DNA of 40,407 nucleotides, taken from Nitrospirota bacterium. GTDB lineage: Bacteria > Nitrospirota > Nitrospiria > JACQCE01. Of this stretch, positions 1 through 40,407 are shown one piece after another. Positions within the stretch are counted from its first letter, which is position 1. Each line of letters opens with the position of its first letter. The notes under the pieces are model-generated. The model saw only the letters and a program-made list of their open reading frames with translations. It was not told the origin of the DNA and searched no databases. The translations under genes and the position numbers were made by a program. Location of the stretch: assembly GCA_040755775.1 (NCBI GenBank), contig JBFMAJ010000001.1, positions 1-40,407 of the forward strand. Reading direction: 5' to 3'.

Positions 1-486
1 TTGATTATTTTGCTTGAGCCGCCGCATGCCGCGCTTCAGGCCGCCCCATTGCTGGCTGCCCTGCGGAGGGGATTCCCGGCCGTTCGGCTGGAGGTATTGG
101 TCCCGGACCACGCCGCCTCGGCGCTGGCCGGGAATCCCAATCAGGACGGGATCTTGACCGCGTCAGGGTCGCTCATGGAGAAGGTCCGAGCGGTTCGCTC
201 GCGCCGCTACGAGTTGGTGATCGATCTGACGAACAGCCCAGTTTCGGCGCTTCTGACCAGAATGGCCGGCGCCGGGATTCGGATCGGCTATCGAGCGGCA
301 TCCACCATATCAAAATGGCTCAAGCGCGCCCTCTGCTACACCCATACGATTATGGCGAAGCGGGAGCAACGCGGTCCCGTCCGCCACTATTTGCTGGTGA
401 GCGAAGCGCTCGGTCTCGACGCTGCGCCGCCGGAGCTCAGTCCCGATCCCGGAGAATCTCCGGCCATGATGAAATCGATGCGATGA
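1..486 (+). CDS. Glycosyltransferase family 9 (heptosyltransferase)-like protein, N-terminal half only; 5' end may be cut by the window edge
   Basis: ORF track 1..486. The translation IILLEPPHAALQAAPLLAALRRGFPAVRLEVLV...DLTNSPVSALLTRMAGAGIRIGY resembles the N-terminal Rossmann domain of ADP-heptose:LPS heptosyltransferases. The ORF stops after 161 aa, about half the usual GT9 length. Its stop overlaps the next start as ATGA (483-486). Confidence 0.45.
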   Translation: MIILLEPPHAALQAAPLLAALRRGFPAVRLEVLVPDHAASALAGNPNQDGILTASGSLMEKVRAVRSRRYELVIDLTNSPVSALLTRMAGAGIRIGYRAASTISKWLKRALCYTHTIMAKREQRGPVRHYLLVSEALGLDAAPPELSPDPGESPAMMKSMR

Positions 487-1421
487 GCGCGCTGGTGACC
501 GTGGTGATTCCGGCGTACAACCACGCCGACTATGTCGCTGAATGCATCACGAGCGTGCTGGAGCAGGATTATCCCGGCATCGAGCTGGTCGTCATCAATG
601 ACGGGTCGACCGATGACACGGATGCCGTCATCCGGCGTCTCCTGGGGGCGCGCCCCTCGGCGTTTCACTATATTGCCAAGGAGAATGAGGGCCTGGTGAA
701 GACGTTGAATCTCGCCCTGCGGCGCTCATCAGGTGAGTATTTCTGTCAGGTGGCATCGGATGACCTGCTGCTCCCCGGGAGCATCGCCGCGCGGGCGGGC
801 TTTCTGGACGCGCACCCGGAGGTCGACGCGGTGTTTGCCGACCTCTACGTCATGGAGGGAACGGTCAAAACGACGTCCCGCCCCTTTCAGACGCGCGTCG
901 GTTACGACAGCATCAAGCACAACCTGGGGGATCTGCTCGGCGACAGGGCGCGCCTCTTTTTCGCCAGCGGGATGATCCGTCGATCGATATTGGACCGTCT
1001 CGGCGGGTTTGACGAGGATTTTCGATACTATGAGGATCTCAGCCTGCGGGGGCGGTTGGCCCTCGCGGGGCGGATCGCCCATTTAAACGAGCCCGTGATG
1101 TACCGGCGGATGCATGCGCGCAACACGTCGAAGATCCCGCAATGGTTCGTGCAGGAAAAGATGCTGGCGCTGGAAAAAATTCTCGAGGATCGGGATGGCC
1201 GCCTAGGCCCTCTGAGGGAGGAGGTCTCAGGTTATTTGTTCAAAGAGTATCTACGGTATTGTCGCATGGCCCTCGAATTGGCGAAGGATGACGCGGCGTG
1301 GTTGACAAAAGCGGGGGAGGTGCTTGACAGGGCCGCGGCCATCAAACCCTATTCAATGAAGCGATGGTATTATCGTGGCCTGTGGATTATTCAAACATGG
1401 TGGAAGACCGGGCGGGTGTGA
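483..1421 (+). CDS. Glycosyltransferase family 2
   Basis: Internal ATG at 483 of ORF 315..1421 gives MSALVTVVIPAYNHADYVAECITSVLEQDYPGIELVVINDGSTDDT, a classic GT2 N-terminus. There is an acidic DD motif (ASDDLL) downstream. The ATGA overlap with the upstream ORF supports this start. Confidence 0.85.
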   Translation: MSALVTVVIPAYNHADYVAECITSVLEQDYPGIELVVINDGSTDDTDAVIRRLLGARPSAFHYIAKENEGLVKTLNLALRRSSGEYFCQVASDDLLLPGSIAARAGFLDAHPEVDAVFADLYVMEGTVKTTSRPFQTRVGYDSIKHNLGDLLGDRARLFFASGMIRRSILDRLGGFDEDFRYYEDLSLRGRLALAGRIAHLNEPVMYRRMHARNTSKIPQWFVQEKMLALEKILEDRDGRLGPLREEVSGYLFKEYLRYCRMALELAKDDAAWLTKAGEVLDRAAAIKPYSMKRWYYRGLWIIQTWWKTGRV

Positions 1422-2332
1422 TGCTTCCGAATTTTTTGATCATTGGCGCGCAAAAGTCCGGGACGACGTTTCTTTTCCGATGCCTGCGAGAGCACCCCGA
1501 GGTGTTCATGCCGCCTCGCGAAGTCCGGTTTTTCGAGGATCCTGAATATGGAAACGGCGACATCGGGCGGCTTGAAACGTTATTCCATGGCGTGAAACAC
1601 GAATCCGCGCTGGGCATCAAGCGGCCCGGCTACCTGGCCCGGCAGGGAGTAACCGCTCGCATTCATCGGCATCTTCCCAAGGCGAAGTTGATCGTGATTC
1701 TGCGCAACCCGCTGGACCGGGCGGTTTCAGCTTATTTTCATTTCATGCGGTGCGGTTTTCTTCCCGTCAGGCCGCTGTAATACGGCATGGCCCGGATTCT
1801 CGACGGCGAATACCAGAAGAGGCACGCCAAATCGGCGGAAGTTCTCAATTTTGGACTGTATCACCATCACCTATCGCGCTACCTGAAGTACTTCGACAGG
1901 AACCAGCTGCTGATTCTCCTGTATGAGGACATCAGTGCCGCTCCGCTCGCCGCCGTGCAACAGGCCTATCGCTTCATCGGCGTGAACGACGCCTATGCGC
2001 CGGACGGGCTGGCAAAGCGTTACAATGCGGGCGTCTATTCGCTGCCGCGGTTGCGCGTTCTCGGCCTGAGCAATCTCGTCCGGTATGACTACAGCGCCGA
2101 TCGAACGCGGCGCACACTAAAACAGCGATCCAGCGCCATCGGCCTGGCGATGAGCAAAATGGCCCACAAGGTTGAACGCTACGTGTTGCGAATGCCTGGC
2201 GCCGCCCGGCCGGACCTGAGCAATGAGCTCCAAGTGAGGCTGTACCGGGTATACGCGGAAGACATCGTCCACCTTGAAATGATGATCGGCCGGTCATTAA
2301 GCGGCTGGAAACCGACGACACGCGCGTCTTAG
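1421..2332 (+). pseudogene. PAPS-type sulfotransferase interrupted by one in-frame TAA (1778-1780)
   Basis: ORFs 1364..1780 and 1787..2332 are in the same frame, separated only by TAA TAC GGC. The 5' part has LIIGAQKSGTTF (5'-PSB loop) and LRNPLDRAVS (3'-PB-like motif). The 3' part continues a sulfotransferase C-terminal region (LLILLYEDI...FIGV). The ATG at 1421 overlaps the GT2 stop (TGATG). Confidence 0.7.
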
Positions 2333-2351
2333 GCCACATCGGATTCGTTGC

Positions 2352-4076
2352 ATGAACATTGTCGCGCTCCTGTCAGTGTATAACGAAGAGCCCTATCTGG
2401 CGCGATGCCTGCGCCATCTCCATGAACAAGGAATCGGGGCGTATGTGATTGATAACGGGTCGACTGATCGGTCGCCGGCGATTATCCGCTCGTTTTTGAA
2501 TCGTGGCGTCGTCGGTACTGAAGTTCAACCCCGTGCCGGCATATTTGAACTGGAGTCCCTGTTGCGCCGTGAAGAAGAGCTGGCGGCGGAGCTCGGGGCC
2601 GATTGGTATATGCACCATGACGCCGACGAAATCCGCGAAGCGCCCTCCCCATACCGCACCCTGCGCGAGGGGATCCAGGCGGCCGACGCCGCGGGGTACA
2701 ATGCCGTGAATTTCGATGAGTTCGTGTTCACGCCAACCGGATCCGACGAGAATTACGAGCACGATCGTTTCCCCGAAGAGATGGAGTGGTATTATTTTTT
2801 CCGCCCCCGTCGGCATTACCGGCTCAATGCATGGAAAAACTTCGGGCAGCGCGTCGATCTGCGCAGTTCCGGCGGACATTGCGTGAAGTTCGAGGGGCAG
2901 CGCGTGTATCCGCAAGATTTTATTCTGCGCCATTACATGATGCTGAGCCGTGCTCATGCCATTCGAAAATATTGCGGGAGGGTCTACAGCGAAGCGGAAA
3001 GAATGGAACGGAACTGGCACAACGCCCGAGCCGGCCTGCAGCCGGACCAGATTCACTTCCCGCCCAAGAGCCGTTTGCGCCGCATTTCGCATGATCGCGT
3101 ATGGGACCGCTCGGACCCCTGGACCAGACACCCGGTGTTTGAACAGGCGCGCCCGTCGGCCAAGCGGTCGAGAGCGACGACGCGGGCGTCCATGGGGCGC
3201 GCCCTTCCTCCCGCGCCGTTCATCGTAGGCAACGGCCGCTCCGGGACCACGCTGCTGCGGCTGATGCTGGACAGCCATCCGGATTTGGCCATTCCTCCAG
3301 AGACGCATTTCGTTCCGTCGATGATCAAGGAATTTCAAGGGAAATGGATCCTGTGGCAACCGGAAGCGTGGTTTTTCAAAACGTTGACCGGTCACCGGAG
3401 GTGGGCGGATTTTTGCCTCGATCCCGGCGCGCTCAGATCCAGCATTCGCTCAATCAAGCGCTTTGATCTGGCCGAGGGTTTCAGGGCCTTTTATCGCCTG
3501 TATGCCGAGCAACAGGGAAAATCACGTTGGGGGGATAAAACGCCGACGTATGTGGCCTCGATGGAGGCGATCCAAGACTATCTTCCCGAGGTTCGTTTCA
3601 TTCATCTGATCCGGGATGGACGCGATGTCGCCTTGTCCTTCCAGGGTTTGTGGTTTGGCCCCAAGTCCATTGAACAGGCGGCGAGCCAATGGGTGACGAC
3701 TATTCGGGAGGCGCGGCGCCAGGCTCAGCACCTTCAGCATTATGTCGAAATCAAATATGAGGATTTGATTGCCCGGACGCCGGACACGCTTCGGCGCATT
3801 TGCGAATTTATTGAACTCCCATGGAATGCCTCAATGCTGAATTATCATGAACGGGCGGGGGAACGGTTGAAGGAATTGCAGCGAGACATCGTGGCTCCGG
3901 CCGGCGAGCGCGTGGTCCGGGGCGAAGAACGAACGGCCATTCATCGGCTGACGGCGAGCCAGCCGGATGAAAGCCGAATCAACCGGTGGAAAACCGAAAT
4001 GGGTTCGGCTGACCAGACAAGCTTCGAGGCGATTGCCCGGACCATGCTTCGAGAGTTGGGATACGACGTTGAATAA
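2352..4076 (+). CDS. Bifunctional fusion: N-terminal GT2-like glycosyltransferase plus C-terminal sulfotransferase
   Basis: 574-aa ORF. The N-terminus MNIVALLSVYNEEPYLARCLRHLHEQGIGAYVIDNGSTDRS...HHDADE is GT2-like. After a basic linker, the C-terminal part has FIVGNGRSGTTLLRLML and IRDGRDVALS, the sulfotransferase PAPS-binding motifs. Confidence 0.8.
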   Translation: MNIVALLSVYNEEPYLARCLRHLHEQGIGAYVIDNGSTDRSPAIIRSFLNRGVVGTEVQPRAGIFELESLLRREEELAAELGADWYMHHDADEIREAPSPYRTLREGIQAADAAGYNAVNFDEFVFTPTGSDENYEHDRFPEEMEWYYFFRPRRHYRLNAWKNFGQRVDLRSSGGHCVKFEGQRVYPQDFILRHYMMLSRAHAIRKYCGRVYSEAERMERNWHNARAGLQPDQIHFPPKSRLRRISHDRVWDRSDPWTRHPVFEQARPSAKRSRATTRASMGRALPPAPFIVGNGRSGTTLLRLMLDSHPDLAIPPETHFVPSMIKEFQGKWILWQPEAWFFKTLTGHRRWADFCLDPGALRSSIRSIKRFDLAEGFRAFYRLYAEQQGKSRWGDKTPTYVASMEAIQDYLPEVRFIHLIRDGRDVALSFQGLWFGPKSIEQAASQWVTTIREARRQAQHLQHYVEIKYEDLIARTPDTLRRICEFIELPWNASMLNYHERAGERLKELQRDIVAPAGERVVRGEERTAIHRLTASQPDESRINRWKTEMGSADQTSFEAIARTMLRELGYDVE

Positions 4077-4875
4077 TCCGGCGGCCCGGCTCGAATCGGA
4101 TCGGTCGGTTTGGCCGATTATCATCGGGGGCTGTTACCGGTCCGGCACAAGCCTGCTGCGACGAATGCTCGACAGCCATAGCCGGATTTATTGCGGCCCC
4201 GAGGTGAAGTTCTTCAAGGATTTTTACGGCGATTACCTGCGCGATCCCTTATCCCACGTTCGCTTTTTTAAGACAGTCCGCGATCTGGGGATCGAGGACG
4301 CCGTGCTGCTGCGCCTGTTCGGAACGCCCTGGGTGGAAGCGCACCGGATCGCGGCGCACCAGCAGGGGAAATCCCGCTGGGCCGATAAGAATCCCGAAAA
4401 CGTCCTGTACCTGACGCAGTGGGATGTCTTGTTGGAGGGCCGTTTCTTGTTTGTTCACTGCGTCCGTGATCCTCTTGATACCCTGGCGTCCATTCAGGAG
4501 GCGAGGTTCCCGCTCGCCATCCCGGAGGATTTTGACGGCCGGGTCGCGGTGTATCGAACCTTTGTGAAAGCCGGCCTTGAATTTGAAGCACGCGCTCCTG
4601 GGCGCAGCGTTCGAGTCCGATATGAAGAACTGGTTGAGGAGCCGCGCCAGTGCTTGAGTCGGCTGATGGACGGCCTCGGCGAAAAATTCGAGGAGGGGAT
4701 GCTGAGTTTTAATGCGAACCGCCACCAAAAGGGCTTGGAGGACCCCAAAGTCGCGTCGACCACCGAGGTCCATCGAAGGAGCCTCGGACGGGGACGGAGG
4801 GACTTGACGAAGGAACAAATACGAGTTGTGGTTACACAGTGCGCGAACCTGTTCGCGCAGCTTGACTATTCCTGA
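4069..4875 (+). CDS. Sulfotransferase
   Basis: ORF 3967..4875. Motifs IIIGGCYRSGTSLLRRML and VRDPLDTLAS. I prefer the TTG at 4069, which overlaps the upstream stop, because the ATG at 3967 would overlap the previous gene by 110 nt. The start is uncertain. Confidence 0.7.
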   Translation: MNNPAARLESDRSVWPIIIGGCYRSGTSLLRRMLDSHSRIYCGPEVKFFKDFYGDYLRDPLSHVRFFKTVRDLGIEDAVLLRLFGTPWVEAHRIAAHQQGKSRWADKNPENVLYLTQWDVLLEGRFLFVHCVRDPLDTLASIQEARFPLAIPEDFDGRVAVYRTFVKAGLEFEARAPGRSVRVRYEELVEEPRQCLSRLMDGLGEKFEEGMLSFNANRHQKGLEDPKVASTTEVHRRSLGRGRRDLTKEQIRVVVTQCANLFAQLDYS

Positions 4876-5702
4876 AAAAATCGGCGAAAGTCAAACCATC
4901 GGCGGGGTTCTTGCCTGGGAGGCTGTCGCCATCGCTCGGCGGCCTCGAGATAGCCGAAGTATTTCAGGCCCGGCTCCGCCACCCGCTGTACATCCGCAAG
5001 AACGGCGGGATCCTGCTGCCGCCAACGGCCGATCGACGACGGCCATTCGATTGTGGACAACAAGCGGTCGATGGAGCGATGCTCCGGTGCGCCGAGAAAC
5101 CGATACATCCGCTCAATGACCGGCCGTGGATCCCGGCACAGCTCTTCGAAGATGACGGCCAGATAACGCTGTTTCAATTCGCCCTCCCCGTATTCCGCGG
5201 CCCGGAGGTTGACGGTGTTCCATAAGGCCCCAGCTTGAACCGGCGGCAAAAGCGATTGGGCGTCGTGATCCAGCACATGAGCGCCGAAATTGCGAAGCTG
5301 ATTCTTATTGTCGGAAAACGCCATGTCGCGCCCGTCGCGCACGACATGAATAAATTTCATGTGAGGGTACAGGCCGTGGAAAAACGGCAAGAGGTAGATA
5401 CTGGGCGGTATTTTCCATCCCCAGCGGGCGTCGGGATCCGGCATCCGCTCGAGATGCCGTCGAACGCAGGCAAGAAATTCTTCCTTCATGCGCGCGCCTT
5501 GGTCGTCCGTGAGCGACCCTGTCACGTAGGGAACGATCCATTTGGAATTGAATGCATCGAACCACAGGGCGTCTTCGGACACGTTGAGGTGCGTCCCCAT
5601 GAACACCCCGGCGCTCCGGACGATTCTCGCGATAACCCGCGTTCCGGATCCGCCGATGGCTCCGATGACGACCGGATGGGATCGTACGGCCGTTGTGTGC
5701 AT
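4866..5702 (-). CDS. Sulfotransferase
   Basis: 278-aa ORF with VVIGAIGGSGTRVIARIV (P-loop-like 5'-PSB) and VVRDGRDMAFS. It is convergent with the previous sulfotransferase and overlaps it by 10 nt at the 3' ends. Confidence 0.75.
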   Translation of the reverse strand: MHTTAVRSHPVVIGAIGGSGTRVIARIVRSAGVFMGTHLNVSEDALWFDAFNSKWIVPYVTGSLTDDQGARMKEEFLACVRRHLERMPDPDARWGWKIPPSIYLLPFFHGLYPHMKFIHVVRDGRDMAFSDNKNQLRNFGAHVLDHDAQSLLPPVQAGALWNTVNLRAAEYGEGELKQRYLAVIFEELCRDPRPVIERMYRFLGAPEHRSIDRLLSTIEWPSSIGRWRQQDPAVLADVQRVAEPGLKYFGYLEAAERWRQPPRQEPRRWFDFRRFFQE

Positions 5703-5750
5703 GGCCCGGCATTATAACGCGTCGCGCGAGGATTGCAAAGCGGGATCGCC

Positions 5751-5780
5751 TTGACAAGAATGCGGCAAGAAGATTACGCT
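5751..5780 (+). promoter_or_regulatory. Candidate sigma70-type promoter (TTGACA-N18-TACGCT)
   Basis: TTGACA at 5751-5756 and TACGCT at 5775-5780, in the divergent intergenic region upstream of the 5813 gene. Confidence 0.35.
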
Positions 5781-5812
5781 ACGTTGATTTGTATCGATCA
5801 TGAGGGATCCTT

Positions 5813-6733
5813 TTGTCGATCGCTCCTCCCATTCATGACGGCGGCGCGCCAGCCGGCATCCGCTGCGTCCGGCCGCCGGTGATCATCACCGGCATGCACC
5901 GATCGGGCACGACGTTGGTGTCGCAGTGCCTGCACCGGCTGGGATTGTTTCTCGGCATCAGCATGCAACAGGAGTATGAATCGCTCTTTTTTTTGTCCAT
6001 CAATGAAGAAATCTTCAGGCGGACGGGCGGCAGTTGGGATCAACCGTCGCCGGTGCGCTATTTGACCCAATGCCCCGAGGCGTTCCAGATGATCGTCCGC
6101 TGCCTGCGCGAGGATCTGCTGTCTTCCCGCGTCCGCGGCTATCTGGGGTTGCGCCGCCATCTTCAGTGGCGCTCCATCACGAGCTATGACCAGCCGTGGG
6201 GATGGAAGGATCCCCGCAGCGTGTATACGCTTCCGCTTTGGCTGGAAGTCTTCCCCGGCGCGAAGATTGTGTATATCATCAGGAACGGCGTCGACGTGGC
6301 GCACAGCCTGGTGCAACGGTCGCATCGCGTTGTGGAATCGGACAAGCGAAAATTCGCACGCCGGCTTCGCGAGCGCAAGAGCAAATCGGCGCTGCAGCGG
6401 GCGGGATTTATGGGGTCGACGCGCTGCCTCGATCTTGAACGGAGTTTTGCCCTGTGGGAGGAATACGTGTCCTACGCCGACAGGTTGCTGGCCGAGATCA
6501 AGAACGAGCGGTTCATCCTGAAGTACGAAGAGCTGTTGAGCCGGCCCGAGGCGCATCTGGCGCCGCTGGCCGAGTTTTGCGGGTTGACCCCGCCGGACGA
6601 AGGCCGCCTCAACGCGTTGACGGCGATGATCGACCCGAACCGGGGAAACGCCTTCACGGCGGATCCGTTGCTCCAGGACTATCACGCGCGAGTCAAGAAC
6701 ACCCACTGGATGCGCCGTCTGGGATATGGATAG
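5813..6733 (+). CDS. Sulfotransferase
   Basis: 306-aa ORF with a TTG start. Motifs VIITGMHRSGTTLVSQCL and IIRNGVDVAHS. Confidence 0.75.
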   Translation: MSIAPPIHDGGAPAGIRCVRPPVIITGMHRSGTTLVSQCLHRLGLFLGISMQQEYESLFFLSINEEIFRRTGGSWDQPSPVRYLTQCPEAFQMIVRCLREDLLSSRVRGYLGLRRHLQWRSITSYDQPWGWKDPRSVYTLPLWLEVFPGAKIVYIIRNGVDVAHSLVQRSHRVVESDKRKFARRLRERKSKSALQRAGFMGSTRCLDLERSFALWEEYVSYADRLLAEIKNERFILKYEELLSRPEAHLAPLAEFCGLTPPDEGRLNALTAMIDPNRGNAFTADPLLQDYHARVKNTHWMRRLGYG

Positions 6734-6742
6734 GATCGACCG

Positions 6743-7819
6743 ATGAAAGCGCTCATCGCCGCGGGCGGCCGGGGGACGAGGCTCCGCCCGATCACGCATA
6801 CCAGCAACAAACACCTGATTCCGATCGCCAACAAGCCGATGCTTTTTTACGCGATCGAGGCGGTGGCGGCGGCCGGCATCCGGGAGATCGGCATCGTGTT
6901 CGATCCCGAAAGCCACGCGGCGATCAGCAAGGCCATCGCGCCATTCGCCCGCCAGGGGCTCCGGTTCACCCTGATGATTCAGGACGCGCCCCGCGGGCTG
7001 GCGCACGTCGTCAAGGTGGCGGAACCATTCATCGCGGGCGAGCCGTTCGTATTCCATCTGGGCGACAATCTGATGACGAATGACGTGGGCCGGTGCGTGC
7101 GGATGTTCGAGGCGCGCAAGTTGAATTGCCTGCTCGTGCTGGCCCAGGTCAAGGAGCCGCAGCGGTTCGGCGTGGCCGAAATTCGGGACGGACAGGTGAT
7201 CAGGGTCGAAGAGAAGCCGGCCAATCCCAAGAGTCCGTATGCCGTCACCGGATTGTACGTGTACGACCGGTCGGTTTTCGAAGCCGTCGCCGCGCTGCAT
7301 CCCAGCGCGCGCAACGAGCTGGAAATTTCCGACGCGCATCAGTACCTGATCGATCAGGGGTTCCAGGTCGGCTACACGGAAGTGGCGGGCTGGTGGAAGG
7401 ACACCGGAAAGCCGGAGGATCTGCTGGAGGCGAACCGGCTCGTGCTCGAGCAGCTCCTGGCGCGCGGCGGCTCGGTAATCAACGGCGAGGTGGACGAGGC
7501 CTCCGTGATCGACGGCAACGTGATCATCGAGGCGGGCGCGCGGGTCACGGCCAGCCGGCTGCGCGGCCCGTTGATCATCGGCGAACGGTGCGTGATCGAC
7601 GGCAGCGAGCTCGGTCCGTTCCTGTCGGTCGGGCCGGCGTGCCGCATCGTCCACAGCCGGATCGCGGACAGCATTCTGTTGGAAGAGTGCCGGGTCGAGG
7701 CGGTGGACGCGAGGATCGAGCGCAGCCTGCTGGGCCGCGGCGTGGAGCTGATCAAGGGGGGCGGCCCCGCCAGCCAGCGGATGATTCTGGGCGACGTGAG
7801 CCGGATCGAGTTCCCGTGA
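6743..7819 (+). CDS. rmlA: Sugar-1-phosphate nucleotidylyltransferase, long-form glucose-1-phosphate thymidylyltransferase-like, with a C-terminal left-handed beta-helix region
   Basis: MKALIAAGGRGTRLRPITHTSNKHLIPIANKPMLFY is the canonical G-x-G-T-R-L nucleotidyltransferase N-terminus. The 358-aa length and the C-terminal I/V-G-x hexapeptide-like repeats fit the long form. Confidence 0.85.
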   Translation: MKALIAAGGRGTRLRPITHTSNKHLIPIANKPMLFYAIEAVAAAGIREIGIVFDPESHAAISKAIAPFARQGLRFTLMIQDAPRGLAHVVKVAEPFIAGEPFVFHLGDNLMTNDVGRCVRMFEARKLNCLLVLAQVKEPQRFGVAEIRDGQVIRVEEKPANPKSPYAVTGLYVYDRSVFEAVAALHPSARNELEISDAHQYLIDQGFQVGYTEVAGWWKDTGKPEDLLEANRLVLEQLLARGGSVINGEVDEASVIDGNVIIEAGARVTASRLRGPLIIGERCVIDGSELGPFLSVGPACRIVHSRIADSILLEECRVEAVDARIERSLLGRGVELIKGGGPASQRMILGDVSRIEFP

Positions 7820-7831
7820 AACGAGCCGTCA

Positions 7832-7875
7832 GCGATGGGGGGTGTCGGGGGGAGAGGAGCATCTCCCCCCGATTG
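7832..7875. repeat. G-rich hairpin element, copy A (10-bp stem 7845-7854 / 7863-7872)
   Basis: GCGATGGGGGGTGTCGGGGGGAGAGGAGCATCTCCCCCCGATTG lies in the rmlA-rmlC intergenic gap. It is near-identical in layout to the element at 23694-23741. Confidence 0.6.
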
Positions 7876-7901
7876 AGCGAGTGCGTGGAGCACGAGCGGA
7901 T

Positions 7902-8381
7902 ATGATTCACGGAGTCCTCATCAAAGACTTAAAGGTATTATCCGATGACCGTGGATTTCTTATGGAAATGCTGCGCTCAGATGAGCCGATGTATGAGCGC
8001 TTCGGTCAGGTCTACATCACCGGCTGCAAGCGTGGCGTCGTCAAGGGCTGGCATTATCACAAAGAGCAGACCGATCATTTTATTTGCGTGCTGGGGCGGG
8101 CGCTGGTGGTGCTCTATGATCCCCGGGACGGCTCTCCGACCAAAGGCGCGGTGGAAGAGTATTACCTGGAGGCGCCGCCGGCCGCGAGCCGTCCGTCGAT
8201 CCTGTTGAAAATTCCCCCCTACGTCTATCACGGGTTTACACCCTCCGGGTGCGACGAGGCGCGCATTATCAACGTCCCGACGCTGCCCTACCGGCATGAG
8301 CAGCCGGACGAGTTCCGCCACCCCTGGAACAGCGCCGATATCCCGTATCGGTGGCCCGCGGACATAACACGGGGGGGATAA
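7902..8381 (+). CDS. rmlC: dTDP-4-dehydrorhamnose 3,5-epimerase-like cupin (short RmlC family)
   Basis: Internal ATG at 7902 of ORF 7842..8381. MIHGVLIKDLKVLSDDRGFLMEM...VVKGWHYHKEQTDHF matches the RmlC-type cupin pattern. The gene abuts rmlB (stop 8379-8381, ATG 8382). Confidence 0.7.
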   Translation: MIHGVLIKDLKVLSDDRGFLMEMLRSDEPMYERFGQVYITGCKRGVVKGWHYHKEQTDHFICVLGRALVVLYDPRDGSPTKGAVEEYYLEAPPAASRPSILLKIPPYVYHGFTPSGCDEARIINVPTLPYRHEQPDEFRHPWNSADIPYRWPADITRGG

Positions 8382-9443
8382 ATGCGGCTCCTCGTCACCG
8401 GCGGCGCGGGATTTATCGGGAGCAATTTCGTCCGATATATTCTCGATCGGTATCCGCGTTATCACGTCGTCAATCTCGACAAGCTGACCTACGCGGGGAA
8501 CCGGAACAATCTCAAGGACCTGGCTCAGTCGCCGCGCCATCGCTTTATCAAGGGCGACATCTGCGACCGCCCTCTGGTCTTTCGGCTGGCCTCGCGCGTC
8601 GACGCGATCATCAATTTCGCGGCCGAGACGCATGTCGATCGTTCAATTCGCGAGGCGGCGCCGTTTCTGCGCACCAATTTCGAGGGCACCGGGACGCTGC
8701 TGGAGGCGGCCCATCGCCACCGGCACGCCCGCTATCTGCAAATCTCCACGGATGAGGTGTACGGCAGCATCGCGCGCGGCCGGGCCGGCGAGGAGGCGCC
8801 GCTGCGCCCGAGCAATCCGTACGCCGCCTCCAAGGCGGGCGCCGATCTGCTGGTGCTGGCGTATTGGAGCACCCACCGGTTGCCGGCGCTCATTTCGCGT
8901 TGTTGCAACAACTACGGCCCGCACCAATACCCGGAAAAGCTGATCCCGCTGTTCATCACCAACGCGCTGATGGGATTGCCCCTCCCGCTCTACGGCGACG
9001 GCCTGCATCGCCGCGACTGGATCCACGTGCGGGATCACTGCCGCGCCGTGGATCTGCTGCTGCATCACGGGTCGCCGGGAAACGTGTATAATGTAGGCGG
9101 AAGCGGGGAACGGACCAATTTGGCGGTGGCTCGCCGGATTGCCGCCCAGATGCGGTCGTCCTCTCCCATCGAGCACGTGACGGATCGTCCGGGCCATGAC
9201 CGGCGCTACGCCATGCGGGATGGGAAGGCTCGGGCCATCGGTTATCGGCCGGCGGTCTCTTTTGTGGACGGAGTGGCCGAAACCGTCGAATGGTATCGGA
9301 CGCACCGGGCCTGGTGGGAGCGGATTCGGGGCGGCGCGTTCCGGCGCTATTATCGGCGGCAGTATGACCGGTCCGCCGCGCGTTCCGGCCTCAACGGGCG
9401 GGCGCCGGCGAGGCCGAGCGCGGGGGTCAGAAGGGGAGCGTAA
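8382..9443 (+). CDS. rmlB: dTDP-glucose 4,6-dehydratase
   Basis: MRLLVTGGAGFIGSNFVRYIL...NLDKLTYAGN...YAASKAGADLL carries the SDR GxxGxxG motif, the YxxxK motif and the characteristic LDKLTYAGN motif. Confidence 0.9.
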   Translation: MRLLVTGGAGFIGSNFVRYILDRYPRYHVVNLDKLTYAGNRNNLKDLAQSPRHRFIKGDICDRPLVFRLASRVDAIINFAAETHVDRSIREAAPFLRTNFEGTGTLLEAAHRHRHARYLQISTDEVYGSIARGRAGEEAPLRPSNPYAASKAGADLLVLAYWSTHRLPALISRCCNNYGPHQYPEKLIPLFITNALMGLPLPLYGDGLHRRDWIHVRDHCRAVDLLLHHGSPGNVYNVGGSGERTNLAVARRIAAQMRSSSPIEHVTDRPGHDRRYAMRDGKARAIGYRPAVSFVDGVAETVEWYRTHRAWWERIRGGAFRRYYRRQYDRSAARSGLNGRAPARPSAGVRRGA

Positions 9444-10807
9444 TGGCGATTCGGGAAAAACACACACGACAGGCGAACCGCTCACGGAACAGCGCCGAGG
9501 CGCTGCGGAAAAAAATCGAATCGAAGCAGGCCCGGGTCGGCGTGATTGGATTGGGTTACGTGGGGTTGCCCCTGGCCGTCGAGTTCGGCAAGGCCGGGTA
9601 CGCCGTCGTCGGGGTGGACATCGACGCCAAGAAGGTCAAATCGCTCAACGCCGGCCAGTCCTACATCCAGGATGTGCCGTCCAGGGAGGTCGCCGCGCTG
9701 ATCAAAGCGGGCCGCCTGACGGCAACCGACGATTTTCACGTCCTATCGTCGCTCGATACCATTACCATTTGCGTGCCGACGCCGCTGCGAAAGACCAAGG
9801 ATCCCGACATTTCCATGATCATGGAGGCGCTGCAGGAAATCGCGCGCCATCTGCACGCCGGCATGCTGGTTGTGCTCGAAAGCACCACCTATCCGGGAAC
9901 CACGGAGGAAGTGGTCAGGCCCGAGCTGGAGCGGCAGGGCTTGACCGTCGGCAAGGAAATTTTTCTGGCTTTTTCGCCGGAGCGGGTCGATCCCGGCAAC
10001 CCGACGTTTCATACCAAAAACACGCCCAAGATCATCGGCGGCGCCACGCCGGACTGCACCGAATTGGCGGTGGCGCTCTACCGGACGGCGATCGAGACGG
10101 TGATTCCCGTCAGCTCATCCCGGGCGGCCGAAATGGTCAAGCTGCTCGAAAACACCTTCCGCGCCATCAACATCGGGCTGGCGAACGAGGCGGCGATCAT
10201 GTGCGGGCGCCTCGGCATCAACGTGTGGGAGGTGATCGACGCGGCGGCGACCAAACCGTTCGGGTTCATGCCGTTTTATCCCGGGCCGGGCCTGGGCGGG
10301 CACTGCATCCCCATCGATCCGCTCTACCTATCGTGGAAGCTCAAAACGCTCGACTATAACGCCCGGTTCATCCAGTTGGCGAGCGAGATCAACACCCATA
10401 TGCCGCACTACGTCGTCGAAAAGATCGCCGCGGCGCTCAACGAGCGCCGGAAAAGCGTGAACGGCTCGCGCGTCCTGATCCTCGGCGTCAGTTACAAGCG
10501 GGACGTGGAGGATCTGCGGGAATCGCCCGCGCTCGACATCATCCGGCTGCTTCGGCAGCGGGGCGCCTCGGTGGCCTACGCCGATCCGTATAATCCGACG
10601 CTGCGGCTGGGCGAGCACGGCGATGGCGAGCTTCTGCAGTCGGTCTCGCTGCCCGGAGCGCTGGCCGGCCGGGATTGCGCCGTCATCGTGACGGATCATC
10701 GCGCGATCGATTATCAGCAGGTCGTCGACCGCTCGGCGCTGGTTATCGACACCCGAAACGCGACGAAAGCGGTCACGCGCGGCCGGGACAAAATCATCAC
10801 CTTGTGA
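9443..10807 (+). CDS. Nucleotide-sugar 6-dehydrogenase (UDP-GlcNAc/ManNAc dehydrogenase family; WbpA/TviB/WecC-like)
   Basis: 454 aa. ARVGVIGLGYVGLPLAVEF is the NAD-binding motif. GGHCIPIDP carries the catalytic Cys. The ATG overlaps the rmlB stop (TAATG). Confidence 0.85.
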   Translation: MAIREKHTRQANRSRNSAEALRKKIESKQARVGVIGLGYVGLPLAVEFGKAGYAVVGVDIDAKKVKSLNAGQSYIQDVPSREVAALIKAGRLTATDDFHVLSSLDTITICVPTPLRKTKDPDISMIMEALQEIARHLHAGMLVVLESTTYPGTTEEVVRPELERQGLTVGKEIFLAFSPERVDPGNPTFHTKNTPKIIGGATPDCTELAVALYRTAIETVIPVSSSRAAEMVKLLENTFRAINIGLANEAAIMCGRLGINVWEVIDAAATKPFGFMPFYPGPGLGGHCIPIDPLYLSWKLKTLDYNARFIQLASEINTHMPHYVVEKIAAALNERRKSVNGSRVLILGVSYKRDVEDLRESPALDIIRLLRQRGASVAYADPYNPTLRLGEHGDGELLQSVSLPGALAGRDCAVIVTDHRAIDYQQVVDRSALVIDTRNATKAVTRGRDKIITL

Positions 10808-10816
10808 GGGAGCGCC

Positions 10817-11746
10817 ATGTATCTGGTGACGGGCGGAGCGGGATTCATCGGGTCGCACATCGTCGGCGCGTTGGTTGCGCGCGGCGAGCGGGTGCGCGTG
10901 CTCGACAACTTGTCCACCGGCAAGGAGGAATATCTCGCCCCTTACCGGAGCGCCATCGAATTTCATAAGGGCGACATCCGTGACGGGCGCGCCTGCGCCG
11001 AGGCCATGAAGGGCGTCCGCTTCGTGCTGCATCAGGCGGCGCTGCGCTCCGTGCCGCGCTCGGTGGACGATCCGCTGCCGACCGATGAGGTCAACGTCCA
11101 CGGCTCCCTGCTGGTGCTGCAGGCGGCCCGCGCCGCGGGGGTGCGGCGCCTCGTGTACGCGTCGTCATCGTCGGCCTATGGCGACAACCCCGCGCTGCCC
11201 AAGGTGGAGTCGATGACGCCGATGCCGCGCTCCCCGTACGCGGTCAGCAAGCTGACGGCCGAATACTACTGCCGCGTCTACACCCACACGTACGGGCTGT
11301 CGACCGTCTCGCTTCGCTACTTCAACGTCTACGGGCCCCGCCAGGACCCGCGGTCGCAGTACGCGGCCGTGGTTCCCGCGTTCATTCACGCGATCAGAAA
11401 CGACCAACCCGGCGTCATCTACGGCGACGGGGAGCAATCGCGGGATTTCACCTTCATCGAGGACTGCGTGGCGGCAAACTTGTTGGCCTGCACGGCGCCG
11501 GGAGTCGACGGAGAGGTCTTCAACATCGCGTACGGCGCCAAGACGTCGATCAATCAGATCTACGACGCCATTGGCTCACTGCTGGGGCGCCGCCTGCCGG
11601 CCACGTACGAACCGGCGCGGGCCGGCGACGTCCGCCACACGCTCGCCGATTTGACGCGCGCGCGCGAGCGACTGGGGTACCGGCCCGCCACCGACATCTC
11701 GGCGGGATTGGAGCGAACGGTCCGATGGTTCGTCGAGCACGAATGA
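10817..11746 (+). CDS. NAD-dependent nucleotide-sugar epimerase (WbpP/TviC-like SDR)
   Basis: MYLVTGGAGFIGSHIV...YAVSKLTAEYY, 309 aa, directly downstream of the dehydrogenase. This dehydrogenase-plus-epimerase pairing is typical. Confidence 0.8.
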   Translation: MYLVTGGAGFIGSHIVGALVARGERVRVLDNLSTGKEEYLAPYRSAIEFHKGDIRDGRACAEAMKGVRFVLHQAALRSVPRSVDDPLPTDEVNVHGSLLVLQAARAAGVRRLVYASSSSAYGDNPALPKVESMTPMPRSPYAVSKLTAEYYCRVYTHTYGLSTVSLRYFNVYGPRQDPRSQYAAVVPAFIHAIRNDQPGVIYGDGEQSRDFTFIEDCVAANLLACTAPGVDGEVFNIAYGAKTSINQIYDAIGSLLGRRLPATYEPARAGDVRHTLADLTRARERLGYRPATDISAGLERTVRWFVEHE

Positions 11747-12540
11747 GCGTCATGCATTGGGCGAGGCTGGCGCCGCTGCTCTGGCTGATCGGCGCGCCGT
11801 CGGCCGCGGTCCCGTCGATTCCGCCATCGCAACCGGTGCCGCTTCCCGCGACCGAGCGGTTGTCCTATGCGATTCACTGGGTGGGCGTGCCCGTGGGCGA
11901 AAGCACGCTGGCGGTGAAGAAGATGACCGAGATCGAAGGGGATCCGGCCTATCATTTTGCCGCCACCACGGAGTCCTACCACGTGCTTCGCCTCGTCTAC
12001 CCGGTCAATACGCGCGTCGACAGCTACGTGGACGCGGAGCGATTTCTTCCCATCCGCTACCGGATGAGCGGCCGCCAGGGATTCAGCACGCGGGACCGTG
12101 AGCTGATTTTCGATCACGAGCAACATTCGGTCATGTTGAGGGAGGGGCGGAGCCGGACGTATCAAACGGTCAGCGACGTGCAGGATCCGCTGTCGGCGCT
12201 GTACTATTACCGGGTGACGGCGAGCCTTCGGGACGGCGAGATCGTCCGGGTGCCGGTGCACGACCGGAAGCGCCCCAAAGAGATCATCGTCACCGCCGGT
12301 CCGGTGGAGTCGGTCACGACCAAGGCGGGGACGTTCCAGGCGGCGCGCCTGAAGATCTGGCAGGAGCAGGAGGGCCTGTTTCTGCACGATGGCGATATTA
12401 CGCTCTGGATGACGGCCGACGAGCGGCGCTTGCCGGTCCGCATGGAGGCGAAGGTCGCCATCGGCACCGTCACCGCGGAATTGACGGCGTTCGCCCGAGG
12501 CGCGGCGCCGCCGCTCAGCGCGGCCAGCGCGGCGCCATAG
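11743..12540 (+). CDS. DUF3108-like secreted protein
   Basis: ATG at 11743 (ATGA overlap with the epimerase stop) gives the signal-peptide-like MSVMHWARLAPLLWLIGAPSAA. The body (LSYAIHWVGVPVGESTLAV...YHFAATTES) resembles the DUF3108 family. Confidence 0.65.
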   Translation: MSVMHWARLAPLLWLIGAPSAAVPSIPPSQPVPLPATERLSYAIHWVGVPVGESTLAVKKMTEIEGDPAYHFAATTESYHVLRLVYPVNTRVDSYVDAERFLPIRYRMSGRQGFSTRDRELIFDHEQHSVMLREGRSRTYQTVSDVQDPLSALYYYRVTASLRDGEIVRVPVHDRKRPKEIIVTAGPVESVTTKAGTFQAARLKIWQEQEGLFLHDGDITLWMTADERRLPVRMEAKVAIGTVTAELTAFARGAAPPLSAASAAP

Positions 12541-12546
12541 CCTCGA

Positions 12547-13626
12547 TCACCGCATCCGGCTCAGCAAGCCGATTCCCGCCAACAGCAGCACGCCGTTCGC
12601 CAGCCACGCCGCCGCGGGCGGATCCAGCAGGCCTTTCAGGCCTGACGCGACGGCGTAGGCGTGCGCGAGCGCGTAGACGATGCTGATCATGATGGCCGCG
12701 GCGACGTTCTGCGCCACCTGCGGCCCGCGTCCGTAGCGCATGCCCAAGGCGACCCCGATCAACATCAGCAGCGCCGAGGAGGCCGGCACGGCGAGCTTGG
12801 CGTAGTAATTGATCTCATACCGGGCGCTGGCTAGGCCCGACCGGCGGAGTTGGTCGATGTATTGCGCAAGCTGCGGACCGTCCACTTCGTCCGGATCCAG
12901 CACGATGTCGCGAAAGTCCGACGGGTTTTTGTTCAGGTCGACGGGCGTCCGGTGCAGGGCCTCCGTGACGACCGATCGGTCGGGCTGAAATCGCCATCGC
13001 GTGCCCTCCGCGATCCACCACTGCCCCTCCCGGTACTCGATCGAGGCCGCCTCCGTCAACTCTTCGAGCGAAAAATCGGGGGCCAACCGGTAAATGGTGA
13101 CGCCGTGCAGCACCGCCAGCGTCGGATGCACCAACTGGATGTTCATCAGCCGCTGGCGGTCTACTTGGAGCCACACCCGGTTTTGGCCGAAGAGCGCTTT
13201 CTTGGCGCGGGCGGGCAATTGCGAGTCCCTGATCAACTCCGCCTGCCGGGTGGCGACCGGAATGACAGTCCAATTGGCGGCCGCCAGCAGACTGCTGGAC
13301 AGGATGCCGAACAGGACCAGTGGAAGGACGATTCGCCACGGCGCCAGGCCCGCCGTTCGCATGGCGAGCAGTTCGTGCCGCTTGCTCATCAGGCCCAATG
13401 AGAGAATCGCGGCCATCAGCGTGGCAATGGGCACCAGGATCAGGAGCATCTGACCGAAATGGAGGAGCAGATAGGCGGCGAATTTTCCCAGGGGTAGCGG
13501 ATTCGCGGCGTCCCGGCGCAACCGGGTGAAAATATCGATCGCTTCCGTCACGATCGCGAGCGTCAGGAAGATCAGGCTCCAGGCTCGAAGAAATTCGCGG
13601 AGCAGGTACCGGTGCAGCAGCAACAT
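12547..13626 (-). CDS. lptG: LPS export ABC permease, LptG-like (YjgP/YjgQ family)
   Basis: MLLLHRYLLREFLRAWSLIFLTLAIV is the typical N-terminus. Multi-TM profile, 359 aa, second gene of an lptF-lptG-type pair. Confidence 0.75.
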   Translation of the reverse strand: MLLLHRYLLREFLRAWSLIFLTLAIVTEAIDIFTRLRRDAANPLPLGKFAAYLLLHFGQMLLILVPIATLMAAILSLGLMSKRHELLAMRTAGLAPWRIVLPLVLFGILSSSLLAAANWTVIPVATRQAELIRDSQLPARAKKALFGQNRVWLQVDRQRLMNIQLVHPTLAVLHGVTIYRLAPDFSLEELTEAASIEYREGQWWIAEGTRWRFQPDRSVVTEALHRTPVDLNKNPSDFRDIVLDPDEVDGPQLAQYIDQLRRSGLASARYEINYYAKLAVPASSALLMLIGVALGMRYGRGPQVAQNVAAAIMISIVYALAHAYAVASGLKGLLDPPAAAWLANGVLLLAGIGLLSRMR

Positions 13627-13631
13627 GCCCG

Positions 13632-14753
13632 CTAGGCCCGGCTGCGGGGCGCAAACGACCGAGCCAGCAAGCCGGCCGTCAAGACCAGCAGCACGCCGTT
13701 CGGCAGCCAGGCGGCCGCCAGCGGCGGGAGCATCCGAGTCTGCGCCACGGCGTCGGCGGCCGTCATCAGCAGATAGTAGGCCAGCAGCGCGGCCAGGCCA
13801 GCCGCAAACCCGCCGAAGCGGCCTCCGCGCGAGGACACCAGCCCCAGCGGCAGCCCTAAGACGGCCAACAGCAGACAGGCCGCCGGCAGCGCGTGATAGC
13901 CTTCGTACGTGGCCAACCGGCCCAACTCGGCCGGCTGGACGGGGCCACCGGTCCGAAGCTGGTATTTGATGGCCGCAATGTCGCGCTGCTCGGCGAGGGG
14001 CGTGCGGATGAGGTTCGAGAGATCGATCCGTCGCAAATACCGGTCGAAAAAAATCCGCTGATAGGGGCCGCCCGGCTCGGGCTTGCGGTGGAGGCTGCCC
14101 TGCTGCAACGTCAACTCCAGCCGCTGGGTGACCCGGTTGACTTCAATCACGCCGCGGTTGGCCACGGCGAATTGCGGATCGTCCGGATTGCGGTAATCGA
14201 AGACGAAGACGCCGTCGAATTCGGCCGGGCGAGGTGCCGCCTTGACGTAGAGGATCAGGCCGCCCTCCAGCGGCTGGAAGCGCCCTTCCTCAATGACGAT
14301 CGCGGCGTGCTCCTGGCCCAGCAGATTGACGGCAAACTCCCGGAGCGATTCTCCGCTGATCGGTTCGCCGACGTTCAGCAGCACCGACGCCGCCAGCGCG
14401 ACGCCGCCCGCGAACAGCACGACCGGCCGCAACAGGCGCCACGGCGACACCCCCAGCGCCCAGAGCGCGAGCAGTTCCCGATCGCCAGCCAGGCGATTGA
14501 ATGCCGAGGCGGACGCGATCAAGGTGGCGACGGGCAACGCCAGCACGAGCATCAAGGGAAGCAGATAGAGCAGCAGCTTCGCGACCGCTTCCGTGCCCAC
14601 GCCTCGGGCGACGATCCATTCCATCAGGCGCAATCCCTGCTGCATGGTCAAAATAAGCAAAAAGACGCCCAGCGTCAGACCGAACGGCACGGCCAATTCG
14701 GCCAGGATATAGCGGTCCATGCGGCGAAACGGGACGGGCGCGGAGGGAAACAT
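13632..14753 (-). CDS. lptF: LPS export ABC permease, LptF-like (YjgP/YjgQ family)
   Basis: ORF 13632..14825 contains ...RRMDRYILAELAVPFGLTLGVFLLIL. Possible starts are the ATG at 14753 or the ATG at 14720. The start is uncertain. Confidence 0.75.
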   Translation of the reverse strand: MFPSAPVPFRRMDRYILAELAVPFGLTLGVFLLILTMQQGLRLMEWIVARGVGTEAVAKLLLYLLPLMLVLALPVATLIASASAFNRLAGDRELLALWALGVSPWRLLRPVVLFAGGVALAASVLLNVGEPISGESLREFAVNLLGQEHAAIVIEEGRFQPLEGGLILYVKAAPRPAEFDGVFVFDYRNPDDPQFAVANRGVIEVNRVTQRLELTLQQGSLHRKPEPGGPYQRIFFDRYLRRIDLSNLIRTPLAEQRDIAAIKYQLRTGGPVQPAELGRLATYEGYHALPAACLLLAVLGLPLGLVSSRGGRFGGFAAGLAALLAYYLLMTAADAVAQTRMLPPLAAAWLPNGVLLVLTAGLLARSFAPRSRA

Positions 14754-14847
14754 GGGGCCACTATAACGGAATCGCGGCGGCTTGTAAACAACGGCGGGAT
14801 GCGGCGAAAACCGTCGATTTTTCACTGACTTTTCATCGGTCCGTTCC

Positions 14848-14876
14848 TTGACAGCCCCCGGGTCCTATGGTACCGT
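14848..14876 (+). promoter_or_regulatory. Candidate promoter (TTGACA-N17-TACCGT)
   Basis: TTGACA at 14848-14853 and TACCGT at 14871-14876. If real, the ATG at 14867 lies upstream of the transcription start. That favours the ATG at 14918 for the TPR gene. Confidence 0.3.
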
Positions 14877-14917
14877 TTTTCGACGAGGCATTTTCATGTC
14901 GATGCGACAGGCGATCT

Positions 14918-17887
14918 ATGGCCGTTGACCGCAGCACACTCATCCAAAATGCCCAGCGCTTCATGGCGCGCGGCCAGATCGACAAGGCGATCGAGGAATG
15001 GCAAAAGCTCGTCAGCCTGACCCCCCAGGACGGTAATCTCTACAATACGATCGGCGATCTCTATCTCAAGAAGAACGACACGCACCACGCGGTCGAGACG
15101 TTCATGCTCGCCGCCACCGCCTTCGAACGGGCCGGTTTCGCCCTGAAGACGATTGCGGTCTACAAGAAAGTGCTCAAAATCGATCCCTCCCACCTGGAGG
15201 TGAATCTCAAGCTGGCCGATTTGAACGCGGAGCGGGGGCTGACCGGCAACGCCATTGAAGATTACTTGAAGGTCGCCAAGGAGTATGGCCGCCGCGGCAA
15301 GGTGCAGGAGGCCTTGGAGATTTATCGCAAGATCGCCAATTTCGATCCGAACAATACCAATATCCGCCTGAAGCTGGCCGAGCTGAGCCTGAAGGAAAAA
15401 CTGACCGACGAGGCCATCGATGAATACATGAAGGTGGCCAAGAACTACGAGCAGAACGGCCGGGCCGGCGACGCGGCGGCGCTGTACAAGAAGATTCTCG
15501 AGATCAATCCCAAGCATGCCGGCGCCAAGGAGGCGCTCAAGGCGGGCGTGACGCCCGCCACCGTTGAGACGATGCCGACCGTCGCTGAGATCGAACAGGC
15601 GATCGGCGCCGAAGAGTGGGAAATGGCCAAGCGGAAGGTCGGCGTACTCTTGCTGCACGAGCCGACCAACGCCCAGCTTCGTCGGCTGCGCGGCGTCATT
15701 CTGTTGCACAACGGAGAGGCCGGATTGGCGTGGGCCGATTTTCGCGGCCTCGCGGAAGAAGCGGCCCGGTCCGGCCGGCTCGAAGACGCGATCGGACTGG
15801 TGCGGGACTTCCTGGGCCAGGCGCCGAAACAGACGGAGGCCGCTGAAATGGCCGCCAAGCTGCTGGATCAGGCGGGGCGGACGGAGGAGGCGCTGCACGC
15901 CTATGCCGCGTTGATCGATGCAATGGCGGAGGCGGGGTCGGACGCGGCGGATATTCTGGAGCATGTCAAGCGGATGAAAGAGCTCAATCCGGCCGGCGAG
16001 GTGACCCGACGCTATCAGGCCCGATTTGAACCGGACGTTGACGAGCCGCTCTCCGAGCCGGCGCAAACGGCCGTTGGGCCCGACCCGATCGCGGAAGAGA
16101 TGCTCGAGCCCTCGATCTCGGTGTTCAGCGACACCGCCGTCGAGCCGTCGATCTCCATGCACCGCGATGCCGTCGAGGAATCGGCGCCTCCGCCGCTCGC
16201 GGTGAACCCTTCAGAGCAGGCCTTTAGGGCGGGCGCTCACGATGAACCGCCGGCGGAGCAACCGGCAGTCCGAGAGGAGCTGATCGAGGAGCCGGCGCCG
16301 GCCCCGGAACCGACGGCCGTGGAAGCGGCGGCCCGGCTGGAGCCGATCCCCCTCGATCCGGAGCCGCCGGCCGACGTGGAGCCGTCCGTGAAGCCGGCGC
16401 CCAAAGCGCCGCCGGAGCGCTCGGTCAGTCTGCCGCGCCAAGCCAATCTGTCACAAAGCCGCGGCCGGAAAGCCCCGCCGGCCCCCAAAGAACCGTCGGT
16501 CAGCGGGGCTCCCGGCGCCAGCGTATCGCGCAGCCGCAGCGGAGGGACGGGCGCCGCGCCTCAGTCGACACCGGGCGCCAAGCGGCCTCGCTCGCGGGAT
16601 CTTCCCGACTATTTTGCGGAGGCCGAAGTCTATCTCAAGTACGGCCTGGCCTCCAAAGCCATCGAGCAATTCCAGATGATTCTGTCCGTGGACGCCAACA
16701 ACATTGAGGCCCACGGCAGGCTCCGGGAGCTGTATCAGCTTGAGGGGCGGATCGATGAAGCCGTGACCCACAGCGTTCTGCTGGCGAGGCTCTTTTTCGC
16801 TCGAGGGCAGCGCGAGCAGGCCGAGCAGGTGCTGTCGGAGGCGCGGGAATGGAACCCGGCCGACCCCCGGTTGCACGCGGCGCTCGAGGAGCAGAGCTCG
16901 ATCGGCCCCGCGTCCGTCGGCGCGATGCCGGAATCGGCGGAGACGACGCTGGCCCGTCCCAAACAGGATCTGCAGGAGTGGCTTGCGGAAGCCGAATTCT
17001 ACCTTCAGCAGGGGCTGGACGAGCAGGCGCATCAATTGTTCACGATCATCCGGCAGCATTATCCTCAAGCGCCGGAAGTGGTGGCCTATTTTGAAAACCA
17101 TCAAGATCCGCCGCTCGCGGTGAACCCTTCAGAGCAGGCCTTCAGGGCGGGCGCTCGCGGTGAACCGTCGAAGGCCAAACCGGCCGGTGCTCCGCTGGCG
17201 GAAGGATTGGATGACTTAGGCGATCCGCTGAACCAATCGGACGCTCCCGAGGAGAACGATCGATCGTTGAGCCGGAAGCTGGCCGATCTCTTTCCCGGCG
17301 CCTTCAGGGGCGTCGCCGAAGAGAGCGGCGGAGCGAATGACCGGCTGGCGGCGTCGGTCGAGGGCGTGATTCGGGCCATGGAACAGGGCGGCCAGCCTCT
17401 GTCGCCGGACGGCCCGGACCCCCATTACAGCCTTGGCTTGGCCTACAAGGAGATGGGGCTCCACGCCGAGGCGCGCAAGGAGTTCGAGCAGGCAATGCAG
17501 GCGCCCGTCTACCGCGTGGACGCGGCGCTGATGGCGGCGGCCTGTCATCAGGCGGAAGGCCATCCGCGCCAGGCCCTTCAGCAACTGCAAGAGTGCGCGG
17601 GATGGTTGGATGAGCAGGATCCCAAATGGCGCGCGGTCGTGTGCGAGCTGGCCGCGCTCCATGCCGAGGTTGGAGACCTGGACAGCGCCGCGGCGCAGGC
17701 CCGGCGGGTGCTCGCGGTGCAGGCGGATTACGAGCCGGCCGTGGCACTGCTCAAGCGCGTGACCGAACCGCCGAAGGACGAGCCTCGCGCGCCGGACAAG
17801 CCGATCAGCCAGCCGCCGAACGCCGAGCCGCGGCCGGCCGCCGCGCGAATGGGCAAGGACAAACGCTCTCGCATCTCGTACGTGTAG
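14918..17887 (+). CDS. Large TPR-repeat protein with a central Pro/Ala/Glu-rich low-complexity linker (MshN/PrsT-like context)
   Basis: ORF 14867..17887. The N-terminal third has consecutive 34-aa TPR-like units (AIEEWQKLVSLTPQD..., AVETFMLAATAFERAG..., AIEDYLKVAKEYGRRG..., AIDEYMKVAKNYEQNG...). Residues of roughly 400-590 are P/A/E/S-rich. The C-terminal part has further TPR-like helices. Confidence 0.8.
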   Translation: MAVDRSTLIQNAQRFMARGQIDKAIEEWQKLVSLTPQDGNLYNTIGDLYLKKNDTHHAVETFMLAATAFERAGFALKTIAVYKKVLKIDPSHLEVNLKLADLNAERGLTGNAIEDYLKVAKEYGRRGKVQEALEIYRKIANFDPNNTNIRLKLAELSLKEKLTDEAIDEYMKVAKNYEQNGRAGDAAALYKKILEINPKHAGAKEALKAGVTPATVETMPTVAEIEQAIGAEEWEMAKRKVGVLLLHEPTNAQLRRLRGVILLHNGEAGLAWADFRGLAEEAARSGRLEDAIGLVRDFLGQAPKQTEAAEMAAKLLDQAGRTEEALHAYAALIDAMAEAGSDAADILEHVKRMKELNPAGEVTRRYQARFEPDVDEPLSEPAQTAVGPDPIAEEMLEPSISVFSDTAVEPSISMHRDAVEESAPPPLAVNPSEQAFRAGAHDEPPAEQPAVREELIEEPAPAPEPTAVEAAARLEPIPLDPEPPADVEPSVKPAPKAPPERSVSLPRQANLSQSRGRKAPPAPKEPSVSGAPGASVSRSRSGGTGAAPQSTPGAKRPRSRDLPDYFAEAEVYLKYGLASKAIEQFQMILSVDANNIEAHGRLRELYQLEGRIDEAVTHSVLLARLFFARGQREQAEQVLSEAREWNPADPRLHAALEEQSSIGPASVGAMPESAETTLARPKQDLQEWLAEAEFYLQQGLDEQAHQLFTIIRQHYPQAPEVVAYFENHQDPPLAVNPSEQAFRAGARGEPSKAKPAGAPLAEGLDDLGDPLNQSDAPEENDRSLSRKLADLFPGAFRGVAEESGGANDRLAASVEGVIRAMEQGGQPLSPDGPDPHYSLGLAYKEMGLHAEARKEFEQAMQAPVYRVDAALMAAACHQAEGHPRQALQQLQECAGWLDEQDPKWRAVVCELAALHAEVGDLDSAAAQARRVLAVQADYEPAVALLKRVTEPPKDEPRAPDKPISQPPNAEPRPAAARMGKDKRSRISYV
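16190..16238 (+). repeat. 49-bp direct repeat, copy 1 (encodes PPLAVNPSEQAFRAGA)
   Basis: CCGCCGCTCGCGGTGAACCCTTCAGAGCAGGCCTTTAGGGCGGGCGCTC matches 17108-17156 at 48 of 49 positions. Confidence 0.9.
17108..17156 (+). repeat. 49-bp direct repeat, copy 2 (encodes PPLAVNPSEQAFRAGA)
   Basis: Same sequence as 16190-16238 with one T/C difference. Both copies lie inside the TPR gene and in the same reading frame. Confidence 0.9.
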
Positions 17888-17896
17888 GGAGGCGCC

Positions 17897-18724
17897 ATGG
17901 ATTATTTGGAGTACTACCAGCTCAAGGAGCAACCCTTCTCGATCGCCGTCGACAACCGCTTCTACTACAACAGCAGCCAGCACAGCGAGGCGCTGATCCG
18001 GCTGCGCTACGCGGCGGACACGCAGAAGGGGCTGGCGCTGCTGGTGGGCGACGTCGGGGCTGGCAAGACGACGCTGGCCCGCCGGCTGCTCGACGAGCTG
18101 GATGAGCGGTTCTTTCACGCGGCGCTGCTGGTCGTGATCCATGCGGGGGTCACGCCCGAATGGCTCGTGAGAAAGATCACGATGCAATTGGGGGTGGAAA
18201 AACCGTCCGATGACAAAACCGAGCTGCTGTCCCAGTTGTACCGGCGGCTGGTGGAGCTCCATGATCAGAACAAAAAAGCGGTCGTGCTGATCGACGAGGC
18301 GCAAATGCTCGGCACCAAGGGGCTCATGGAGGAGATTCGCGGCATTCTGAACATCGAGCTGGATGGCCAGAAGCTGCTGACGTTCGTGCTGTTCGGCCTG
18401 CAGGAGCTGGACAACAACCTGTCCTTGGACTTGCCGCTCAAGCAACGGGTGGCGATCCGCTATCAATTGACCTCGTTCACGCTGGCGACGACGGAGGATT
18501 ACGTCCGGTACCGGTTGCAAATCGCCGGGGCCACGCGGGACCTCTTCAGCAAATCGGCCCTCAAGGCCGTGCACGACTACTCGGGAGGGATCCCGCGGCT
18601 GATCAACACCATCTGCGACAACGCGCTGCTCGAGGGGTTTTTGCGCAAGAAGGAGCAGTTGGAGCCGGAGTTGATCCGCGAGGTGGCCGCCGATTTGAAG
18701 CTGCTCGAGCCCGCCGGCGCTTGA
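17897..18724 (+). CDS. ExeA/GspA/MshM-like AAA ATPase (short form, no C-terminal peptidoglycan-binding domain)
   Basis: MDYLEYYQLKEQPFSIAVDNRFYYNSSQHSEAL is the typical ExeA-family N-terminus. Walker A is GDVGAGKTTL and Walker B is VVLIDEAQ. It also has the GGIPRLINTICD motif. 275 aa. Confidence 0.85.
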   Translation: MDYLEYYQLKEQPFSIAVDNRFYYNSSQHSEALIRLRYAADTQKGLALLVGDVGAGKTTLARRLLDELDERFFHAALLVVIHAGVTPEWLVRKITMQLGVEKPSDDKTELLSQLYRRLVELHDQNKKAVVLIDEAQMLGTKGLMEEIRGILNIELDGQKLLTFVLFGLQELDNNLSLDLPLKQRVAIRYQLTSFTLATTEDYVRYRLQIAGATRDLFSKSALKAVHDYSGGIPRLINTICDNALLEGFLRKKEQLEPELIREVAADLKLLEPAGA

Positions 18725-18750
18725 CATCGACGAGAACAAGCTGCTATAGA
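18721..18750 (+). promoter_or_regulatory. Candidate tRNA promoter (TTGACA-N18-TATAGA)
   Basis: TTGACA at 18721-18726 overlaps the ATPase stop codon. TATAGA at 18745-18750 ends 10 nt upstream of the mature tRNA 5' end. Confidence 0.4.
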
Positions 18751-18760
18751 GCATCCGGAC

Positions 18761-18835
18761 GCGGGCGTAGCTCAGCGGTAGAGTCCCAGCTTCCCAAGCT
18801 GGTTGTCGTGGGTTCGAATCCCATCGCCCGCTCCA
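18761..18835 (+). tRNA. tRNA-Gly (anticodon CCC), CCA encoded
   Basis: Hand-folded cloverleaf. Acceptor stem is GCGGGCG/CGCCCGC and the D arm is GCTC-AGCGGTA-GAGT. The anticodon arm is CCAGC-TTCCCAA-GCTGG, which gives anticodon CCC. The T arm is GTGGG-TTCGAAT-CCCAT. The discriminator is U, followed by CCA. Confidence 0.95.
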
Positions 18836-18886
18836 AGTTTTCCGCCGGGGAATATTGGCTCTATTTTCCATCCTCGATTATCAGCG

Positions 18887-18915
18887 TTGCACGTCTGTCC
18901 CGCCTCTGCTAGGAT
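18887..18915 (+). promoter_or_regulatory. Candidate promoter of the liv-type operon (TTGCAC-N17-TAGGAT)
   Basis: TTGCAC at 18887-18892 and TAGGAT at 18910-18915, about 60 nt upstream of the ATG at 18977. Confidence 0.4.
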
Positions 18916-18976
18916 AGACCCCCGCAAGGATGTTTCTTTTAGTGCATTCAATCGCCACCGTCGAGGGAGTACGAAG

Positions 18977-20101
18977 ATGATGCTGCGAGTTGCAGGAGCG
19001 CTCATGCTGGCCGTGATGGCGTCCGGCTGCCCATCGAAACAGCCCGACGTGATCCGCATCGCGGTCGCCGGCCCGATGACCGGCGATCAGAGCAAGCAGG
19101 GCAACGATTTGAAAAACGGCGTCGAGCTGGCGGTCGCGGAATGGAACGACGCGGGCGGGCTGCTGGGCAAGCGGATCGAGCTGATGGTCGGGGACGACCA
19201 GCACGATCCGAAGCAGGCGGTGGCGGTCGCCAACAAGTTCGTCAACTCGGGCGTGGTGGGGGTGGTGGGCCACTGGAATTCGAGCGCGTCGATTCCGGCC
19301 TCCGAAGTGTACCATCGGGCGGAAATCCCGATGATCACGCCGGCTTCGACCAACCCGCAGGTGACCGACCGCGGCTACGTGAACGTCTTTCGCGTCTGCG
19401 GCCGCGACGACCAGCAGGGCCGGGTGGCGGCCCGATTCGTCGTCGAAAAGCTGCAGGCGAAGCGGGTGGCCGTGCTCCACGATAAGACCACCTATGGACA
19501 GGGGCTGGCCGGCGAGTTCACGCGGGCGCTCGATGAGCTGGGCGGCGGCCGGGTCGAGGTGGTCTACGCCACCGGCATCATTCAAGGAGACAAGGATTTC
19601 CGCGGCGTGCTCACGACGATGAAGTCGAAGAATCCGGACCTCTTCTTTTTCGGCGGCATCTATCCGGAAGGCGGCCTGCTGATCAAGCAGGCCCGGGAAG
19701 CGGGCCTGGCGCTGCCGATGGTGAGCGGCGACGGCGTCATCGACCCGGTCTTCGTGCAGATCGCGGGCGGCGCCGCCGAAGGGACCTATTTGACCTTCAG
19801 CCCCGACACCACCAAGCTGCCGGGCGCCCAGGCGGCGTTGGCGAAATACCGCCAGCGGTACGGGGAGCCCGGACCCTATTCCTTCTATGCCTATGACGCC
19901 GCCCAGGTGCTGTTGGAGGGCATCAAGCGCGCGGGCGCCGTCAACGGATTCGCGGTCAGCCAGGCCATCCACACGATGACGCACGACGGCATCACCGGGC
20001 GGCTTCAATTCGACGCGAAAGGCGATCTGCTGACGACCCAGTATGTCGTCTGGGTGACGCGGGGCGGGACATTTGAAGAATACTGGAAGCCGGGCGCGTA
20101 A
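18977..20101 (+). CDS. Branched-chain amino-acid ABC transporter substrate-binding lipoprotein (LivJ/LivK family)
   Basis: ATG at 18977 preceded by GAGGGAG. MMLRVAGALMLAVMASGC is a lipobox. IRIAVAGPMTGDQSKQGNDLKNGVELAVAEWN is typical of periplasmic Leu/Ile/Val-binding proteins. Confidence 0.85.
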   Translation: MMLRVAGALMLAVMASGCPSKQPDVIRIAVAGPMTGDQSKQGNDLKNGVELAVAEWNDAGGLLGKRIELMVGDDQHDPKQAVAVANKFVNSGVVGVVGHWNSSASIPASEVYHRAEIPMITPASTNPQVTDRGYVNVFRVCGRDDQQGRVAARFVVEKLQAKRVAVLHDKTTYGQGLAGEFTRALDELGGGRVEVVYATGIIQGDKDFRGVLTTMKSKNPDLFFFGGIYPEGGLLIKQAREAGLALPMVSGDGVIDPVFVQIAGGAAEGTYLTFSPDTTKLPGAQAALAKYRQRYGEPGPYSFYAYDAAQVLLEGIKRAGAVNGFAVSQAIHTMTHDGITGRLQFDAKGDLLTTQYVVWVTRGGTFEEYWKPGA

Positions 20102-21003
20102 TGCTGCTCCAGCAGCTCGTCAACGGCCTGACGCTGGGCGGGGTCTATGCCTTGATCGCGTTGGGCTATACGATGGTCTACGGCATTCTCGGCCTGCTCA
20201 ATTTCGCCCACGGCGAAATCTACATGATCGGCGCCTACCTCGGCATTATTTTTTTGGGGCTCCTCATCCAGTGGGGCGTGGCGACGCACAGCCTGATCCT
20301 CGCCTTGGCCGGGGCGTTCCTGCTGGCGGCGCTCTACTGCGGCGCCTACGGCTTCACGCTTGAGCGCATCGCCTACCGTCCCCTGCGCCACAGCCATCGC
20401 CTGGCGCCGCTGATCTCCGCCATCGGCATGTCGATTTTTCTGCAGAACTACGTCATGCTGGCCCAGGGTTCCGCCGACAAGGTCTTTCCGCACGTGTTAC
20501 CGTCGGGCGGCGTCATGCTCGGGCAGACGCCGGTCAGCTATCTGCAGCTCTTCATCCTGGTCACGTCCGTCGCGCTGATGGCCGGGTTGCACTTCTTCGT
20601 CAAGCGGACCAAACTGGGCAAGGCGATGCGGGCCACGGCGCAGGATCACCGGATGGCCGGCCTGCTCGGCATCAACACCAATCAGGTCATCAGCGCGACC
20701 TTCATCATCGGGTCGGTCCTGGCGGCGGCGGCCGGCGTCATGATCGCCATGTATTACGGCCTGGTGAATTTTTTCATCGGCTACATGGCGGGCATCAAGG
20801 CCTTCACGGCCGCGGTGCTGGGCGGCATCGGTCACATTGGCGGCGCCATGCTGGGCGGCTTTCTGCTGGGGCTGATGGAGAGTCTGGGAGCGGGCTATCT
20901 CTCCAGCGAGTACAAAGATGTCTTCGCGTTCCTCATTCTGATCGTCGTGCTGATCGTCCGCCCGACGGGCTTGCTCGGCGAGCGGCAGCGCGAGCGGGTC
21001 TGA
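20101..21003 (+). CDS. livH: Branched-chain amino-acid ABC permease LivH
   Basis: MLLQQLVNGLTLGGVYALIALGYTMVYG is the canonical LivH N-terminus. 300 aa, with a TAATG overlap with the binding-protein gene. Confidence 0.9.
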   Translation: MLLQQLVNGLTLGGVYALIALGYTMVYGILGLLNFAHGEIYMIGAYLGIIFLGLLIQWGVATHSLILALAGAFLLAALYCGAYGFTLERIAYRPLRHSHRLAPLISAIGMSIFLQNYVMLAQGSADKVFPHVLPSGGVMLGQTPVSYLQLFILVTSVALMAGLHFFVKRTKLGKAMRATAQDHRMAGLLGINTNQVISATFIIGSVLAAAAGVMIAMYYGLVNFFIGYMAGIKAFTAAVLGGIGHIGGAMLGGFLLGLMESLGAGYLSSEYKDVFAFLILIVVLIVRPTGLLGERQRERV

Positions 21004-21031
21004 CGGGCGCAACCGTGAGCGGCGTGCGCGC

Positions 21032-22177
21032 ATGATGGACCGCCTGAGCCGGCCGTGGCTGGCGCCGATCTGGCTGGGCCTTCTCGCGTGGCCGCTGGTG
21101 GGATGGCCCCGGGCCGGCTACGTGGCCGCGTGGCTGGCCGGCGCGCTCGGCGCCTGGTGGCTGCTGAGCCGGGCGGTGCGGTCGGGAGGCGCGCAGTCCA
21201 CCCTCGGCCGGGTGTCTCAGGCACTGCACCGGGTCAGGCTCCGCCTGGCCGGCCGGCAGACGCCTCGCCGCCTTATCTATGGCGGCGGTTTGGCGCTGCT
21301 GCTGATCGGGCCGCTCTTCCTGAATAATTACAACCTCGATGTGCTGACCCTGGCGGGAATTTATATCGTTCTGGCGCTGGGATTGAATATTGTCGTCGGC
21401 CTAGCCGGCCTGCTGGATTTGGGCTATATCGCCTTTTATGCGATCGGCGCCTATTGTTATGCGCTGCTCTCCACGCATTGGGGCGTCCCATTCTGGGCGG
21501 GCCTGCCGCTCGGCGGCTTGGCGGCGGCCGCCTTCGGCGTGCTGCTCGGCACGGTCACGCTGCGCCTTCGGGGGGATTATCTGGCCATCGTGACGTTGGG
21601 GTTCATTCACATCGTGCACCTGGTCCTCAACAATTGGGACAGCGTCACCAACGGCCCCAACGGGATTCTGAATATCGGCCGGCCCGCGATCGGCGACTTC
21701 GTCTTCAGCCGGCCGATTCATTTCTATTATTTGATTCTGGCCATCGTTGTGGCGGCGGCCTTTGCGGTTCGCCGGTTGGATCGGTCCCGCATCGGCCGGG
21801 CCTGGATGGCCATTCGGGAAGATGAAATCGCGGCCGAGGCGATGGGCGTGGACACGACGCGGTTCAAGACGCTCGCCTTCGCGCTGGGCGCGGCATGGGC
21901 CGGCGTGGCGGGTGTCTTTTTTGCCGGAAAGTTCGCGTTCGTCTCGCCGGAAAGCTTTACCTTCTTTGAGTCGGTGATCGTCCTGGCCATGGTGGTGCTG
22001 GGCGGGCTGGGCAGCATTCCGGGAGTCATCCTCGGCGCGTCGGTGATCGTCCTGCTGCCGGAGCTGCTGCGGGAATTTCAGGATTACCGCATGCTCGTGT
22101 TTGGAGCGGCCTTGATCGGCGTGATGATTTTCCGGCCGCAGGGCCTTTTGGGCGGCGCATCGCATGGCCATTCTTGA
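21032..22177 (+). CDS. livM: Branched-chain amino-acid ABC permease LivM
   Basis: 381 aa. Core LAGIYIVLALGLNIVVGLAGLLDLGYIAFYAIGAY, with an N-terminal TM extension as in LivM. The exact start is uncertain. Confidence 0.85.
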   Translation: MMDRLSRPWLAPIWLGLLAWPLVGWPRAGYVAAWLAGALGAWWLLSRAVRSGGAQSTLGRVSQALHRVRLRLAGRQTPRRLIYGGGLALLLIGPLFLNNYNLDVLTLAGIYIVLALGLNIVVGLAGLLDLGYIAFYAIGAYCYALLSTHWGVPFWAGLPLGGLAAAAFGVLLGTVTLRLRGDYLAIVTLGFIHIVHLVLNNWDSVTNGPNGILNIGRPAIGDFVFSRPIHFYYLILAIVVAAAFAVRRLDRSRIGRAWMAIREDEIAAEAMGVDTTRFKTLAFALGAAWAGVAGVFFAGKFAFVSPESFTFFESVIVLAMVVLGGLGSIPGVILGASVIVLLPELLREFQDYRMLVFGAALIGVMIFRPQGLLGGASHGHS

Positions 22178-22934
22178 GGTCACCGGCCTGGGCAAACGCT
22201 ACGGCGGCGTGGTCGCGCTGAGCGCGATCGATTTTACCGTCGAGGCGGGCGCCGTGGTCGGGCTCATCGGCCCTAACGGCGCCGGCAAGACGACGCTCTT
22301 CAACTGCATCACCGGCCTGAACCCGCCGACGACCGGCGAGATTACATTCCAGGGCGCCACCGTGCTGGGACTGCGGCCCCATCGCCTGATCGAGCGCGGC
22401 ATGGCGCGCACCTTCCAGGGCATCCGCCTATTTTCCGATATGACCGTGCTGGAGAACGTGATGGTCGGAGCCCACTGCCGGACGCGCAGCGGCGTGTGGG
22501 GCGCCTTGTGGCGCGGCGACAAGGTCCGCCGAGAGGAAGCCGAGACCCGGGAACGAGCCGCCGCCTGGCTGGAGTTCGTCGGGCTGGCCCACCGCGCCAC
22601 GCATCGGGCCCGGACGCTCTCCTATGGAGACCAACGGCGGCTGGAAATCGCCCGGGCGCTGGCCAGCGATCCCAGGCTGCTGTTGTTGGATGAGCCGGCG
22701 GCCGGCATGAATCCGGTGGAGACGGATCAACTCACGCGGCTGGTGCGGGACATTCAACGGAAGGGGATCACCGTCGTGCTGATCGAGCACGACATGCGGG
22801 TGGTGATGGGCATTTCGGACAAGGTGGTCGTGCTGGATCACGGGGTCAAAATCATCGAAGGCGCCCCGCGTGAGGTGCAGCGGGACCCGCGGGTCATCGA
22901 GGCCTATTTGGGGATGGGCGGTCCGGGTGCTTAA
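22164..22934 (+). CDS. livG: ABC ATP-binding protein LivG
   Basis: MAILEVTGLGKRYGG...GLIGPNGAGKTTLFN (Walker A)...LSYGDQRRLEIARAL (signature)...LLLLDEPAAG (Walker B). Confidence 0.9.
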   Translation: MAILEVTGLGKRYGGVVALSAIDFTVEAGAVVGLIGPNGAGKTTLFNCITGLNPPTTGEITFQGATVLGLRPHRLIERGMARTFQGIRLFSDMTVLENVMVGAHCRTRSGVWGALWRGDKVRREEAETRERAAAWLEFVGLAHRATHRARTLSYGDQRRLEIARALASDPRLLLLDEPAAGMNPVETDQLTRLVRDIQRKGITVVLIEHDMRVVMGISDKVVVLDHGVKIIEGAPREVQRDPRVIEAYLGMGGPGA

Positions 22935-23634
22935 GCTCGAGGCGGTGCATACTCGGTATGGGTTGGCCGAGGCCCTGAAAGGGGTATCCCTGGAGGTGCG
23001 GCCCGGGGAAATCGTCGCCTTGATCGGCGCGAACGGCGCCGGCAAGAGCACCACGCTCATGACGATTTCCGGCATGGTGCCGATCAGTGGAGGCGGCATC
23101 GAGTTCAACGGCGCGCCGATCGCGGGCCGCCCCCCGCACGAGATCACCCGGCTGGGGATTTGCCAGGTGCCGGAGGGGCGGCGGATATTTCCGAACATGA
23201 CGGTCTTGGAAAATCTCGAGATGGGCGCGTTCGGCGTGGCGGATGGGCGCGCGGCGGCCGAGGGGTTGGCCCAGGTGTTCGACTACTTTCCGATTCTGTC
23301 GGAGCGGCGGACGCAGCTCGGAGGGACCCTGAGCGGCGGCGAGCAGCAGATGCTGGCGATCGGCCGGGCGTTGATGGCGCGCCCGACGCTGCTCCTGCTG
23401 GACGAGCCGTCGCTGGGCCTGGCGCCGCTGGCCGTGAAGAAGATTTTCGGCATTATCCAGCGAATCAACCGGGAAGGGCGGACGATTTTGCTGGTGGAGC
23501 AAAACGCGCGAGCGGCGCTGTGCCTGGCCCACCGTGGCTACGTGATGGAGAGCGGGCGAATCGTCATGACGGATCAGGCGCGCGTCCTGCTCGATGACCC
23601 GCGCGTGTGCGAAGCGTACCTCGGAGAGTCCTAA
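22927..23634 (+). CDS. livF: ABC ATP-binding protein LivF
   Basis: GTG at 22927 gives VLKLEAVHTRYGLAEALKGVSLEV...LIGANGAGKSTT...LSGGEQQMLAIGRAL...LLLLDEPSLG. It overlaps the livG stop by 8 nt. Confidence 0.85.
   Translation: MLKLEAVHTRYGLAEALKGVSLEVRPGEIVALIGANGAGKSTTLMTISGMVPISGGGIEFNGAPIAGRPPHEITRLGICQVPEGRRIFPNMTVLENLEMGAFGVADGRAAAEGLAQVFDYFPILSERRTQLGGTLSGGEQQMLAIGRALMARPTLLLLDEPSLGLAPLAVKKIFGIIQRINREGRTILLVEQNARAALCLAHRGYVMESGRIVMTDQARVLLDDPRVCEAYLGES
23593..23634 (+). repeat. 42-bp segment encoding the LivF C-terminus (DDPRVCEAYLGES-stop), copy 1
   Basis: GATGACCCGCGCGTGTGCGAAGCGTACCTCGGAGAGTCCTAA. See copy 2 at 23743-23784. Confidence 0.9.
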
Positions 23635-23693
23635 GAGCCGTTACGGCAAGCCGAGCATCGAATTGACAGGCGAGACATGATCGCAACATGTAC

Positions 23694-23741
23694 GGCGATG
23701 GGGGGGTGTCAGGGGGAGCTGAGCCATCTCCCCCTGACTCC
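23694..23741. repeat. G-rich hairpin element, copy B (perfect 11-bp stem 23708-23718 / 23728-23738, 9-nt loop)
   Basis: GCGATGGGGGGGTGTCAGGGGGAGCTGAGCCATCTCCCCCTGACTCC has the same architecture and flanks (GCGATGGGGGG.TGTC.GGGGGAG...ATCTCCCCC.GA) as 7832-7875. Confidence 0.6.
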
Positions 23742-23742
23742 G

Positions 23743-23784
23743 GATGACCCGCGCGTGTGCGAGGCCTACCTCGGCGAATCATGA
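23743..23784 (+). repeat. 42-bp duplicate of the LivF C-terminal coding segment, copy 2; its stop overlaps the phosphatase ATG
   Basis: GATGACCCGCGCGTGTGCGAGGCCTACCTCGGCGAATCATGA encodes the identical peptide DDPRVCEAYLGES-stop. In the sense codons, every difference from copy 1 is at a third codon position. The stop codon also differs (TAA versus TGA). Confidence 0.9.
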
Positions 23785-24386
23785 CTGTGACAAGACTCTA
23801 CCTTGCTCGGCATGGCGAGACGGCCGGCGCGCGGCCCCGCAGCTACACCGGGCAACAGGATGCGCCGCTGAGCCCGTTGGGGCTGGAGCAGACGCGGCGG
23901 CTGGCGGAGTGGGCGGCGGCCGTCGAATGGGCCGCCGTCTACGCCAGCGATCTTCAGCGGGCCGCGCAGGCCGCCCGGCTGATCGCCGTGGCGCGTGGGG
24001 TGCCGCTCACGTTGACGCCGGCGCTGCGCGAAAAACACTTCGGCCGGTGGGAGGGCTTGACGTACGAGGAAGCTGAGGCGCAATTTCCCGACCAGTGGCG
24101 CGAGTGGCTGGCCGACCCGCCGGACTCGCGGCCGCCGGGCGGGGAGACATACCGCGAAGTGGAAGCGCGCGTCATGGGCCTGGTGGAGCGGCTGCTCCGC
24201 GAGCACGCGGGCCAATCAGTGCTGCTCGTGGCCCATGGCGGGGTGAACCGGGTCATACTCTGCCACGCCATGGGATTATCGCTGCAGCATGTCTTCCGCA
24301 TCGAGCAAGATCATGCCGCCTTGAACCGGATCGATTATTTTCCCGACGGCCACCGGGTGGTCGTGCTTCTCAACGGGGCGGTATAG
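23781..24386 (+). CDS. Histidine phosphatase family protein (phosphoglycerate mutase / CobC-like)
   Basis: Internal ATG at 23781 gives MTVTRLYLARHGETAG... (the RHGE catalytic motif), with VLLVAHGGVNR later. 201 aa. Confidence 0.8.
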   Translation: MTVTRLYLARHGETAGARPRSYTGQQDAPLSPLGLEQTRRLAEWAAAVEWAAVYASDLQRAAQAARLIAVARGVPLTLTPALREKHFGRWEGLTYEEAEAQFPDQWREWLADPPDSRPPGGETYREVEARVMGLVERLLREHAGQSVLLVAHGGVNRVILCHAMGLSLQHVFRIEQDHAALNRIDYFPDGHRVVVLLNGAV

Positions 24387-24410
24387 GGGCGGGTTTGGAA
24401 CCCCCCTACG
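24384..24410. repeat. GC-rich palindromic element / probable terminator hairpin (TAGGGGCGGGTTT..AACCCCCCTA)
   Basis: An imperfect inverted repeat that starts with the phosphatase TAG stop codon. It belongs to the same sequence family as 26509-26539. It sits between convergent genes. Confidence 0.5.
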
Positions 24411-24417
24411 AAAGATG

Positions 24418-24840
24418 TTACGCCCGGTACACCGGGTAGGGGAACTGCTCGGCCTCGCGCGGGCGGGGCGGTGGAGGACGCCTGCCGGCGACTCCTTCGT
24501 CGGCCGCCGCAAAGCTGTACCCGCATTGAAAATCAACGTCGGCAAGATCCCGGGGATCGATCGGGAAGGCGGCGCACTGAAACGGCCGGCCCTTTTCGTA
24601 GATCAGGCAGAGCGGATTATCTTCGGTCCCCCCTAAAAAGGGACAGCGGAAGACCAGGCGGCAACAGCGGCCGCAGCGGACGCACTCCCCCTCCCGCAAT
24701 TCCTGCTGGCGTCGAATGTAGGCGGGATCGAGCGCACAGAGTGCCCAGCGCCGCAGTTTGTTGGCCAGCTTGCTGACGACCCAGGTCCGGCTGGGCGTCA
24801 GCCGCCACAGGCGAAACCGCGCGATTGACGGAATGGCCAT
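24418..24840 (-). CDS. YkgJ-family (CxxCxxCC) cysteine-cluster protein
   Basis: ORF 24418..24879 contains ECVRCGRCCRLVFRCPFL (the C-x2-C-x2-CC motif) and further Cys residues. Start is ATG 24840 or ATG 24879. Confidence 0.55.
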   Translation of the reverse strand: MAIPSIARFRLWRLTPSRTWVVSKLANKLRRWALCALDPAYIRRQQELREGECVRCGRCCRLVFRCPFLGGTEDNPLCLIYEKGRPFQCAAFPIDPRDLADVDFQCGYSFAAADEGVAGRRPPPPRPREAEQFPYPVYRA

Positions 24841-24904
24841 AAGAGCCGGTGTTGTAACATAAATCGGCGGCTGAGGCAACGTAGTGGCTCCCGGGCGATT
24901 CTGC

Positions 24905-24932
24905 TTGAAAAAGATGGCAAACGCGTTACAAT
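24905..24932 (+). promoter_or_regulatory. Strong candidate promoter (TTGAAA-N16-TACAAT) ending 8 nt before the ATG at 24941
   Basis: TTGAAA at 24905-24910 and TACAAT at 24927-24932. There is no Shine-Dalgarno sequence between the -10 box and the ATG. This implies a leaderless or near-leaderless mRNA. Confidence 0.5.
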
Positions 24933-24940
24933 GAAGGCTT

Positions 24941-25918
24941 ATGGCGACCCCGCAGCCGTCGACGGACTCCCTGTTTCAGGATCAATTGGCCCCCGCGCGT
25001 GAGATTTGCGCCATCGGCGGCGGCAAGGGCGGCACGGGCAAAACCTTCCTGGCCGCCGGCTTGGGCATCTCCTTGGCCAAGATGGGCAAGCGGGTCATCC
25101 TGGTCGACGCCGATCTGGGCTGCGCCAACCTCCACACGGCCCTGGGGCTGCCCTATCCCGAAGAGACGCTTTCCGATTTTATGAAGGAAAAAGTCAAACG
25201 GCTTTCGGACGTGATCGTCGAGTCGGGGGTTGAAAACCTGCGGCTGATCAGCGGGGCGCAGGATTTTTTGGAGATCGCCAATCCCCGCTACAAAGAGAAA
25301 ATGCGCCTGATCCGTCAGGTCCAGAACCTGGACGTCGATTTCATCATTCTCGATCTTGGCGCGGGCACCTCATTCACCATTTTGGATTTTTTCCTGAGCG
25401 CGGCCAACGGCTTGTTGGCGGTCGTCCCCGAGCCGGGGTCTATTGAAAACGTCTATCGGTTCATCAAGAGCGTCTATTTCCGCAAGTTCAAGAAAGTGGC
25501 GCGGGATCCCGACATGCGGGCGCTGATCACCCAGGCGATGGATCACAAGAACACACTGGGCCTGAAGACGCCGCACGATCTGGTCTTGCACATTCAGACG
25601 ATCAACCCCGAACTGGGCGCACGGCTCATGGCATCCCTGGCGTCGATCCGGCCCAAGCTGGTGGTCAACCAGGTGCGCACGCGCGACGATATCGCCCTGG
25701 GATTCTCCATGCGCAGCTCGTGCAGCAAGTATTTCGGGATCGACGTGGAGTATCTGGGCTACATCGAGTATGACGACACGGTTCGGCTGGCCGCGCGGCA
25801 CAAGCGGCCGCTGATGCAGGAGTATCCCTATTGCAGCGCGGCCCGGTGCATCGAACGGGTCGCGCAGAATCTGGTTAAAAAAGAGCAATTGAACGTCGAG
25901 TTCATCTTGCGGCCGTAG
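24941..25918 (+). CDS. MinD/ParA-family P-loop ATPase
   Basis: ICAIGGGKGGTGKTFLAAGLGISLAKMGKRVILVDADLG carries the deviant Walker A KGGxGK[ST] with the signature Lys, followed by the DAD motif. 325 aa. Confidence 0.85.
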   Translation: MATPQPSTDSLFQDQLAPAREICAIGGGKGGTGKTFLAAGLGISLAKMGKRVILVDADLGCANLHTALGLPYPEETLSDFMKEKVKRLSDVIVESGVENLRLISGAQDFLEIANPRYKEKMRLIRQVQNLDVDFIILDLGAGTSFTILDFFLSAANGLLAVVPEPGSIENVYRFIKSVYFRKFKKVARDPDMRALITQAMDHKNTLGLKTPHDLVLHIQTINPELGARLMASLASIRPKLVVNQVRTRDDIALGFSMRSSCSKYFGIDVEYLGYIEYDDTVRLAARHKRPLMQEYPYCSAARCIERVAQNLVKKEQLNVEFILRP

Positions 25919-25931
25919 CGTCGGAGCGCCC

Positions 25932-26513
25932 GTGACTGAACGCAACTATTACCGGCTCCTGGAGGTGCCGGCCACGGCCAGCCAGAACGAGATCGTGCGG
26001 GCGTATGAACTGGCCAAGCGGACGTACGGCGGGGAATCGTTGGCCACTTATTCACTCTTCGACACCGGCGAACGCCAGGCGGTCATGGCCAAGATCGAGG
26101 AAGCCTATCGAACGTTGAGCGATCCAGACCGCCGACGGGAGTATGACGCCTGGTTGGCCGCCGGCGTCGGAGCCGTCGCCGTTGGGGACAGCGCGCCGGC
26201 CGGCGGCGCGCACAAGCCCTCGTCGCCCGCGCCGTCGGCGCCGGAAGAGCTGGAGATCCCCGAACTTCTCCACGGCCGGGATTTGCAGCGGCTGCGGGAG
26301 CGGCTGGGGATCTCGCTGCAAGCGATTGCGAATCAAACCCGGATCAGCGTGAAGTATCTTCAGCAACTGGAAGAAGACCAGCACGACAAGCTGCCCCATC
26401 CGGTCTTCGTCCGCGGCTATCTGTTGCAGTACGCGCAGGCGCTGAAGCTGGACGCGGATCAGATCCTGAACGGCTATTTGCGCGGCATGGCCAAGGGCAG
26501 CGGAGATTCGTAG
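25932..26513 (+). CDS. J-domain-like (no HPD motif) protein with a C-terminal RodZ-like helix-turn-helix
   Basis: GTG start preceded by GGAG. NYYRLLEVPATASQNEIVRAYELAKRTYGGES...IEEAYRTLSDPDRRREYD matches J-domain helices I-III, but HPD is replaced by GGE. The C-terminus LQRLRERLGISLQAIANQTRISVKYLQQLEE...VFVRGYLLQYAQAL resembles the HTH of RodZ-type proteins. Confidence 0.6.
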   Translation: MTERNYYRLLEVPATASQNEIVRAYELAKRTYGGESLATYSLFDTGERQAVMAKIEEAYRTLSDPDRRREYDAWLAAGVGAVAVGDSAPAGGAHKPSSPAPSAPEELEIPELLHGRDLQRLRERLGISLQAIANQTRISVKYLQQLEEDQHDKLPHPVFVRGYLLQYAQALKLDADQILNGYLRGMAKGSGDS

Positions 26514-26539
26514 GGCCGGGTTTAAAACCCGCCCCTACG
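26509..26539. terminator. Palindromic element / bidirectional terminator hairpin (CGTAGGGCCGGGTTT-A-AAACCCGCCCCTACG)
   Basis: 15-nt arms with a single mismatch. The element includes the TAG stop of the upstream gene and ends 3 nt before the bioA stop on the opposite strand. It belongs to the same family as 24384-24410. Confidence 0.6.
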
Positions 26540-26542
26540 ACA

Positions 26543-27910
26543 TCACCGGCCCGTCACCCGTTCGATCGATCGTCCGATGATCCCGACCATCCGGCGGATC
26601 AGCCGTCCGCTTGTGGCCAGCGGCGGCATCAAGACGATCACGTCGCCAAGCGGCCGCGTCAGCAATCCCTCCCGGCGCGCCGCCCGGCAGACCGCATGGC
26701 CCATTCGCCGCGCCGGCGGATAGGGCGACGTTGTCGTTTTGTCGCGAACCAACTCAATGCCCGCCATCAGTCCCCGCTGGCGCACGTCGCCTACGTGGGG
26801 CAATCGACGGATCGGATCGAGCGCGCGGCGCAGCGCCTCAATCGTCGGTTCCAGGCGCGCGAGCGTTTGCTCGCGGTCGAAGGTGCGCAGATTGGCCAGC
26901 GCGACGGCGCAGCCCAACGGGTTGCCGGTATAGCTGTGGCCGTGAAAAAAGGTTTTGAACGCCGAGTAGGGGCCCAGAAAGGCGCGATAGATGCGCTCGG
27001 TGGCCAGCGTGGCGGCCAGCGGCAGATAGCCGCCCGTCAGCCCCTTGGCCACGGCCATCAGATCCGGCGCGACTGATTCGTGCTCGCACGCGAACAGGCG
27101 GCCCGTGCGCCCGAAGCCGGTCGCCACCTCATCGGCGATCAACAGCACGCCGTGGCGGTCGGCCAGCTCGCGCACCCGGCGCAAATGGCCGGGCGGGGAG
27201 GCGACCATGCCGGCTGCGGCCTGCACCAGCGGCTCAACCACGATGCCGGCAATCCGGTCGCGCCGCCGCTTGAGCGTCGTTTCAAGCTGATCCAGGCAGG
27301 CCAGGCCGCATTCCGGATGGCGCAAGTTCAGCGGGCAACGATAACAGTAGGGCGCGTGAATCCGCTCCACCGGGAAGAGCAACGGCGCAAACCGGCGGTG
27401 AAAGAGATCGATGCCGCCCACGCTGACGGCTCCGATCGTGTCGCCGTGATAGGCGTTGGCGAAGGCGACGAATCGCGTTTTCTTTTTCCCGGCGCGGGAC
27501 GAGAGCTGCCAAAATTGCACGGCCATTTTGAGCGCCACTTCCACGGCGGTCGACCCGTTGTCGGAGTAAAACACTCGCGTCAACCCGGCGGGCGCCCGGG
27601 CGGCCAGTTCGCCAGCCAACTCAATGGCCGGCGCATGGCTCTGACCCAGCAGCGTGGAATGGGCGATCCGGGCCAGTTGCGCTCGGACGGCCCGGTCCAG
27701 GCGGGGATGGCGGTGGCCGTGCAGGTTGACCCACAATGAGGCGGTGCCGTCCAGATAGCGCCGGCCGGCCTCATCCCACAGATAGGGGCCCCGCCCCCGC
27801 GCGATAATCAGGGGAGGCTCGGCATTCCATTCGGCCATTTGGGTGAAGGGGTGCCAGAGATGGCGTCGGGACAGTCGCCGGAGACGGCGTGCCCTGCTGG
27901 CGGGCGACAT
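26543..27910 (-). CDS. bioA: Adenosylmethionine-8-amino-7-oxononanoate aminotransferase
   Basis: Internal ATG at 27910 of the 587-aa ORF gives MSPASRARRLRRLSRRHLWHPFTQM...YLDGTASLWVNLHGHRHP...YSDNGSTAVEVALKMA...AVAKGLTGGYLPLAA. These are typical BioA class-III aminotransferase motifs. 455 aa. Confidence 0.9.
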   Translation of the reverse strand: MSPASRARRLRRLSRRHLWHPFTQMAEWNAEPPLIIARGRGPYLWDEAGRRYLDGTASLWVNLHGHRHPRLDRAVRAQLARIAHSTLLGQSHAPAIELAGELAARAPAGLTRVFYSDNGSTAVEVALKMAVQFWQLSSRAGKKKTRFVAFANAYHGDTIGAVSVGGIDLFHRRFAPLLFPVERIHAPYCYRCPLNLRHPECGLACLDQLETTLKRRRDRIAGIVVEPLVQAAAGMVASPPGHLRRVRELADRHGVLLIADEVATGFGRTGRLFACEHESVAPDLMAVAKGLTGGYLPLAATLATERIYRAFLGPYSAFKTFFHGHSYTGNPLGCAVALANLRTFDREQTLARLEPTIEALRRALDPIRRLPHVGDVRQRGLMAGIELVRDKTTTSPYPPARRMGHAVCRAARREGLLTRPLGDVIVLMPPLATSGRLIRRMVGIIGRSIERVTGR

Positions 27911-28021
27911 GGTTGAGGGTAAGTGAAGGGCGAGGAGCTTGTCAATAGATTCGGGGAACGGTTTCCAACGGCGTTGAGCGGCAGGACGACATTGGACGGC
28001 AGGTTTGAACCCCTTGTCTTC

Positions 28022-28050
28022 TTGACAGAAAGGGCGATCACCCCTACCTT
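28022..28050 (+). promoter_or_regulatory. Candidate promoter (TTGACA-N17-TACCTT)
   Basis: TTGACA at 28022-28027 and TACCTT at 28045-28050, upstream of the GTG at 28094. Confidence 0.35.
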
Positions 28051-28093
28051 TTCTATTGAGGGCGTGGTACGGCCGCCCGGAGAAGGGAACGAC

Positions 28094-28909
28094 GTGTACA
28101 TCGAGTACTGGGGCTTTCAACGCCTTCCATTTGAAAATGTGCCGGATCCCCGGTTCTATTTTCCCTCCAGCCAGCATGAAGAAGGGTTGCACCGGATGCT
28201 CTATGCCGTCACACAGCGCAAAGGGGCGGCAATGCTGACCGGCGAAGTGGGCTGCGGAAAAACGCTGTTGTCGCGCGAATTCCTCAAGCAATTGAATGGC
28301 GGCCAAGAGTACAACGTTGCCTTGATCACCAATCCCTCGTTTCCGGTGCTCGAATTTTTACAGGAAATCCTGTACCAGTTCGGCGTCGGCTCCGTTCCGA
28401 AAAAGAAGATCGCCATCCTGCACCGGCTTAATGACCACCTGCTCGAGAACGAGCAGAAGGGGATTGCCAGCGTGATCGTAGTGGACGAGGCGCAGGCGGT
28501 CCGTGATCTACAGATCCTCGAGGAGCTGCGGCTGCTGTTGAATTTTCAGCGCAACGACCGTTTTCTCCTGACGCTGGTGCTGCTGGGCCAGCCGGAACTG
28601 CGGGAAAAGCTGCTGGAGATTCCCCAATTCGCCCAGCGCATCGGGATTCAGTACCACTTGACGCCGTTGGAATTGCCCGACGTGGAGCGCTACGTCAAAT
28701 GCCGCCTGAAGGCGGCCGGCGGCTCCGAGACGCTGTTTGACGCCGATGCGATCTATTTGATTCACGACGGCAGCAAGGGCATTCCGCGGGTCATCAATCA
28801 TCTGTGCGATCTCTGCCTGCTGGCGGGCGCCATGGCCAAACTGTCGGGCATTGACGGCACGCTGGTTCAAAAGGCGACCAAGAACAGCCAGTTCGCGGCC
28901 GTGTCATGA
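28094..28909 (+). CDS. ExeA/GspA/MshM-like AAA ATPase, second paralog (short form)
   Basis: GTG at 28094 preceded by GGAGAAGGGA. VYIEYWGFQRLPFENVPDPRFYFPSSQHEEGL aligns residue for residue with the N-terminus of the 17897 gene. Walker A is GEVGCGKTLL and Walker B is VIVVDEAQ. It also has KGIPRVINHLCD. Confidence 0.8.
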   Translation: MYIEYWGFQRLPFENVPDPRFYFPSSQHEEGLHRMLYAVTQRKGAAMLTGEVGCGKTLLSREFLKQLNGGQEYNVALITNPSFPVLEFLQEILYQFGVGSVPKKKIAILHRLNDHLLENEQKGIASVIVVDEAQAVRDLQILEELRLLLNFQRNDRFLLTLVLLGQPELREKLLEIPQFAQRIGIQYHLTPLELPDVERYVKCRLKAAGGSETLFDADAIYLIHDGSKGIPRVINHLCDLCLLAGAMAKLSGIDGTLVQKATKNSQFAAVS

Positions 28910-29997
28910 GCGATCAGAAGCCGATCCTTCGTTACAGCGAGCTGGCGCAAACGATGATGCCGGCCGGGGGCGGCGCGCCCGACGGCGGGAGCGGAAAGTC
29001 CGCCGACATCGCATTTCGCGAGATCGAGGGATTGAAGGCGGCCAAATCCGGGCCGGCCACTCCCCGCGCGCCGGTGATGGTGCCCGACAATCGGGCGGGC
29101 GAGCTCTTTCGCCAGGCGACCCGGGAGGCCCGCATCGTCTACGAGGGCGTGCGGCAGGGGCAGCCGCTGAGAATCGAGCCGCTTTTCGGCCTCGCCGAAT
29201 CGATTGTCGCCCATCCGTCGGAGGATCATCTGATCCGGCACATGTTCGACGATCAGCGGCGCGCGCCCACCGTGCATCGCAATGCCGCGACCTGCGCCAT
29301 CATCGCGGCGCGGATCGGCCGGGGATTGGGCTATCCGAAGGACGATCTGGTCCAATTGACCGTGGCCGGGCTGCTGCATGACATCGGCGTTGAAAAGCTT
29401 CCCACCAACCTGCTGGAAAAACCGGGCAAGCTGACGTCGGAGGAATTCGCCATGGTGCAGACTCACCCGGAGTGGGGCTACCGTCTCCTGCACCAGCACG
29501 CGCCGAAATATCCGATCGTCGCGCAGATCGTCCGGCAAGAGCACGAGCGGGAAGCGGGACAGGGCTACCCCGACAAGCTGACCGGCGAGGCGATTCTGGA
29601 GCCGGCCAAAATCATCGGCGTCACCGATATCTACGATGCGCTGATCACGCCGCGTCCGTATCGAAAGGCCTTTTGCCCGCACGAGGCGATTCAAGAGCTG
29701 CTTGACTGCCAGGAGCGTATGGGATATGCTCGCCACGTCGTGCGCGCCTTGATCCAGCAATTTTCCTTGTTTCCGCCGGGATGCTGGGTTGAGTTGAGTT
29801 CCCATGAAATCGCCCGGGTGATCCAAAGCAACAGCCGCTCGCCCTTGCGCCCCGTGGTGGAAGTGCTCTACGCGGCCGATCATCAGCCGTTGGTGCCGCC
29901 CCGCGTCATCGATCTGGACGAAAATCCTCTCATGCACATCACGGCCTCGCTCTGCACGGATGAGATTCCGGCGTCCAAGCCGGCTCATGGGGGGTAA
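28906..29997 (+). CDS. HD-GYP-type domain protein (variant motif) with an uncharacterised N-terminal region
   Basis: ATGA overlap with the upstream ATPase gene. LLHDIGVEKLP...LTSEEFAMVQTHPEWGY...EHEREAGQGYPDKLTGEAI...VTDIYDALITPRPYRKA follows the HD ... GYP layout. Confidence 0.8.
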   Translation: MSDQKPILRYSELAQTMMPAGGGAPDGGSGKSADIAFREIEGLKAAKSGPATPRAPVMVPDNRAGELFRQATREARIVYEGVRQGQPLRIEPLFGLAESIVAHPSEDHLIRHMFDDQRRAPTVHRNAATCAIIAARIGRGLGYPKDDLVQLTVAGLLHDIGVEKLPTNLLEKPGKLTSEEFAMVQTHPEWGYRLLHQHAPKYPIVAQIVRQEHEREAGQGYPDKLTGEAILEPAKIIGVTDIYDALITPRPYRKAFCPHEAIQELLDCQERMGYARHVVRALIQQFSLFPPGCWVELSSHEIARVIQSNSRSPLRPVVEVLYAADHQPLVPPRVIDLDENPLMHITASLCTDEIPASKPAHGG

Positions 29998-30006
29998 GAT
30001 CCGCCA

Positions 30007-31152
30007 CTACCGAAACGGCAATCGGCCGAGCAGGCGGAATGCTTGGCCGGAGAAGCGGCCCACTCTGGACAGGTAGCCGATGCCGAGGTTCCATGGCGAG
30101 GAAGAGCCGACCATTTCCTCCATGACCGATCGTTGTGGCCATACCAGTTGAGCAAGGAACCGAAGCCGTACGAGCGGGTCCTCGATCGCCAGGAGATAGA
30201 GGAGATCGCCCATTCCATCAATCCGCCGATTGCGCGTTAACAGCGTGAGCAGTCGTTGTTCCACACAATTGAGCCGGGGAGCGGCCGCCGGCGGCGCATC
30301 GAACGGCCACGACTGTCCAATGACGTTCTGCAAATAGGATGAGACAAAATGGAAAGGCTTTTCGAGGTTGAGTTGACCGGCTCGTTCACGCAGAAAGGTT
30401 GGCGCGTCTTCTTGCGCATGCACCTGAAGAAGCCGGCCGATATCCACAAACCAGATCAACCGGCCAAATGAATGTTTTTGCAAGTGCGCACAAAGCAGGA
30501 TGATCTGATCGACTGAGGAGGGAATCCACGCGCCTGGGAGGTTGCCTCGCCAGGGTATGGCCGACTGCCAGAGGAGCGTATCATCGACCCGAAGCGGATT
30601 CCTCGCCTGCGGCTCCACCCGGGAGAGATAGGCCAGTTCGGGATGAAGGTCGACGCAGATGTCCCGTTTTGCATAGGTCGGCGGATAGCGATGAAGGGGG
30701 AGATAACCAAGCCGGATCAGCACCCGTTGCGCCTGCGGCAAATGATGTCGTGGAATCAACAGGTCGATGTCGCTCAACGGCCGCGCGCCAGAAGAAGGAT
30801 AAATCCGCTCCGTGATCGCCATGCCTTGCAGGAGTAGAAAGCGGAGTCCTTCCTGATCGAACGCTTCGGCCATCTGCTCGACGGCTCGAGCCTTTCGTGC
30901 GTAATCGATCTGGTTGCGCAGATGAGTGTGGCGCAGTGACCGGCTCACGGACGGGGGCAGCTTCGCCTCCAGACCCGTCTGCAGGACCTGTTCATAGAAA
31001 AGACCGACTAACCCCTCTGACGATGCCCGTTCAAGCAGACCTGACCAATCGGTCATCGAGCAAAGCAGTTGTTGAAATTCTTCGCTTCCGCCGGCATTGC
31101 AGGCCAAGCGACTTGACATGAGGAGCAGGCGCTGGTTTACATGGGCGTCCAT
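30007..31152 (-). CDS. Uncharacterised nucleotidyltransferase family protein (NTP_transf_5-like)
   Basis: 381 aa. ...LRFLLLQGMAITERIYPSSGARPLSDIDLLIPRHHLPQAQRVLIRLGY... is the G-x-x...D-x-D nucleotidyltransferase fold pattern typical of the family found next to PqqD and HPr-kinase-like genes. Confidence 0.65.
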   Translation of the reverse strand: MDAHVNQRLLLMSSRLACNAGGSEEFQQLLCSMTDWSGLLERASSEGLVGLFYEQVLQTGLEAKLPPSVSRSLRHTHLRNQIDYARKARAVEQMAEAFDQEGLRFLLLQGMAITERIYPSSGARPLSDIDLLIPRHHLPQAQRVLIRLGYLPLHRYPPTYAKRDICVDLHPELAYLSRVEPQARNPLRVDDTLLWQSAIPWRGNLPGAWIPSSVDQIILLCAHLQKHSFGRLIWFVDIGRLLQVHAQEDAPTFLRERAGQLNLEKPFHFVSSYLQNVIGQSWPFDAPPAAAPRLNCVEQRLLTLLTRNRRIDGMGDLLYLLAIEDPLVRLRFLAQLVWPQRSVMEEMVGSSSPWNLGIGYLSRVGRFSGQAFRLLGRLPFR

Positions 31153-31164
31153 GTCGGCGCTTCC

Positions 31165-31193
31165 ATCTTAGTCGATCTTCACGTATCCTTCAA
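31165..31193 (-). promoter_or_regulatory. Candidate promoter on the minus strand (TTGAAG-N17-TAAGAT)
   Basis: The reverse complement of 31188-31193 is TTGAAG and of 31165-31170 is TAAGAT. The -10 box ends 12 nt before the ATG at 31152, giving a very short leader. Confidence 0.4.
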
Positions 31194-31232
31194 CGCATCC
31201 CGAGCACGTATAGACAGACAACGCCGCCGAGC

Positions 31233-31262
31233 TTGACAAATCGCCGCTGATGGGGTCATCTT
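31233..31262 (+). promoter_or_regulatory. Candidate promoter (TTGACA-N17/18-(T)CATCT(T)) ending 5-6 nt before the ATG at 31268
   Basis: TTGACA at 31233-31238 and the -10 box at about 31256-31262. It shares the extended motif CTTGACA-R-ATCGCCGC ... ATCTTAA with the promoter at 32050. Confidence 0.4.
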
Positions 31263-31267
31263 AACTT

Positions 31268-31714
31268 ATGCTGTGGGAGGCGGATCCGGATGCCGCCGCA
31301 TTCGACCCGCGTATGATGGAACGAGACGAAACAGTATGGCTTACCGTTGAGGGCCGCAGCATGAGCCCGGTCCTGCGTTCCGGCGACGCCGTGATGATTC
31401 GTTGCTGTACGGCCGACGCCGTAAAACCCGGTGACGTCATCACTGTCGCTGATCCCGCCGGTCTGTGTACTCATCGTTTGATCATGATAACCCACGAGGG
31501 AGGAAAACGCCTGCTTTGGACCAAGGGTGACGCGTGTGCGCACTGGGATGATCCCATCGATTCCGAGGCGTTACTGGGCAAGGGCGTCGCCATGTTGAGG
31601 GGCGGGCGGCATCTCTCGCTTGAGAAGGGGTGGCGCGCGCTGAATTTCGTTATGCTTGGTGTTTCCATGGTATTAGGAGGGCTGCTATGGGTGAAATGGA
31701 CGTTGCGCGTTTAG
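31268..31714 (+). CDS. S24/S26-family serine peptidase, SipW/archaeal-type signal-peptidase-like, with a C-terminal TM helix
   Basis: VEGRSMSPVLRSGDAVMI...KPGDVITVADPAGLCTHRLI...LWTKGDACAHWDDPI parallels the GSMEP...GD...THRI...TKGDNN layout of SipW-type peptidases. The C-terminus ALNFVMLGVSMVLGGLLWVKW is hydrophobic. Confidence 0.65.
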   Translation: MLWEADPDAAAFDPRMMERDETVWLTVEGRSMSPVLRSGDAVMIRCCTADAVKPGDVITVADPAGLCTHRLIMITHEGGKRLLWTKGDACAHWDDPIDSEALLGKGVAMLRGGRHLSLEKGWRALNFVMLGVSMVLGGLLWVKWTLRV

Positions 31715-31992
31715 ACCGGATCCCGGTCAAAGCGCCGCAGACGGCCTATCAAGTGCTCGATGAGCAAGCGGTTGTCCTTGACATCACCGCAAAAATTTTG
31801 CGGGGATTCAATCCCGTTGCCAGCCGCATTTGGCATCTGGTGGATGGCAGACGAACGATCAAAGAGATTGCCGTGACAATCGCCGAAGAATTTGCCGGCG
31901 ATGAAGCCGAAATTGTCCGCGATGTCGACGCGTTCCTTCATGAACTGACCGACAAGCAGCTGGTGGTCTTTTCCCCCGCTCCGATTACGTAG
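31687..31992 (+). CDS. PqqD-family protein (stand-alone RiPP recognition element-like)
   Basis: ATG at 31687 preceded by AGGAGG. YQVLDEQAVVLDITAKILRGFNPVASRIWHLVDGRRTIKEIAVTIAEEFAGDEAEIVRDVDAFLHELTDKQLV follows the PqqD pattern (beta-strands, then a winged helix, then a ...L.e.gLv ending). 101 aa. Confidence 0.75.
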   Translation: MGEMDVARLDRIPVKAPQTAYQVLDEQAVVLDITAKILRGFNPVASRIWHLVDGRRTIKEIAVTIAEEFAGDEAEIVRDVDAFLHELTDKQLVVFSPAPIT

Positions 31993-32049
31993 TCTTTTCA
32001 GTGGTTTTTGCGCCGGTCTTCCATCAGCCGATTCACCGTGCATTGCCAC

Positions 32050-32077
32050 TTGACAGATCGCCGCATCGCGCTATCTT
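32050..32077 (+). promoter_or_regulatory. Candidate promoter (TTGACA-N16-TATCTT)
   Basis: TTGACA at 32050-32055 and TATCTT at 32072-32077, about 120 nt upstream of the GTG at 32197. It shares the extended motif with the promoter at 31233. Confidence 0.4.
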
Positions 32078-32196
32078 AAGGAGTAACGCGGAAGAAGACG
32101 ACGGGTACACAGCCGCCGATAAGAGCAAACCCTGAGACATCGGGGGACGCAAAGCCACTCACCTCGTCGAAAAGACGGGGCAGGAGGGTTGCCGAA

Positions 32197-35100
32197 GTGG
32201 ACGGGATCCGAAACCGAGTCCGTTTCCTTTTCCAGGGAATGGCCTTTTTTTCTGTGACGCGCGCGCTCTCCTGTGGTGCGCTCTTCCTGCTTGTTCAGTT
32301 CATCGGCCCGTTCGCGCAAGGTCCTGAGGCTCTGGCGGCGCAGGCGGGTGACGGGCATGTGATCTACGGCAATAGAAATGCGTCGACGACGCTCTACAAC
32401 CGCTCGTTCAACGGAACGACGTTCGGGTTGGAGGGGGCGTTGCTTTTGGCGGATTTTGTTCGCTGGACCGATCTGGAGGCCTCACCAACTGACGCTGATC
32501 GATTGCTGCGGGGCGTGATCGAGAAAGGGACGAAAGCGGTCAAAACGTCAATTTTCGACTATTCAACCGGCACGTGGACTGAAATCACGACTGTCACGTC
32601 CAGCACGGGCAATGATTCTCGCCGCCTCTTCGACATCGAATTTGAGGAAGGCACGGGAGATGCGCTGATTGTGTACGCTAGCAGCACCGCGGGAGCCTTG
32701 CGGTACCGAACCCTGAGCTCGGCCTGCGCTCCGATTGCCACTTGCGATTGGAGCGCGCAACAGACGTTGAATTTTGCCGGAGGAACGCCTCGTACCGTGA
32801 GAGCCGCGAGAGATCCGGATTCAGACGATGTTTTGGTGGCCTGGGAGGACAGCAATTTCGATGTCTTCTCGGCCCTGTGGAACGGTTCCTCCTTCGGCGG
32901 CGTCACGATCCATGAGACGAACTCAATCAACGCCGCACTTGACACCAGCGGCGCGCCGCTGGGGCCAAAGGACTCTCAGGTATTCGATCTGGCCTGGGAG
33001 GGCGGTGGCAGCACTTCTGAAGCGATGGTCGCGTGGATGAACAGCGTCGGCGTGGTTCGGTACAATACGTGGACGGGCGGGGCTTGGGGTCTTTCGAATG
33101 ATCTCCCCGGATTGAGTTTCGCAGTGGGAGACAAAGCGGGTGGTCTCGTCGTCGCCAGCACCCGTTGGTCGGCTGCGCATAGCCGGATCGCTATTTTTGC
33201 AGGCAACGGAAATGAGAAACGCATCAAGGTCAATATCTGGTCCGGCACTGGCTGGGGGGCCGCGGAACTCCTGGGATCGGTGGGATCCGATATGCGAACG
33301 GACAAGGAGGGGTTGCCGCTGGAAGCTGTGTGGCAGGCGACGACCGGAAACTTATTCGTCCCGTTCATTGTAAGGCAGAATGACATCGGGGTGCGTCTTC
33401 GAATCTACGATGTAAGTTCGGATACGTGGGGCGTGGATCAGGGGCCGCTCACCGGAACCGACATTTTCAAGGGATACGTGCGGGCCGATGCCGATCGAAA
33501 TTCTCAAGCGGTCGGGATTGTGGCGGGAGACAAGAACGTCGACATCGGGACGTTCGGTCTGATTTGCGCGCATCCGTGCAGCGTGGGTACAGCAGCGGAG
33601 TGGACGACGACTGAAATCAATACGGCGGCGGCTGAAGACAAAATTGTCGCGGGAGATATCGTGTTTTATGAGGCGGTTTCACCCGCGCCAGTGACTGATT
33701 TGACGATCACTTCGTACAATGCGGAAAATGTGATTTTCTGGGCCAATCCCGCCACGCCCATCACGCATATACTGGTTCTGGCGAAGACTTCAGACTGCAC
33801 TTTTGGCATCGATCCGGGAGGCGCCGAGGGTATCGGCGCCACGGTGGGAAACGCGGTCGTCATCTATAACAACAACCCGGCCACAGATCTGTCTTCAACG
33901 CCTGTGACCGTCGGCGGCCCCACTGCCGTCAGCTACACGGCGGCGACCCAGCGCTTGGTGCACAGCGGTTTGACCGATGGCACCGTCTATTGCTACAAAG
34001 TTTATGCCCGGAACGGCAGCCAGCTTGACGACAACAGCGGTGCCGGTCGTCCGGCCGTCTCGGCCACGGGCACGGATGGGGTCGCGCCCAGCGCAGTTTG
34101 GACCTTCAATCTGGTCTCATCCGTGGGGGCGTCATTGGTTCAACCGAGCCTGGATCCTGGTGTTGCCATCTATACGTCCTATGGGAGCGGGACCATCGCA
34201 TCGATCGGTGCGACAGACGGGCTGCTGTCATGGCGCGCCACGCCGGCGGCGGGGGCGATACAAGATCAGTCGGCGATCGTGTGGATGTCGGGCTCTAGCA
34301 CCTGTGGCATCGGTGGGGCCACCACCTGTCTCTTCGCCGCCTCCCAGGATGGCTACGTCTATGCCCGAAATGCGGTCAGCGGCGCGGGGACGTGGAGCTA
34401 CCGGCATGCCGCAGGCGACGTCCTGCAAGGTGCGCTGGCCGTCCAGATTAAAGACTACAGCAATGCAGGCTACATGCCGACGGTTGACCGGCTGTTCGCC
34501 GCCACGCGCAACACCACCACCATCGCGAACAAGGTCTACGCGCTAGACCCCACGACGGCCCCGCCGACGATCGCCTGGCTTTTCACCGGCGGAGGCGTCA
34601 ATCCGGCCATGGACATGGTGAGTTCGCCCCCGGCGCTTGACTACGCCAACAACCGCCTCTACGTCACCAGCCATTCCAACGGCGGGACCCAGCGGAGCCT
34701 GTGGGTCTTCAGCACTGTCGATGGCGCCCTGCTCAGCACGGGAGCGTCGTATGGCGGCACGAGCCTGGGTGATGTGGCTGTTCCGCCCGCCCTCAGTGTT
34801 GATGGAAGCGTGGTCTATGCGGGGACGACGACCGGGACGATCGCCGCTTACAATACTATCGACGGTTCATTGCGATGGAGCTTTGCTGCGGGCAGCGCGG
34901 TAGCGTCGGGTCTCTGGGTGGAATTTCGCGCCGGTCTGGCGGGTAATCTCTTTTTCAGCACGGCCAACGGCAGAGTGTGGCGCATTCGCGATGATGGCGC
35001 CTCCGCTACCGATATATGGGGTGCCGGCGCTCCGACCGTTACGGCGGCTTCCTTCCCCGTGGTGATTCCATCGGCCGGCAAGGTTTACGTGGGTGGCTGC

Positions 35101-35325
35101 TCCGGCGCCAATTGTGCCGCAGGCAGTCAGGGGCGGCTCTACCAGCTCGACGTGGCGACGGGCGCCAAGGAACAGTGCAGAAACCTCGGCGCCAACGTCA
35201 CGGTCGGCGATCCCGCGTTCGATACGGTGTTTGAGCGGCTTCTCGTGGGTGCCAGCGATGGAAAAGTTCACACCTACGCAGCGCCGGCCGGCATTCTGGG
35301 AGGGGATCCGTCATGCACGCCGTAA
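32197..35325 (+). CDS. Large secreted or membrane-anchored protein: N-terminal hydrophobic segment, W-x-G-x-x-W/F-G repeat (propeller-like) region, FN3-like segment, C-terminal PQQ/BamB-like beta-propeller
   Basis: GTG at 32197 preceded by CAGGAGGG. MAFFSVTRALSCGALFLLVQFIGPFA is hydrophobic. Repeats occur every 55-62 aa (YSTGTWTE, ALWNGSSFGG, YNTWTGGAWG, NIWSGTGWG, VSSDTWG). The C-terminal part has repeats such as DGYVYARNAVSGAGTWSY, NKVYALDP, TIAAYNTIDGSLRWSF, GRLYQLDVATGA and DGKVHTY, typical of PQQ-like propellers. Confidence 0.7.
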   Translation: MDGIRNRVRFLFQGMAFFSVTRALSCGALFLLVQFIGPFAQGPEALAAQAGDGHVIYGNRNASTTLYNRSFNGTTFGLEGALLLADFVRWTDLEASPTDADRLLRGVIEKGTKAVKTSIFDYSTGTWTEITTVTSSTGNDSRRLFDIEFEEGTGDALIVYASSTAGALRYRTLSSACAPIATCDWSAQQTLNFAGGTPRTVRAARDPDSDDVLVAWEDSNFDVFSALWNGSSFGGVTIHETNSINAALDTSGAPLGPKDSQVFDLAWEGGGSTSEAMVAWMNSVGVVRYNTWTGGAWGLSNDLPGLSFAVGDKAGGLVVASTRWSAAHSRIAIFAGNGNEKRIKVNIWSGTGWGAAELLGSVGSDMRTDKEGLPLEAVWQATTGNLFVPFIVRQNDIGVRLRIYDVSSDTWGVDQGPLTGTDIFKGYVRADADRNSQAVGIVAGDKNVDIGTFGLICAHPCSVGTAAEWTTTEINTAAAEDKIVAGDIVFYEAVSPAPVTDLTITSYNAENVIFWANPATPITHILVLAKTSDCTFGIDPGGAEGIGATVGNAVVIYNNNPATDLSSTPVTVGGPTAVSYTAATQRLVHSGLTDGTVYCYKVYARNGSQLDDNSGAGRPAVSATGTDGVAPSAVWTFNLVSSVGASLVQPSLDPGVAIYTSYGSGTIASIGATDGLLSWRATPAAGAIQDQSAIVWMSGSSTCGIGGATTCLFAASQDGYVYARNAVSGAGTWSYRHAAGDVLQGALAVQIKDYSNAGYMPTVDRLFAATRNTTTIANKVYALDPTTAPPTIAWLFTGGGVNPAMDMVSSPPALDYANNRLYVTSHSNGGTQRSLWVFSTVDGALLSTGASYGGTSLGDVAVPPALSVDGSVVYAGTTTGTIAAYNTIDGSLRWSFAAGSAVASGLWVEFRAGLAGNLFFSTANGRVWRIRDDGASATDIWGAGAPTVTAASFPVVIPSAGKVYVGGCSGANCAAGSQGRLYQLDVATGAKEQCRNLGANVTVGDPAFDTVFERLLVGASDGKVHTYAAPAGILGGDPSCTP

Positions 35326-35339
35326 GCAAAGAGGGGCGC

Positions 35340-35903
35340 ATGGCATATTTCATGCTCATTGGTCTGTTGGTGTCGGGATTGGCGATGCTGCTGCCCGGCA
35401 CGGCATGGGCGGGCGGAGGCGGCCAAGAGTTGCGTCATTCAGGCGCCAGTGCCTTTCTGATTGTGGCGGGAACGAGCGTGTATGATCAGGCCGGCCGAAG
35501 TCGTAGATCGGGGGGGATGCGGAAGACCCTGACGGTGAACACATCCTTTTCTATCTCGACCGTTCGTGACGTGTATGTGTATACCTATTGGGAGAATCTA
35601 TTTGGCGAGCATGATCTGATCATCTTGGTGTATAGTCCAGACGGTCAATTGTATCAAAAACGGGTCGTGCCCATCTCCATCGGCCAATTATCGTCGTCGA
35701 CCCGGCAGGTGCCAGGGGTGGAGAATGTCGTGGATGTTCAACGCACCACCCCCCTGGGCCGGTACGAGGTGTCAACGGTGCAACTCCCCATCGCGGGCAC
35801 CTGGATTACGGAACATCGGCTCTTGGGGACGTGGCGGGTCGACGTGTTGCTGGACAAGGCATCGGCACCCGTCACCAGCGGGACCTTTATCATTACGGAA
35901 TGA
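35340..35903 (+). CDS. Hypothetical secreted protein (signal peptide; no recognisable family)
   Basis: ATG at 35340 preceded by AGAGGGG. MAYFMLIGLLVSGLAMLLPGTAWAGGGG is a signal-peptide-like N-terminus with an AWA-G cleavage-type site. 187 aa. Confidence 0.55.
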   Translation: MAYFMLIGLLVSGLAMLLPGTAWAGGGGQELRHSGASAFLIVAGTSVYDQAGRSRRSGGMRKTLTVNTSFSISTVRDVYVYTYWENLFGEHDLIILVYSPDGQLYQKRVVPISIGQLSSSTRQVPGVENVVDVQRTTPLGRYEVSTVQLPIAGTWITEHRLLGTWRVDVLLDKASAPVTSGTFIITE

Positions 35904-35933
35904 TCCTCCCCCCGGTTCTGGGGCGCCTCCTGG

Positions 35934-35962
35934 TTGCTGGAACAGTCCGGGTGGGGTATAGT
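35934..35962 (+). promoter_or_regulatory. Candidate promoter (TTGCTG-N17-TATAGT) for the small ORF / kinase / rSAM unit
   Basis: TTGCTG at 35934-35939 and TATAGT at 35957-35962. The predicted leader of about 29 nt carries GGAGGA at 35985-35990. Confidence 0.45.
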
Positions 35963-35997
35963 GGTGGCTGATTGTCACACGATTGGAGGAACTGAAG

Positions 35998-36153
35998 ATG
36001 GCTGAGGAACGGGAAGCCCCAAAAAAGCCGCAGCCGTACGTCAGGCCAAAGATCGAGTGGGAGGAGCCGTTCGAGCCGGTGACGTCGGCGATCAGTTGCG
36101 CGAAACGACCGGGGCAAGGTGTCCCCAGCTGCATGGCCGCGCCTCGAGTGTGA
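35998..36153 (+). CDS. Untracked 51-aa ORF, candidate precursor peptide: MAEEREAPKKPQPYVRPKIEWEEPFEPVTSAISCAKRPGQGVPSCMAAPRV
   Basis: Translated by hand. It is too short for the supplied ORF track, whose shortest entry is 60 aa. GGAGGA lies 7 nt upstream of the ATG, one of the best SD sequences I noticed in the window. Third codon positions are mostly G/C, like the real genes here. The N-terminal half is charged and the C-terminal part holds two Cys residues. It sits immediately upstream of the HPr-kinase-like and rSAM/SPASM genes. Confidence 0.45.
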   Translation: MAEEREAPKKPQPYVRPKIEWEEPFEPVTSAISCAKRPGQGVPSCMAAPRV

Positions 36154-36160
36154 GGGGTTG

Positions 36161-36973
36161 GTGGGCGCGTATTCTGTCGTGCTTGAAATGGCGGGCGTCG
36201 CCGGCGCGGTGACGACGCGCGATCGGGCCGTGGCGGAGCTTCTGCGTCATCGGTATCGCGCCTTCTTAACCGAGAAACCGCCGCGTTTCACCGTCGCGGC
36301 CGTTGTTGACCTTCGTGCGGGTGGGCAAGGCGATCCCTTGACGATTACAACCGGGCCCGTTCACGCACAATGGCGGAGCGGAAGGGTGCGTCTGTCCGGC
36401 GGCGGCTTTTTCGCCGCTTTTGATTGGACGTCTCGACGAGGGACCGTTGCCAGCCCGCTCAACCTGACGCCGATCGACCTGCTGCTCAAAGTGATTTACA
36501 TGCAGCTGCTGCTGCGCGAGCGGGCTTGCTTTATCCATGGCTGCGCCGTGGAGCGCGAGGGGCGCGGCTATCTTTTTTTCGGCCCGAGCGGAAGTGGCAA
36601 ATCCACGCTGGCGCGGACGGCCGGCGGCGCGGTCCTGGCCGACGAGCTGGTGATCGTGAAACGGGGCGTGGAGCGGCGGCCGAGCTATTCGCTTTACGGC
36701 ACGCCGTTTTGGGGCGGCCTCAACCGACGGGCTCCGTTGACAGGGCTCTTCGCCCTGCGTTTTCATCCGGACGCCTCTTCTTTGGCCCCCCTGTCGCGGG
36801 TGCAAGCCTTGCGACGGCTGCTTCCCTGCCTTGGCGGTTTCGGGGCCCCCCGATCTGACGATGCCCGTCTGTTCGAATGGGCGTCGATATTGGTCCGGGA
36901 TCAGCGGTGTCATGAAATTTGCCGCTCGGTCCGTTCCGAACCCTGGGACTGGTTTTATGCTGTTGCCGCCTGA
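36161..36973 (+). CDS. HPr-kinase-related protein (HprK C-terminal-domain-like P-loop)
   Basis: ORF 36119..36973 contains CFIHGCAVEREGRGYLFFGPSGSGKSTLA...LADELVIV, the HprK-type H-G...G-x-S-G-x-G-K-S layout. The start is uncertain: GTG 36119, TTG 36158, GTG 36161 or ATG 36188. I chose the first GTG after the small-ORF stop. Confidence 0.7.
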   Translation: MGAYSVVLEMAGVAGAVTTRDRAVAELLRHRYRAFLTEKPPRFTVAAVVDLRAGGQGDPLTITTGPVHAQWRSGRVRLSGGGFFAAFDWTSRRGTVASPLNLTPIDLLLKVIYMQLLLRERACFIHGCAVEREGRGYLFFGPSGSGKSTLARTAGGAVLADELVIVKRGVERRPSYSLYGTPFWGGLNRRAPLTGLFALRFHPDASSLAPLSRVQALRRLLPCLGGFGAPRSDDARLFEWASILVRDQRCHEICRSVRSEPWDWFYAVAA

Positions 36974-38123
36974 CGCGCACGGCCTCGTCGATCCCGGTTC
37001 GCCGTCCCATTATGCCCGATGGACCGAAGAGGCGGCCCGCCGCTATCTTCCGGTGAATGTCCTGATGGAGCTAACGCATCGATGCCATTTGGATTGCGTC
37101 CATTGCTATCTCGAAGACAACCACCGCCACACCGACAAGCGACGGGAGCTGACCGACGCCGAGGCCTGCGGCGTGATCGATCAGTTGGTCGAGGCCGGGG
37201 GATTGTTCCTGACCTTGAGCGGCGGGGAATTGCTTCTGCGCAAGGATGCCGTGGCGATCGCCCGTTATGCGCGCGGCAAAGGATTGGCCCTGCGGCTCTA
37301 CACCAGCGGAACATTGATCACCGACCGGCTGATCGAGGAGATGATCGCCCTCCATCCGCTGTCGGTGGAGTTCTCGCTCTATTCGGCCGACAATCCGGCC
37401 CTGCACGATGCGATCACCAGGGCACCGGGTTCGCACCAGAAGACGCTGCGGGCTGTTCGCGTTTTCGCGGGCCGCGGGGTCCCCGTGGTGATCAAGACGC
37501 CCCTGATGCGTGAGATTTTTTCCGAATATCCCAAGATCGTGCGATTAGCCCAGGAACTGGGAATTGCCTACCTGCTGGATCCGACAATTAACCCGAAGAA
37601 CGACGGGGAAAACTCTCCCTGTCGATTCAGGCTGTCGCCGGAGCAGCTGGCCGCGCTCTATGCCAACCCAAGCATCCCGGCCCCGCCGGAGATGCAATGG
37701 ATCGGCAAGGCCCGCCGCCATCCGGAGGATGAGGTCTGCAATCTCGGGAAAACGGGCTGCGCGATTTCTCCGTTCGGCGACGTCTATCCGACGGTGGGTT
37801 TCCCCTGGTCGGCGGGCAACGTGCGGGAGAGGCCCTTCGGCGTCATCTGGCGGGAGGCGCCGTTGTTTCGAAAATTGCGTGCCTTGACGGTGAAGGATCT
37901 TGCCACCTGCTCCGGTTGCGAGAAGTTCGCCTATTGCGGCCGCTGTTGCGTGTGGGCCTTGATGGATGACGGCGATTTGCTGGGTCCGTCGCTCTGGGCC
38001 TGCGAACTGGCCGCCGCCAAAGAGCGGGCCGCCGGCCTTCCTTCCGAACCGACCCCGTACCAGCGGGCCCGACAGCACAACCCACGGGAGCCGCGCGGGG
38101 TCATGATCGACACACTGTTCTGA
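36957..38123 (+). CDS. Radical SAM enzyme with a C-terminal SPASM domain
   Basis: ORF 36831..38123. LMELTHRCHLDCVHCY is the CxxxCxxC cluster and LTLSGGELLL is the GGE motif. The C-terminal CNLGKTGCAISPFGDVYP...CSGCEKFAYCGRCC fits the SPASM Cys pattern. I prefer the ATG at 36957 (17-nt overlap with the upstream gene). The ATG at 36912 is also possible. Confidence 0.85.
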   Translation: MLLPPDAHGLVDPGSPSHYARWTEEAARRYLPVNVLMELTHRCHLDCVHCYLEDNHRHTDKRRELTDAEACGVIDQLVEAGGLFLTLSGGELLLRKDAVAIARYARGKGLALRLYTSGTLITDRLIEEMIALHPLSVEFSLYSADNPALHDAITRAPGSHQKTLRAVRVFAGRGVPVVIKTPLMREIFSEYPKIVRLAQELGIAYLLDPTINPKNDGENSPCRFRLSPEQLAALYANPSIPAPPEMQWIGKARRHPEDEVCNLGKTGCAISPFGDVYPTVGFPWSAGNVRERPFGVIWREAPLFRKLRALTVKDLATCSGCEKFAYCGRCCVWALMDDGDLLGPSLWACELAAAKERAAGLPSEPTPYQRARQHNPREPRGVMIDTLF

Positions 38124-38189
38124 TCTCGAGTGTCCGCCCTGCCGCGGCGTTTTCCCTGTGTTCCCAGAGTGTTGTCTTGAGTGGTTCGT

Positions 38190-38218
38190 TTGACAGATTG
38201 GAAGGAGTCGTCTACAGT
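38190..38218 (+). promoter_or_regulatory. Strong candidate promoter (TTGACA-N17-TACAGT)
   Basis: TTGACA at 38190-38195 and TACAGT at 38213-38218, 18 nt before the ATG at 38237. Confidence 0.5.
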
Positions 38219-38236
38219 TAATTTCAGGCCGTTACC

Positions 38237-38989
38237 ATGAATCACGTACGGAAATCGTCGAGAACCCATGTGAAAGCGATACTGAAACAAATGAGCAGTA
38301 CGCTGTGGATGGGGGTCATCGTCGGGCTGCTGGCGGGCTGCGCGATCAACACGCCGACGCCAACGGTGACCGAGCCGCAGGAGCTGGCCAAAGCCAGGCA
38401 GATCATCATCAGCCCCGGCGACGTGCTGGAAGTGATCATCCGGCGGGGCTCGGCGGAGGACACCTTCACCTCGACCGTCCGGGACAACGGCATCGCGTCC
38501 ATCTCGGTGGTCGATTTGGACGTCAAGGGATTGACGCTGCTGGAGGCGGAGCACAAGCTGGCCGAGGCGCTGACGCCGTTCGTCAAGGAGCCGCGCGTTC
38601 AGGTGCTGTTCAAGCAAAAAGTCATCTCCGATCGATTTTTTGTCTTTGGCGAGGTCAACAAACCGGGTGTGTTTCCGCTCGAACCCGGCACCACCATCGC
38701 GGATGCGTTGGGAAAGGCCGACGGCTACAACAAAACAGCCTATCTGCCGAGCGTGCGGATCCTTCGCGGGGGACTGGAGCACCCGGAAATTTTGCCCGTC
38801 GACGTAGACCAGCTCCTCTACAAGGGGAATCAGGGCCAGAACCTGCTGCTCAAAAATCAGGATATTGTCTTCGTCCCGCGGACGAGGATCGGGGATTGGA
38901 ACAGGTTTATCGAAGAGATCAGGCCGACGCTTGAAGTCATCACCTTGCCGCTGCAGTCGGTGATCCTCGGCCGGGCCGTCAAGGATTAG
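38237..38989 (+). CDS. Polysaccharide export protein (Wza / EpsE-like; Poly_export + SLBB), lipoprotein
   Basis: LWMGVIVGLLAGC is a lipobox. ISPGDVLEVII...VFGEVNKPGVFPLEPGTTIADALGKADGY...NQDIVFVP are typical motifs of the polysaccharide export family. An alternative start is the ATG at 38291. Confidence 0.85.
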   Translation: MNHVRKSSRTHVKAILKQMSSTLWMGVIVGLLAGCAINTPTPTVTEPQELAKARQIIISPGDVLEVIIRRGSAEDTFTSTVRDNGIASISVVDLDVKGLTLLEAEHKLAEALTPFVKEPRVQVLFKQKVISDRFFVFGEVNKPGVFPLEPGTTIADALGKADGYNKTAYLPSVRILRGGLEHPEILPVDVDQLLYKGNQGQNLLLKNQDIVFVPRTRIGDWNRFIEEIRPTLEVITLPLQSVILGRAVKD

Positions 38990-38997
38990 GGGCAGAC

Positions 38998-40407
38998 GTG
39001 GCTCAATACGAGTTGAATCTTCGGGACTACTGGCAGATCGTCCGCAAGCAGCGGCGCACCATCGCGCTGACGACCGTCCTGGTCGCGCTGGCCTCCTTCG
39101 GCCTGTCGCAACTGCTCAAGCCGGCGCCGCAGTACGAGGCGACGGCCAGCGTCAAATACGACCGCTCCAGCAATTTTACCGGCCTCTTCATGGAAGTCAT
39201 GACCTATTCATACGCCGACGACATTACCAGCCAGACGGAAGTGATCAAAAGCTATCCGGTCATTGAAGCGGCCGCCCGTTTAGCCGGATTGGTTGCTCCG
39301 GAAACGCCCACCGAGCAGATTCGCCGGGAGCCCGAGCTCCTGGCCACGGTGCTGAACCTCCAGCGGCGGGTCAAGGCCGAGCGCGAGGGCAATACGAACA
39401 TCATCCGGGTGACGGTCACGGCGGGCCGGCCGGAGGCGGCGGAGCAGCTGGCCAACAGCGTCGTCGAAGCCTACCAGCAGGAAAACATCTATCAGCGCAA
39501 CCGTCAGGTGGACGAGGCCCAGAAATTCATCGAGCAACAGATGTCGATGGTGGAAACGCAGCTGCGGGCCGCCGAAGCCAAGGTGGAGGAATTCAAGCGC
39601 ACCAACGACGTGGTGGACCTGAGCGAAGAGGTCAAGGTGCAATTGACCGAAATGGCTCGGGTGGAATCGGAACATGCCAAAACACTGCGGACGCTGGAGG
39701 AGCTCACCGATCAGATCGACCAGCTTCGCCGCCAGGGCTCGTTGAGTTTGAGCAGCCAGGCCGGCTCGCCCGCCCCGGCCGATCCCGCGCGGATTTTCAC
39801 CGAGGAGGCGGCCGCGCAGATCTTCATGCTCAACAGCCGGCTGATGGATCTGCTGCAGGAGCGCGACACGCTGCTGATCAGCTACCATCCGGGCCATCCA
39901 CAGGTGAAGGACCTCGATCAGAAAATTCAGGTCATTCGCGAAGAGATGCTCCGGGAATTGAGCGCCAAGCGGGGGACGTTCCAGCGGCGGGAAGCGCAGT
40001 TGGGCGAACGGCTGGCGGACTTCAAAAAACAATATTTCAGCGTGCCGGAAAAAGCGCTGCAACTGGCCCGGATCGAGCGCGACGTCAAGATCAACAATGA
40101 CATTTATCTGCTGCTGAAGACGAAATATCAGGAAGCGCTGATCAAGGGCGCCGAAAAAATCATCGAGGTGACGCAACTTCAGCCGGCGTTCGCCAGCGCG
40201 GTTCCGATCAACGTGCCCAACGTGCTCCTGAACGTGCTCGTCGGCGCGCTCATCGGCTGCCTGCTGGGGCTTCTGATCGGATTCATCCAGGAGTCGTTCG
40301 ATACCTCCCTGGGCACCATCGAGGACGTGGAGTCGTTCCTGGGGCTGCCGGTGCTGGGCGTGCTGCCGCCGGCCGGCGCCGACGTGATGAAGTACGCGTC
40401 GTCGCCG
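38998..40407 (+). CDS. Polysaccharide chain-length determinant / co-polymerase (Wzz/GumC family), 3'-truncated by the window edge
   Basis: Translated by hand from the GTG at 38998: VAQYELNLRDYWQIVRKQRRTIALTTVLVALASFGLS...YEATASVKY...SQTEVIKSYPVIEAAA...NIIRVTVTA...AEQLANSVVEAYQQ.... This is followed by a long coiled-coil region and a second TM helix (VLLNVLVGALIGCLLGLLIGFI). The frame stays open to the last base, and the ORF is absent from the track because it has no stop. Confidence 0.8.
   Translation, partial: MAQYELNLRDYWQIVRKQRRTIALTTVLVALASFGLSQLLKPAPQYEATASVKYDRSSNFTGLFMEVMTYSYADDITSQTEVIKSYPVIEAAARLAGLVAPETPTEQIRREPELLATVLNLQRRVKAEREGNTNIIRVTVTAGRPEAAEQLANSVVEAYQQENIYQRNRQVDEAQKFIEQQMSMVETQLRAAEAKVEEFKRTNDVVDLSEEVKVQLTEMARVESEHAKTLRTLEELTDQIDQLRRQGSLSLSSQAGSPAPADPARIFTEEAAAQIFMLNSRLMDLLQERDTLLISYHPGHPQVKDLDQKIQVIREEMLRELSAKRGTFQRREAQLGERLADFKKQYFSVPEKALQLARIERDVKINNDIYLLLKTKYQEALIKGAEKIIEVTQLQPAFASAVPINVPNVLLNVLVGALIGCLLGLLIGFIQESFDTSLGTIEDVESFLGLPVLGVLPPAGADVMKYASSP

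Follow-up and report, generated by a model that had tools for sequence, protein, structure and literature searches.

Clustered sulfotransferase genes beside sugar-nucleotide genes in a Nitrospirota metagenome contig, most likely a locus for a sulfated cell-surface polysaccharide

The rhizobial enzymes NodH, NoeE and LpsS act on Nod factor, LPS and K-antigen, and to our knowledge the rhizobial sulfotransferases (STs) are encoded by single genes, never by arrays, and lack a fusion to a glycosyltransferase (GT). The Synechocystis xss locus for synechan comprises two ST genes (xssA and xssE) together with the regulators XssQ, XssR and XssS. In polymerase-terminator O-antigen systems (WbdD of Escherichia coli O9a; WbbB, ORF7 and ORF6 of Klebsiella O12, O4 and O7), the Wzt protein bears a carbohydrate-binding module (CBM), and in the model systems wbdD and wbbB occupy the position directly after wzt. 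The roles of the CBM and of the terminator in the export of chain-capped O-antigens have been described, the terminating chemistries being methyl, phosphomethyl, Kdo and pyruvate, with sulfate not among them (PMC11231755). Lastly, the wb(salmo) cluster of Aeromonas salmonicida, an O-antigen cluster with an ABC-2 transporter, contains a single ST-domain ORF of 216 aa (ORF19) right after wzt, which is conserved among strains, and the repeat-unit structure of the O-antigen is without reported sulfate (PMC4483657).

The present analysis concerns a stretch of 40,407 nt from a Nitrospirota metagenome contig (the window), in which four intact ST genes and a broken one lie beside sugar-building genes. 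The original prediction had placed five ST domains here, each with a pair of PAPS-binding motifs, and both motifs are indeed present in all five stretches, namely ST1 (1421-2332), ST2 (3204-4076), ST3 (4069-4875), ST4 (4866-5702, minus strand) and ST5 (5813-6733). All five also exceed the gathering score of the Pfam profiles Sulfotransfer_1 or Sulfotransfer_3 at the predicted locations, and Pfam, PDB sequence matches and, for ST2, Foldseek support that they are PAPS-type sulfotransferases and not other P-loop proteins. The gene count has to be amended, however, as an in-frame TAA in ST1 leaves four intact genes plus a nonsense-interrupted one. The domains had also been described as distinct from one another, and since their pairwise identity is at most 30%, they are not recent duplicates. 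No ST reaches an NCBIfam equivalog cut-off; the sole match is that of ST2 to NoeE, which scores 40.7 bits where 500 are required, so that ST2 falls outside that family. All four intact genes are already named "sulfotransferase" in the NCBI annotation, and a local iterative search found no additional ST domain elsewhere in the 40-kb window.

At its left edge, the block starts with the remnant of a heptosyltransferase-like GT9 gene (1-486, plus strand; Pfam Glyco_transf_9, E 3.5e-8), whose residues 63-144 align to positions 6-83 of the 247-position model. Its reading frame ends at residue 161, and there is no space downstream of it for the missing C-terminal domain. Next comes a stand-alone GT2 gene (486-1421, plus strand; Pfam Glycos_transf_2, E 1.6e-26, model positions 1-165 of 168), which reaches no NCBIfam equivalog cut-off. 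ST1 (plus strand; Pfam Sulfotransfer_1, E 3.6e-20) resembles the heparan-sulfate 3-OST/NDST enzymes and matches PDB entry 3rnl (E 4.6e-32, residues 3-302) as well as 3-OST-1 (E 5e-16). It had been taken for one ORF, which does not hold: the TAA at 1778-1780 (plus strand; read directly as CCG CTG TAA TAC GGC ATG) splits the gene, and the ORF list gives a first part at 1364/1421-1780 with both PAPS motifs and, in frame with it, a second one at 1787-2332. Both the Pfam and the 3rnl alignment span the stop codon. ST1 has 459 homologues, and among the matches listed all are uninterrupted and about 300-320 aa long, while no protein identical to ST1 is present in the database searched. ST1 is thus probably a pseudogene or the product of an assembly error.

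The following gene (2352-4076) encodes a fusion protein that joins a GT-A (GT2-like) domain (2352-3137, plus strand) to ST2 (plus strand; TPST/CurM-ST type; Pfam Sulfotransfer_3, E 1.1e-33, residues 290-492 of the fusion). Two Pfam GT models, Glycos_transf_2 (34.2 bits) and Glyco_tranf_2_4 (31.6 bits), exceed their cut-offs in the N-terminal domain, and the GT2 domains predicted at 486-1421 and in the N-terminal half of this product are both borne out by Pfam. Across 32 fusion homologues, D34, N35, S37, D39 and D90-x-D92-E93 (DxD) of the GT domain are invariant, as are S297, G298, T318, K390, G394, D422-D425 and S429 of ST2, and R296, T300, E317, K396 and R421 are conserved in 90% or more. The fusion was modelled by AF2 with a pLDDT of 93.4, and the structural matches of its N-terminal domain are SunS/ThuS, SpsA, WrtF and TarS, those of its C-terminal domain TPST and the CurM ST, with TPST1 as Foldseek match of ST2 (E 4e-13). 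In the sequence alignment of ST2 with the CurM ST (E 8e-13), PPETHF pairs with PPELHL, a segment that contains the catalytic Glu and His of the TPST/CurM-ST/OLS-ST family.

ST3 (plus strand; stand-alone; Pfam Sulfotransfer_3, E 1.2e-22) is the conserved partner of the fusion. Among the relatives' loci (numbered with the prefix L), orthologues stand directly 3' of the fusion gene in L090 (63%), L002 (60%), L009 (49%) and L010 (47%) and overlap its end by between a few and about 14 nt, and in the closest relatives the ST3 orthologue is next after the fusion wherever the sequence extends. This shared synteny marks the fusion gene and ST3 as a conserved module of two genes. The fusion lies behind wzm and a wzt with a Wzt_C domain in L002, L003/L004, L005, L012, L032, L046 and L090, and as the four closest relatives, at 54-63% identity, have it directly after wzm and a wzt with C-terminal CBM, we infer that the ancestral setting was an ABC-transporter-dependent pathway.

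This neighbourhood bears on the question whether fusion, ST3 and the ST4/ST5-type enzymes might sulfate the non-reducing chain end instead of the repeat units. The sulfated end residue would then halt polymerisation and be recognised by the Wzt CBM prior to export, in parallel to the E. coli O8/O9a and Klebsiella O4/O7/O12 antigens, whose chains are capped by methyl, phosphomethyl or Kdo groups. From our point of view such a cap is unlikely for the window, although it agrees with several features of the relatives. Wzt carries Wzt_C in all eight relatives with an adjacent wzt (L002, L003, L005, L010, L012, L032, L046, L090), seven of which have the fusion right after wzt or after wzt and one ST gene, whereas L010 has its wzt some 1.1 kb downstream of the fusion. 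In L003, L046, L006 and L009, the fusion is followed by a gene that encodes an N-terminal ST5-like domain and then a coiled-coil-like stretch of 108-234 residues that is Pro/Gly-free, charged and heptad-patterned according to a simple script for composition and heptads rather than a dedicated predictor; the L003 protein further ends in a C-terminal GT4 domain, which gives a layout of terminator, ruler and polymerase. The A. salmonicida ST ORF beside a repeat unit in which no sulfate was seen would likewise fit a cap present once per chain (PMC4483657). However, neither wzm nor wzt was found within the 40-kb window, no long Pro/Gly-free charged stretch was seen in the block ORFs when their translations were read by eye, the AF2 model of the window fusion has no long helix, and ST5 is a stand-alone protein of 306 aa. 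Moreover, four to five STs exceed the need of a single cap, and characterised terminators sit at the distal coiled-coil end (PMC11231755).

ST4 (Pfam Sulfotransfer_3, E 2.1e-13) is inverted and has a variant 5'-phosphosulfate loop, GGSGTR, with VIGAxGGSGTRV being nearly invariant in its family (601 homologues). The predicted 10-nt overlap of the ST3 and ST4 3' ends at 4866-4875 is real, and the last ~28 residues of ST4 form a C-terminal tail without counterpart in the family that runs into the ST3 3' end. In L032, the position between wzt and the fusion is taken by a 49%-identical ST4 orthologue, and in L089 a 47%-identical homologue lies among GT4 and GT2 genes. The predicted starts suit the families better than the NCBI calls, namely TTG 4069 for ST3 (NCBI: ATG 3967, 302 aa) and ATG 5702 for ST4 (NCBI: Met35, 244 aa, without the P-loop). 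The PDB sequence matches of ST2, ST3 and ST4 are the CurM/OLS ST and TPST. The divergent ST4/ST5 intergenic region (5703-5812) contains a promoter-like site for ST4, TTGCAA-16-TATAAT (5738-5711, minus strand), which is a consensus match only (10/12). ST5 (plus strand; Pfam Sulfotransfer_3, E 6.7e-19; Sulfotransfer_1, E 1.9e-10) belongs to a large uncharacterised family (669 representatives at 50% identity, E<=1e-30), is 23.5% identical to ST4 (E 2e-15) and has only marginal PDB sequence matches, mycobacterial Stf1 among them.

The inverted gene had been read as a hint at rearrangement, and this suspicion has gained ground with the ST4 tail, the GT9 truncation, the ST1 nonsense codon and a G+C content of 0.54-0.60 over ~1200-6000, 4-6 points below that of the flanks (0.63-0.66). 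The block could be partly decayed. In a more extreme form, one could imagine a horizontally acquired O-antigen fragment that has lost its transporter genes, accrues lesions and yields no sulfated product. The same features, with GT9 cut near position 83-100 of the 247-position model and with ST4 inverted, would fit such a fate, as would the absence here of wzm and wzt, which stand ahead of the fusion in each of the four closest relatives. We nevertheless consider it quite improbable, since four ST genes and the two GT2 domains show no truncation and retain every residue that is invariant in their families, the genes run close together in one direction into the rml genes (ST5 stop at 6733, rmlA start at 6743), a good promoter-like site precedes ST4, and a lone stop codon may, in the consensus sequence of a MAG, represent an error or a minority variant.

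Downstream follow, all on the plus strand, the genes for a long-form RmlA (glucose-1-phosphate thymidylyltransferase; 6743-7819; NCBIfam TIGR01208, 381 bits, cut-off 320; Pfam NTP_transferase, E 1e-49), an RmlC-like cupin of the dTDP-sugar isomerase/epimerase fold (7842-8381; Pfam dTDP_sugar_isom, E 2.4e-13), RmlB (dTDP-glucose 4,6-dehydratase; 8382-9443; TIGR01181, 430.6 bits, cut-off 365.1), a nucleotide-sugar 6-dehydrogenase (9443-10807; TIGR03026, 440.7 bits, cut-off 189.8) and an SDR-family nucleotide-sugar epimerase (10817-11746; Pfam Epimerase, E 2.4e-65). The predicted rml, dehydrogenase and epimerase genes are thus present, but the rml set is incomplete: the cupin falls below the cut-off for canonical RmlC (39.9 bits against 155.75), and NCBIfam recognises no RmlD. 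The last two enzymes resemble WecC/TviB and TviC more than Ugd and GalE. For the dehydrogenase, UDP-ManNAc dehydrogenase (WecC) and TviB are the best-scoring specific models, both below cut-off, with no clear Ugd; the epimerase comes nearest to TviC (UDP-GlcNAcA 4-epimerase), where its 255.7 bits fall short of the 760 required. LptG and LptF, the LPS export permeases, are encoded at 12547-14825 (minus strand; Pfam LptF_LptG, E 3.5e-66 and 1e-65), and a Wza-like gene lies 31 kb from the block. No Wzx-, Wzy- or WaaL-type Pfam families occur among the window ORFs scanned, and no APS kinase was detected on the 40-kb contig with the L005 sequence as query.

The glycan context that had been proposed finds support both in these sugar genes and in homologues of ST1, ST2, ST3 and ST4 in polysaccharide clusters elsewhere, for example a 61%-identical ST1 homologue inside the Wzx/Wzy cluster L088. 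Given these glycan-cluster homologues, the GT-ST fusion and the rmlA, rmlB, dehydrogenase and epimerase genes, a sulfated cell-surface polysaccharide is the best reading of the block. Five STs in one locus are not exceptional, since the soil contig L036 packs five ST genes plus two GT4 genes into 7.1 kb, and L005 has four ST genes and an APS kinase gene. Such kinase genes also lie inside or adjoin L046 and L001, which speaks for PAPS dependence of the family. Several other metagenome loci have three to four consecutive ST ORFs by local homology search alone, without Pfam confirmation. ST-rich blocks beside glycan genes have thus proved common among environmental bacteria, none of them experimentally studied.

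We hence think it fairly probable that the block is the modification part of a surface-polysaccharide locus of an uncultured Nitrospirota bacterium, with LPS O-polysaccharide as the most likely product and capsule or exopolysaccharide as less likely ones. RmlA, RmlB and the cupin isomerase would supply a dTDP-6-deoxyhexose, and dehydrogenase and epimerase a hexuronic acid, possibly N-acetylated. The stand-alone GT2 and the fusion GT2 domain would extend a lipid-linked chain at the cytoplasmic face, and ST2, ST3, ST4 and ST5, which represent distinct subfamilies and are presumably active in vivo, would use PAPS to transfer sulfate to different hydroxyl or amino positions of the glycan before export. 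The fusion protein would physically couple glycosyl transfer to sulfation of the same or a neighbouring residue. ST1 would be dead through its nonsense codon, unless the assembly is faulty there, and in this contig the fusion-ST3 module may have been relocated, or the transporter genes may have been lost from that position. Counting against this reading of a sulfated surface polysaccharide are the absence of wzm/wzt in the visible 40 kb, of Wzx-, Wzy- or WaaL-type families among the ORFs scanned and of a detected APS kinase gene on the contig, the broken ST1, the truncated GT9 and the aberrant ST4 tail, the lack of an NCBIfam equivalog for any ST, and the fact that the nearest solved structures of ST2-ST4 use peptides (TPST) or polyketide intermediates (CurM). 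The latter, together with the marginal match of ST5 to Stf1, could be taken to mean that some STs sulfate a peptide in the manner of TPST or RaxST, a lipid or a secondary metabolite. We find this hardly credible, as ST2 is covalently joined to a glycosyltransferase with intact DxD motif, the examined neighbourhoods of ST1-ST4 homologues are glycan clusters, precursor-peptide, PKS and lipid-synthesis genes are absent from the block, and a similarity of just 20-24% to TPST and CurM reflects a common fold.

Compared with the described systems, the relatives share the layout of the terminator systems, in that wzm and a Wzt_C-bearing wzt are directly followed by a GT2-ST fusion and by ST-coiled-coil-GT proteins (PMC11231755), whereas the window is without wzm, wzt and the coiled-coil protein, and its fusion has no molecular-ruler helix. 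The likeness to A. salmonicida ORF19 is one of domain and position (PMC4483657). With the TPST/CurM-ST/OLS-ST class (Sulfotransfer_3), ST2, ST3 and ST4 have the fold and the PAPS-binding residues in common at 20-24% identity; the acceptors of that class are tyrosine or beta-hydroxyacyl-ACP, while the ST2 domain is instead fused to a GT. In the 3-OST/NDST class (Sulfotransfer_1), ST1 aligns over its full length to Alicyclobacillus 3rnl, an entry whose name gives no function, and with its N-terminal 190 residues to the carbohydrate sulfotransferases 3-OST-1, 3-OST-5 and NDST1, from all of which it differs by the nonsense codon. As for rhizobial NodH, NoeE and LpsS, the reading given here implies PAPS-dependent sulfation of surface or secreted glycans. 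Finally, the window differs from xss in its host phylum, in having four intact STs and a broken one, and in that no such regulators and no transporter or polymerase genes are among the ORFs scanned, but with synechan and its relatives it shares a likeness in gene content, as the usual polysaccharide machinery is likewise combined with several PAPS-dependent STs and GTs in one locus.

All five sulfotransferase (ST) domains of the original prediction are recovered by Pfam, with scores (72.9, 117.8, 81.7, 51.5 and 69.4 bits for ST1 to ST5) above the gathering cut-offs of 22 or 27 bits for Sulfotransfer_1 and Sulfotransfer_3. They comprise ST1 (1421-2332; Sulfotransfer_1, E 3.6e-20), ST2 (residues 290-492 of the 2352-4076 product, a GT2-ST fusion protein; Sulfotransfer_3, E 1.1e-33), ST3 (4069-4875; E 1.2e-22), ST4 (4866-5702, minus strand; E 2.1e-13) and ST5 (5813-6733; E 6.7e-19), the last three being single-domain proteins of 268-306 aa; a local iterative search of the window added no other ST domain to these five. 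The two PAPS-binding signatures proposed for each of them are present and lie in register as the 5'-phosphosulfate loop and the 3'-phosphate motif R-x7-S. In the alignment, the loop (K/R-S-G-T/S-T/S) reads QKSGTT in ST1, GRSGTT in ST2, YRSGTS in ST3 and HRSGTT in ST5, and the R-x7-S motif forms a single aligned column block (LRNPLDRAVS, IRDGRDVALS, VRDPLDTLAS, VRDGRDMAFS and IRNGVDVAHS). A Glu is also present at the aligned catalytic-base segment of ST1 (PPREVRFF), ST3 (GPEVKFF), ST4 (VSEDALWF) and ST5 (EYESLFF), and PPETHF of ST2, with its nearly invariant E317, aligns to PPELHL of the CurM ST. Judging from the alignment and from the TPST, CurM and 3-OST mechanisms, this segment after the 5'-PSB helix may provide the catalytic base (Glu/His).

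ST2 to ST5 are intact, whereas ST1 is interrupted by an in-frame TAA at 1778-1780. This stop is spanned by the Pfam match as well as by the alignment to PDB 3rnl, which covers the full length (E 4.6e-32, residues 3-302), and 459 ST1 homologues were found, every listed one of which is uninterrupted and about 300-320 aa long. ST1 is hence a nonsense-interrupted gene, be it that it is a pseudogene or that the MAG consensus is wrong at this point, and a database homology search returned no protein on record that is identical to it. The block consequently holds four intact ST genes and one broken one. Apart from this correction, the earlier observation was essentially right and its interpretation reasonable; it extends to the 10-nt convergent overlap of the ST3 and ST4 3' ends (4866-4875), which follows from the ORF coordinates, and to the distinctness of the five domains, which share 30% identity or less in every pair. 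Identity amounts to 30% between ST2 and ST3 and to 23.5% between ST4 and ST5 (E 2e-15), and ST1 matches the other STs around the P-loop only, which rules out a recent tandem duplication.

The existing annotation already recognizes the enzyme class, as the 2352-4076 product is identical to MEW6323750.1, "MAG: sulfotransferase", and the next three genes (MEW6323751.1 to MEW6323753.1) carry the same name. We nevertheless prefer other starts for two of them. The NCBI version of ST4 (MEW6323752.1) begins at Met35, is 244 aa long and leaves out the conserved PAPS P-loop, for which reason we reject it in favour of the ATG at 5702: in an alignment of 13 homologues the N-terminal VIGAxGGSGTRV is at least 90% conserved, which identifies the 278-aa ORF as the real gene. 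The ST4 loop itself, GGSGTR, has neither K nor R ahead of the Ser, unlike the usual K/R-SGT, and given the same conservation it is a trait of the family and not a sign of decay, so that a degenerate P-loop in ST4 can be ruled out. R122 and S130 are invariant in this family, in which nothing corresponds to the final ~28 residues of ST4. For ST3, NCBI uses the ATG at 3967, giving 302 aa and a 110-nt overlap with the fusion gene. Its orthologues are 263-288 aa long and overlap their fusion genes by just a few to ~14 nt; these sizes and overlaps fit a start at TTG 4069, and the ATG at 3967 appears less likely.

With respect to structural relatives, the PDB matches of ST1 comprise, besides 3rnl, the heparan-sulfate enzymes 3-OST-1/-3/-5 and NDST1 (E 5e-16 to 1e-12), and as judged from sequence it is a member of the carbohydrate-ST class of Sulfotransfer_1. 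In the same type of search, CurM/OLS ST domains and tyrosylprotein sulfotransferases are nearest to ST2, ST3 and ST4, and ST5 has marginal PDB matches only, even though its family is large, with 669 representatives at 50% identity (E<=1e-30).

The fusion protein was aligned with 32 full-length homologues of 46-60% identity. Invariant residues are D34, N35, S37, D39 and D90-x-D92-E93 (D90-A-D92-E93 in the window protein) in its N-terminal domain and S297, G298, T318, K390, G394, D422-D425 and S429 in its C-terminal domain, where conservation also reaches at least 90% at R296, T300, E317, K396 and R421. Pfam places the N-terminal domain above the cut-offs of both Glycos_transf_2 and Glyco_tranf_2_4. 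The AlphaFold model is confident (mean pLDDT 93.4, pTM 0.91) with a disordered linker at 276-282, and its longest helix spans ~19 residues, so that the AF2 model contains no coiled-coil ruler helix. Foldseek relates the C-terminal domain to TPST1/2, the OLS ST and the CurM ST (E 4e-13 to 1e-10) and the N-terminal domain to the GT-A enzymes SunS/ThuS, SpsA, WrtF and TarS (E 1e-7 to 2e-5), among which WrtF is an O-polysaccharide fucosyltransferase. Based on the conserved residues and the modelled fold, both halves look catalytically competent. The TPST and CurM neighbours are at the same time the sole hint that the STs could act on acceptors other than glycans, an idea that we consider very improbable since it is contradicted by the fusion to a glycosyltransferase and by the glycan-related neighbourhoods of those homologues that were examined.

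The genes around the block point to glycan synthesis. Upstream, a complete GT2 gene (486-1421) follows a heptosyltransferase-type GT9 ORF (1-486), which ends at about position 83-100 of the 247 in the Pfam model and therefore is truncated, lacking the C-terminal nucleotide-sugar-binding half; a PDB search with this fragment gave nothing useful. The direct junction of this ORF with the block of GT2 and ST genes suggests an insertion or recombination of the block at this edge. Downstream of ST5, the predicted rml, UDP-sugar dehydrogenase and epimerase genes are borne out in part. RmlA (long form) and RmlB score above their NCBIfam cut-offs, whereas the cupin at 7842-8381 is merely RmlC-like (39.9 bits vs a cut-off of 155.75) and no RmlD was found among the proteins scanned, the best score of 46 bits coming from RmlB itself. 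The dehydrogenase is nearest to WecC/TviB and the epimerase to TviC (both within 8382-11746). Given the incomplete rml set, the dTDP product may be a 6-deoxyhexose other than rhamnose, and the TviB/TviC-like pair may provide an N-acetylhexosaminuronic acid. Behind the epimerase lie a DUF3108 gene and, on the opposite strand, lptG and lptF.

From our point of view, the ST block probably provides the modifying functions of a surface-polysaccharide locus, the product of which would be sulfated by the four intact STs. What the data show are domain identities, conserved residues and synteny; acceptor, sulfated positions and in vivo activity are inferences. A dTDP-6-deoxyhexose and a hexuronic acid would come from the nucleotide-sugar genes, the GT2 enzymes would add the sugars, and four distinct PAPS-dependent STs, if active in vivo, would sulfate different positions of a lipid-linked glycan in the cytoplasm. 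The polysaccharide acceptor would most likely be the LPS O-polysaccharide, because of the GT9 remnant, the lptF/G genes and the wzm-wzt setting of the relatives described below.

In the window, searches with wzm, wzt and APS kinase queries from these relatives came up empty at E<=1e-5, no Wzx, Wzy or WaaL family turned up among the ORFs scanned with Pfam, and the only ABC ATPases are those of a Liv-type amino-acid transporter. The remaining genes (a TPR protein, two AAA_22 ATPases, the Liv-type transporter and others) are unrelated. The 1006-aa TPR protein is followed by the first AAA_22 ATPase (14867-18724), and the second one lies 10 kb further on beside an HD-domain gene (27923-28909); the A/T skew swings strongly, with values of +0.13 to +0.20 over 13001-18000 and of -0.19 to -0.33 over 20001-22000. 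Another region, 30007-38989, opens with lower G+C (0.56-0.59 over 30-34 kb) and carries an NTP_transf_5 gene, a 1042-aa PQQ/beta-propeller protein, two ORFs without Pfam match, a radical-SAM/SPASM gene and a Wza-like (Poly_export/SLBB) export gene. It may be a separate cluster for peptide maturation or exopolysaccharide export.

The fusion architecture is widespread, with more than 100 clusters among the matches listed. Full-length matches include sources from Thermodesulfobacteriota and the cyanobacterium Trichocoleus, and matches to the ST half include Rubrobacter and Solirubrobacterales; a scan of a genome collection gave a single relative, 34% identical. In the four closest relatives, namely L012 (63% identity over the N-terminal 310 residues), L090 (61%), L002 (57%) and L003/L004 (54%), the fusion directly follows wzm and a wzt bearing the carbohydrate-binding domain Wzt_C, and the same holds for L005 and L046. 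An ST4 orthologue (49%) sits between wzt (with Wzt_C) and the fusion in L032, and wzt with Wzt_C is found just downstream of the fusion in L010; in L001, L006-L009, L011 and L013 the surroundings of the fusion showed no wzt. ST3 orthologues follow the fusion in L090 (63%), L002 (60%), L009 (49%) and L010 (47%), and as such, fusion and ST3 constitute a conserved two-gene module. Some genomes also place the PAPS supply at the module, as APS kinase genes lie in or beside the ST clusters of L005 (7282-7950), L046 (4598-5158) and L001 (20437-21798, a CysN-CysC fusion), which fits PAPS dependence. Among loci with homologues of the other STs, L088 has a 61% identical ST1 homologue inside a Wzx/Wzy cluster with sulfatase-family and heparinase II/III-like genes, and L089 a 47% identical ST4 homologue with GT4 and GT2 genes around it.

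That wzm-wzt are lost from where the closest relatives have them could also be read, together with the nonsense codon of ST1, the truncated GT9, the aberrant ST4 tail and the lower G+C of the block (0.54-0.60 over ~1200-6000 vs 0.63-0.66 on both sides), as a sign that the block is a reshuffled and partly decayed fragment. However, every family-invariant residue is kept in the four STs and in both GT domains, and the genes are tightly packed, so that we regard this as quite improbable. A promoter-like TTGCAA-16-TATAAT, a consensus match only, precedes ST4 in the 110-bp divergent spacer.

The same relatives raise the question whether the sulfate might be a terminating cap, with the fusion, ST3 and ST4/ST5-type enzymes building a sulfated non-reducing end that stops chain growth. 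The polymerase-terminator model holds that export is reserved for capped chains, that the Wzt carbohydrate-binding module (CBM) recognises the cap and that a coiled coil carries the terminator at its distal tip; the chemistries described in the same paper are methyl, phosphomethyl, Kdo and pyruvate, sulfate not being among them (PMC11231755). In the open-access literature searched, a sulfate terminator (a sulfotransferase with Wzt, WbdD or chain termination) is likewise undescribed. Mann, Kimber and Whitfield 2019 (Glycobiology 29:822) reportedly contains a bioinformatic survey of terminator chemistries; sulfate may be a new one, or may already be proposed there. In line with a cap, Wzt_C is present in all eight relatives with an adjacent wzt (L002, L003, L005, L010, L012, L032, L046 and L090), and the O-antigen cluster of A. 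salmonicida has an ST-domain ORF straight after wzt, with no sulfate observed in its repeat unit (PMC4483657). Furthermore, the gene after the fusion in L003 (11756-14824), L046 (5149-7629), L006 (12609-15164) and L009 (6282-7778) encodes an N-terminal ST5-like domain (26-28% identical to ST5 in L003 and L009, the two tested) followed by putative coiled-coil stretches, which were delimited by a crude script as 108-234 Pro/Gly-free, charged and heptad-patterned residues. The L003 protein ends in a GT4 domain after this stretch, and wzm and wzt (Wzt_C) adjoin the ST5-like proteins of L003 and L046 and were not seen next to those of L006 and L009. In layout, such proteins resemble a terminator, ruler and polymerase protein that has a sulfotransferase in the terminator position. 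The window, however, has neither wzm, wzt nor a coiled coil, its ST5 stands alone as a protein, four STs exceed the needs of a cap, and the coiled coils of the relatives are judged by that crude script. A terminating cap is thus possible in our eyes, if rather unlikely, and we are similarly doubtful that a sulfated cap serves as ligand of the Wzt CBM in an ABC-transporter-dependent assembly of which the Nitrospirota locus is a rearranged copy.

Whether cap or decoration, several STs in one locus are not very unusual. On the 514-kb metagenome contig L036, two GT4 genes are interspersed among five Sulfotransfer_3 genes over 7.1 kb (3775-10879), which makes an independent array of the same size as that of the window; L005 has four ST-bearing genes and L002 three ST genes in a row. 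The counts in L036, L032 and L002 were confirmed with Pfam, and the three or four consecutive ST ORFs in L033, L034, L028 and L025 come from a local homology search without such confirmation. As the iterative phmmer count per locus drifts in round four and picks up off-frame ORFs in high-G+C loci, it can only serve as a pointer. The window locus, which is annotated already, belongs to a common, if experimentally untouched, class and is a plausible though unproven example of a common metagenomic pattern.

To our knowledge, sulfation of bacterial polysaccharides has been worked out in few systems only, namely in rhizobia, for Synechocystis synechan and for a few marine capsules. Sulfated glycosaminoglycan-like polymers have been detected in granular sludge and anammox granules, with a producer that is not known (PMC7356697), and the present locus adds Nitrospirota to the candidates; the literature searched offers nothing specific on Nitrospira/Nitrospirota with sulfotransferase or cysC. 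Should the STs act on repeat units, enzymology and the engineering of sulfated polysaccharides would gain four distinct bacterial carbohydrate sulfotransferases, and if sulfate is a terminating cap, the polymerase-terminator model would be extended. The relatives define a widespread, uncharacterised family of GT2-sulfotransferase fusions with a conserved partner ST, recurrently linked to CBM-bearing ABC transporters and coiled-coil proteins. From our point of view, the most interesting lead hence lies in the relatives and not in the window, namely in the link between fusion, partner STs, CBM-bearing Wzt and coiled-coil STs.

Compared with known systems, none of the STs reaches an NCBIfam equivalog: ST3, ST4 and ST5 have zero matches, and the only match, of ST2 to the rhizobial glycan sulfotransferase NoeE, is far under the cut-off (40.7 bits vs 500), so that ST2 is not a member of that group. 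Published clusters with STs include marine Vibrio and Cobetia capsule clusters, and cyanobacterial sulfated-polysaccharide systems combine standard Wzx/Wzy or ABC machinery with sulfotransferases, two in the case of xss (PMC13125312). The terminator systems, lastly, are characterized by wzm, a wzt with CBM and a coiled-coil-attached terminator, all of which are missing from the window, whereas wzm and the Wzt_C-bearing wzt are present in the eight relatives named above.

Follow-up and report, generated by a model that had tools for sequence, protein, structure and literature searches.

How the end of a gene came to stand twice in front of its neighbor, with silent differences between the two copies, is the question raised by the livF junction in the 40,407-nt stretch of Nitrospirota DNA analyzed here (the window). 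The last 13 codons of livF are present twice (Table 1). The five differences in sense codons (positions 21, 24, 33, 36 and 39 of the copy; two transitions and three transversions) are all at third positions. Both copies encode the same peptide, DDPRVCEAYLGES, and the stop codons differ (TAA in copy 1 and TGA in copy 2). This arrangement had been described in the original prediction, with whose coordinates and sequences the present analysis agrees. A repeat search of the window paired the copies at 38 nt, with 89% identity and 150-nt spacing. A degenerate 32-nt pattern matches the sites of copy 1 and copy 2 alone (expected 0, from 100 shuffles). The offset of 150 nt corresponds to 50 codons, and copy 2 shares the reading frame of livF, which has no stop codon from the TAA at 23632-23634 to the TGA at 23782-23784.

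Table 1. Coordinates of the features at the livF/cobC junction and at the second element copy in the window.
Feature	Position	Strand	Description or basis
livF-type ABC transporter ATP-binding gene, 235 aa	22927..23634	+	ORF list; NCBIfam; homologue names
Copy 1 (last 13 livF codons + TAA)	23593-23634	+	GAT GAC ... TCC TAA; end of the LivF-type ORF
Putative inserted element, palindromic repeat family, 108 nt	23635..23742	+	Absent from L081, L082 and L083; nhmmer E = 2e-9 against the family profile
Small ORF in the livF frame	35 codons from ATG 23677 or 28 codons from ATG 23698, to TGA 23784	+	ORF list
G-rich hairpin GGTGTCAGGGGGAGCTG / CATCTCCCCCTGACTCC	23705..23741	+	Inverted repeat; predicted fold -27 kcal/mol
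Copy 2	23743-23784	+	GAT GAC ... TCA TGA; now serves as the phosphatase leader (38 nt) and includes the gene's ATG, which is part of the ATGA overlap
Alpha-ribazole phosphatase gene cobC (histidine phosphatase family), 201 aa	23781..24386	+	TIGR03162, PF00300
Second element copy, 82 nt, hairpin core 7839-7872	7820..7901	+	Same left end and hairpin
Bridging ORF, 29 codons	7816..7905	+	GTG start overlaps upstream stop (GTGA); stop overlaps downstream ATG (ATGA)

For the product of the upstream gene, the top NCBIfam match is LivF NF008626 (E 4e-76, under the equivalog cut-off), and LivF homologues are annotated as branched-chain amino acid transport ATP-binding protein. The gene is the last of a livH-livM-livG-livF cluster, and its GTG start overlaps the end of livG. 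The gene order is as in L081, one of the three closest contigs (L081, L082 and L083). The cobC product scores 166.5 bits against NCBIfam TIGR03162 (cut-off 162.9), and Pfam PF00300 is found in its homologues. The cobC ATG, which lies within copy 2, is conserved with the phosphatase starts of relatives (MT...RLYL).

Close relatives were collected by a protein search (5.8 billion proteins) and contig look-ups. The nearest relatives are 87% identical to the window in LivF and 80% in the phosphatase. A scan of a genome collection with LivF gave relatives of at most 65% identity, too distant for the junction comparison, and two phosphatase relatives (P0129 and P0124) without an upstream livF were uninformative as comparators. 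In L081, L082 and L083, 7 nt separate the livF stop from the phosphatase ATG, and the spacer and the second copy are both missing. The window and L081 are collinear over 6.8 kb at ~80% identity, and the insert at the junction is the sole large indel. The 7-nt junction without the spacer in all three contigs therefore points to a lineage-specific insertion of exactly 150 nt in the window. This supports the earlier proposal that an insertion or duplication parted livF from the phosphatase gene. The same proposal had livF once overlapping the phosphatase start. A compact ancestral junction agrees with the relatives, but an uninterrupted ATGA is found in none of them, the 7-nt gap being the nearest arrangement, so an ancestral overlap of livF and cobC is read from copy 2 alone.

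Copy 2 carries the phosphatase ATG and is contiguous with cobC as in the relatives. The coupling segment was thus retained, as had been suggested, and copy 2 would be the displaced ancestral end of livF. Copy 1 would be its new working end. Judged from their sequences, both copies stem from the window's own lineage, because the Cys of PRVCEAYLG is restricted to the window and P0002 among the homologues compared (the conserved LivF C-terminus is DPRVxEAYLG). The tail is DD...GES in both copies versus DN...GQDA in the nearest relative. The first 20 nt of the copies are identical to each other and to L083. With L081, L082 and L083 as outgroups, codons 7 and 8 are derived in copy 1 (GAA GCG, against GAG GCC in copy 2 and the three relatives), and the change in codon 12 is probably on the copy 2 side. 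Two other origins were considered and rejected. The livG tail (RDPRVIEAYLG) is identical at ~22/30 nt, compared with 27/30 between the copies (hand count). The differences between the copies (A/G, G/C, A/C, G/A and C/A) are not adenine-specific in either direction, unlike the product of a diversity-generating retroelement.

The spacer between the copies is 108 nt long and contains the G-rich hairpin, as originally noted. New relative to that note is that the inserted DNA is, by sequence similarity, a member of a repeat family and not anonymous sequence. The element begins with GAGCCGT at the left end and has the hairpin at the right end. Both parts are common to a second copy in the window (7823-7872), from which a 52-nt internal segment of the 108-nt element is missing. 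These are the two elements in the 40-kb window. The hairpin at the livF junction has no T-run and is therefore not a canonical intrinsic terminator. The second copy lies between a glucose-1-phosphate thymidylyltransferase gene (rfbA, 6743-7819) and an rmlC-like gene (ATG 7902), both named from NCBIfam. At the rfbA|rmlC junction of relatives, L205 has an ATGA overlap without an insert, and the gap is 22 nt in L211 and 8 nt in L213 and L214. The insert measures 82 nt in the window, and L206 has one of 145 nt. Together with a copy at rmlC|epimerase in L211, four Nitrospirota-type copies were thus examined. All four lie, in gene orientation, between co-directional genes whose junctions are tight in relatives. 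The AGCGGAT before the ATG at 7902 was considered as a relic of the rfbA end, but was not significant in a flank-versus-flank test. It is part of the right arm of the element, because L211 has the same motif at an unrelated junction.

The hairpin pattern was found in more than 120 soil-metagenome contigs among the matches listed. At least 136 sites were counted in at least 120 metagenome loci, 16 of which have two. The variable stem pair among the listed copies is G-C in 95, G-T in 24, A-T in 3 and A-C in none. The inner stem pairing extends beyond that of shuffled sequences, and the Nitrospirota-type hairpins are predicted at -25 to -27 kcal/mol. At least 37 of the 125 listed copies are 1-11 nt from a stop codon, and certain copies are within reading frames, for example at the 3' end of hyuA. 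The pattern had no match in viral contigs. The family was found neither in Rfam nor, as a hairpin sequence string, in the searchable literature, and is flagged here as a hairpin repeat family. Flanking duplication is seen in 2/125 listed members and thus does not regularly accompany insertion. In L102, the same A-T variant of the hairpin as at the livF junction is flanked by a 104-nt repeat (103/104 identity) that includes the msrB 3' end. In-situ duplication of a gene tail next to this hairpin thus occurs elsewhere, too.

At all four Nitrospirota-type copies, the frame whose stop lies in the downstream ATGA runs uninterrupted across the whole insert. The shuffle probabilities of such an open bridging frame are 0.41 at rfbA|rmlC and 0.27 at livF|cobC in the window, 0.18 in L206 and 0.26 in L211. 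Bridging frames are open in 4/4 cases versus 2/8 for the other frames (Fisher ~0.03, hand calculation), and the four are not fully independent because the elements share ancestry. The ATGA itself follows from the second codons ACN or ATY and so exists without the element. The starts of the bridging ORFs vary. In the window, the start is in the GTGA overlap at rfbA|rmlC and is an ATG 43 nt after the upstream stop at livF|cobC. In L206 it is an ATG 2 nt after the upstream stop, and L211 offers two candidates, GTG and TTG, located 5 nt before and 5 nt after the stop, respectively. The ORFs of the other three copies encode tails unrelated to that of the livF copy.

At livF|cobC, the 28-codon ORF of the original prediction is present, nested within the 35-codon ORF. 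Its TGA overlaps the phosphatase ATG in an ATGA at 23781-23784, also as described, and its frame stays open back to the livF TAA. The peptide has no homologue and no protein family match in the NCBIfam profile search. The first ATG, 43 nt past the livF stop, lacks a good Shine-Dalgarno sequence and is paired in the predicted fold. The cobC start has a weak Shine-Dalgarno score and is predicted to pair with 23676-23684, which leaves it an unpaired probability of 0.01. This predicted start-codon pairing is absent at the other three copies, and sequestration of the start codon was rejected as a design of the repeat family. Translation of the small ORF for coupling to cobC is plausible, with the open bridging frames at all four copies as indirect support. 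A search of 23400-24000 against Rfam (E up to 10) gave no cobalamin riboswitch, and its hits were chance microRNA models on the hairpin alone (E 1.6-9.4), far under the gathering scores. Nothing was detected in a promoter and terminator scan. An inverted repeat at 23637-23657 / 23804-23824 scored 26 against a null maximum of 24; it was marginal and was dropped.

The silent divergence between the copies had been called unexpected, and this holds. The chance that all five changes are synonymous is 0.0007-0.002 if both copies drift freely. Under a fairer null, with drift limited to copy 2 and copy 1 constrained by selection on LivF, it is about 0.006-0.016, from five sites. The silent divergence is 5/13 codons (38%), as high as that between the window and L081 genome-wide (33-46%), and a simple young duplication is hard to reconcile with this level. 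All differences fall within the last 22 nt, after 20 nt without any (hypergeometric 0.016). The silent-only pattern, unlikely by chance, speaks against copy 2 as a freely decaying relic, but five sites cannot tell the cause. Copy 2 may be constrained because it is translated, or recombination may have joined two alleles. Coupling needs an open frame, not a conserved peptide, and so does not by itself explain a silent-only divergence. Within an in-situ duplication, the likeliest combination is selection on copy 1 with a constraint that reaches copy 2 indirectly, either by its translation or by gene conversion between the copies.

The explanation that we consider somewhat more probable than the sum of its competitors is the insertion of the hairpin element into a compact livF/cobC junction, with duplication of the livF tail, both genes left intact and an ORF coupling to cobC. 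In an ancestor of this host (class Nitrospiria of Nitrospirota), livF would have ended at or on the cobC start codon. The 108-nt palindromic repeat element would then have entered the junction. The duplication of the tail would make the insertion tolerable, because LivF keeps its DPRVxEAYLG C-terminus, and cobC keeps its native 38-nt leader and the stop/start overlap. An ORF begun inside the element (ATG 23677 or 23698) would be read through the hairpin and copy 2, ending on the ATGA. Ribosomes would so be brought to a cobC start that lacks a clear Shine-Dalgarno sequence and for which pairing with the element is predicted. The peptide of the small ORF itself is probably without function.

A different origin, which seems rather doubtful to us, is the joining of two alleles. 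Copy 1, the element and some of livF would come from a related lineage that had the element just past the livF stop. Entry would have occurred by homologous pairing inside livF, with the element's right end joined illegitimately or by site-specific recombination. The livF end of the recipient would stay behind as copy 2, and the uORF would be incidental. Both copies would have been working gene ends until recently, so that silent-only differences follow. The 38% silent divergence fits this origin, as it equals the window-L081 level expected for orthologous alleles and not for a young duplicate. The confinement of the differences to the last 22 nt (hypergeometric 0.016) is compatible with a crossover point, although the identical first 20 nt are shared with L083 and may simply evolve slowly. 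A donor with the element after its livF stop is plausible, since the family is typically located a few nt after stop codons, and the outgroup polarization is mixed, with changes on the copy 1 side in codons 7 and 8 and probably on the copy 2 side in codon 12. However, no donor-like sequence was found; among 5.8 billion proteins, the closest LivF reaches 87% identity and lacks the insert. A recombination breakpoint was looked for and rejected, as neither silent nor nucleotide divergence from L081 shows a step across the junction. The donor would have to be diverged at silent sites yet identical in protein, because DD...GES is in both copies and not in the nearest relative. A rare illegitimate join is also needed, whereas in-situ duplication at this hairpin is directly seen in L102.

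The silent-only pattern could also be explained without any constraint on copy 2 except at the cobC ATG, as a neutral relic of in-situ duplication in which the pattern is a coincidence. This is unlikely. The informative sites are only five, the feature was picked in the original prediction for looking unusual, and an open spacer frame has a chance probability of 0.27. Against it, the probability of the pattern is 0.006-0.016 even when selection on copy 1 is allowed, and at the silent divergence of copy 1, a neutral copy 2 is expected to have changed at all codon positions, many times. As a variant, the contig, being a metagenome assembly, could be a chimera of two strains; however, no k-mer is shared between the right end of the element and copy 2 to explain the join, and the left end and hairpin of the element match the second copy on the same contig. 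It is very unlikely that the 28-35-residue product ending in DDPRVCEAYLGES is a micro-protein under purifying selection, such as a mimic of the LivF tail. Such a function would account for the 0/5 non-synonymous changes (p about 0.006-0.016 with a neutral copy 2 as null) and for an open frame with ATG starts, but the sample of five sites is very small. For the peptide there is neither a homologue nor a family match, the insert is confined to the window's lineage, the ORFs of the other three element copies carry unrelated tails, and there is no good ribosome-binding site.

If the preferred reading, insertion with tail duplication and a coupling ORF, is true, it would show how an insertion can open a junction with overlapping stop and start codons while both genes are kept. 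For annotation, it would be a warning that short duplicated gene ends and small ORFs beside such hairpins are by-products of insertion, not new genes. Taken alone, the livF case represents one micro-evolutionary event in a single uncultured genome, known from a metagenome contig only.

Integrative elements that rebuild the 3' end of the gene they enter leave direct repeats (attL/attR, and decayed cis-mobilisable remnants). The livF junction is similar in that the 3' end of a gene is present twice, the upstream copy completing the gene and the downstream copy being the displaced original, and in that an identical core is followed by diverged flanks. It differs in the 108 nt between the copies, which contain no integrase gene, and in the nature of the intervening DNA, a small repeat element found elsewhere without livF sequence. 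An att duplication flanking a kilobase-scale island with a present or former integrase was rejected, as the 108 nt all align to the small repeat element.

The mechanisms of uORF coupling, termination-reinitiation and RNA unfolding, have been reviewed (PMC12548453). The livF|cobC uORF has a weak start of its own and is known from sequence alone; like the coupled uORFs, it is short and ends on a weak and predicted base-paired start, that of cobC. REPs are often within about 15 nt of the upstream stop codon, where they are reported to affect translation (PMC12306157). The hairpin family resembles REP/BIME in its short imperfect palindromes and covarying stem. It may also do so in copy number and in a mostly extragenic position near gene ends, with two copies in this 40-kb window and at least 37/125 listed copies at 1-11 nt from a stop codon. 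In contrast to REP/BIME, the classical GT(A/G)G head is missing from it, and some copies are inside reading frames (hyuA 3' end). We know of no REP insertion that duplicates 40-100 nt of its target.

MIRUs are short repeats between co-directional operon genes, with an internal ORF whose stop overlaps the downstream start in a -4 (ATGA-type) arrangement, and because of this ORF, their insertion disturbs expression little (PMC12548453). The Nitrospirota elements have the same layout; all four copies have such an ORF, and the ORF at 7816-7905 also overlaps the upstream stop. The likeness is a functional analogy of layout and not membership, as the host belongs to another phylum, Nitrospirota judging by the names of its homologues, and the elements are built on a strong G/C hairpin, not on tandem arrays. 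At livF, moreover, the part of the ORF reaching the ATGA is the duplicated end of the upstream gene instead of element sequence, and the ORF starts 43 nt from the upstream stop. Tentatively, Nitrospirota, and perhaps other soil bacteria, may carry a mobile hairpin family suited to the tightest operon junctions by a translated bridge onto the downstream start, as an independent analogue of MIRUs that keeps coupling in a novel manner. The bridge at livF|cobC would then be the duplicated last 13 codons, held at the coding level since ribosomes read it. If the bridging ORFs are translated, these elements would be a second, phylogenetically remote case of the MIRU principle, in which a repeat spreads into operons and the downstream coupling is kept.

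The end of livF occurs twice in the window, and the coordinates and sequences of both copies are exactly those of the original prediction (see table). A 32-nt degenerate pattern matched only these two sites in the window, where 0 matches are expected by chance, and a repeat search aligned the copies over 38 nt at 89% identity. All five differences in sense codons (positions 21, 24, 33, 36, and 39) are at third codon positions, as had been noted, and both copies are translated to DDPRVCEAYLGES. The stop codon is TAA in copy 1 and TGA in copy 2, the latter overlapping ATG 23781 as ATGA. The predicted 28-codon ORF is present within a 35-codon ORF starting from ATG 23677. Two features were absent from the prediction. 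Copy 2 shares the reading frame of livF, being offset by exactly 50 codons, and this frame contains no stop from the livF TAA to the TGA at 23782-23784, leaving a 50-codon open stretch. The gene downstream of copy 2 encodes the alpha-ribazole phosphatase CobC (TIGR03162, 166.5 bits; cut-off 162.9).

Coordinates of the livF repeat pair, hairpin elements, and bridging ORF
Feature	Coordinates	Strand	Size or predicted energy	Description
Copy 1	23593-23634	+		End of the gene for a 235-aa LivF-type ABC ATPase
Copy 2	23743-23784	+		Repeat of copy 1, 150 nt downstream
Hairpin of the livF copy	23705-23741		-27 kcal/mol (predicted)	
Second hairpin copy, core	7839-7872			Element 7820-7901 (window A), between glucose-1-phosphate thymidylyltransferase (rfbA) and rmlC-like genes
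Window A bridging ORF	7816-7905		29 codons	GTG 7816 overlaps upstream stop (GTGA); stop overlaps downstream ATG (ATGA)
L206 element	2278-2422		145 nt	rfbA-rmlC, Nitrospiria contig
L211 element	2383-2493		111 nt	rmlC-epimerase, Nitrospiria contig

Two other repeats were observed in the window. A 78-nt direct repeat occurs at 16189-16266 and 17107-17184 (88% identity, spacing 918 nt). It is inside the coding region of a 1006-aa protein that is TPR-like by eye (14867-17887), where it gives a repeated PPLAVNPSEQAFRAGA motif. A 21-nt inverted repeat (23637-23657 and 23804-23824, 81% complementary) links the left end of the livF element to codons 8-15 of cobC; its score of 26 against a null maximum of 24 is probably due to chance.

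Homologues of these genes carry the names Nitrospiria or Nitrospirota. The closest homologues, P0002 for LivF (87%) and P0122 for the phosphatase (80%), are both encoded on contigs L081-L083, where the gene order is the same as in the window: livH, livM, livG, livF, phosphatase, a small minus-strand ORF, and ParA-like and DnaJ-like genes. In these contigs livF ends with ...GAT AAT CCG CGC GTG TGC GAG GCC TAT CTC GGT CAG GAC GCG TGA, and the phosphatase ATG is 7 nt past the livF stop. Their livF-phosphatase junction lacks a spacer, a hairpin, and a second livF end. The 6.8-kb alignment between the window and L081 is collinear with ~80% identity, and the junction is its one large indel. Because L081-L083 lack the 150 nt and the alignment is otherwise collinear, an insertion into the livF-cobC junction in the lineage of the window is well supported.

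Thus, the proposal that an insertion parted livF and the phosphatase gene agrees with the relatives, but the direct overlap proposed as ancestral was seen in none of the relatives examined; a 7-nt gap is found instead of an uninterrupted ATGA. An ancestral ATGA overlap is suggested by copy 2 itself, which includes the phosphatase ATG and runs directly into that gene. The original segment is therefore likely to be copy 2, and copy 1 the added one. Among 60 homologues inspected, the Cys of PRVCEAYLG is limited to the window and P0002, indicating that both copies came from this narrow lineage.

The suspicion that silent-only divergence is unexpected was borne out, on n = 5 sites. The chance that 5/5 differences are synonymous is 0.006-0.016 (analytic and simulated) if copy 1 is under LivF selection and copy 2 alone drifts, and 0.0007-0.002 if both copies drift freely. 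The two copies differ in 5 of 13 codons (38%), and the window and L081 differ silently in 33-46% of conserved codons. A neutral copy 2 of such age should show heavy change at all codon positions. The silent-only pattern at such divergence therefore suggests that copy 2 is not a freely decaying relic. Polarization by the relatives is mixed: copy 1 has the derived state at codons 7 and 8, and copy 2 probably has it at codon 12. The cobC ATG fixes positions 39 and 41 of copy 2. The differences are all within the last 22 nt of the copies (0.016); the first 20 nt, identical in both copies and also in L083, may simply evolve slowly.

On these five sites, either copy 2 is constrained, or the two copies are livF ends of separate lineages which both worked until they were joined recently. 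Against the latter, no donor was found among 5.8 billion proteins, and the divergence from L081 shows no step across the junction. Constraint on copy 2 could come from translation, from a role as the cobC leader, or indirectly from gene conversion with copy 1, by which missense changes in copy 2 become costly when populations are large. Two further origins were excluded: a diversity-generating retroelement for the repeat pair and the livG tail for the duplicated segment.

The two hairpin copies in the window have the flanking GCGATGG and the left-end motif GAGCCGT in common, with one compensatory A-T to G-C change between their stems. The entire 108-nt spacer can be aligned to the window A element, except for an extra 52-nt internal segment in the spacer. 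The pattern GGGGTGTCRGGGGGAG-N5-12-CTCCCCCYGA matched at least 120 metagenome contigs. Among the matches listed, contigs are mostly high-GC (median 0.70) and from soil or sediment, the consensus is ..CCGGTGG GGGGTGTCGGGGGGAGCGGCGNTCGCTCCCCCCGA CGTTGA.., and a second small hairpin GAGCGCCGGCTTTGCCGGCGC often precedes the family hairpin, which is itself sometimes in tandem. The variable stem pair in these matches is G-C in 95, G-T in 24, A-T in 3, and A-C in 0, and for at least 37 of their 125 hairpin copies, a gene stop codon is 1-11 nt away. In the family, stem pairing extends into the variable center more often than in shuffles. No match was found in 2.9 million viral contigs, Rfam contains no model for the element, and the hairpin sequence was not found in the searchable literature. 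The element seems to behave like a REP-type palindromic repeat.

Flank-versus-flank alignment revealed a significant direct repeat across the hairpin at 2 of 125 sites among the matches listed, the livF copy and contig L102. In L102 (1047-1490), a 104-nt repeat (103/104 identity), made up of 72 nt from the msrB 3' end, the stop, and a further 30 nt, lies on either side of the A-T hairpin variant, as in the livF copy. It is followed by a second hairpin split by a ~55-nt insertion and then by a third, decayed tail copy. These two cases indicate that gene-end duplication beside the hairpin does arise in situ, and their rarity that insertion does not regularly produce it. The L102 duplication is unconnected with any downstream start, and window A has no tail duplicate. 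Staggered breaks, hairpin-provoked template switching, and unequal exchange are candidate mechanisms for the livF duplication. AGCGGAT before ATG 7902 was considered as a relic of the rfbA tail; the same motif is present at an unrelated junction in L211, and it was assigned to the right arm of the element. L102 also has a second msrB paralogue downstream.

Related elements are found at other compact junctions. The rfbA and rmlC genes overlap by ATGA in L205 and are separated by 22 nt in L211 and by 8 nt in L213 and L214. In L206 and L207, the same junction is occupied by a 145-nt insert whose hairpin is related and whose right arm, TGAGCGAGTGC, is that of window A. L211 has a further copy one junction on, and this copy and that of L206 have the common right arm TGAGCG..GTGCGAGCGGA; in each, an ORF extends without interruption from the upstream stop to the downstream ATGA. 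In all four elements (window A, L206, L211, and the livF copy), no stop interrupts the insert in the frame that terminates at the TGA of the downstream ATGA. The ORF starts with ATG 2 nt past the upstream stop in L206 and with GTG or TTG at most 5 nt from it in L211; the livF copy has its first ATG 43 nt past the TAA, although its frame is free of stops from the TAA on. The shuffle probabilities of an open frame are 0.41 for window A, 0.18 for L206, 0.26 for L211, and 0.27 for the livF copy. Other frames are open in 2/8 cases versus 4/4 for the bridging frame (~0.03, Fisher, by hand), with trials not fully independent because the elements are related. The frame of the hairpin arm differs between L206 and window A, and the ORF is open in both.

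At the hyuA-hyuB junction of five diverged metagenome loci (L085, L126, L129, L192, and L197), the hairpin is inside the 3' end of the hydantoinase A frame (..EAMGGVGGSEHRSP and stop). This frame, read through the hairpin, stops 0-16 nt from the start of hyuB (hydantoinase B). L126 and L197 have an extra partial duplication of the hairpin right arm immediately before hyuB. In L208 (1126-1185), ~17 nt of the rmlC start (ATGATCCACGGCGTGATCGTG) is left after the rfbA stop, followed by an AT-rich 40-nt stretch; with the rest of the gene gone, it is apparently a deletion relic.

With the duplication, LivF would retain its conserved C-terminus, and cobC both its native leader and the overlap of stop and start codons. 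The 171-nt region, as folded (z = -3.0, predicted), includes a predicted 9-bp helix (23676-23684 with 23774-23783, CAUGAUCGC and GCGAAUCAUG) between the region of the first small-ORF ATG and the cobC start codon. The predicted unpaired probability of the cobC ATG is 0.01 in the window versus 0.54 in L081. Of the five silent differences, three (positions 33, 36, and 39 of copy 2) are inside this helix, a placement that could be meaningful or incidental. In predicted folds of the other three element copies, no pairing of the downstream start was seen. The Shine-Dalgarno complementarity of cobC is weak, as for most genes here. A ribosome on the small ORF would open the helix over the cobC ATG and then terminate on ATGA. 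Opening a start-site helix and terminating on ATGA is the classical recipe for coupling. Coupling of cobC via a translated small ORF is plausible and gains comparative support.

The livF locus alone is a curiosity; the more valuable lead is the element family and its MIRU-like behavior. In general kind, the hairpin family is the same as REP elements. The repeat geometry of the livF pair is that of att duplications of integrative elements, but neither an island nor an integrase lies between the livF repeats. The closest known layout is that of MIRUs, although the elements here are in another phylum and hairpin-based, and the resemblance is one of layout, with no claim of homology.

Follow-up and report, generated by a model that had tools for sequence, protein, structure and literature searches.

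What does an ExeA-like ATPase do beside an HD-GYP protein with an altered signature motif, in a locus that also encodes polysaccharide export proteins? We addressed this question in a 40,407-nucleotide stretch of a Nitrospirota genome (contig JBFMAJ010000001.1, positions 1 to 40,407; hereafter the window). To our knowledge, the mechanism by which c-di-GMP controls polysaccharide secretion is understood for synthase-dependent systems, cellulose, alginate and Pel among them; for export of the Wza/Wzc type, what is known concerns mostly transcription. Residue conservation, gene order and predicted structure lead us to a tentative reading, held with somewhat less than even confidence, in which the HD-GYP protein senses c-di-GMP, hydrolysing it weakly or not at all, and is coupled to an AAA+ ATPase of the switch type; the ATPase in turn gates export of polysaccharide.

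Organization of the two-gene unit

Two overlapping genes and a candidate promoter make up the unit:

28022 to 28050, forward strand: putative sigma-70-type promoter for both genes of the operon, from alignment of upstream regions
28094 to 28909, forward strand: ATPase gene (ATPase2), GTG start, 271 amino acids
28906 to 28909, forward strand: ATGA stop/start overlap, translational coupling, read directly as GTGTC-ATGA-GC
28906 to 29997, forward strand: HD-GYP-variant gene, ATG start, stand-alone protein of 363 amino acids

Both genes and their coupling are observed directly. The original prediction had described the ATGA overlap of the ATPase stop with the HD-GYP start, which is present in the sequence, and had worried that it might reflect a mis-called start; this worry is refuted by the position of 28906 as the first start codon in frame and by the peptide ILRYSELAQ just downstream, which is conserved at the protein level in orthologues. 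The ATPase2 start at 28094 agrees with the N termini of orthologues and lies downstream of a promoter element consisting of TTGACA (28022–28027), a 17-nt spacer and TACCTT (28045–28050). Neither hexamer region varies when the sequence is aligned with its orthologous counterparts upstream of the pair in loci L001 and L003; the element escaped a consensus scan because its −10 hexamer is weak. At nearly all of 38 loci elsewhere, the ATPase2-type and HD-GYP genes overlap by at most 38 nt or are separated by at most 34 nt.

Distribution of the pair

Of 73 species-representative genomes that could be assessed, 33 have an ATPase2-type gene immediately before the HD-GYP gene. They span at least six bacterial phyla; carriers include Nitrospirota, anammox Planctomycetota, Nitrospinota, Thermodesulfobacteriota, NC10 and Fidelibacterota. 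The other 40 of the 73 HD-GYP subfamily members occur without the ATPase, so the HD-GYP protein appears to work without it in many lineages. We also searched in the reverse direction across a 151-genome phylum scan: all nine matches at least 47% identical to ATPase2 have an HD-GYP gene downstream; none of the 20 fetched matches at or below 45% identity does. Recurrence of the pair, posed as a check in the original prediction, was thus borne out by synteny in many genomes of several phyla, and gene order marks the pair as a conserved module that is no peculiarity of this locus. Literature searches on TIGR03015, on HD-GYP together with ExeA, PEP-CTERM or AAA ATPase, and on MshM/MshN together with c-di-GMP returned no description of such a pairing.

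A dedicated ExeA-like ATPase clade

ATPase2 belongs to the cytoplasmic AAA+ proteins of the ExeA/GspA/MshM family (Pfam AAA_22, 6.5e-24). Its Walker A motif GEVGCGKT occupies residues 50–57 (nt 28241–28264) and the Walker B DE residues 131–132 (nt 28484–28489); Walker A/B, QRI and GxPRxIN motifs are kept across 44 members of the HD-GYP-linked ATPase clade. Residues specific to this clade are W6, N15, E91, N119, N154, F157 and Q178. The window encodes a second member of the family:

17897 to 18724, forward strand: paralogue ATPase1, after a 1006-aa TPR protein (14867–17887), of a different clade

The two paralogues align end to end with 98 of 265 residues identical (37%, E = 3e-54), and the full-length likeness originally claimed, with all four quoted peptide pairs, is present. 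The HD-GYP-linked ATPases form a single clade (support 100/99) apart from both the TPR-linked paralogue and T2SS GspA. The ExeA-family label given earlier is right as to AAA_22/ExeA membership and wrong if taken to mean T2SS ExeA itself: as placed by its sequence, ATPase2 is a member of a dedicated sister clade, neither T2SS ExeA nor the PEP-CTERM/XrtA ATPase family.

Several more familiar identities were rejected. The best NCBIfam model for ATPase2 is TIGR03015 (XrtA/PEP-CTERM ATPase), likewise an EPS-locus ATPase, which matches over the full length at 1.4e-64; the score of 218.2 bits falls below the curated equivalog cut-off of 324.5, and the source genome (87% complete) contains no match to exosortase (EpsH/XrtA; PF09721). 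These two results exclude a PEP-CTERM ATPase identity; the ATPase is not mentioned in Haft 2006. The true GspA of the source genome is a 662-aa protein encoded with GspC/D/E/F in a T2SS operon on another contig (C64) and belongs to a different clade, which excludes a T2SS ExeA role. A part in anti-phage defence was also set aside, PADLOC returning only weak generic P-loop matches for ATPase2 and none for the HD-GYP protein.

The AF2 model of ATPase2 (pLDDT 91.8) consists only of an AAA+ core and lid, with no membrane or peptidoglycan-binding region in its 271 residues. Its closest folds are ORC/Cdc6 (including ORC2), MuB and TnsC, and on this model the fold is of the AAA+ switch type. These best structural matches are DNA-bound initiator-clade AAA+ proteins, and the PDB sequence match is MuB; together with the position of the pair at the head of operons, they could suggest that the pair acts on DNA, with ATPase2 oligomerizing there in the manner of ORC, MuB or TnsC to control transcription of the EPS operon and the HD-GYP protein serving as nucleotide sensor. 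We regard such a role as improbable: neither Pfam nor the AF2 model reveals a winged-helix or HTH domain in ATPase2, and in locus L123 the pair closes an operon instead of heading it. The studied members of the family, ExeA and GspA, function in the assembly of envelope machines and are not known to act on DNA.

Architecture of the HD-GYP protein

The second gene of the unit encodes the following segments:

28924 to 28950, forward strand: N-terminal peptide ILRYSELAQ (residues 7–15), conserved in orthologues and followed by a disordered linker
29254 to 29763, forward strand: HD-GYP catalytic-type domain (residues ~117–286, by alignment to PmGH 4mcw), with a remodelled metal site
29539 to 29571, forward strand: variant signature EHEREAGQGYP (residues 212–222; canonical HHExxDGxGYP)
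29773 to 29955, forward strand: C-terminal five-stranded beta-barrel (residues ~290–350; AF2), conserved, matching no Pfam family

The protein matches Pfam HD_5 over residues 120–270 at 1.9e-30 (106.3 bits against a cut-off of 27.2) and has orthologues of 50–69% identity in Nitrospirota MAGs; its AF2 model (pLDDT 81) most resembles the folds of PmGH, PA4781 and DvhD. Residues 1–54 are disordered (pLDDT < 50) and residues 62–116 form three helices. The N-terminal region had been described as about 150 unassigned residues; it indeed lacks a family and is shorter, about 116 residues. Across the family its peptide follows the motif M-x-R-[LM]-[STN]-D-[LIM]-[IV]-[KR], with R9 and D12 nearly invariant, and it occurs in 14 of 19 ATPase-linked and 12 of 16 unlinked short forms and is absent from long forms. 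We considered this peptide as an ATPase-docking site, which is unsupported because it is equally common in members without the ATPase. The beta-barrel strands span residues 294–349 (pLDDT ~90), with P290, G292, N309, R315 and P316 invariant or nearly so in orthologues. Searched in isolation, the N-terminal (1–119) and C-terminal (284–363) pieces gave no Pfam match at E ≤ 10. The barrel, together with N126 and V162 of the HD-GYP domain, had gone unremarked in the earlier description.

A remodelled active site

The best sequence and fold match to the protein is PmGH, the GAF-HD-GYP protein of Persephonella marina (PDB 4mcw/4mdz) and an active c-di-GMP phosphodiesterase. Unlike PmGH, the window protein has no GAF domain, carrying instead the N-terminal peptide, a helical extension and the C-terminal beta-barrel, and is encoded in a pair with an AAA+ ATPase. 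Shared by the two are the HD dyad, H250, H277, D305 and D308 (PmGH numbering), as well as the GYP Tyr, the KPG and the RxxK-type ligand contacts, whereas PmGH positions D183, E185, H189, K225 and H276 are changed. We compiled active-site column statistics from 80 species, with residues numbered as in the window protein and PmGH 4mcw as reference. Relative to PmGH, the window protein carries A120 (D183), N126 (H189), V162 (K225 of HDxGK) and E212 (H276). The first His and the Asp of the signature motif, which the original prediction took to be substituted, are replaced as claimed (H276 by E212 and D281 by A217).

These changes are features of the subfamily. Position 212 is never His (Glu in 36, Ala in 43 and Lys in 1 of 80), position 162 is never Lys (0/80), and position 126, the first His of the HD fold, is Asn in 58 and His in 20 of 80; position 120 is mostly Gly, and an equivalent of PmGH D183 is absent in all 80. 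Retained alongside are the metal ligands H158, H187 and D241 (80/80), D159 (75/80) and H213 (68/80), among them the HD dyad H158–D159 (PmGH H221/D222). The GYP motif is kept as G220-Y221-P222, and so are the residues predicted by alignment to contact c-di-GMP, K172-P-G174, Y221 and R250-P-Y252-R253, with Y221 and R250 conserved in 80/80, Arg or Lys at 253 in 76/80, K172 in 75/80, I230 in 73/80 and G174 in 69/80. H124 was rejected as a stand-in for the first His ligand because it is not conserved in orthologues.

This residue pattern, itself a direct observation, can be set against two known types. Among the features of a catalytically competent HD-GYP, the HD dyad, GYP motif and contact residues are present, and the first His, the complete double His (here E212-H213) and the HDxGK Lys with its Asp partner are missing. 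The other type is exemplified by the HD-GYP domain of Desulfovibrio vulgaris DvhD (PDB 9rbz/9rc0), a top structural match at 30% identity and a non-catalytic c-di-GMP receptor with an HD-GYP fold that controls biofilm output (PMC13090378). Both proteins have an altered double-His motif; however, in DvhD the HD has become SQ and both His have become MN, with no metal bound, whereas loss in the window protein is only partial, with HD, H187, H213 and D241 retained. DvhD is also a membrane receptor of dCache-TM-PAS architecture whose target is a periplasmic protease, whereas the window protein is soluble and ATPase-paired. The description 'possibly degenerate' was therefore apt for the altered catalytic residues and too strong for the site as a whole, which from the alignment is best called remodelled, with five metal ligands conserved or nearly so.

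Does such a site hydrolyse c-di-GMP? The five retained ligands point to a metal centre that functions and perhaps to catalysis; Glu and Asn can both ligate metals. On these grounds the protein might be a working phosphodiesterase with a carboxylate/amide-richer metal site, perhaps preferring Mn2+ or Mg2+ over Fe2+. It would then form a local c-di-GMP sink, modulated or localized by the ATPase, that could for example reset EPS export or the genes under riboswitch control. HD-GYPs accept many metals (bioRxiv 2021.11.05.467447), the substrate-contact set of GYP, KxG and RxYR is complete, and an otherwise canonical-looking HD-GYP paralogue of the source genome (C304) also reads EHER, so that the change at E212 alone may be tolerated. 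Against this, D183A, H189A, K225A and H276A each abolish PmGH activity and Ala at E185 markedly reduces it (PMC4159591). The HDxGK Lys and the D183 equivalent, both essential in PmGH, are the two positions lost in every species, the first His is missing in 58 of 80, and the Ala found at position 212 in 43 of 80 equals the inactive H276A variant. We consider an active phosphodiesterase rather unlikely, and infer instead a protein that would bind c-di-GMP with impaired hydrolysis. Use of the domain as an interaction or sensor module controlling EPS or enzyme secretion has parallels in RpfG, HnoD and ECA3548, HD-GYPs that signal mainly through protein–protein contacts (bioRxiv 2021.11.05.467447); these differ in having REC or PilZ fusions and other degenerate motifs, and none is paired with an ExeA-type ATPase.

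Association with a riboswitch and polysaccharide export genes

Downstream of the pair, the window contains a c-di-GMP-sensing RNA and export genes:

32114 to 32196, forward strand: c-di-GMP-I riboswitch (Rfam RF01051, 61.4 bits against a gathering score of 35)
38237 to 38989, forward strand: Wza-like OPX (Pfam Poly_export/SLBB)
38998 to 40407, forward strand: N-terminal part of a Wzc-like co-polymerase (Pfam Wzz/GNVR), running off the window

The riboswitch lies 2 kb downstream of the pair, before a 1042-aa propeller gene, and occupies the same place in L001; its presence indicates that c-di-GMP acts on this locus. It also bears on whether the ligand might instead be 3′3′-cGAMP, pGpG or another dinucleotide, placing the pair in a different signalling circuit. 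Some HD-GYPs are cGAMP-specific, PDB 5z7c is the second-best sequence match, the active site is remodelled, and Gln occurs at position 213 in 12 of 80 and at position 252 in 10 of 80. A different ligand is nonetheless very improbable, given the riboswitch and the retention as R-P-Y-R of RxY[K/R], which specifies c-di-GMP; the shift to cGAMP is tied to Q or N as the last residue (bioRxiv 2021.11.05.467447), found at position 253 in only 1 of 80.

Short HD-GYP forms are found at the head of, or within, Wza/Wzc-type polysaccharide loci. In 13 of 80 species loci, and also in L005/L006, L008 and L009, Wza/Wzc genes begin within about 1.5 kb after the HD-GYP gene. Gene order in L008 and L009 is ATPase2, HD-GYP, Wza, Wzc, Wzy; in L125 a DegT and a radical-SAM gene separate the pair from Wza-Wzc-Wzy, and in L123 the pair forms the end of a glycosyltransferase operon. 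The window shares one layout with L001 and L003/L004, including a RiPP-like block that separates the pair from the Wza-Wzc genes normally beside it. The block is an insertion and not the primary partner, a role in which the RiPP cassette was rejected because the pair occurs with Wza/Wzc in cassette-free loci. ATPase-bearing long forms from Nitrospira (~700 aa) lie near LpxD and LptFG and not beside Wza/Wzc, and one Scalindua locus is surrounded by housekeeping genes. The original prediction raised a checkpoint of regulation or assembly that responds to c-di-GMP and serves the nearby EPS export genes. This idea is consistent with all of the findings, and is strengthened by the recurrent placement of the pair before Wza-Wzc and by the riboswitch in the locus.

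The Wza-like OPX and Wzc-like co-polymerase are the likely target machinery of the pair. ExeA and GspA act in T2SS secretin assembly and MshM with the MSHA pilus; ATPase2 resembles these proteins in belonging to the AAA_22 P-loop family, in carrying its GxxGxGKT and DEAQ motifs, and in its presumed place as an ATPase accessory to export machinery that spans the envelope. Its partner, however, is an HD-GYP protein and not GspB or MshN, and its neighbours are Wza/Wzc and not T2SS or pilus genes. A simpler account would have ATPase2 help to assemble the Wza multimer of the outer membrane, as the secretin-assembly role of the family and the GspA gene in the T2SS operon of the source genome suggest, with the HD-GYP protein merely co-transcribed and taking no direct part in signalling. 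The pair often adjoins Wza, and some lineages have the HD-GYP protein without the ATPase. Yet ATPase2 lacks the membrane or peptidoglycan-binding part, the coupling distance is tightly conserved, and an HD-GYP gene lies directly downstream in every ATPase2-clade member examined, a stronger link than that to Wza. Simple Wza assembly is accordingly a poor prospect.

A candidate c-di-GMP switch for Wza/Wzc-type export

We propose that ATPase2 and the HD-GYP variant, with their own promoter and coupled translation, would constitute a dedicated two-protein signalling unit. The HD-GYP domain would still bind c-di-GMP through its conserved KxG, GYP-Tyr and R-x-Y-R contacts. The general acid/base pair (PmGH D183 and K225) appears lost to A120 and V162, and two His ligands appear swapped, one for Glu (E212) and the other for Asn (N126); a catalytic centre so rebuilt would hydrolyse the nucleotide slowly or not at all, leaving a sensor or 'trigger' protein. 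Nucleotide occupancy would be relayed to the switch-type AAA+ partner with its ORC/MuB/TnsC-like fold, whose ATP-dependent assembly state may license assembly or activity of the Wza/Wzc export machinery encoded downstream. We infer both a physical complex of the two proteins and Wza/Wzc as its target. The recurrent unit, usually beside polysaccharide-export genes, is probably an undescribed switch from c-di-GMP to slime or biofilm export.

Post-translational c-di-GMP receptors known from polysaccharide machines (BcsA-PilZ, Alg44, PelD and BcsE) work in synthase-dependent systems, where the domain employed is PilZ, a degenerate GGDEF or GIL. The proposed logic is alike, in that a locus-encoded c-di-GMP-binding protein would license polymer export; it would differ in that an HD-GYP-derived sensor and an AAA+ ATPase serve a Wza/Wzc (Wzx/Wzy-type) locus. 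That the pair represents an unrecognized post-translational receptor system for this type of export, with the HD-GYP-derived sensor gating a dedicated AAA+ protein, is a more doubtful proposition than the sensor role itself. If true, the conserved locus-encoded sensor and ATPase unit offers a testable candidate for direct control of Wza/Wzc export. Its carriers comprise nitrite oxidizers, anammox bacteria, NC10, Nitrospinota and sulfate reducers, whose aggregation is of consequence both in natural settings and in the treatment of wastewater; for nitrifiers and anammox bacteria, the formation of biofilms and granules has practical importance.

The analysis also refines two annotations. It defines a large HD-GYP subfamily with Glu or Ala for the first His of HHE, no HDxGK Lys, an N-terminal peptide and a C-terminal beta-barrel, for which the label 'c-di-GMP phosphodiesterase' is no safe guide to activity, and it sets the short ExeA-like ATPases of a dedicated clade apart from the PEP-CTERM and T2SS ATPases, with which they are currently annotated together.

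A conserved ATPase and HD-GYP gene pair

ATPase2, a 271-aa ExeA-family ATPase, and a 363-aa variant HD-GYP protein are encoded by adjacent genes joined at GTC-ATGA-GC, a four-base overlap of the ATPase2 stop and HD-GYP start codons. The original prediction described this ATGA junction as translational coupling, and that claim stands, with neither start codon artefactual: we consider both starts genuine because start 28094 agrees with orthologue N termini, 28906 is the earliest in-frame start codon of the HD-GYP gene and residues 7–15 (ILRYSELAQ) are kept in orthologues, and a conserved element lies upstream. The pair forms a self-contained unit in the window, with bioA divergent on its upstream side and NTP_transf_5 convergent at a distance of 9 nt on its downstream side, and precedes a RiPP-like/exopolysaccharide (EPS) export block as had been claimed.

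Features of the window in gene order
Minus strand: LptF/G
14867–17887, then 17897–18724: 1006-aa TPR protein, then the paralogous ATPase1
Next: tRNA and Liv-type ABC transporter
Next: histidine phosphatase
Next: MinD/ParA-like ATPase and DnaJ/HTH_25 protein
Minus strand: bioA
44 nt upstream of 28094: TTGACA-17-TACCTT element, hexamers invariant in an alignment of two orthologous loci
28094–28909, plus strand: ATPase2, 271 codons, GTG start
28906–29997, plus strand: HD-GYP variant, 363 codons, ATG start
Downstream of the pair: RiPP-like block of NTP_transf_5, S24 peptidase, PqqD, 1042-aa propeller and radical SAM/SPASM
32114–32196: c-di-GMP-I riboswitch directly 5′ of the large secreted propeller gene (Rfam 61 bits, gathering score 35)
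After the RiPP-like block: Wza, Wzc

The same pairing recurs whether the search starts from the HD-GYP or the ATPase gene, in genomes that are all MAGs, as is the 87%-complete, 2.09-Mb Nitrospirota source genome. We sampled 80 species-representative loci of the HD-GYP subfamily, recovered with a profile pattern that leaves out the scored active-site positions; among the 73 with enough upstream sequence to score ATPase presence, 33 (45%) encode an ATPase immediately upstream on the same strand. Paired loci occur in Nitrospirota, Brocadiaceae and Scalindua, Nitrospinota, Thermodesulfobacteriota, NC10 and Fidelibacterota, with junctions that range between a 38-nt overlap and a 34-nt gap, apart from loci with a split or stop-bearing ATPase, and the upstream ATPases share 43–70% identity with ATPase2 versus only 32–42% with ATPase1. 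From the ATPase side, 151 genomes from the same phylum were scanned, and 107 of them gave ExeA-family matches; an HD-GYP gene lies downstream in 9 of 9 matches at 47% identity to ATPase2 or above, and in 0 of 20 fetched matches at 45% or below. In a maximum-likelihood tree a branch with support 100/99 separates all 44 HD-GYP-linked ATPases from the TPR-linked clade (ATPase1), the clade of T2SS GspA and a fourth group. This clean split is partly a retrieval product because most linked ATPases were reached by way of the HD-GYP gene; the nine found from the ATPase side sit in the same HD-GYP-linked clade. On these comparisons the ATPase2 clade seems always to be accompanied by this HD-GYP subfamily, and the subfamily also occurs without the ATPase. 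The pair is very probably a functional unit; a further alternative is that its members are co-transcribed without forming a complex. In some ATPase2 orthologues the reading frame has an internal stop or is broken into two frames, upstream of an intact HD-GYP gene (L065:5925-6731, L089:8631-9425, L015, L060), which may reflect lineage decay of the ATPase or assembly error.

A remodelled HD-GYP active site

The HD-GYP variant matches Pfam HD_5 (1.9e-30, residues 120–270). The altered motif noted in the original prediction is present: EHEREAGQGYP occupies residues 212–222, and the first His is replaced by E212. We mapped metal and catalytic residues by alignment to PmGH, the active Persephonella marina GAF-HD-GYP phosphodiesterase (PDB 4mcw).

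Active-site residues of PmGH, window equivalents and counts across the 80 species loci
D183: A120
E185: T122
H189: N126 (N 58, H 20)
H221/D222: H158 (invariant)/D159 (75)
K225: V162 (M, L, I or T; Lys 0)
H250: H187 (invariant)
H276: E212 (E 36, A 43, K 1, His 0)
H277: H213 (H 68, Q 12)
D305: D241 (invariant)
D308: D244

The active site lacks its acid/base pair as well as two of the His ligands, and retains five ligands and the nucleotide pocket. Each of the substitutions H189A, H276A, K225A and D183A abolishes PmGH activity (PMC4159591). Because the residue pattern is common to the whole subfamily, the active site is remodelled under selection, not decayed. The main alternative to weak or absent catalysis is a rebuilt metal site that remains functional, making the HD-GYP variant a local phosphodiesterase; the retained ligands, invariant H158, H187 and D241 and the frequent D159 and H213, favour this, but Ala at position 212 in more than half of the loci (43/80) and the universal loss of the K225 and D183 equivalents count against it. 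We lean slightly towards weak or absent catalysis. All residues that hold c-di-GMP are kept in the window protein, namely K172-P-G174 (KPG), Y221 (GYP) and R250-P-Y252-R253 (RxY[K/R]), the last described as a c-di-GMP specificity determinant (bioRxiv 2021.11.05.467447); Y221 and R250 are invariant, with K172 in 75, R/K253 in 76 and I230 in 73 of the 80 loci. The ligand is probably c-di-GMP, with a different nucleotide as a further alternative. The genome encodes seven further HD-GYP domains that score as canonical, with the first HD-fold His in 7/7 and HDxGK in 6/7. Three of these canonical-scoring paralogues are off-consensus at the double-His, with EHER (C304:1152-1646), HQER (C215:2637-3134) and HEER (C67:8228-8719), and the double-His may vary more often than its consensus implies.

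The AF2 model of the HD-GYP variant (pLDDT 81) has four regions, and its closest folds are PmGH, PA4781 and DvhD, a Desulfovibrio vulgaris protein with an HD-GYP domain that recent work showed to act as a c-di-GMP receptor without hydrolysis (PMC13090378).

Regions of the HD-GYP variant model
Residues 1–54: disordered N terminus, one short helix over a conserved peptide
Residues 7–15 (28924–28950): the peptide M-x-R-[LM]-[STN]-D-[LIM]-[IV]-[KR], followed by a disordered linker
Residues 62–116: three helices
Residues 122–286: HD-GYP core
Residues 294–349: five-stranded beta-barrel

A Pfam search assigned no family to the N-terminal or C-terminal region. The N-terminal peptide is kept in short-form members with or without an ATPase gene and looks like a docking peptide for some partner; it is absent from the long forms. 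These occur in the genus Nitrospira (L022–L087, for example L087:9992-12070), are about 700 aa long with an AHER motif, and carry the HD-GYP part N-terminally, with a C-terminal extension of about 400 aa that has no Pfam match.

ATPase2 is an AAA+ protein of core and lid

ATPase2 (AAA_22, 6.5e-24) was predicted to be a full-length paralogue of ATPase1, and alignment confirms this (37% identity, E = 3e-54). Its confident model (pLDDT 91.8) consists of an AAA+ alpha/beta core and lid only, and Walker A, Walker B (DEAQ), QRI and GxPRxIN are kept in 44 relatives. The closest folds are ORC2/Cdc6, MuB and TnsC, ATP-dependent oligomerising switches; that the pair acts on DNA is a further alternative. 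The top NCBIfam match is TIGR03015 (PEP-CTERM ATPase), scoring 218 against a cut-off of 324.5, and no exosortase was found in the 87%-complete genome. The true GspA of this genome, 662 aa long, is encoded on contig C64 ahead of GspC, GspD, GspE and GspF. This third ExeA-family paralogue, a classical GspA, heads the T2SS operon (C64:641-8049), in which GspD is the secretin and GspE carries an MshEN domain of c-di-GMP-binding type. The TPR protein and ATPase1 (window 14867-18724; L003:753-4560; L087:18761-20869) resemble the MshN/MshM arrangement, the TPR N terminus matching the SgmX model at 6.6e-57 with a score well under cut-off, and across Nitrospirota they remain neighbours of divergent LptF/LptG, with the ATPase2/HD-GYP pair a few kb away.

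Association with polysaccharide loci

The pair recurs at polysaccharide loci. Two metagenomic contigs have the order ATPase2, HD-GYP, Wza, Wzc, Wzy with HD-GYP proteins only about 35% identical to that of the window; a Thermodesulfobacteriota MAG has PilZ, initiating glycosyltransferase, ATPase, HD-GYP, DegT, radical SAM, Wza, Wzc, Wzy; NC10 has ATPase2, a tandem HD-[HD-GYP] protein, Wza, Wzc; and a Fidelibacterota MAG has the pair at the end of a glycosyltransferase/DegT/WbqC operon. The closest relatives share the window layout, one encoding the pair, PqqD, radical SAM, a small ORF, ScmC, NTP_transf_5, Wza and Wzc on a single strand, and in 13 additional species a short HD-GYP gene, with no ATPase, immediately precedes Wza-Wzc. 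Exceptions are the Nitrospira long forms (AHER, no N-terminal peptide) near LpxD, LptFG and the TPR gene, one Scalindua locus amid housekeeping genes, and one Nitrospiraceae contig with both types (L027 and L076). The association is probably undercounted, because the tblastn queries for export genes were the Wza and Wzc of the window, which will miss divergent ones. The riboswitch position is shared by a related MAG (L001:7607-7691), and seven further related loci that were examined lack the riboswitch.

HD-GYP domains, degenerate HD-GYP receptors and ExeA-family ATPases are each already known; our literature search found no paper on the subfamily signature, the dedicated ATPase clade or their conserved pairing at polysaccharide loci. 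The current labels, 'HD-GYP domain-containing protein (c-di-GMP phosphodiesterase class II)' and, by best model, PEP-CTERM-type ATPase, are at best imprecise for the pair. In the most economical reading, for which we infer binding, impaired catalysis, complex and target, the HD-GYP variant would bind c-di-GMP with slow or no turnover, coupled translation would supply it and ATPase2 in fixed proportion, and it would set the ATP-dependent assembly state of ATPase2, which would then license assembly or activity of the Wza/Wzc machinery. We give polysaccharide export an even chance of being the output, and hold the whole chain from c-di-GMP sensing to export control tentatively, at a little under even. 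The pair is readily testable.

Next to the ATPase2/HD-GYP/Wza/Wzc block, RiPP-like cassettes of different kinds occur repeatedly in Nitrospirota, NC10 and Thermodesulfobacteriota (window 30007-38123; L004, L008, L079, L125), either with PqqD, radical SAM/SPASM and a small ORF or of lasso type with Asn-synthase, transglutaminase and PqqD, which suggests a peptide-plus-polysaccharide supermodule. The loci from Nitrospirota and NC10 (window, L001, L004, L008, L079) also have NTP_transf_5 alongside the cassette. The same genome has a second c-di-GMP/EPS-export neighbourhood on contig C11 (C11:4739-8376), where a GAF-HD-GYP protein with canonical HDIGK and with HHE is followed, about 2 kb downstream, by a second Wza-like gene; a histidine-kinase-type ATPase protein is encoded between them.

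Follow-up and report, generated by a model that had tools for sequence, protein, structure and literature searches.

The region from 30007 to 38123 of a 40,407-nt stretch of Nitrospirota DNA (the window) is probably a RiPP-type maturation cassette of an uncharacterised and widespread family, and a small ribosomal peptide is its probable substrate. The multi-phylum gene cassette is real: dozens of loci carry the same gene set, far more than chance could account for. In this Nitrospirota genome, it is linked with a c-di-GMP riboswitch, with genes for two secreted proteins and with adjoining polysaccharide export genes. The features are as follows.

28906-29997, + strand: HD-GYP domain protein of the c-di-GMP phosphodiesterase type (Pfam HD_5, E 2e-30)
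30007-31152, - strand: NTP_transf_5 nucleotidyltransferase, divergently transcribed (PF14907, E 6e-44)
31268-31714, + strand: S26/SipW-type Ser/His peptidase without N-terminal anchor, candidate leader peptidase (Peptidase_S24; TIGR02228)
31687-31992, + strand: stand-alone PqqD-family RiPP recognition element (RRE) (PF05402, E 9e-15)
32050-32077, + strand: sigma-70-like promoter, TTGACA-16-TATCTT (-35 and -10 kept in loci L001, L046 and L048)
32114-32196, + strand: c-di-GMP-I (GEMM-I) riboswitch aptamer (Rfam RF01051)
32220-32252, + strand: expression platform of hairpin and U-run, overlapping the propeller gene's probable SD/ATG
32239-35325, + strand: secreted protein of ~1028 aa with signal peptide, N-terminal repeats, FN3-like stretch and C-terminal PQQ-type beta-propeller
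35313-35903, + strand: secreted 196-aa Ig-like beta-sandwich protein (AF2/Foldseek)
35998-36153, + strand: 51-aa precursor peptide gene, MAEEREAPKKPQPYVRPKIEWEEPFEPVTSAISCAKRPGQGVPSCMAAPRV (GGAGG Shine-Dalgarno, conservation, purifying selection)
36161-36973, + strand: ScmC-like (HprK/PEPCK-fold) P-loop kinase (precomputed Pfam PF27840 'ScmC'; AF2/Foldseek)
36957-38123, + strand: radical SAM (rSAM)/SPASM enzyme without fused RRE (Radical_SAM E 1e-18, SPASM E 8e-7)
38237-38989, + strand: Wza-like polysaccharide export protein, context (profile search)
38998 to the window end (40407), + strand: Wzz/GNVR Wzc-like polysaccharide export protein, context (profile search)

Distribution of the cassette and its enzymes

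The first-pass annotation had proposed an unusual RiPP-like module of eight genes. This reading is supported, and it survives the co-occurrence, profile and small-ORF checks named beforehand. All eight genes were found with the claimed domains by Pfam and NCBIfam profile searches, with AF2 and Foldseek for the kinase; PqqD (which passed the Pfam profile), Radical_SAM with SPASM, NTP_transf_5, the S24/SipW-type peptidase and the HPr-kinase-related protein were each confirmed by profile searches. Co-occurrence was analysed in 46 loci holding the ScmC-like kinase (45 genome loci and the window). PqqD accompanied the kinase in 37 loci, the rSAM/SPASM enzyme in 32 and NTP_transf_5 in 31; the S26 peptidase was present in 18 of the loci, and 10-11 had the propeller and 196-aa proteins. 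The genes also travel together outside this genome: all eight are found again in Nitrospirota and, with the order rearranged, in Methylomirabilota, and the core of kinase, PqqD and rSAM/SPASM enzyme occurs in at least six further phyla, often with the S26 peptidase or NTP_transf_5.

The kinase belongs to a large family (1,148 cluster representatives at E<=1e-30), and it gave weak NCBIfam matches to TIGR04352, TIGR04355, ScmC and hpr-ser. Foldseek with its AF2 model (pLDDT 90) retrieved ATP-PEPCK first and then HprK/P; the Walker A motif GPSGSGKST, H126, D161-E162 and P182-F183-W184 are among the kinase's invariant residues. The rSAM translation shows both the CxxxCxxC motif and a Cys-rich SPASM tail. 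Its best NCBIfam scores were 129 bits for AhbD (cut-off 500), 117 for MftC (265) and 87 for PqqE (381), and no NCBIfam family cut-off was reached. Since all of these matches are far below cut-off, the enzyme joins no curated non-peptide family firmly; such a grouping would have spoken against the first-pass reading. The top sub-threshold scores belong to the heme-pathway enzymes AhbD and NirJ rather than to peptide maturases, which counts against a peptide substrate; the sequence relatives in the PDB are SkfB, PqqE and BlsE-type enzymes (E ~1e-10).

A DxD-type motif (SDIDLL) is visible in the NTP_transf_5 translation. The S26 peptidase exceeded the cut-off of TIGR02228, the archaeal-SipW-type signal peptidase I (54.9 vs 51.85 bits), and its SM, HR and KGD motifs are invariant across 14 homologues. 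The peptidase lacks an N-terminal membrane anchor; its sole hydrophobic segment, residues 124-142, is C-terminal. In locus L028, the S26 gene is replaced by a lasso-B2-like Transglut_core3 protease beside PqqD.

The precursor peptide

The 51-aa ORF is a conserved coding gene under purifying selection. It has no annotation in the NCBI source record, where the flanking locus tags are _00175 and _00180, and it matched no Pfam or NCBIfam model. Its homologues occur in more than 25 loci, including the equivalent position in syntenic loci, as the first-pass reading would predict, and other assemblies annotate it as a gene. Comparison of 22 codons with the five closest relatives (L001, L003, L046, L048 and L002) showed an excess of synonymous changes (7-12, against 2-3 non-synonymous). 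The N-terminal motif Y-x-x-P-x-I(...)E is common to several phyla, whereas the C-terminal part differs by clade, which gives a leader-then-core pattern. The PqqA E-x3-Y and MftA GVY motifs are absent.

The first Cys lies at a fixed distance of 12-14 residues past the Y-x-x-P-x-I motif. Cys-containing cores track the presence of the rSAM/SPASM gene: a Cys past the leader motif was found in 27 of 27 precursors from rSAM-containing loci and in none of the three from rSAM-less loci. Ser is the last residue in 19 of 22 non-Nitrospirota precursors; the precursor in the window ends in another residue. No Ser, Thr or Tyr is conserved in the Nitrospirota cores, one of which (CGKRPGQGAACMGAPMF) lacks all three; the kinase is thereby left without an evident target in this clade.

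Riboswitch, secreted proteins and alternative explanations

The riboswitch, which had been overlooked in the first-pass annotation, scored 61.4 bits against RF01051 (gathering score 35), with a full-length match and a conserved aptamer core. It lies directly upstream of GTG 32197 and is found at the same position in L001, L046 and L048, where the hairpin is also retained with compensatory changes. Together with the promoter and the hairpin/U-run, it heads the gene string of propeller, beta-sandwich, precursor, kinase and rSAM proteins. The aptamer is no different from other RF01051 members; what is unusual is the operon controlled, a RiPP-type cassette, and no paper tying a c-di-GMP-I riboswitch to such a cassette was found in a literature search. 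Judged by its sequence, it could act either as an on-switch or as an off-switch. The neighbouring HD-GYP protein carries both the HD and the GYP motif, and its homologues adjoin the cassette in L001, L007, L022, L023, L028, L046 and L048.

The propeller gene had been given 1042 aa from GTG 32197; the gene is present, and its start is probably the ATG at 32239 (1028 aa). A double propeller had also been claimed. The C-terminal propeller was recovered (PQQ_2 and Beta-prop_ACSF4 of Pfam, over residues ~718-990), whereas the N-terminal ~600 aa had no Pfam match and showed, after a hydrophobic N-terminus, only a W-x-G-x-x-[WF]-G periodicity of ~55 aa. The protein accompanies the cassette in 10 loci in varied arrangements. 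The 196-aa protein, found in 11 loci and always paired with the propeller protein, had no match in Pfam or NCBIfam; its AF2 model (pLDDT 80) matched only generic beta-sandwiches in Foldseek (E ~1e-3).

The Wza-like gene starts after a 113-nt gap from the cassette end, and Wza-like/Wzz-like genes are also located downstream in L001, L003, L004, L046, L048 and L053. The link to wza/wzz is not a general one: it is seen in the nearest Nitrospirota relatives and in a few further phyla, whereas Methylomirabilota and the minimal cassettes lack it.

In the best explanation, PqqD would bind the leader and hand the peptide to the rSAM/SPASM enzyme, which would cross-link the two core Cys, most likely through sacti- or ranthipeptide-type thioethers. 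The ScmC-like kinase would phosphorylate the peptide using ATP, in most clades at the C-terminal Ser, as with the lasso-peptide HprK homologues, and NTP_transf_5 would elaborate the phosphate. The anchor-less S26 Ser/His peptidase would cut the leader off at a small-x-small junction directly before the first Cys, leaving a product of ~18 residues (CAKRPGQGVPSCMAAPRV). Expression would be set by c-di-GMP levels, which the adjacent HD-GYP enzyme would lower, so that the peptide would be made along with the secreted propeller and beta-sandwich proteins in a matrix/EPS-producing state. Several observations count against this scheme: each enzymatic step is read from homology, the cassette contains no exporter, the junction is imperfect in Methylomirabilales (FST|C, FSM|C), and the riboswitch is absent from more distant cassettes (L002, L047, L049 and L007).

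Instead of being a free natural product, the modified peptide might be exported and join the two secreted proteins as a cross-linked small subunit or a peptide-derived cofactor. QhpC provides a precedent, in which an rSAM/SPASM-cross-linked gamma subunit joins a beta-propeller subunit in quinohemoprotein amine dehydrogenase. In two phyla, the propeller/beta-sandwich pair remains with the cassette in at least three different gene orders, and L002 carries the pair twice. The secreted proteins and peptide genes share one riboswitch, and the peptide has conserved Trp, Glu and Cys. In L049, PqqD is even fused in frame, via a hydrophobic segment, to the propeller protein, although in a single metagenome contig only. 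However, in other phyla both secreted proteins are missing from the majority of cassettes, there is neither a redox domain (heme, flavin or other) nor a dedicated exporter, and the W-E-E stretch falls inside the apparent leader; this explanation is unlikely. It is similarly improbable that two unrelated modules are interleaved, an ordinary RiPP cassette and a c-di-GMP-controlled matrix-protein pair of the EPS locus, adjacent through shared regulation or inheritance only. The minimal cassettes L050 and L051 do lie among housekeeping genes and have no secreted-protein or EPS genes beside them, the Methylomirabilota flanks have no EPS genes, and the wza gene has its own promoter-like site (38190-38218). 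Yet the secreted pair stays linked to the cassette in Methylomirabilota and across the rearrangements, the precursor, kinase and rSAM genes follow 3' of those for the secreted proteins, overlapping or after short gaps, and in Omnitrophota, Planctomycetota and Thermodesulfobacteriota, too, the cassette has EPS exporters as neighbours.

It is very improbable that the small peptide is no substrate at all, and that the targets of the kinase, nucleotidyltransferase and rSAM enzyme lie in the EPS pathway (a sugar, a polysaccharide or a protein), as would be the case in sulfatase-type maturation or phospho-sugar decoration. Genes for glycosyl- and sulfotransferases and for sugar-nucleotide enzymes do surround the locus, the closest fold to the kinase is that of a small-molecule enzyme, PEP carboxykinase, and the best sub-threshold rSAM matches are non-peptide enzymes. 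These points are opposed by the PqqD-family peptide chaperone and the conserved leader-bearing small ORF that accompany the enzymes in almost every locus, by the link between peptide Cys and rSAM presence, by the minimal cassettes free of glycan genes, and by the lasso B2 leader protease of L028.

Relationship to known systems

The nearest known relatives of the cassette are two that Haft defined in silico, SynChlorMet and HPr-rel-A, and the kinase/nucleotidyltransferase pair of lasso-peptide tailoring. All of the curated cut-offs were missed. The first-pass reading, which recognised no described RiPP class in the combination, is qualified in that in-silico definitions of the enzyme triad already exist (Pfam ScmC, TIGR04249-04251, TIGR04352/04355). 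SynChlorMet (ScmC/ScmD/ScmE/ScmF; TIGR04249-04251, PF27840 'ScmC') shares the triad of HprK/PEPCK-fold P-loop protein, stand-alone PqqD homologue and PqqE-like rSAM/SPASM enzyme, and the precomputed Pfam ScmC family covers the present kinase. The scores were 18.7 vs 125 bits for ScmC, 29.3 vs 100 for ScmD and 60-62 vs 400 for ScmE/F. The present cassette has one rSAM enzyme, whereas SynChlorMet has two; it further includes NTP_transf_5, the S26 peptidase, two secreted proteins, the riboswitch and a nameable precursor family.

The HPr-rel-A and HprK-related kinase A and B systems (TIGR04352, TIGR04355; in silico) likewise combine an HprK-like kinase with a PqqD-family protein. They also have a nucleotidyltransferase and are often near exosortase/EPS loci. 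The present kinase reached 22 and 20 bits against cut-offs of 200, and ten relatives from other phyla were also under cut-off; the rSAM/SPASM enzyme sets the present cassette apart from these systems.

The lasso tailoring pair (PadeK/PsmK and PsmN) likewise has an HprK-family kinase whose target is a RiPP precursor, and the phosphate is then extended by a nucleotidyltransferase-like enzyme. PsmK places the phosphate on the precursor's C-terminal Ser, and PsmN attaches a hexose to it (PMC6993621); the paper bears out the first-pass statement on such proteins as lasso tailoring enzymes. The terminal Ser of most precursors and the B2-type protease next to PqqD in L028 are shared with the lasso systems. 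Unlike them, the window has no lasso cyclase, B2 protease or ABC exporter, as was also stated in the first-pass annotation; its own precursor has no terminal Ser, and the defining enzyme is the rSAM/SPASM enzyme.

The sactipeptide/ranthipeptide, PQQ and mycofactocin pathways likewise pair a PqqD-type RRE (stand-alone or fused) with a SPASM rSAM enzyme and a short leader-core peptide, and the Cys-rich core is a further likeness. The cut-offs of MftC (117 vs 265), PqqE (87 vs 381) and PqqD (37.7 vs 46) were missed, and the additional kinase, nucleotidyltransferase and S26 peptidase have no part in those pathways.

The cassette and its distribution

The 40,407-bp contig belongs to a Nitrospirota metagenome-assembled genome. 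All eight genes named in the first-pass annotation are present, with the domains claimed for them. The interpretation of these genes as a peptide-maturation cassette was supported, and the finding is regarded as real.

Genes of the cassette
30007-31152, minus strand: NTP_transf_5 nucleotidyltransferase (Pfam)
31268-31714: S24/S26 peptidase (Pfam), above the NCBIfam cut-off for archaeal/SipW-type signal peptidase I
31687-31992: PqqD-family protein, a RiPP recognition element (RRE) (Pfam)
32197 (start in the first-pass annotation): large secreted protein with a C-terminal PQQ-type beta-propeller (Pfam)
35313-35903: 196-aa protein, no family match (Pfam, NCBIfam)
35998-36153: 51-aa ORF with a GGAGG Shine-Dalgarno sequence
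36161-36973: P-loop protein (kinase), with weak NCBIfam matches, Pfam PF27840 and an AlphaFold2 fold
36957-38123: radical SAM/SPASM enzyme (rSAM) (Pfam)

The rSAM gene is separated by 113 nt from a Wza-like gene, which is followed by Wzz/GNVR genes. The 51-aa ORF is unannotated in the NCBI record, because the flanking locus tags run consecutively.

A genome scan with the kinase alignment yielded 45 loci from other genomes or contigs (L-numbers below), and ORFs were clustered over these loci and the window. PqqD was found in 37/46 loci, rSAM/SPASM in 32/46, NTP_transf_5 in 31/46, the S26 peptidase in 18/46, the 196-aa protein in 11/46, the propeller protein in 10/46, HD-GYP in 8/46 and Wza in 6/46. 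The genes thus co-occur outside this genome, which the first-pass annotation had proposed as a check. Two Nitrospirota metagenome contigs (L046 and L048) have a gene order identical to that of the window, from the aminotransferase, AAA_22 ATPase and HD-GYP genes on one side to Wza, Wzc and Wzy on the other. In Methylomirabilota/Rokubacteria the eight components are complete but arranged differently, in three or more further gene orders, and an extra methyltransferase is present; this SAM-dependent enzyme is encoded right after PqqD in L007 (4154-5314), L009, L010, L012 and L018 (all Methylomirabilota). Kinase, PqqD and rSAM form a core, to which the S26 peptidase and NTP_transf_5 are optional additions; it recurs in Chloroflexota, Acidobacteriota, Omnitrophota, Planctomycetota, Thermodesulfobacteriota and others. 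The minimal cassettes lie in housekeeping gene contexts.

Two AAA_22 ATPase genes are present in the window. The one at 27923-28909 adjoins the HD-GYP gene and is conserved in L001, L007, L020, L046 and L048; it overlaps the opposite-strand aminotransferase gene, and its true start is therefore uncertain. The other (17897-18724) comes after a gene for a 1006-aa TPR protein, and a tRNA-Gly(CCC) at 18761-18835 lies between it and a Liv-type branched-chain amino-acid ABC importer operon.

Precursor peptides and proposed maturation enzymes

A small ORF is conserved at the position of the 51-aa ORF in the syntenic loci, as the first-pass annotation had expected of a precursor gene. The window precursor shares 68-85% identity with its Nitrospiria homologues and is still recognisable in other phyla; other assemblies annotate a 54-56-aa gene at this position. 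An HMM built from eight precursor sequences revealed further members beside the core in many loci, and none of the Pfam or NCBIfam models matched any precursor. Over 22 conserved codons, the synonymous/non-synonymous counts between the window and L001, L003, L046, L048 and L002 were 11/2, 7/2, 9/3, 9/2 and 9/3, respectively, an excess of synonymous changes in each comparison.

Every precursor carries [YW]-x-x-[PA]-x-[IFVL] as an N-terminal motif; an acidic or hydrophobic stretch comes next, and the C-terminal part is clade-specific. The first Cys lies 12-14 residues past the leader motif. Among precursors from rSAM-containing loci, 27/27 have a Cys after the motif and 26/27 have at least two; the figure is 0/3 for the Chloroflexota loci that have no rSAM. 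This tracking of Cys with rSAM presence is the strongest indirect evidence that the enzyme acts on the precursor Cys residues. The C-terminal residue is Ser in 19/22 non-Nitrospirota precursors and V, L, F or R in those of Nitrospirota, whose cores showed no conserved hydroxyl residue. A conserved small precursor with a cross-clade leader and a variable core, adjoining an RRE and modifying enzymes, fits the generic definition of a RiPP pathway. The family can be named by its leader motif, its fixed Cys spacing and the C-terminal Ser of many members, which opens the pathway to direct testing.

Variants of the family were also observed. The three Chloroflexota loci (L014, L022 and L030) encode the kinase and PqqD, and their precursors lack Cys and have a conserved G-[ST]-P-[LI]...D-P-L-N-P stretch at the C-terminal end; these may represent a separate product type within the same leader family. 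Two to three tandem precursor genes follow the rSAM gene in L024 (6657-7501, Acidobacteriota) and L037 (12026-12463, Patescibacteria group). Their products are 38-45 aa long and end in PLTS, PITS or PTTS, and a sulfatase-TPR protein is encoded nearby in L024.

The S26 protein scored 54.9 bits against TIGR02228 (archaeal/SipW type I signal peptidase; cut-off 51.85), which places it in this family, and the SM, HR and KGD motifs of the Ser/His (SipW/Sec11-type) signal peptidases are kept in all 14 S26 homologues. These features would also suit an ordinary secretory signal peptidase. That reading is weakened by the lack of the N-terminal hydrophobic anchor, a TIGR02228 feature that would hold the active site outside the cytoplasm and is absent from the window protein and 13 homologues (the only hydrophobic segment of the window protein is C-terminal), and by linkage of the gene to cassettes lacking secreted proteins. 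The peptidase travels with the core in such loci, and in L028 (Omnitrophota) a lasso-B2-type Transglut_core3 protease (9312-9719) takes its place directly before PqqD. Because of this linkage and replacement, the S26 protein is considered a candidate leader peptidase. The residues preceding the first precursor Cys are often small-x-small (AIS, ALA, AVA, AMA), which agrees with signal-peptidase specificity; the Methylomirabilales deviate.

The kinase gave weak NCBIfam matches only, to HprK-related kinases A and B, ScmC and HPr(Ser) kinase, and its precomputed match to the Pfam family PF27840 'ScmC' is weak or faint. Its scores were 18.7 bits for the ScmC equivalog TIGR04249 (cut-off 125; relatives from 10 other loci reached at most 43 bits) and 22.1 and 20.4 bits for HprK-related kinases A (TIGR04352) and B (TIGR04355), each with a cut-off of 200. 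PDB searches with the single sequence and with a profile returned just generic P-loop and PEPCK matches, and the fold was therefore settled by AlphaFold2 and Foldseek. The model (pLDDT 90) matched ATP-dependent PEP carboxykinase best (E 3e-10, TMq 0.53-0.58), followed by HprK/P (E 3e-5 to 1e-3). The Walker A motif (GPSGSGKST), H126, D161-E162 and P-F-W are invariant across 27 homologues. The predicted structure has the HPr kinase/phosphorylase (PEPCK-like P-loop) fold. A profile search found 1,148 cluster representatives (defined at 50% identity) at E<=1e-30; relaxing the threshold to E<=1e-10 raised this to 10,225. The ScmC-like kinase family is large, with more than 1,000 representatives at the stricter threshold, and uncharacterised, with no product described.

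Riboswitch, secreted proteins and polysaccharide export

A c-di-GMP-I riboswitch (Rfam RF01051) lies at 32114-32196 between the PqqD and propeller genes; it scored 61.4 bits (gathering threshold 35) over the full-length model (positions 1-87). The first-pass annotation had missed this element and had taken the adjoining stretch from 32197 as coding. A TTGACA-16-TATCTT promoter (32050-32077) lies upstream, and a hairpin with a U-run (32220-32252) overlaps the probable Shine-Dalgarno sequence and ATG (32239). Orthologous riboswitch matches (54-60 bits) occur in L001, L046 and L048, where promoter, aptamer and hairpin are all kept, the hairpin with compensatory changes; the riboswitch is absent from the more distant cassettes. 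The genes downstream of it (propeller, beta-sandwich, precursor, kinase and rSAM) overlap or are at most 94 nt apart, so that all five are probably under its joint control. The HD-GYP gene, with its HD and GYP motifs intact, is a conserved neighbour of the cassette. L028 has its own c-di-GMP-I riboswitch (3208-3282), which lies some 6.5 kb upstream of the cassette; the locus also has two HD-GYP genes. No description of c-di-GMP riboswitch control of a RiPP-type cassette was found in the library of literature searched.

The propeller protein consists of an N-terminal signal-like segment, a region of about 600 residues, an FN3-like stretch and the C-terminal propeller. It had been described as a double propeller: the C-terminal one was confirmed by Pfam, and the second is putative, as the 600-residue region has no family match and shows a W-x-G periodicity of about 55 residues. 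A word-index-limited homologue search with the 1042-aa protein returned itself and one partial match. The 196-aa protein was modelled as an Ig-like beta-sandwich; the fold search gave only generic beta-sandwich neighbours (E ~1e-3), so no function can be assigned to it. The two genes are always adjacent and are retained by the cassette through rearrangements. The pair is tandemly duplicated upstream of the precursor in L002 (195-9723), and in one contig (L049, 908-4495) PqqD and propeller are fused in frame through a hydrophobic segment (1195 aa). Together, these arrangements argue for a functional link between the pair and the cassette. A second PqqD and rSAM pair on the L049 contig has Polbeta/HepT and PemK toxin-antitoxin genes on its flanks. 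A propeller match in L020 turned out to be a Peptidase_C25 protein, which is unrelated.

Whether the cassette always adjoins wza/wzz had been raised as a further check. It does so in the closest relatives of the window, where Wza-Wzc-Wzy lie downstream; other Nitrospirota have a convergent ABC-2 transporter and glycosyltransferases. EPS exporters also flank the cassette in L029 (Omnitrophota), L020 (Planctomycetota) and L013 (Thermodesulfobacteriota), and none were found in the Methylomirabilota flanks or beside the minimal cassettes. The association with EPS export is recurrent, not obligatory.

A GT2 glycosyltransferase cluster with at least four sulfotransferase-domain ORFs occupies 315-5702 of the window, a gene content that suggests a sulfated polysaccharide. 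The ORFs at 1364-1780 and 1787-2332 look like a single sulfotransferase split in two (frameshift or pseudogene), and two minus-strand ORFs of the glycan region (5798-7654, 618 aa; 7977-8633, 218 aa) have no Pfam match.

Riboswitch control, and the fact that the cassette is physically linked to genes for secreted proteins and EPS exporters, point to a biofilm or matrix role in environmentally important, mostly uncultured lineages. A more specific proposal, which we consider improbable, is that the modified peptide switched on by the riboswitch is not an antibiotic. As a small subunit, cofactor or anchor, it would be dedicated to a secreted propeller/beta-sandwich machine that acts on the exopolysaccharide matrix, and it would receive a phospho-linked decoration from the ScmC-like kinase and NTP_transf_5. 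If true, the matrix biology of biofilms would include a RiPP as an integral part, both in Methylomirabilota and in Nitrospirota related to nitrite oxidisers.

Comparison with described pathways

The top NCBIfam scores of the rSAM, far under cut-off, were to AhbD/NirJ, MftC and PqqE; in the PDB, it is related to SkfB, PqqE and a cytosylglucuronate decarboxylase at E ~1e-10. A firm grouping with a non-peptide family, which would have spoken against the peptide interpretation, is not borne out by the NCBIfam scores; the anSME reading was dropped on these scores. The PQQ reading was rejected as well: the scores reach 87.4 of the required 381 bits (PqqE) and 37.7 of 46 bits (PqqD), and the window precursor has no Glu-x3-Tyr pair, which is a PqqA feature. 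Mycofactocin was likewise rejected: MftC (TIGR03962) scored 116.7 against a cut-off of 265, and the precursor ends in APRV, whereas MftA ends in GVY. The PQQ-like cluster of the WasteFams preprint is a different one.

The kinase and NTP-transferase pair resembles lasso-peptide tailoring, where it has an experimental precedent: the C-terminal Ser is phosphorylated by PsmK, and hexose addition to this phosphate requires PsmN (PMC6993621). The first-pass annotation had seen neither a lasso cyclase nor a B2 protease, and indeed no Asn-synthetase-like or transglutaminase-like domain occurs in any ORF of 30007-38123. The lasso-peptide reading is ruled out by the absent cyclase; a B2-like protein is present only in the distant relative L028.

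Cys thioether cross-links of the sactipeptide or ranthipeptide type, installed by the rSAM, would have their genetic prerequisites here: an RRE, a SPASM rSAM and at least two core Cys tracking the rSAM. The nearest described entities are two in silico ones, the SynChlorMet cassette and the systems with HprK-related kinases A/B, whose curated cut-offs are widely missed by the window and ten relatives. ScmD (TIGR04248) scored 29.3 bits (cut-off 100), and ScmF and ScmE 62.2 and 60.5 bits (cut-off 400 each). Moreover, SynChlorMet has two rSAM/SPASM enzymes (ScmE and ScmF), whereas the window cassette has just one rSAM gene.

The cassette was not described in the literature library searched, and it is most suitably placed among the RRE-dependent rSAM/SPASM RiPP pathways, as a new variant. 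Several features set it apart: its precursor family can now be named, and it has tailoring enzymes of the lasso type and an S26-type candidate leader peptidase. In the window lineage, control by a c-di-GMP riboswitch and links to EPS export and secreted proteins are added to these. Tailoring enzymes otherwise known from lasso peptides alone occur here with an rSAM/SPASM core and a candidate leader peptidase of the S26 type, a combination that the described RiPP classes do not have.
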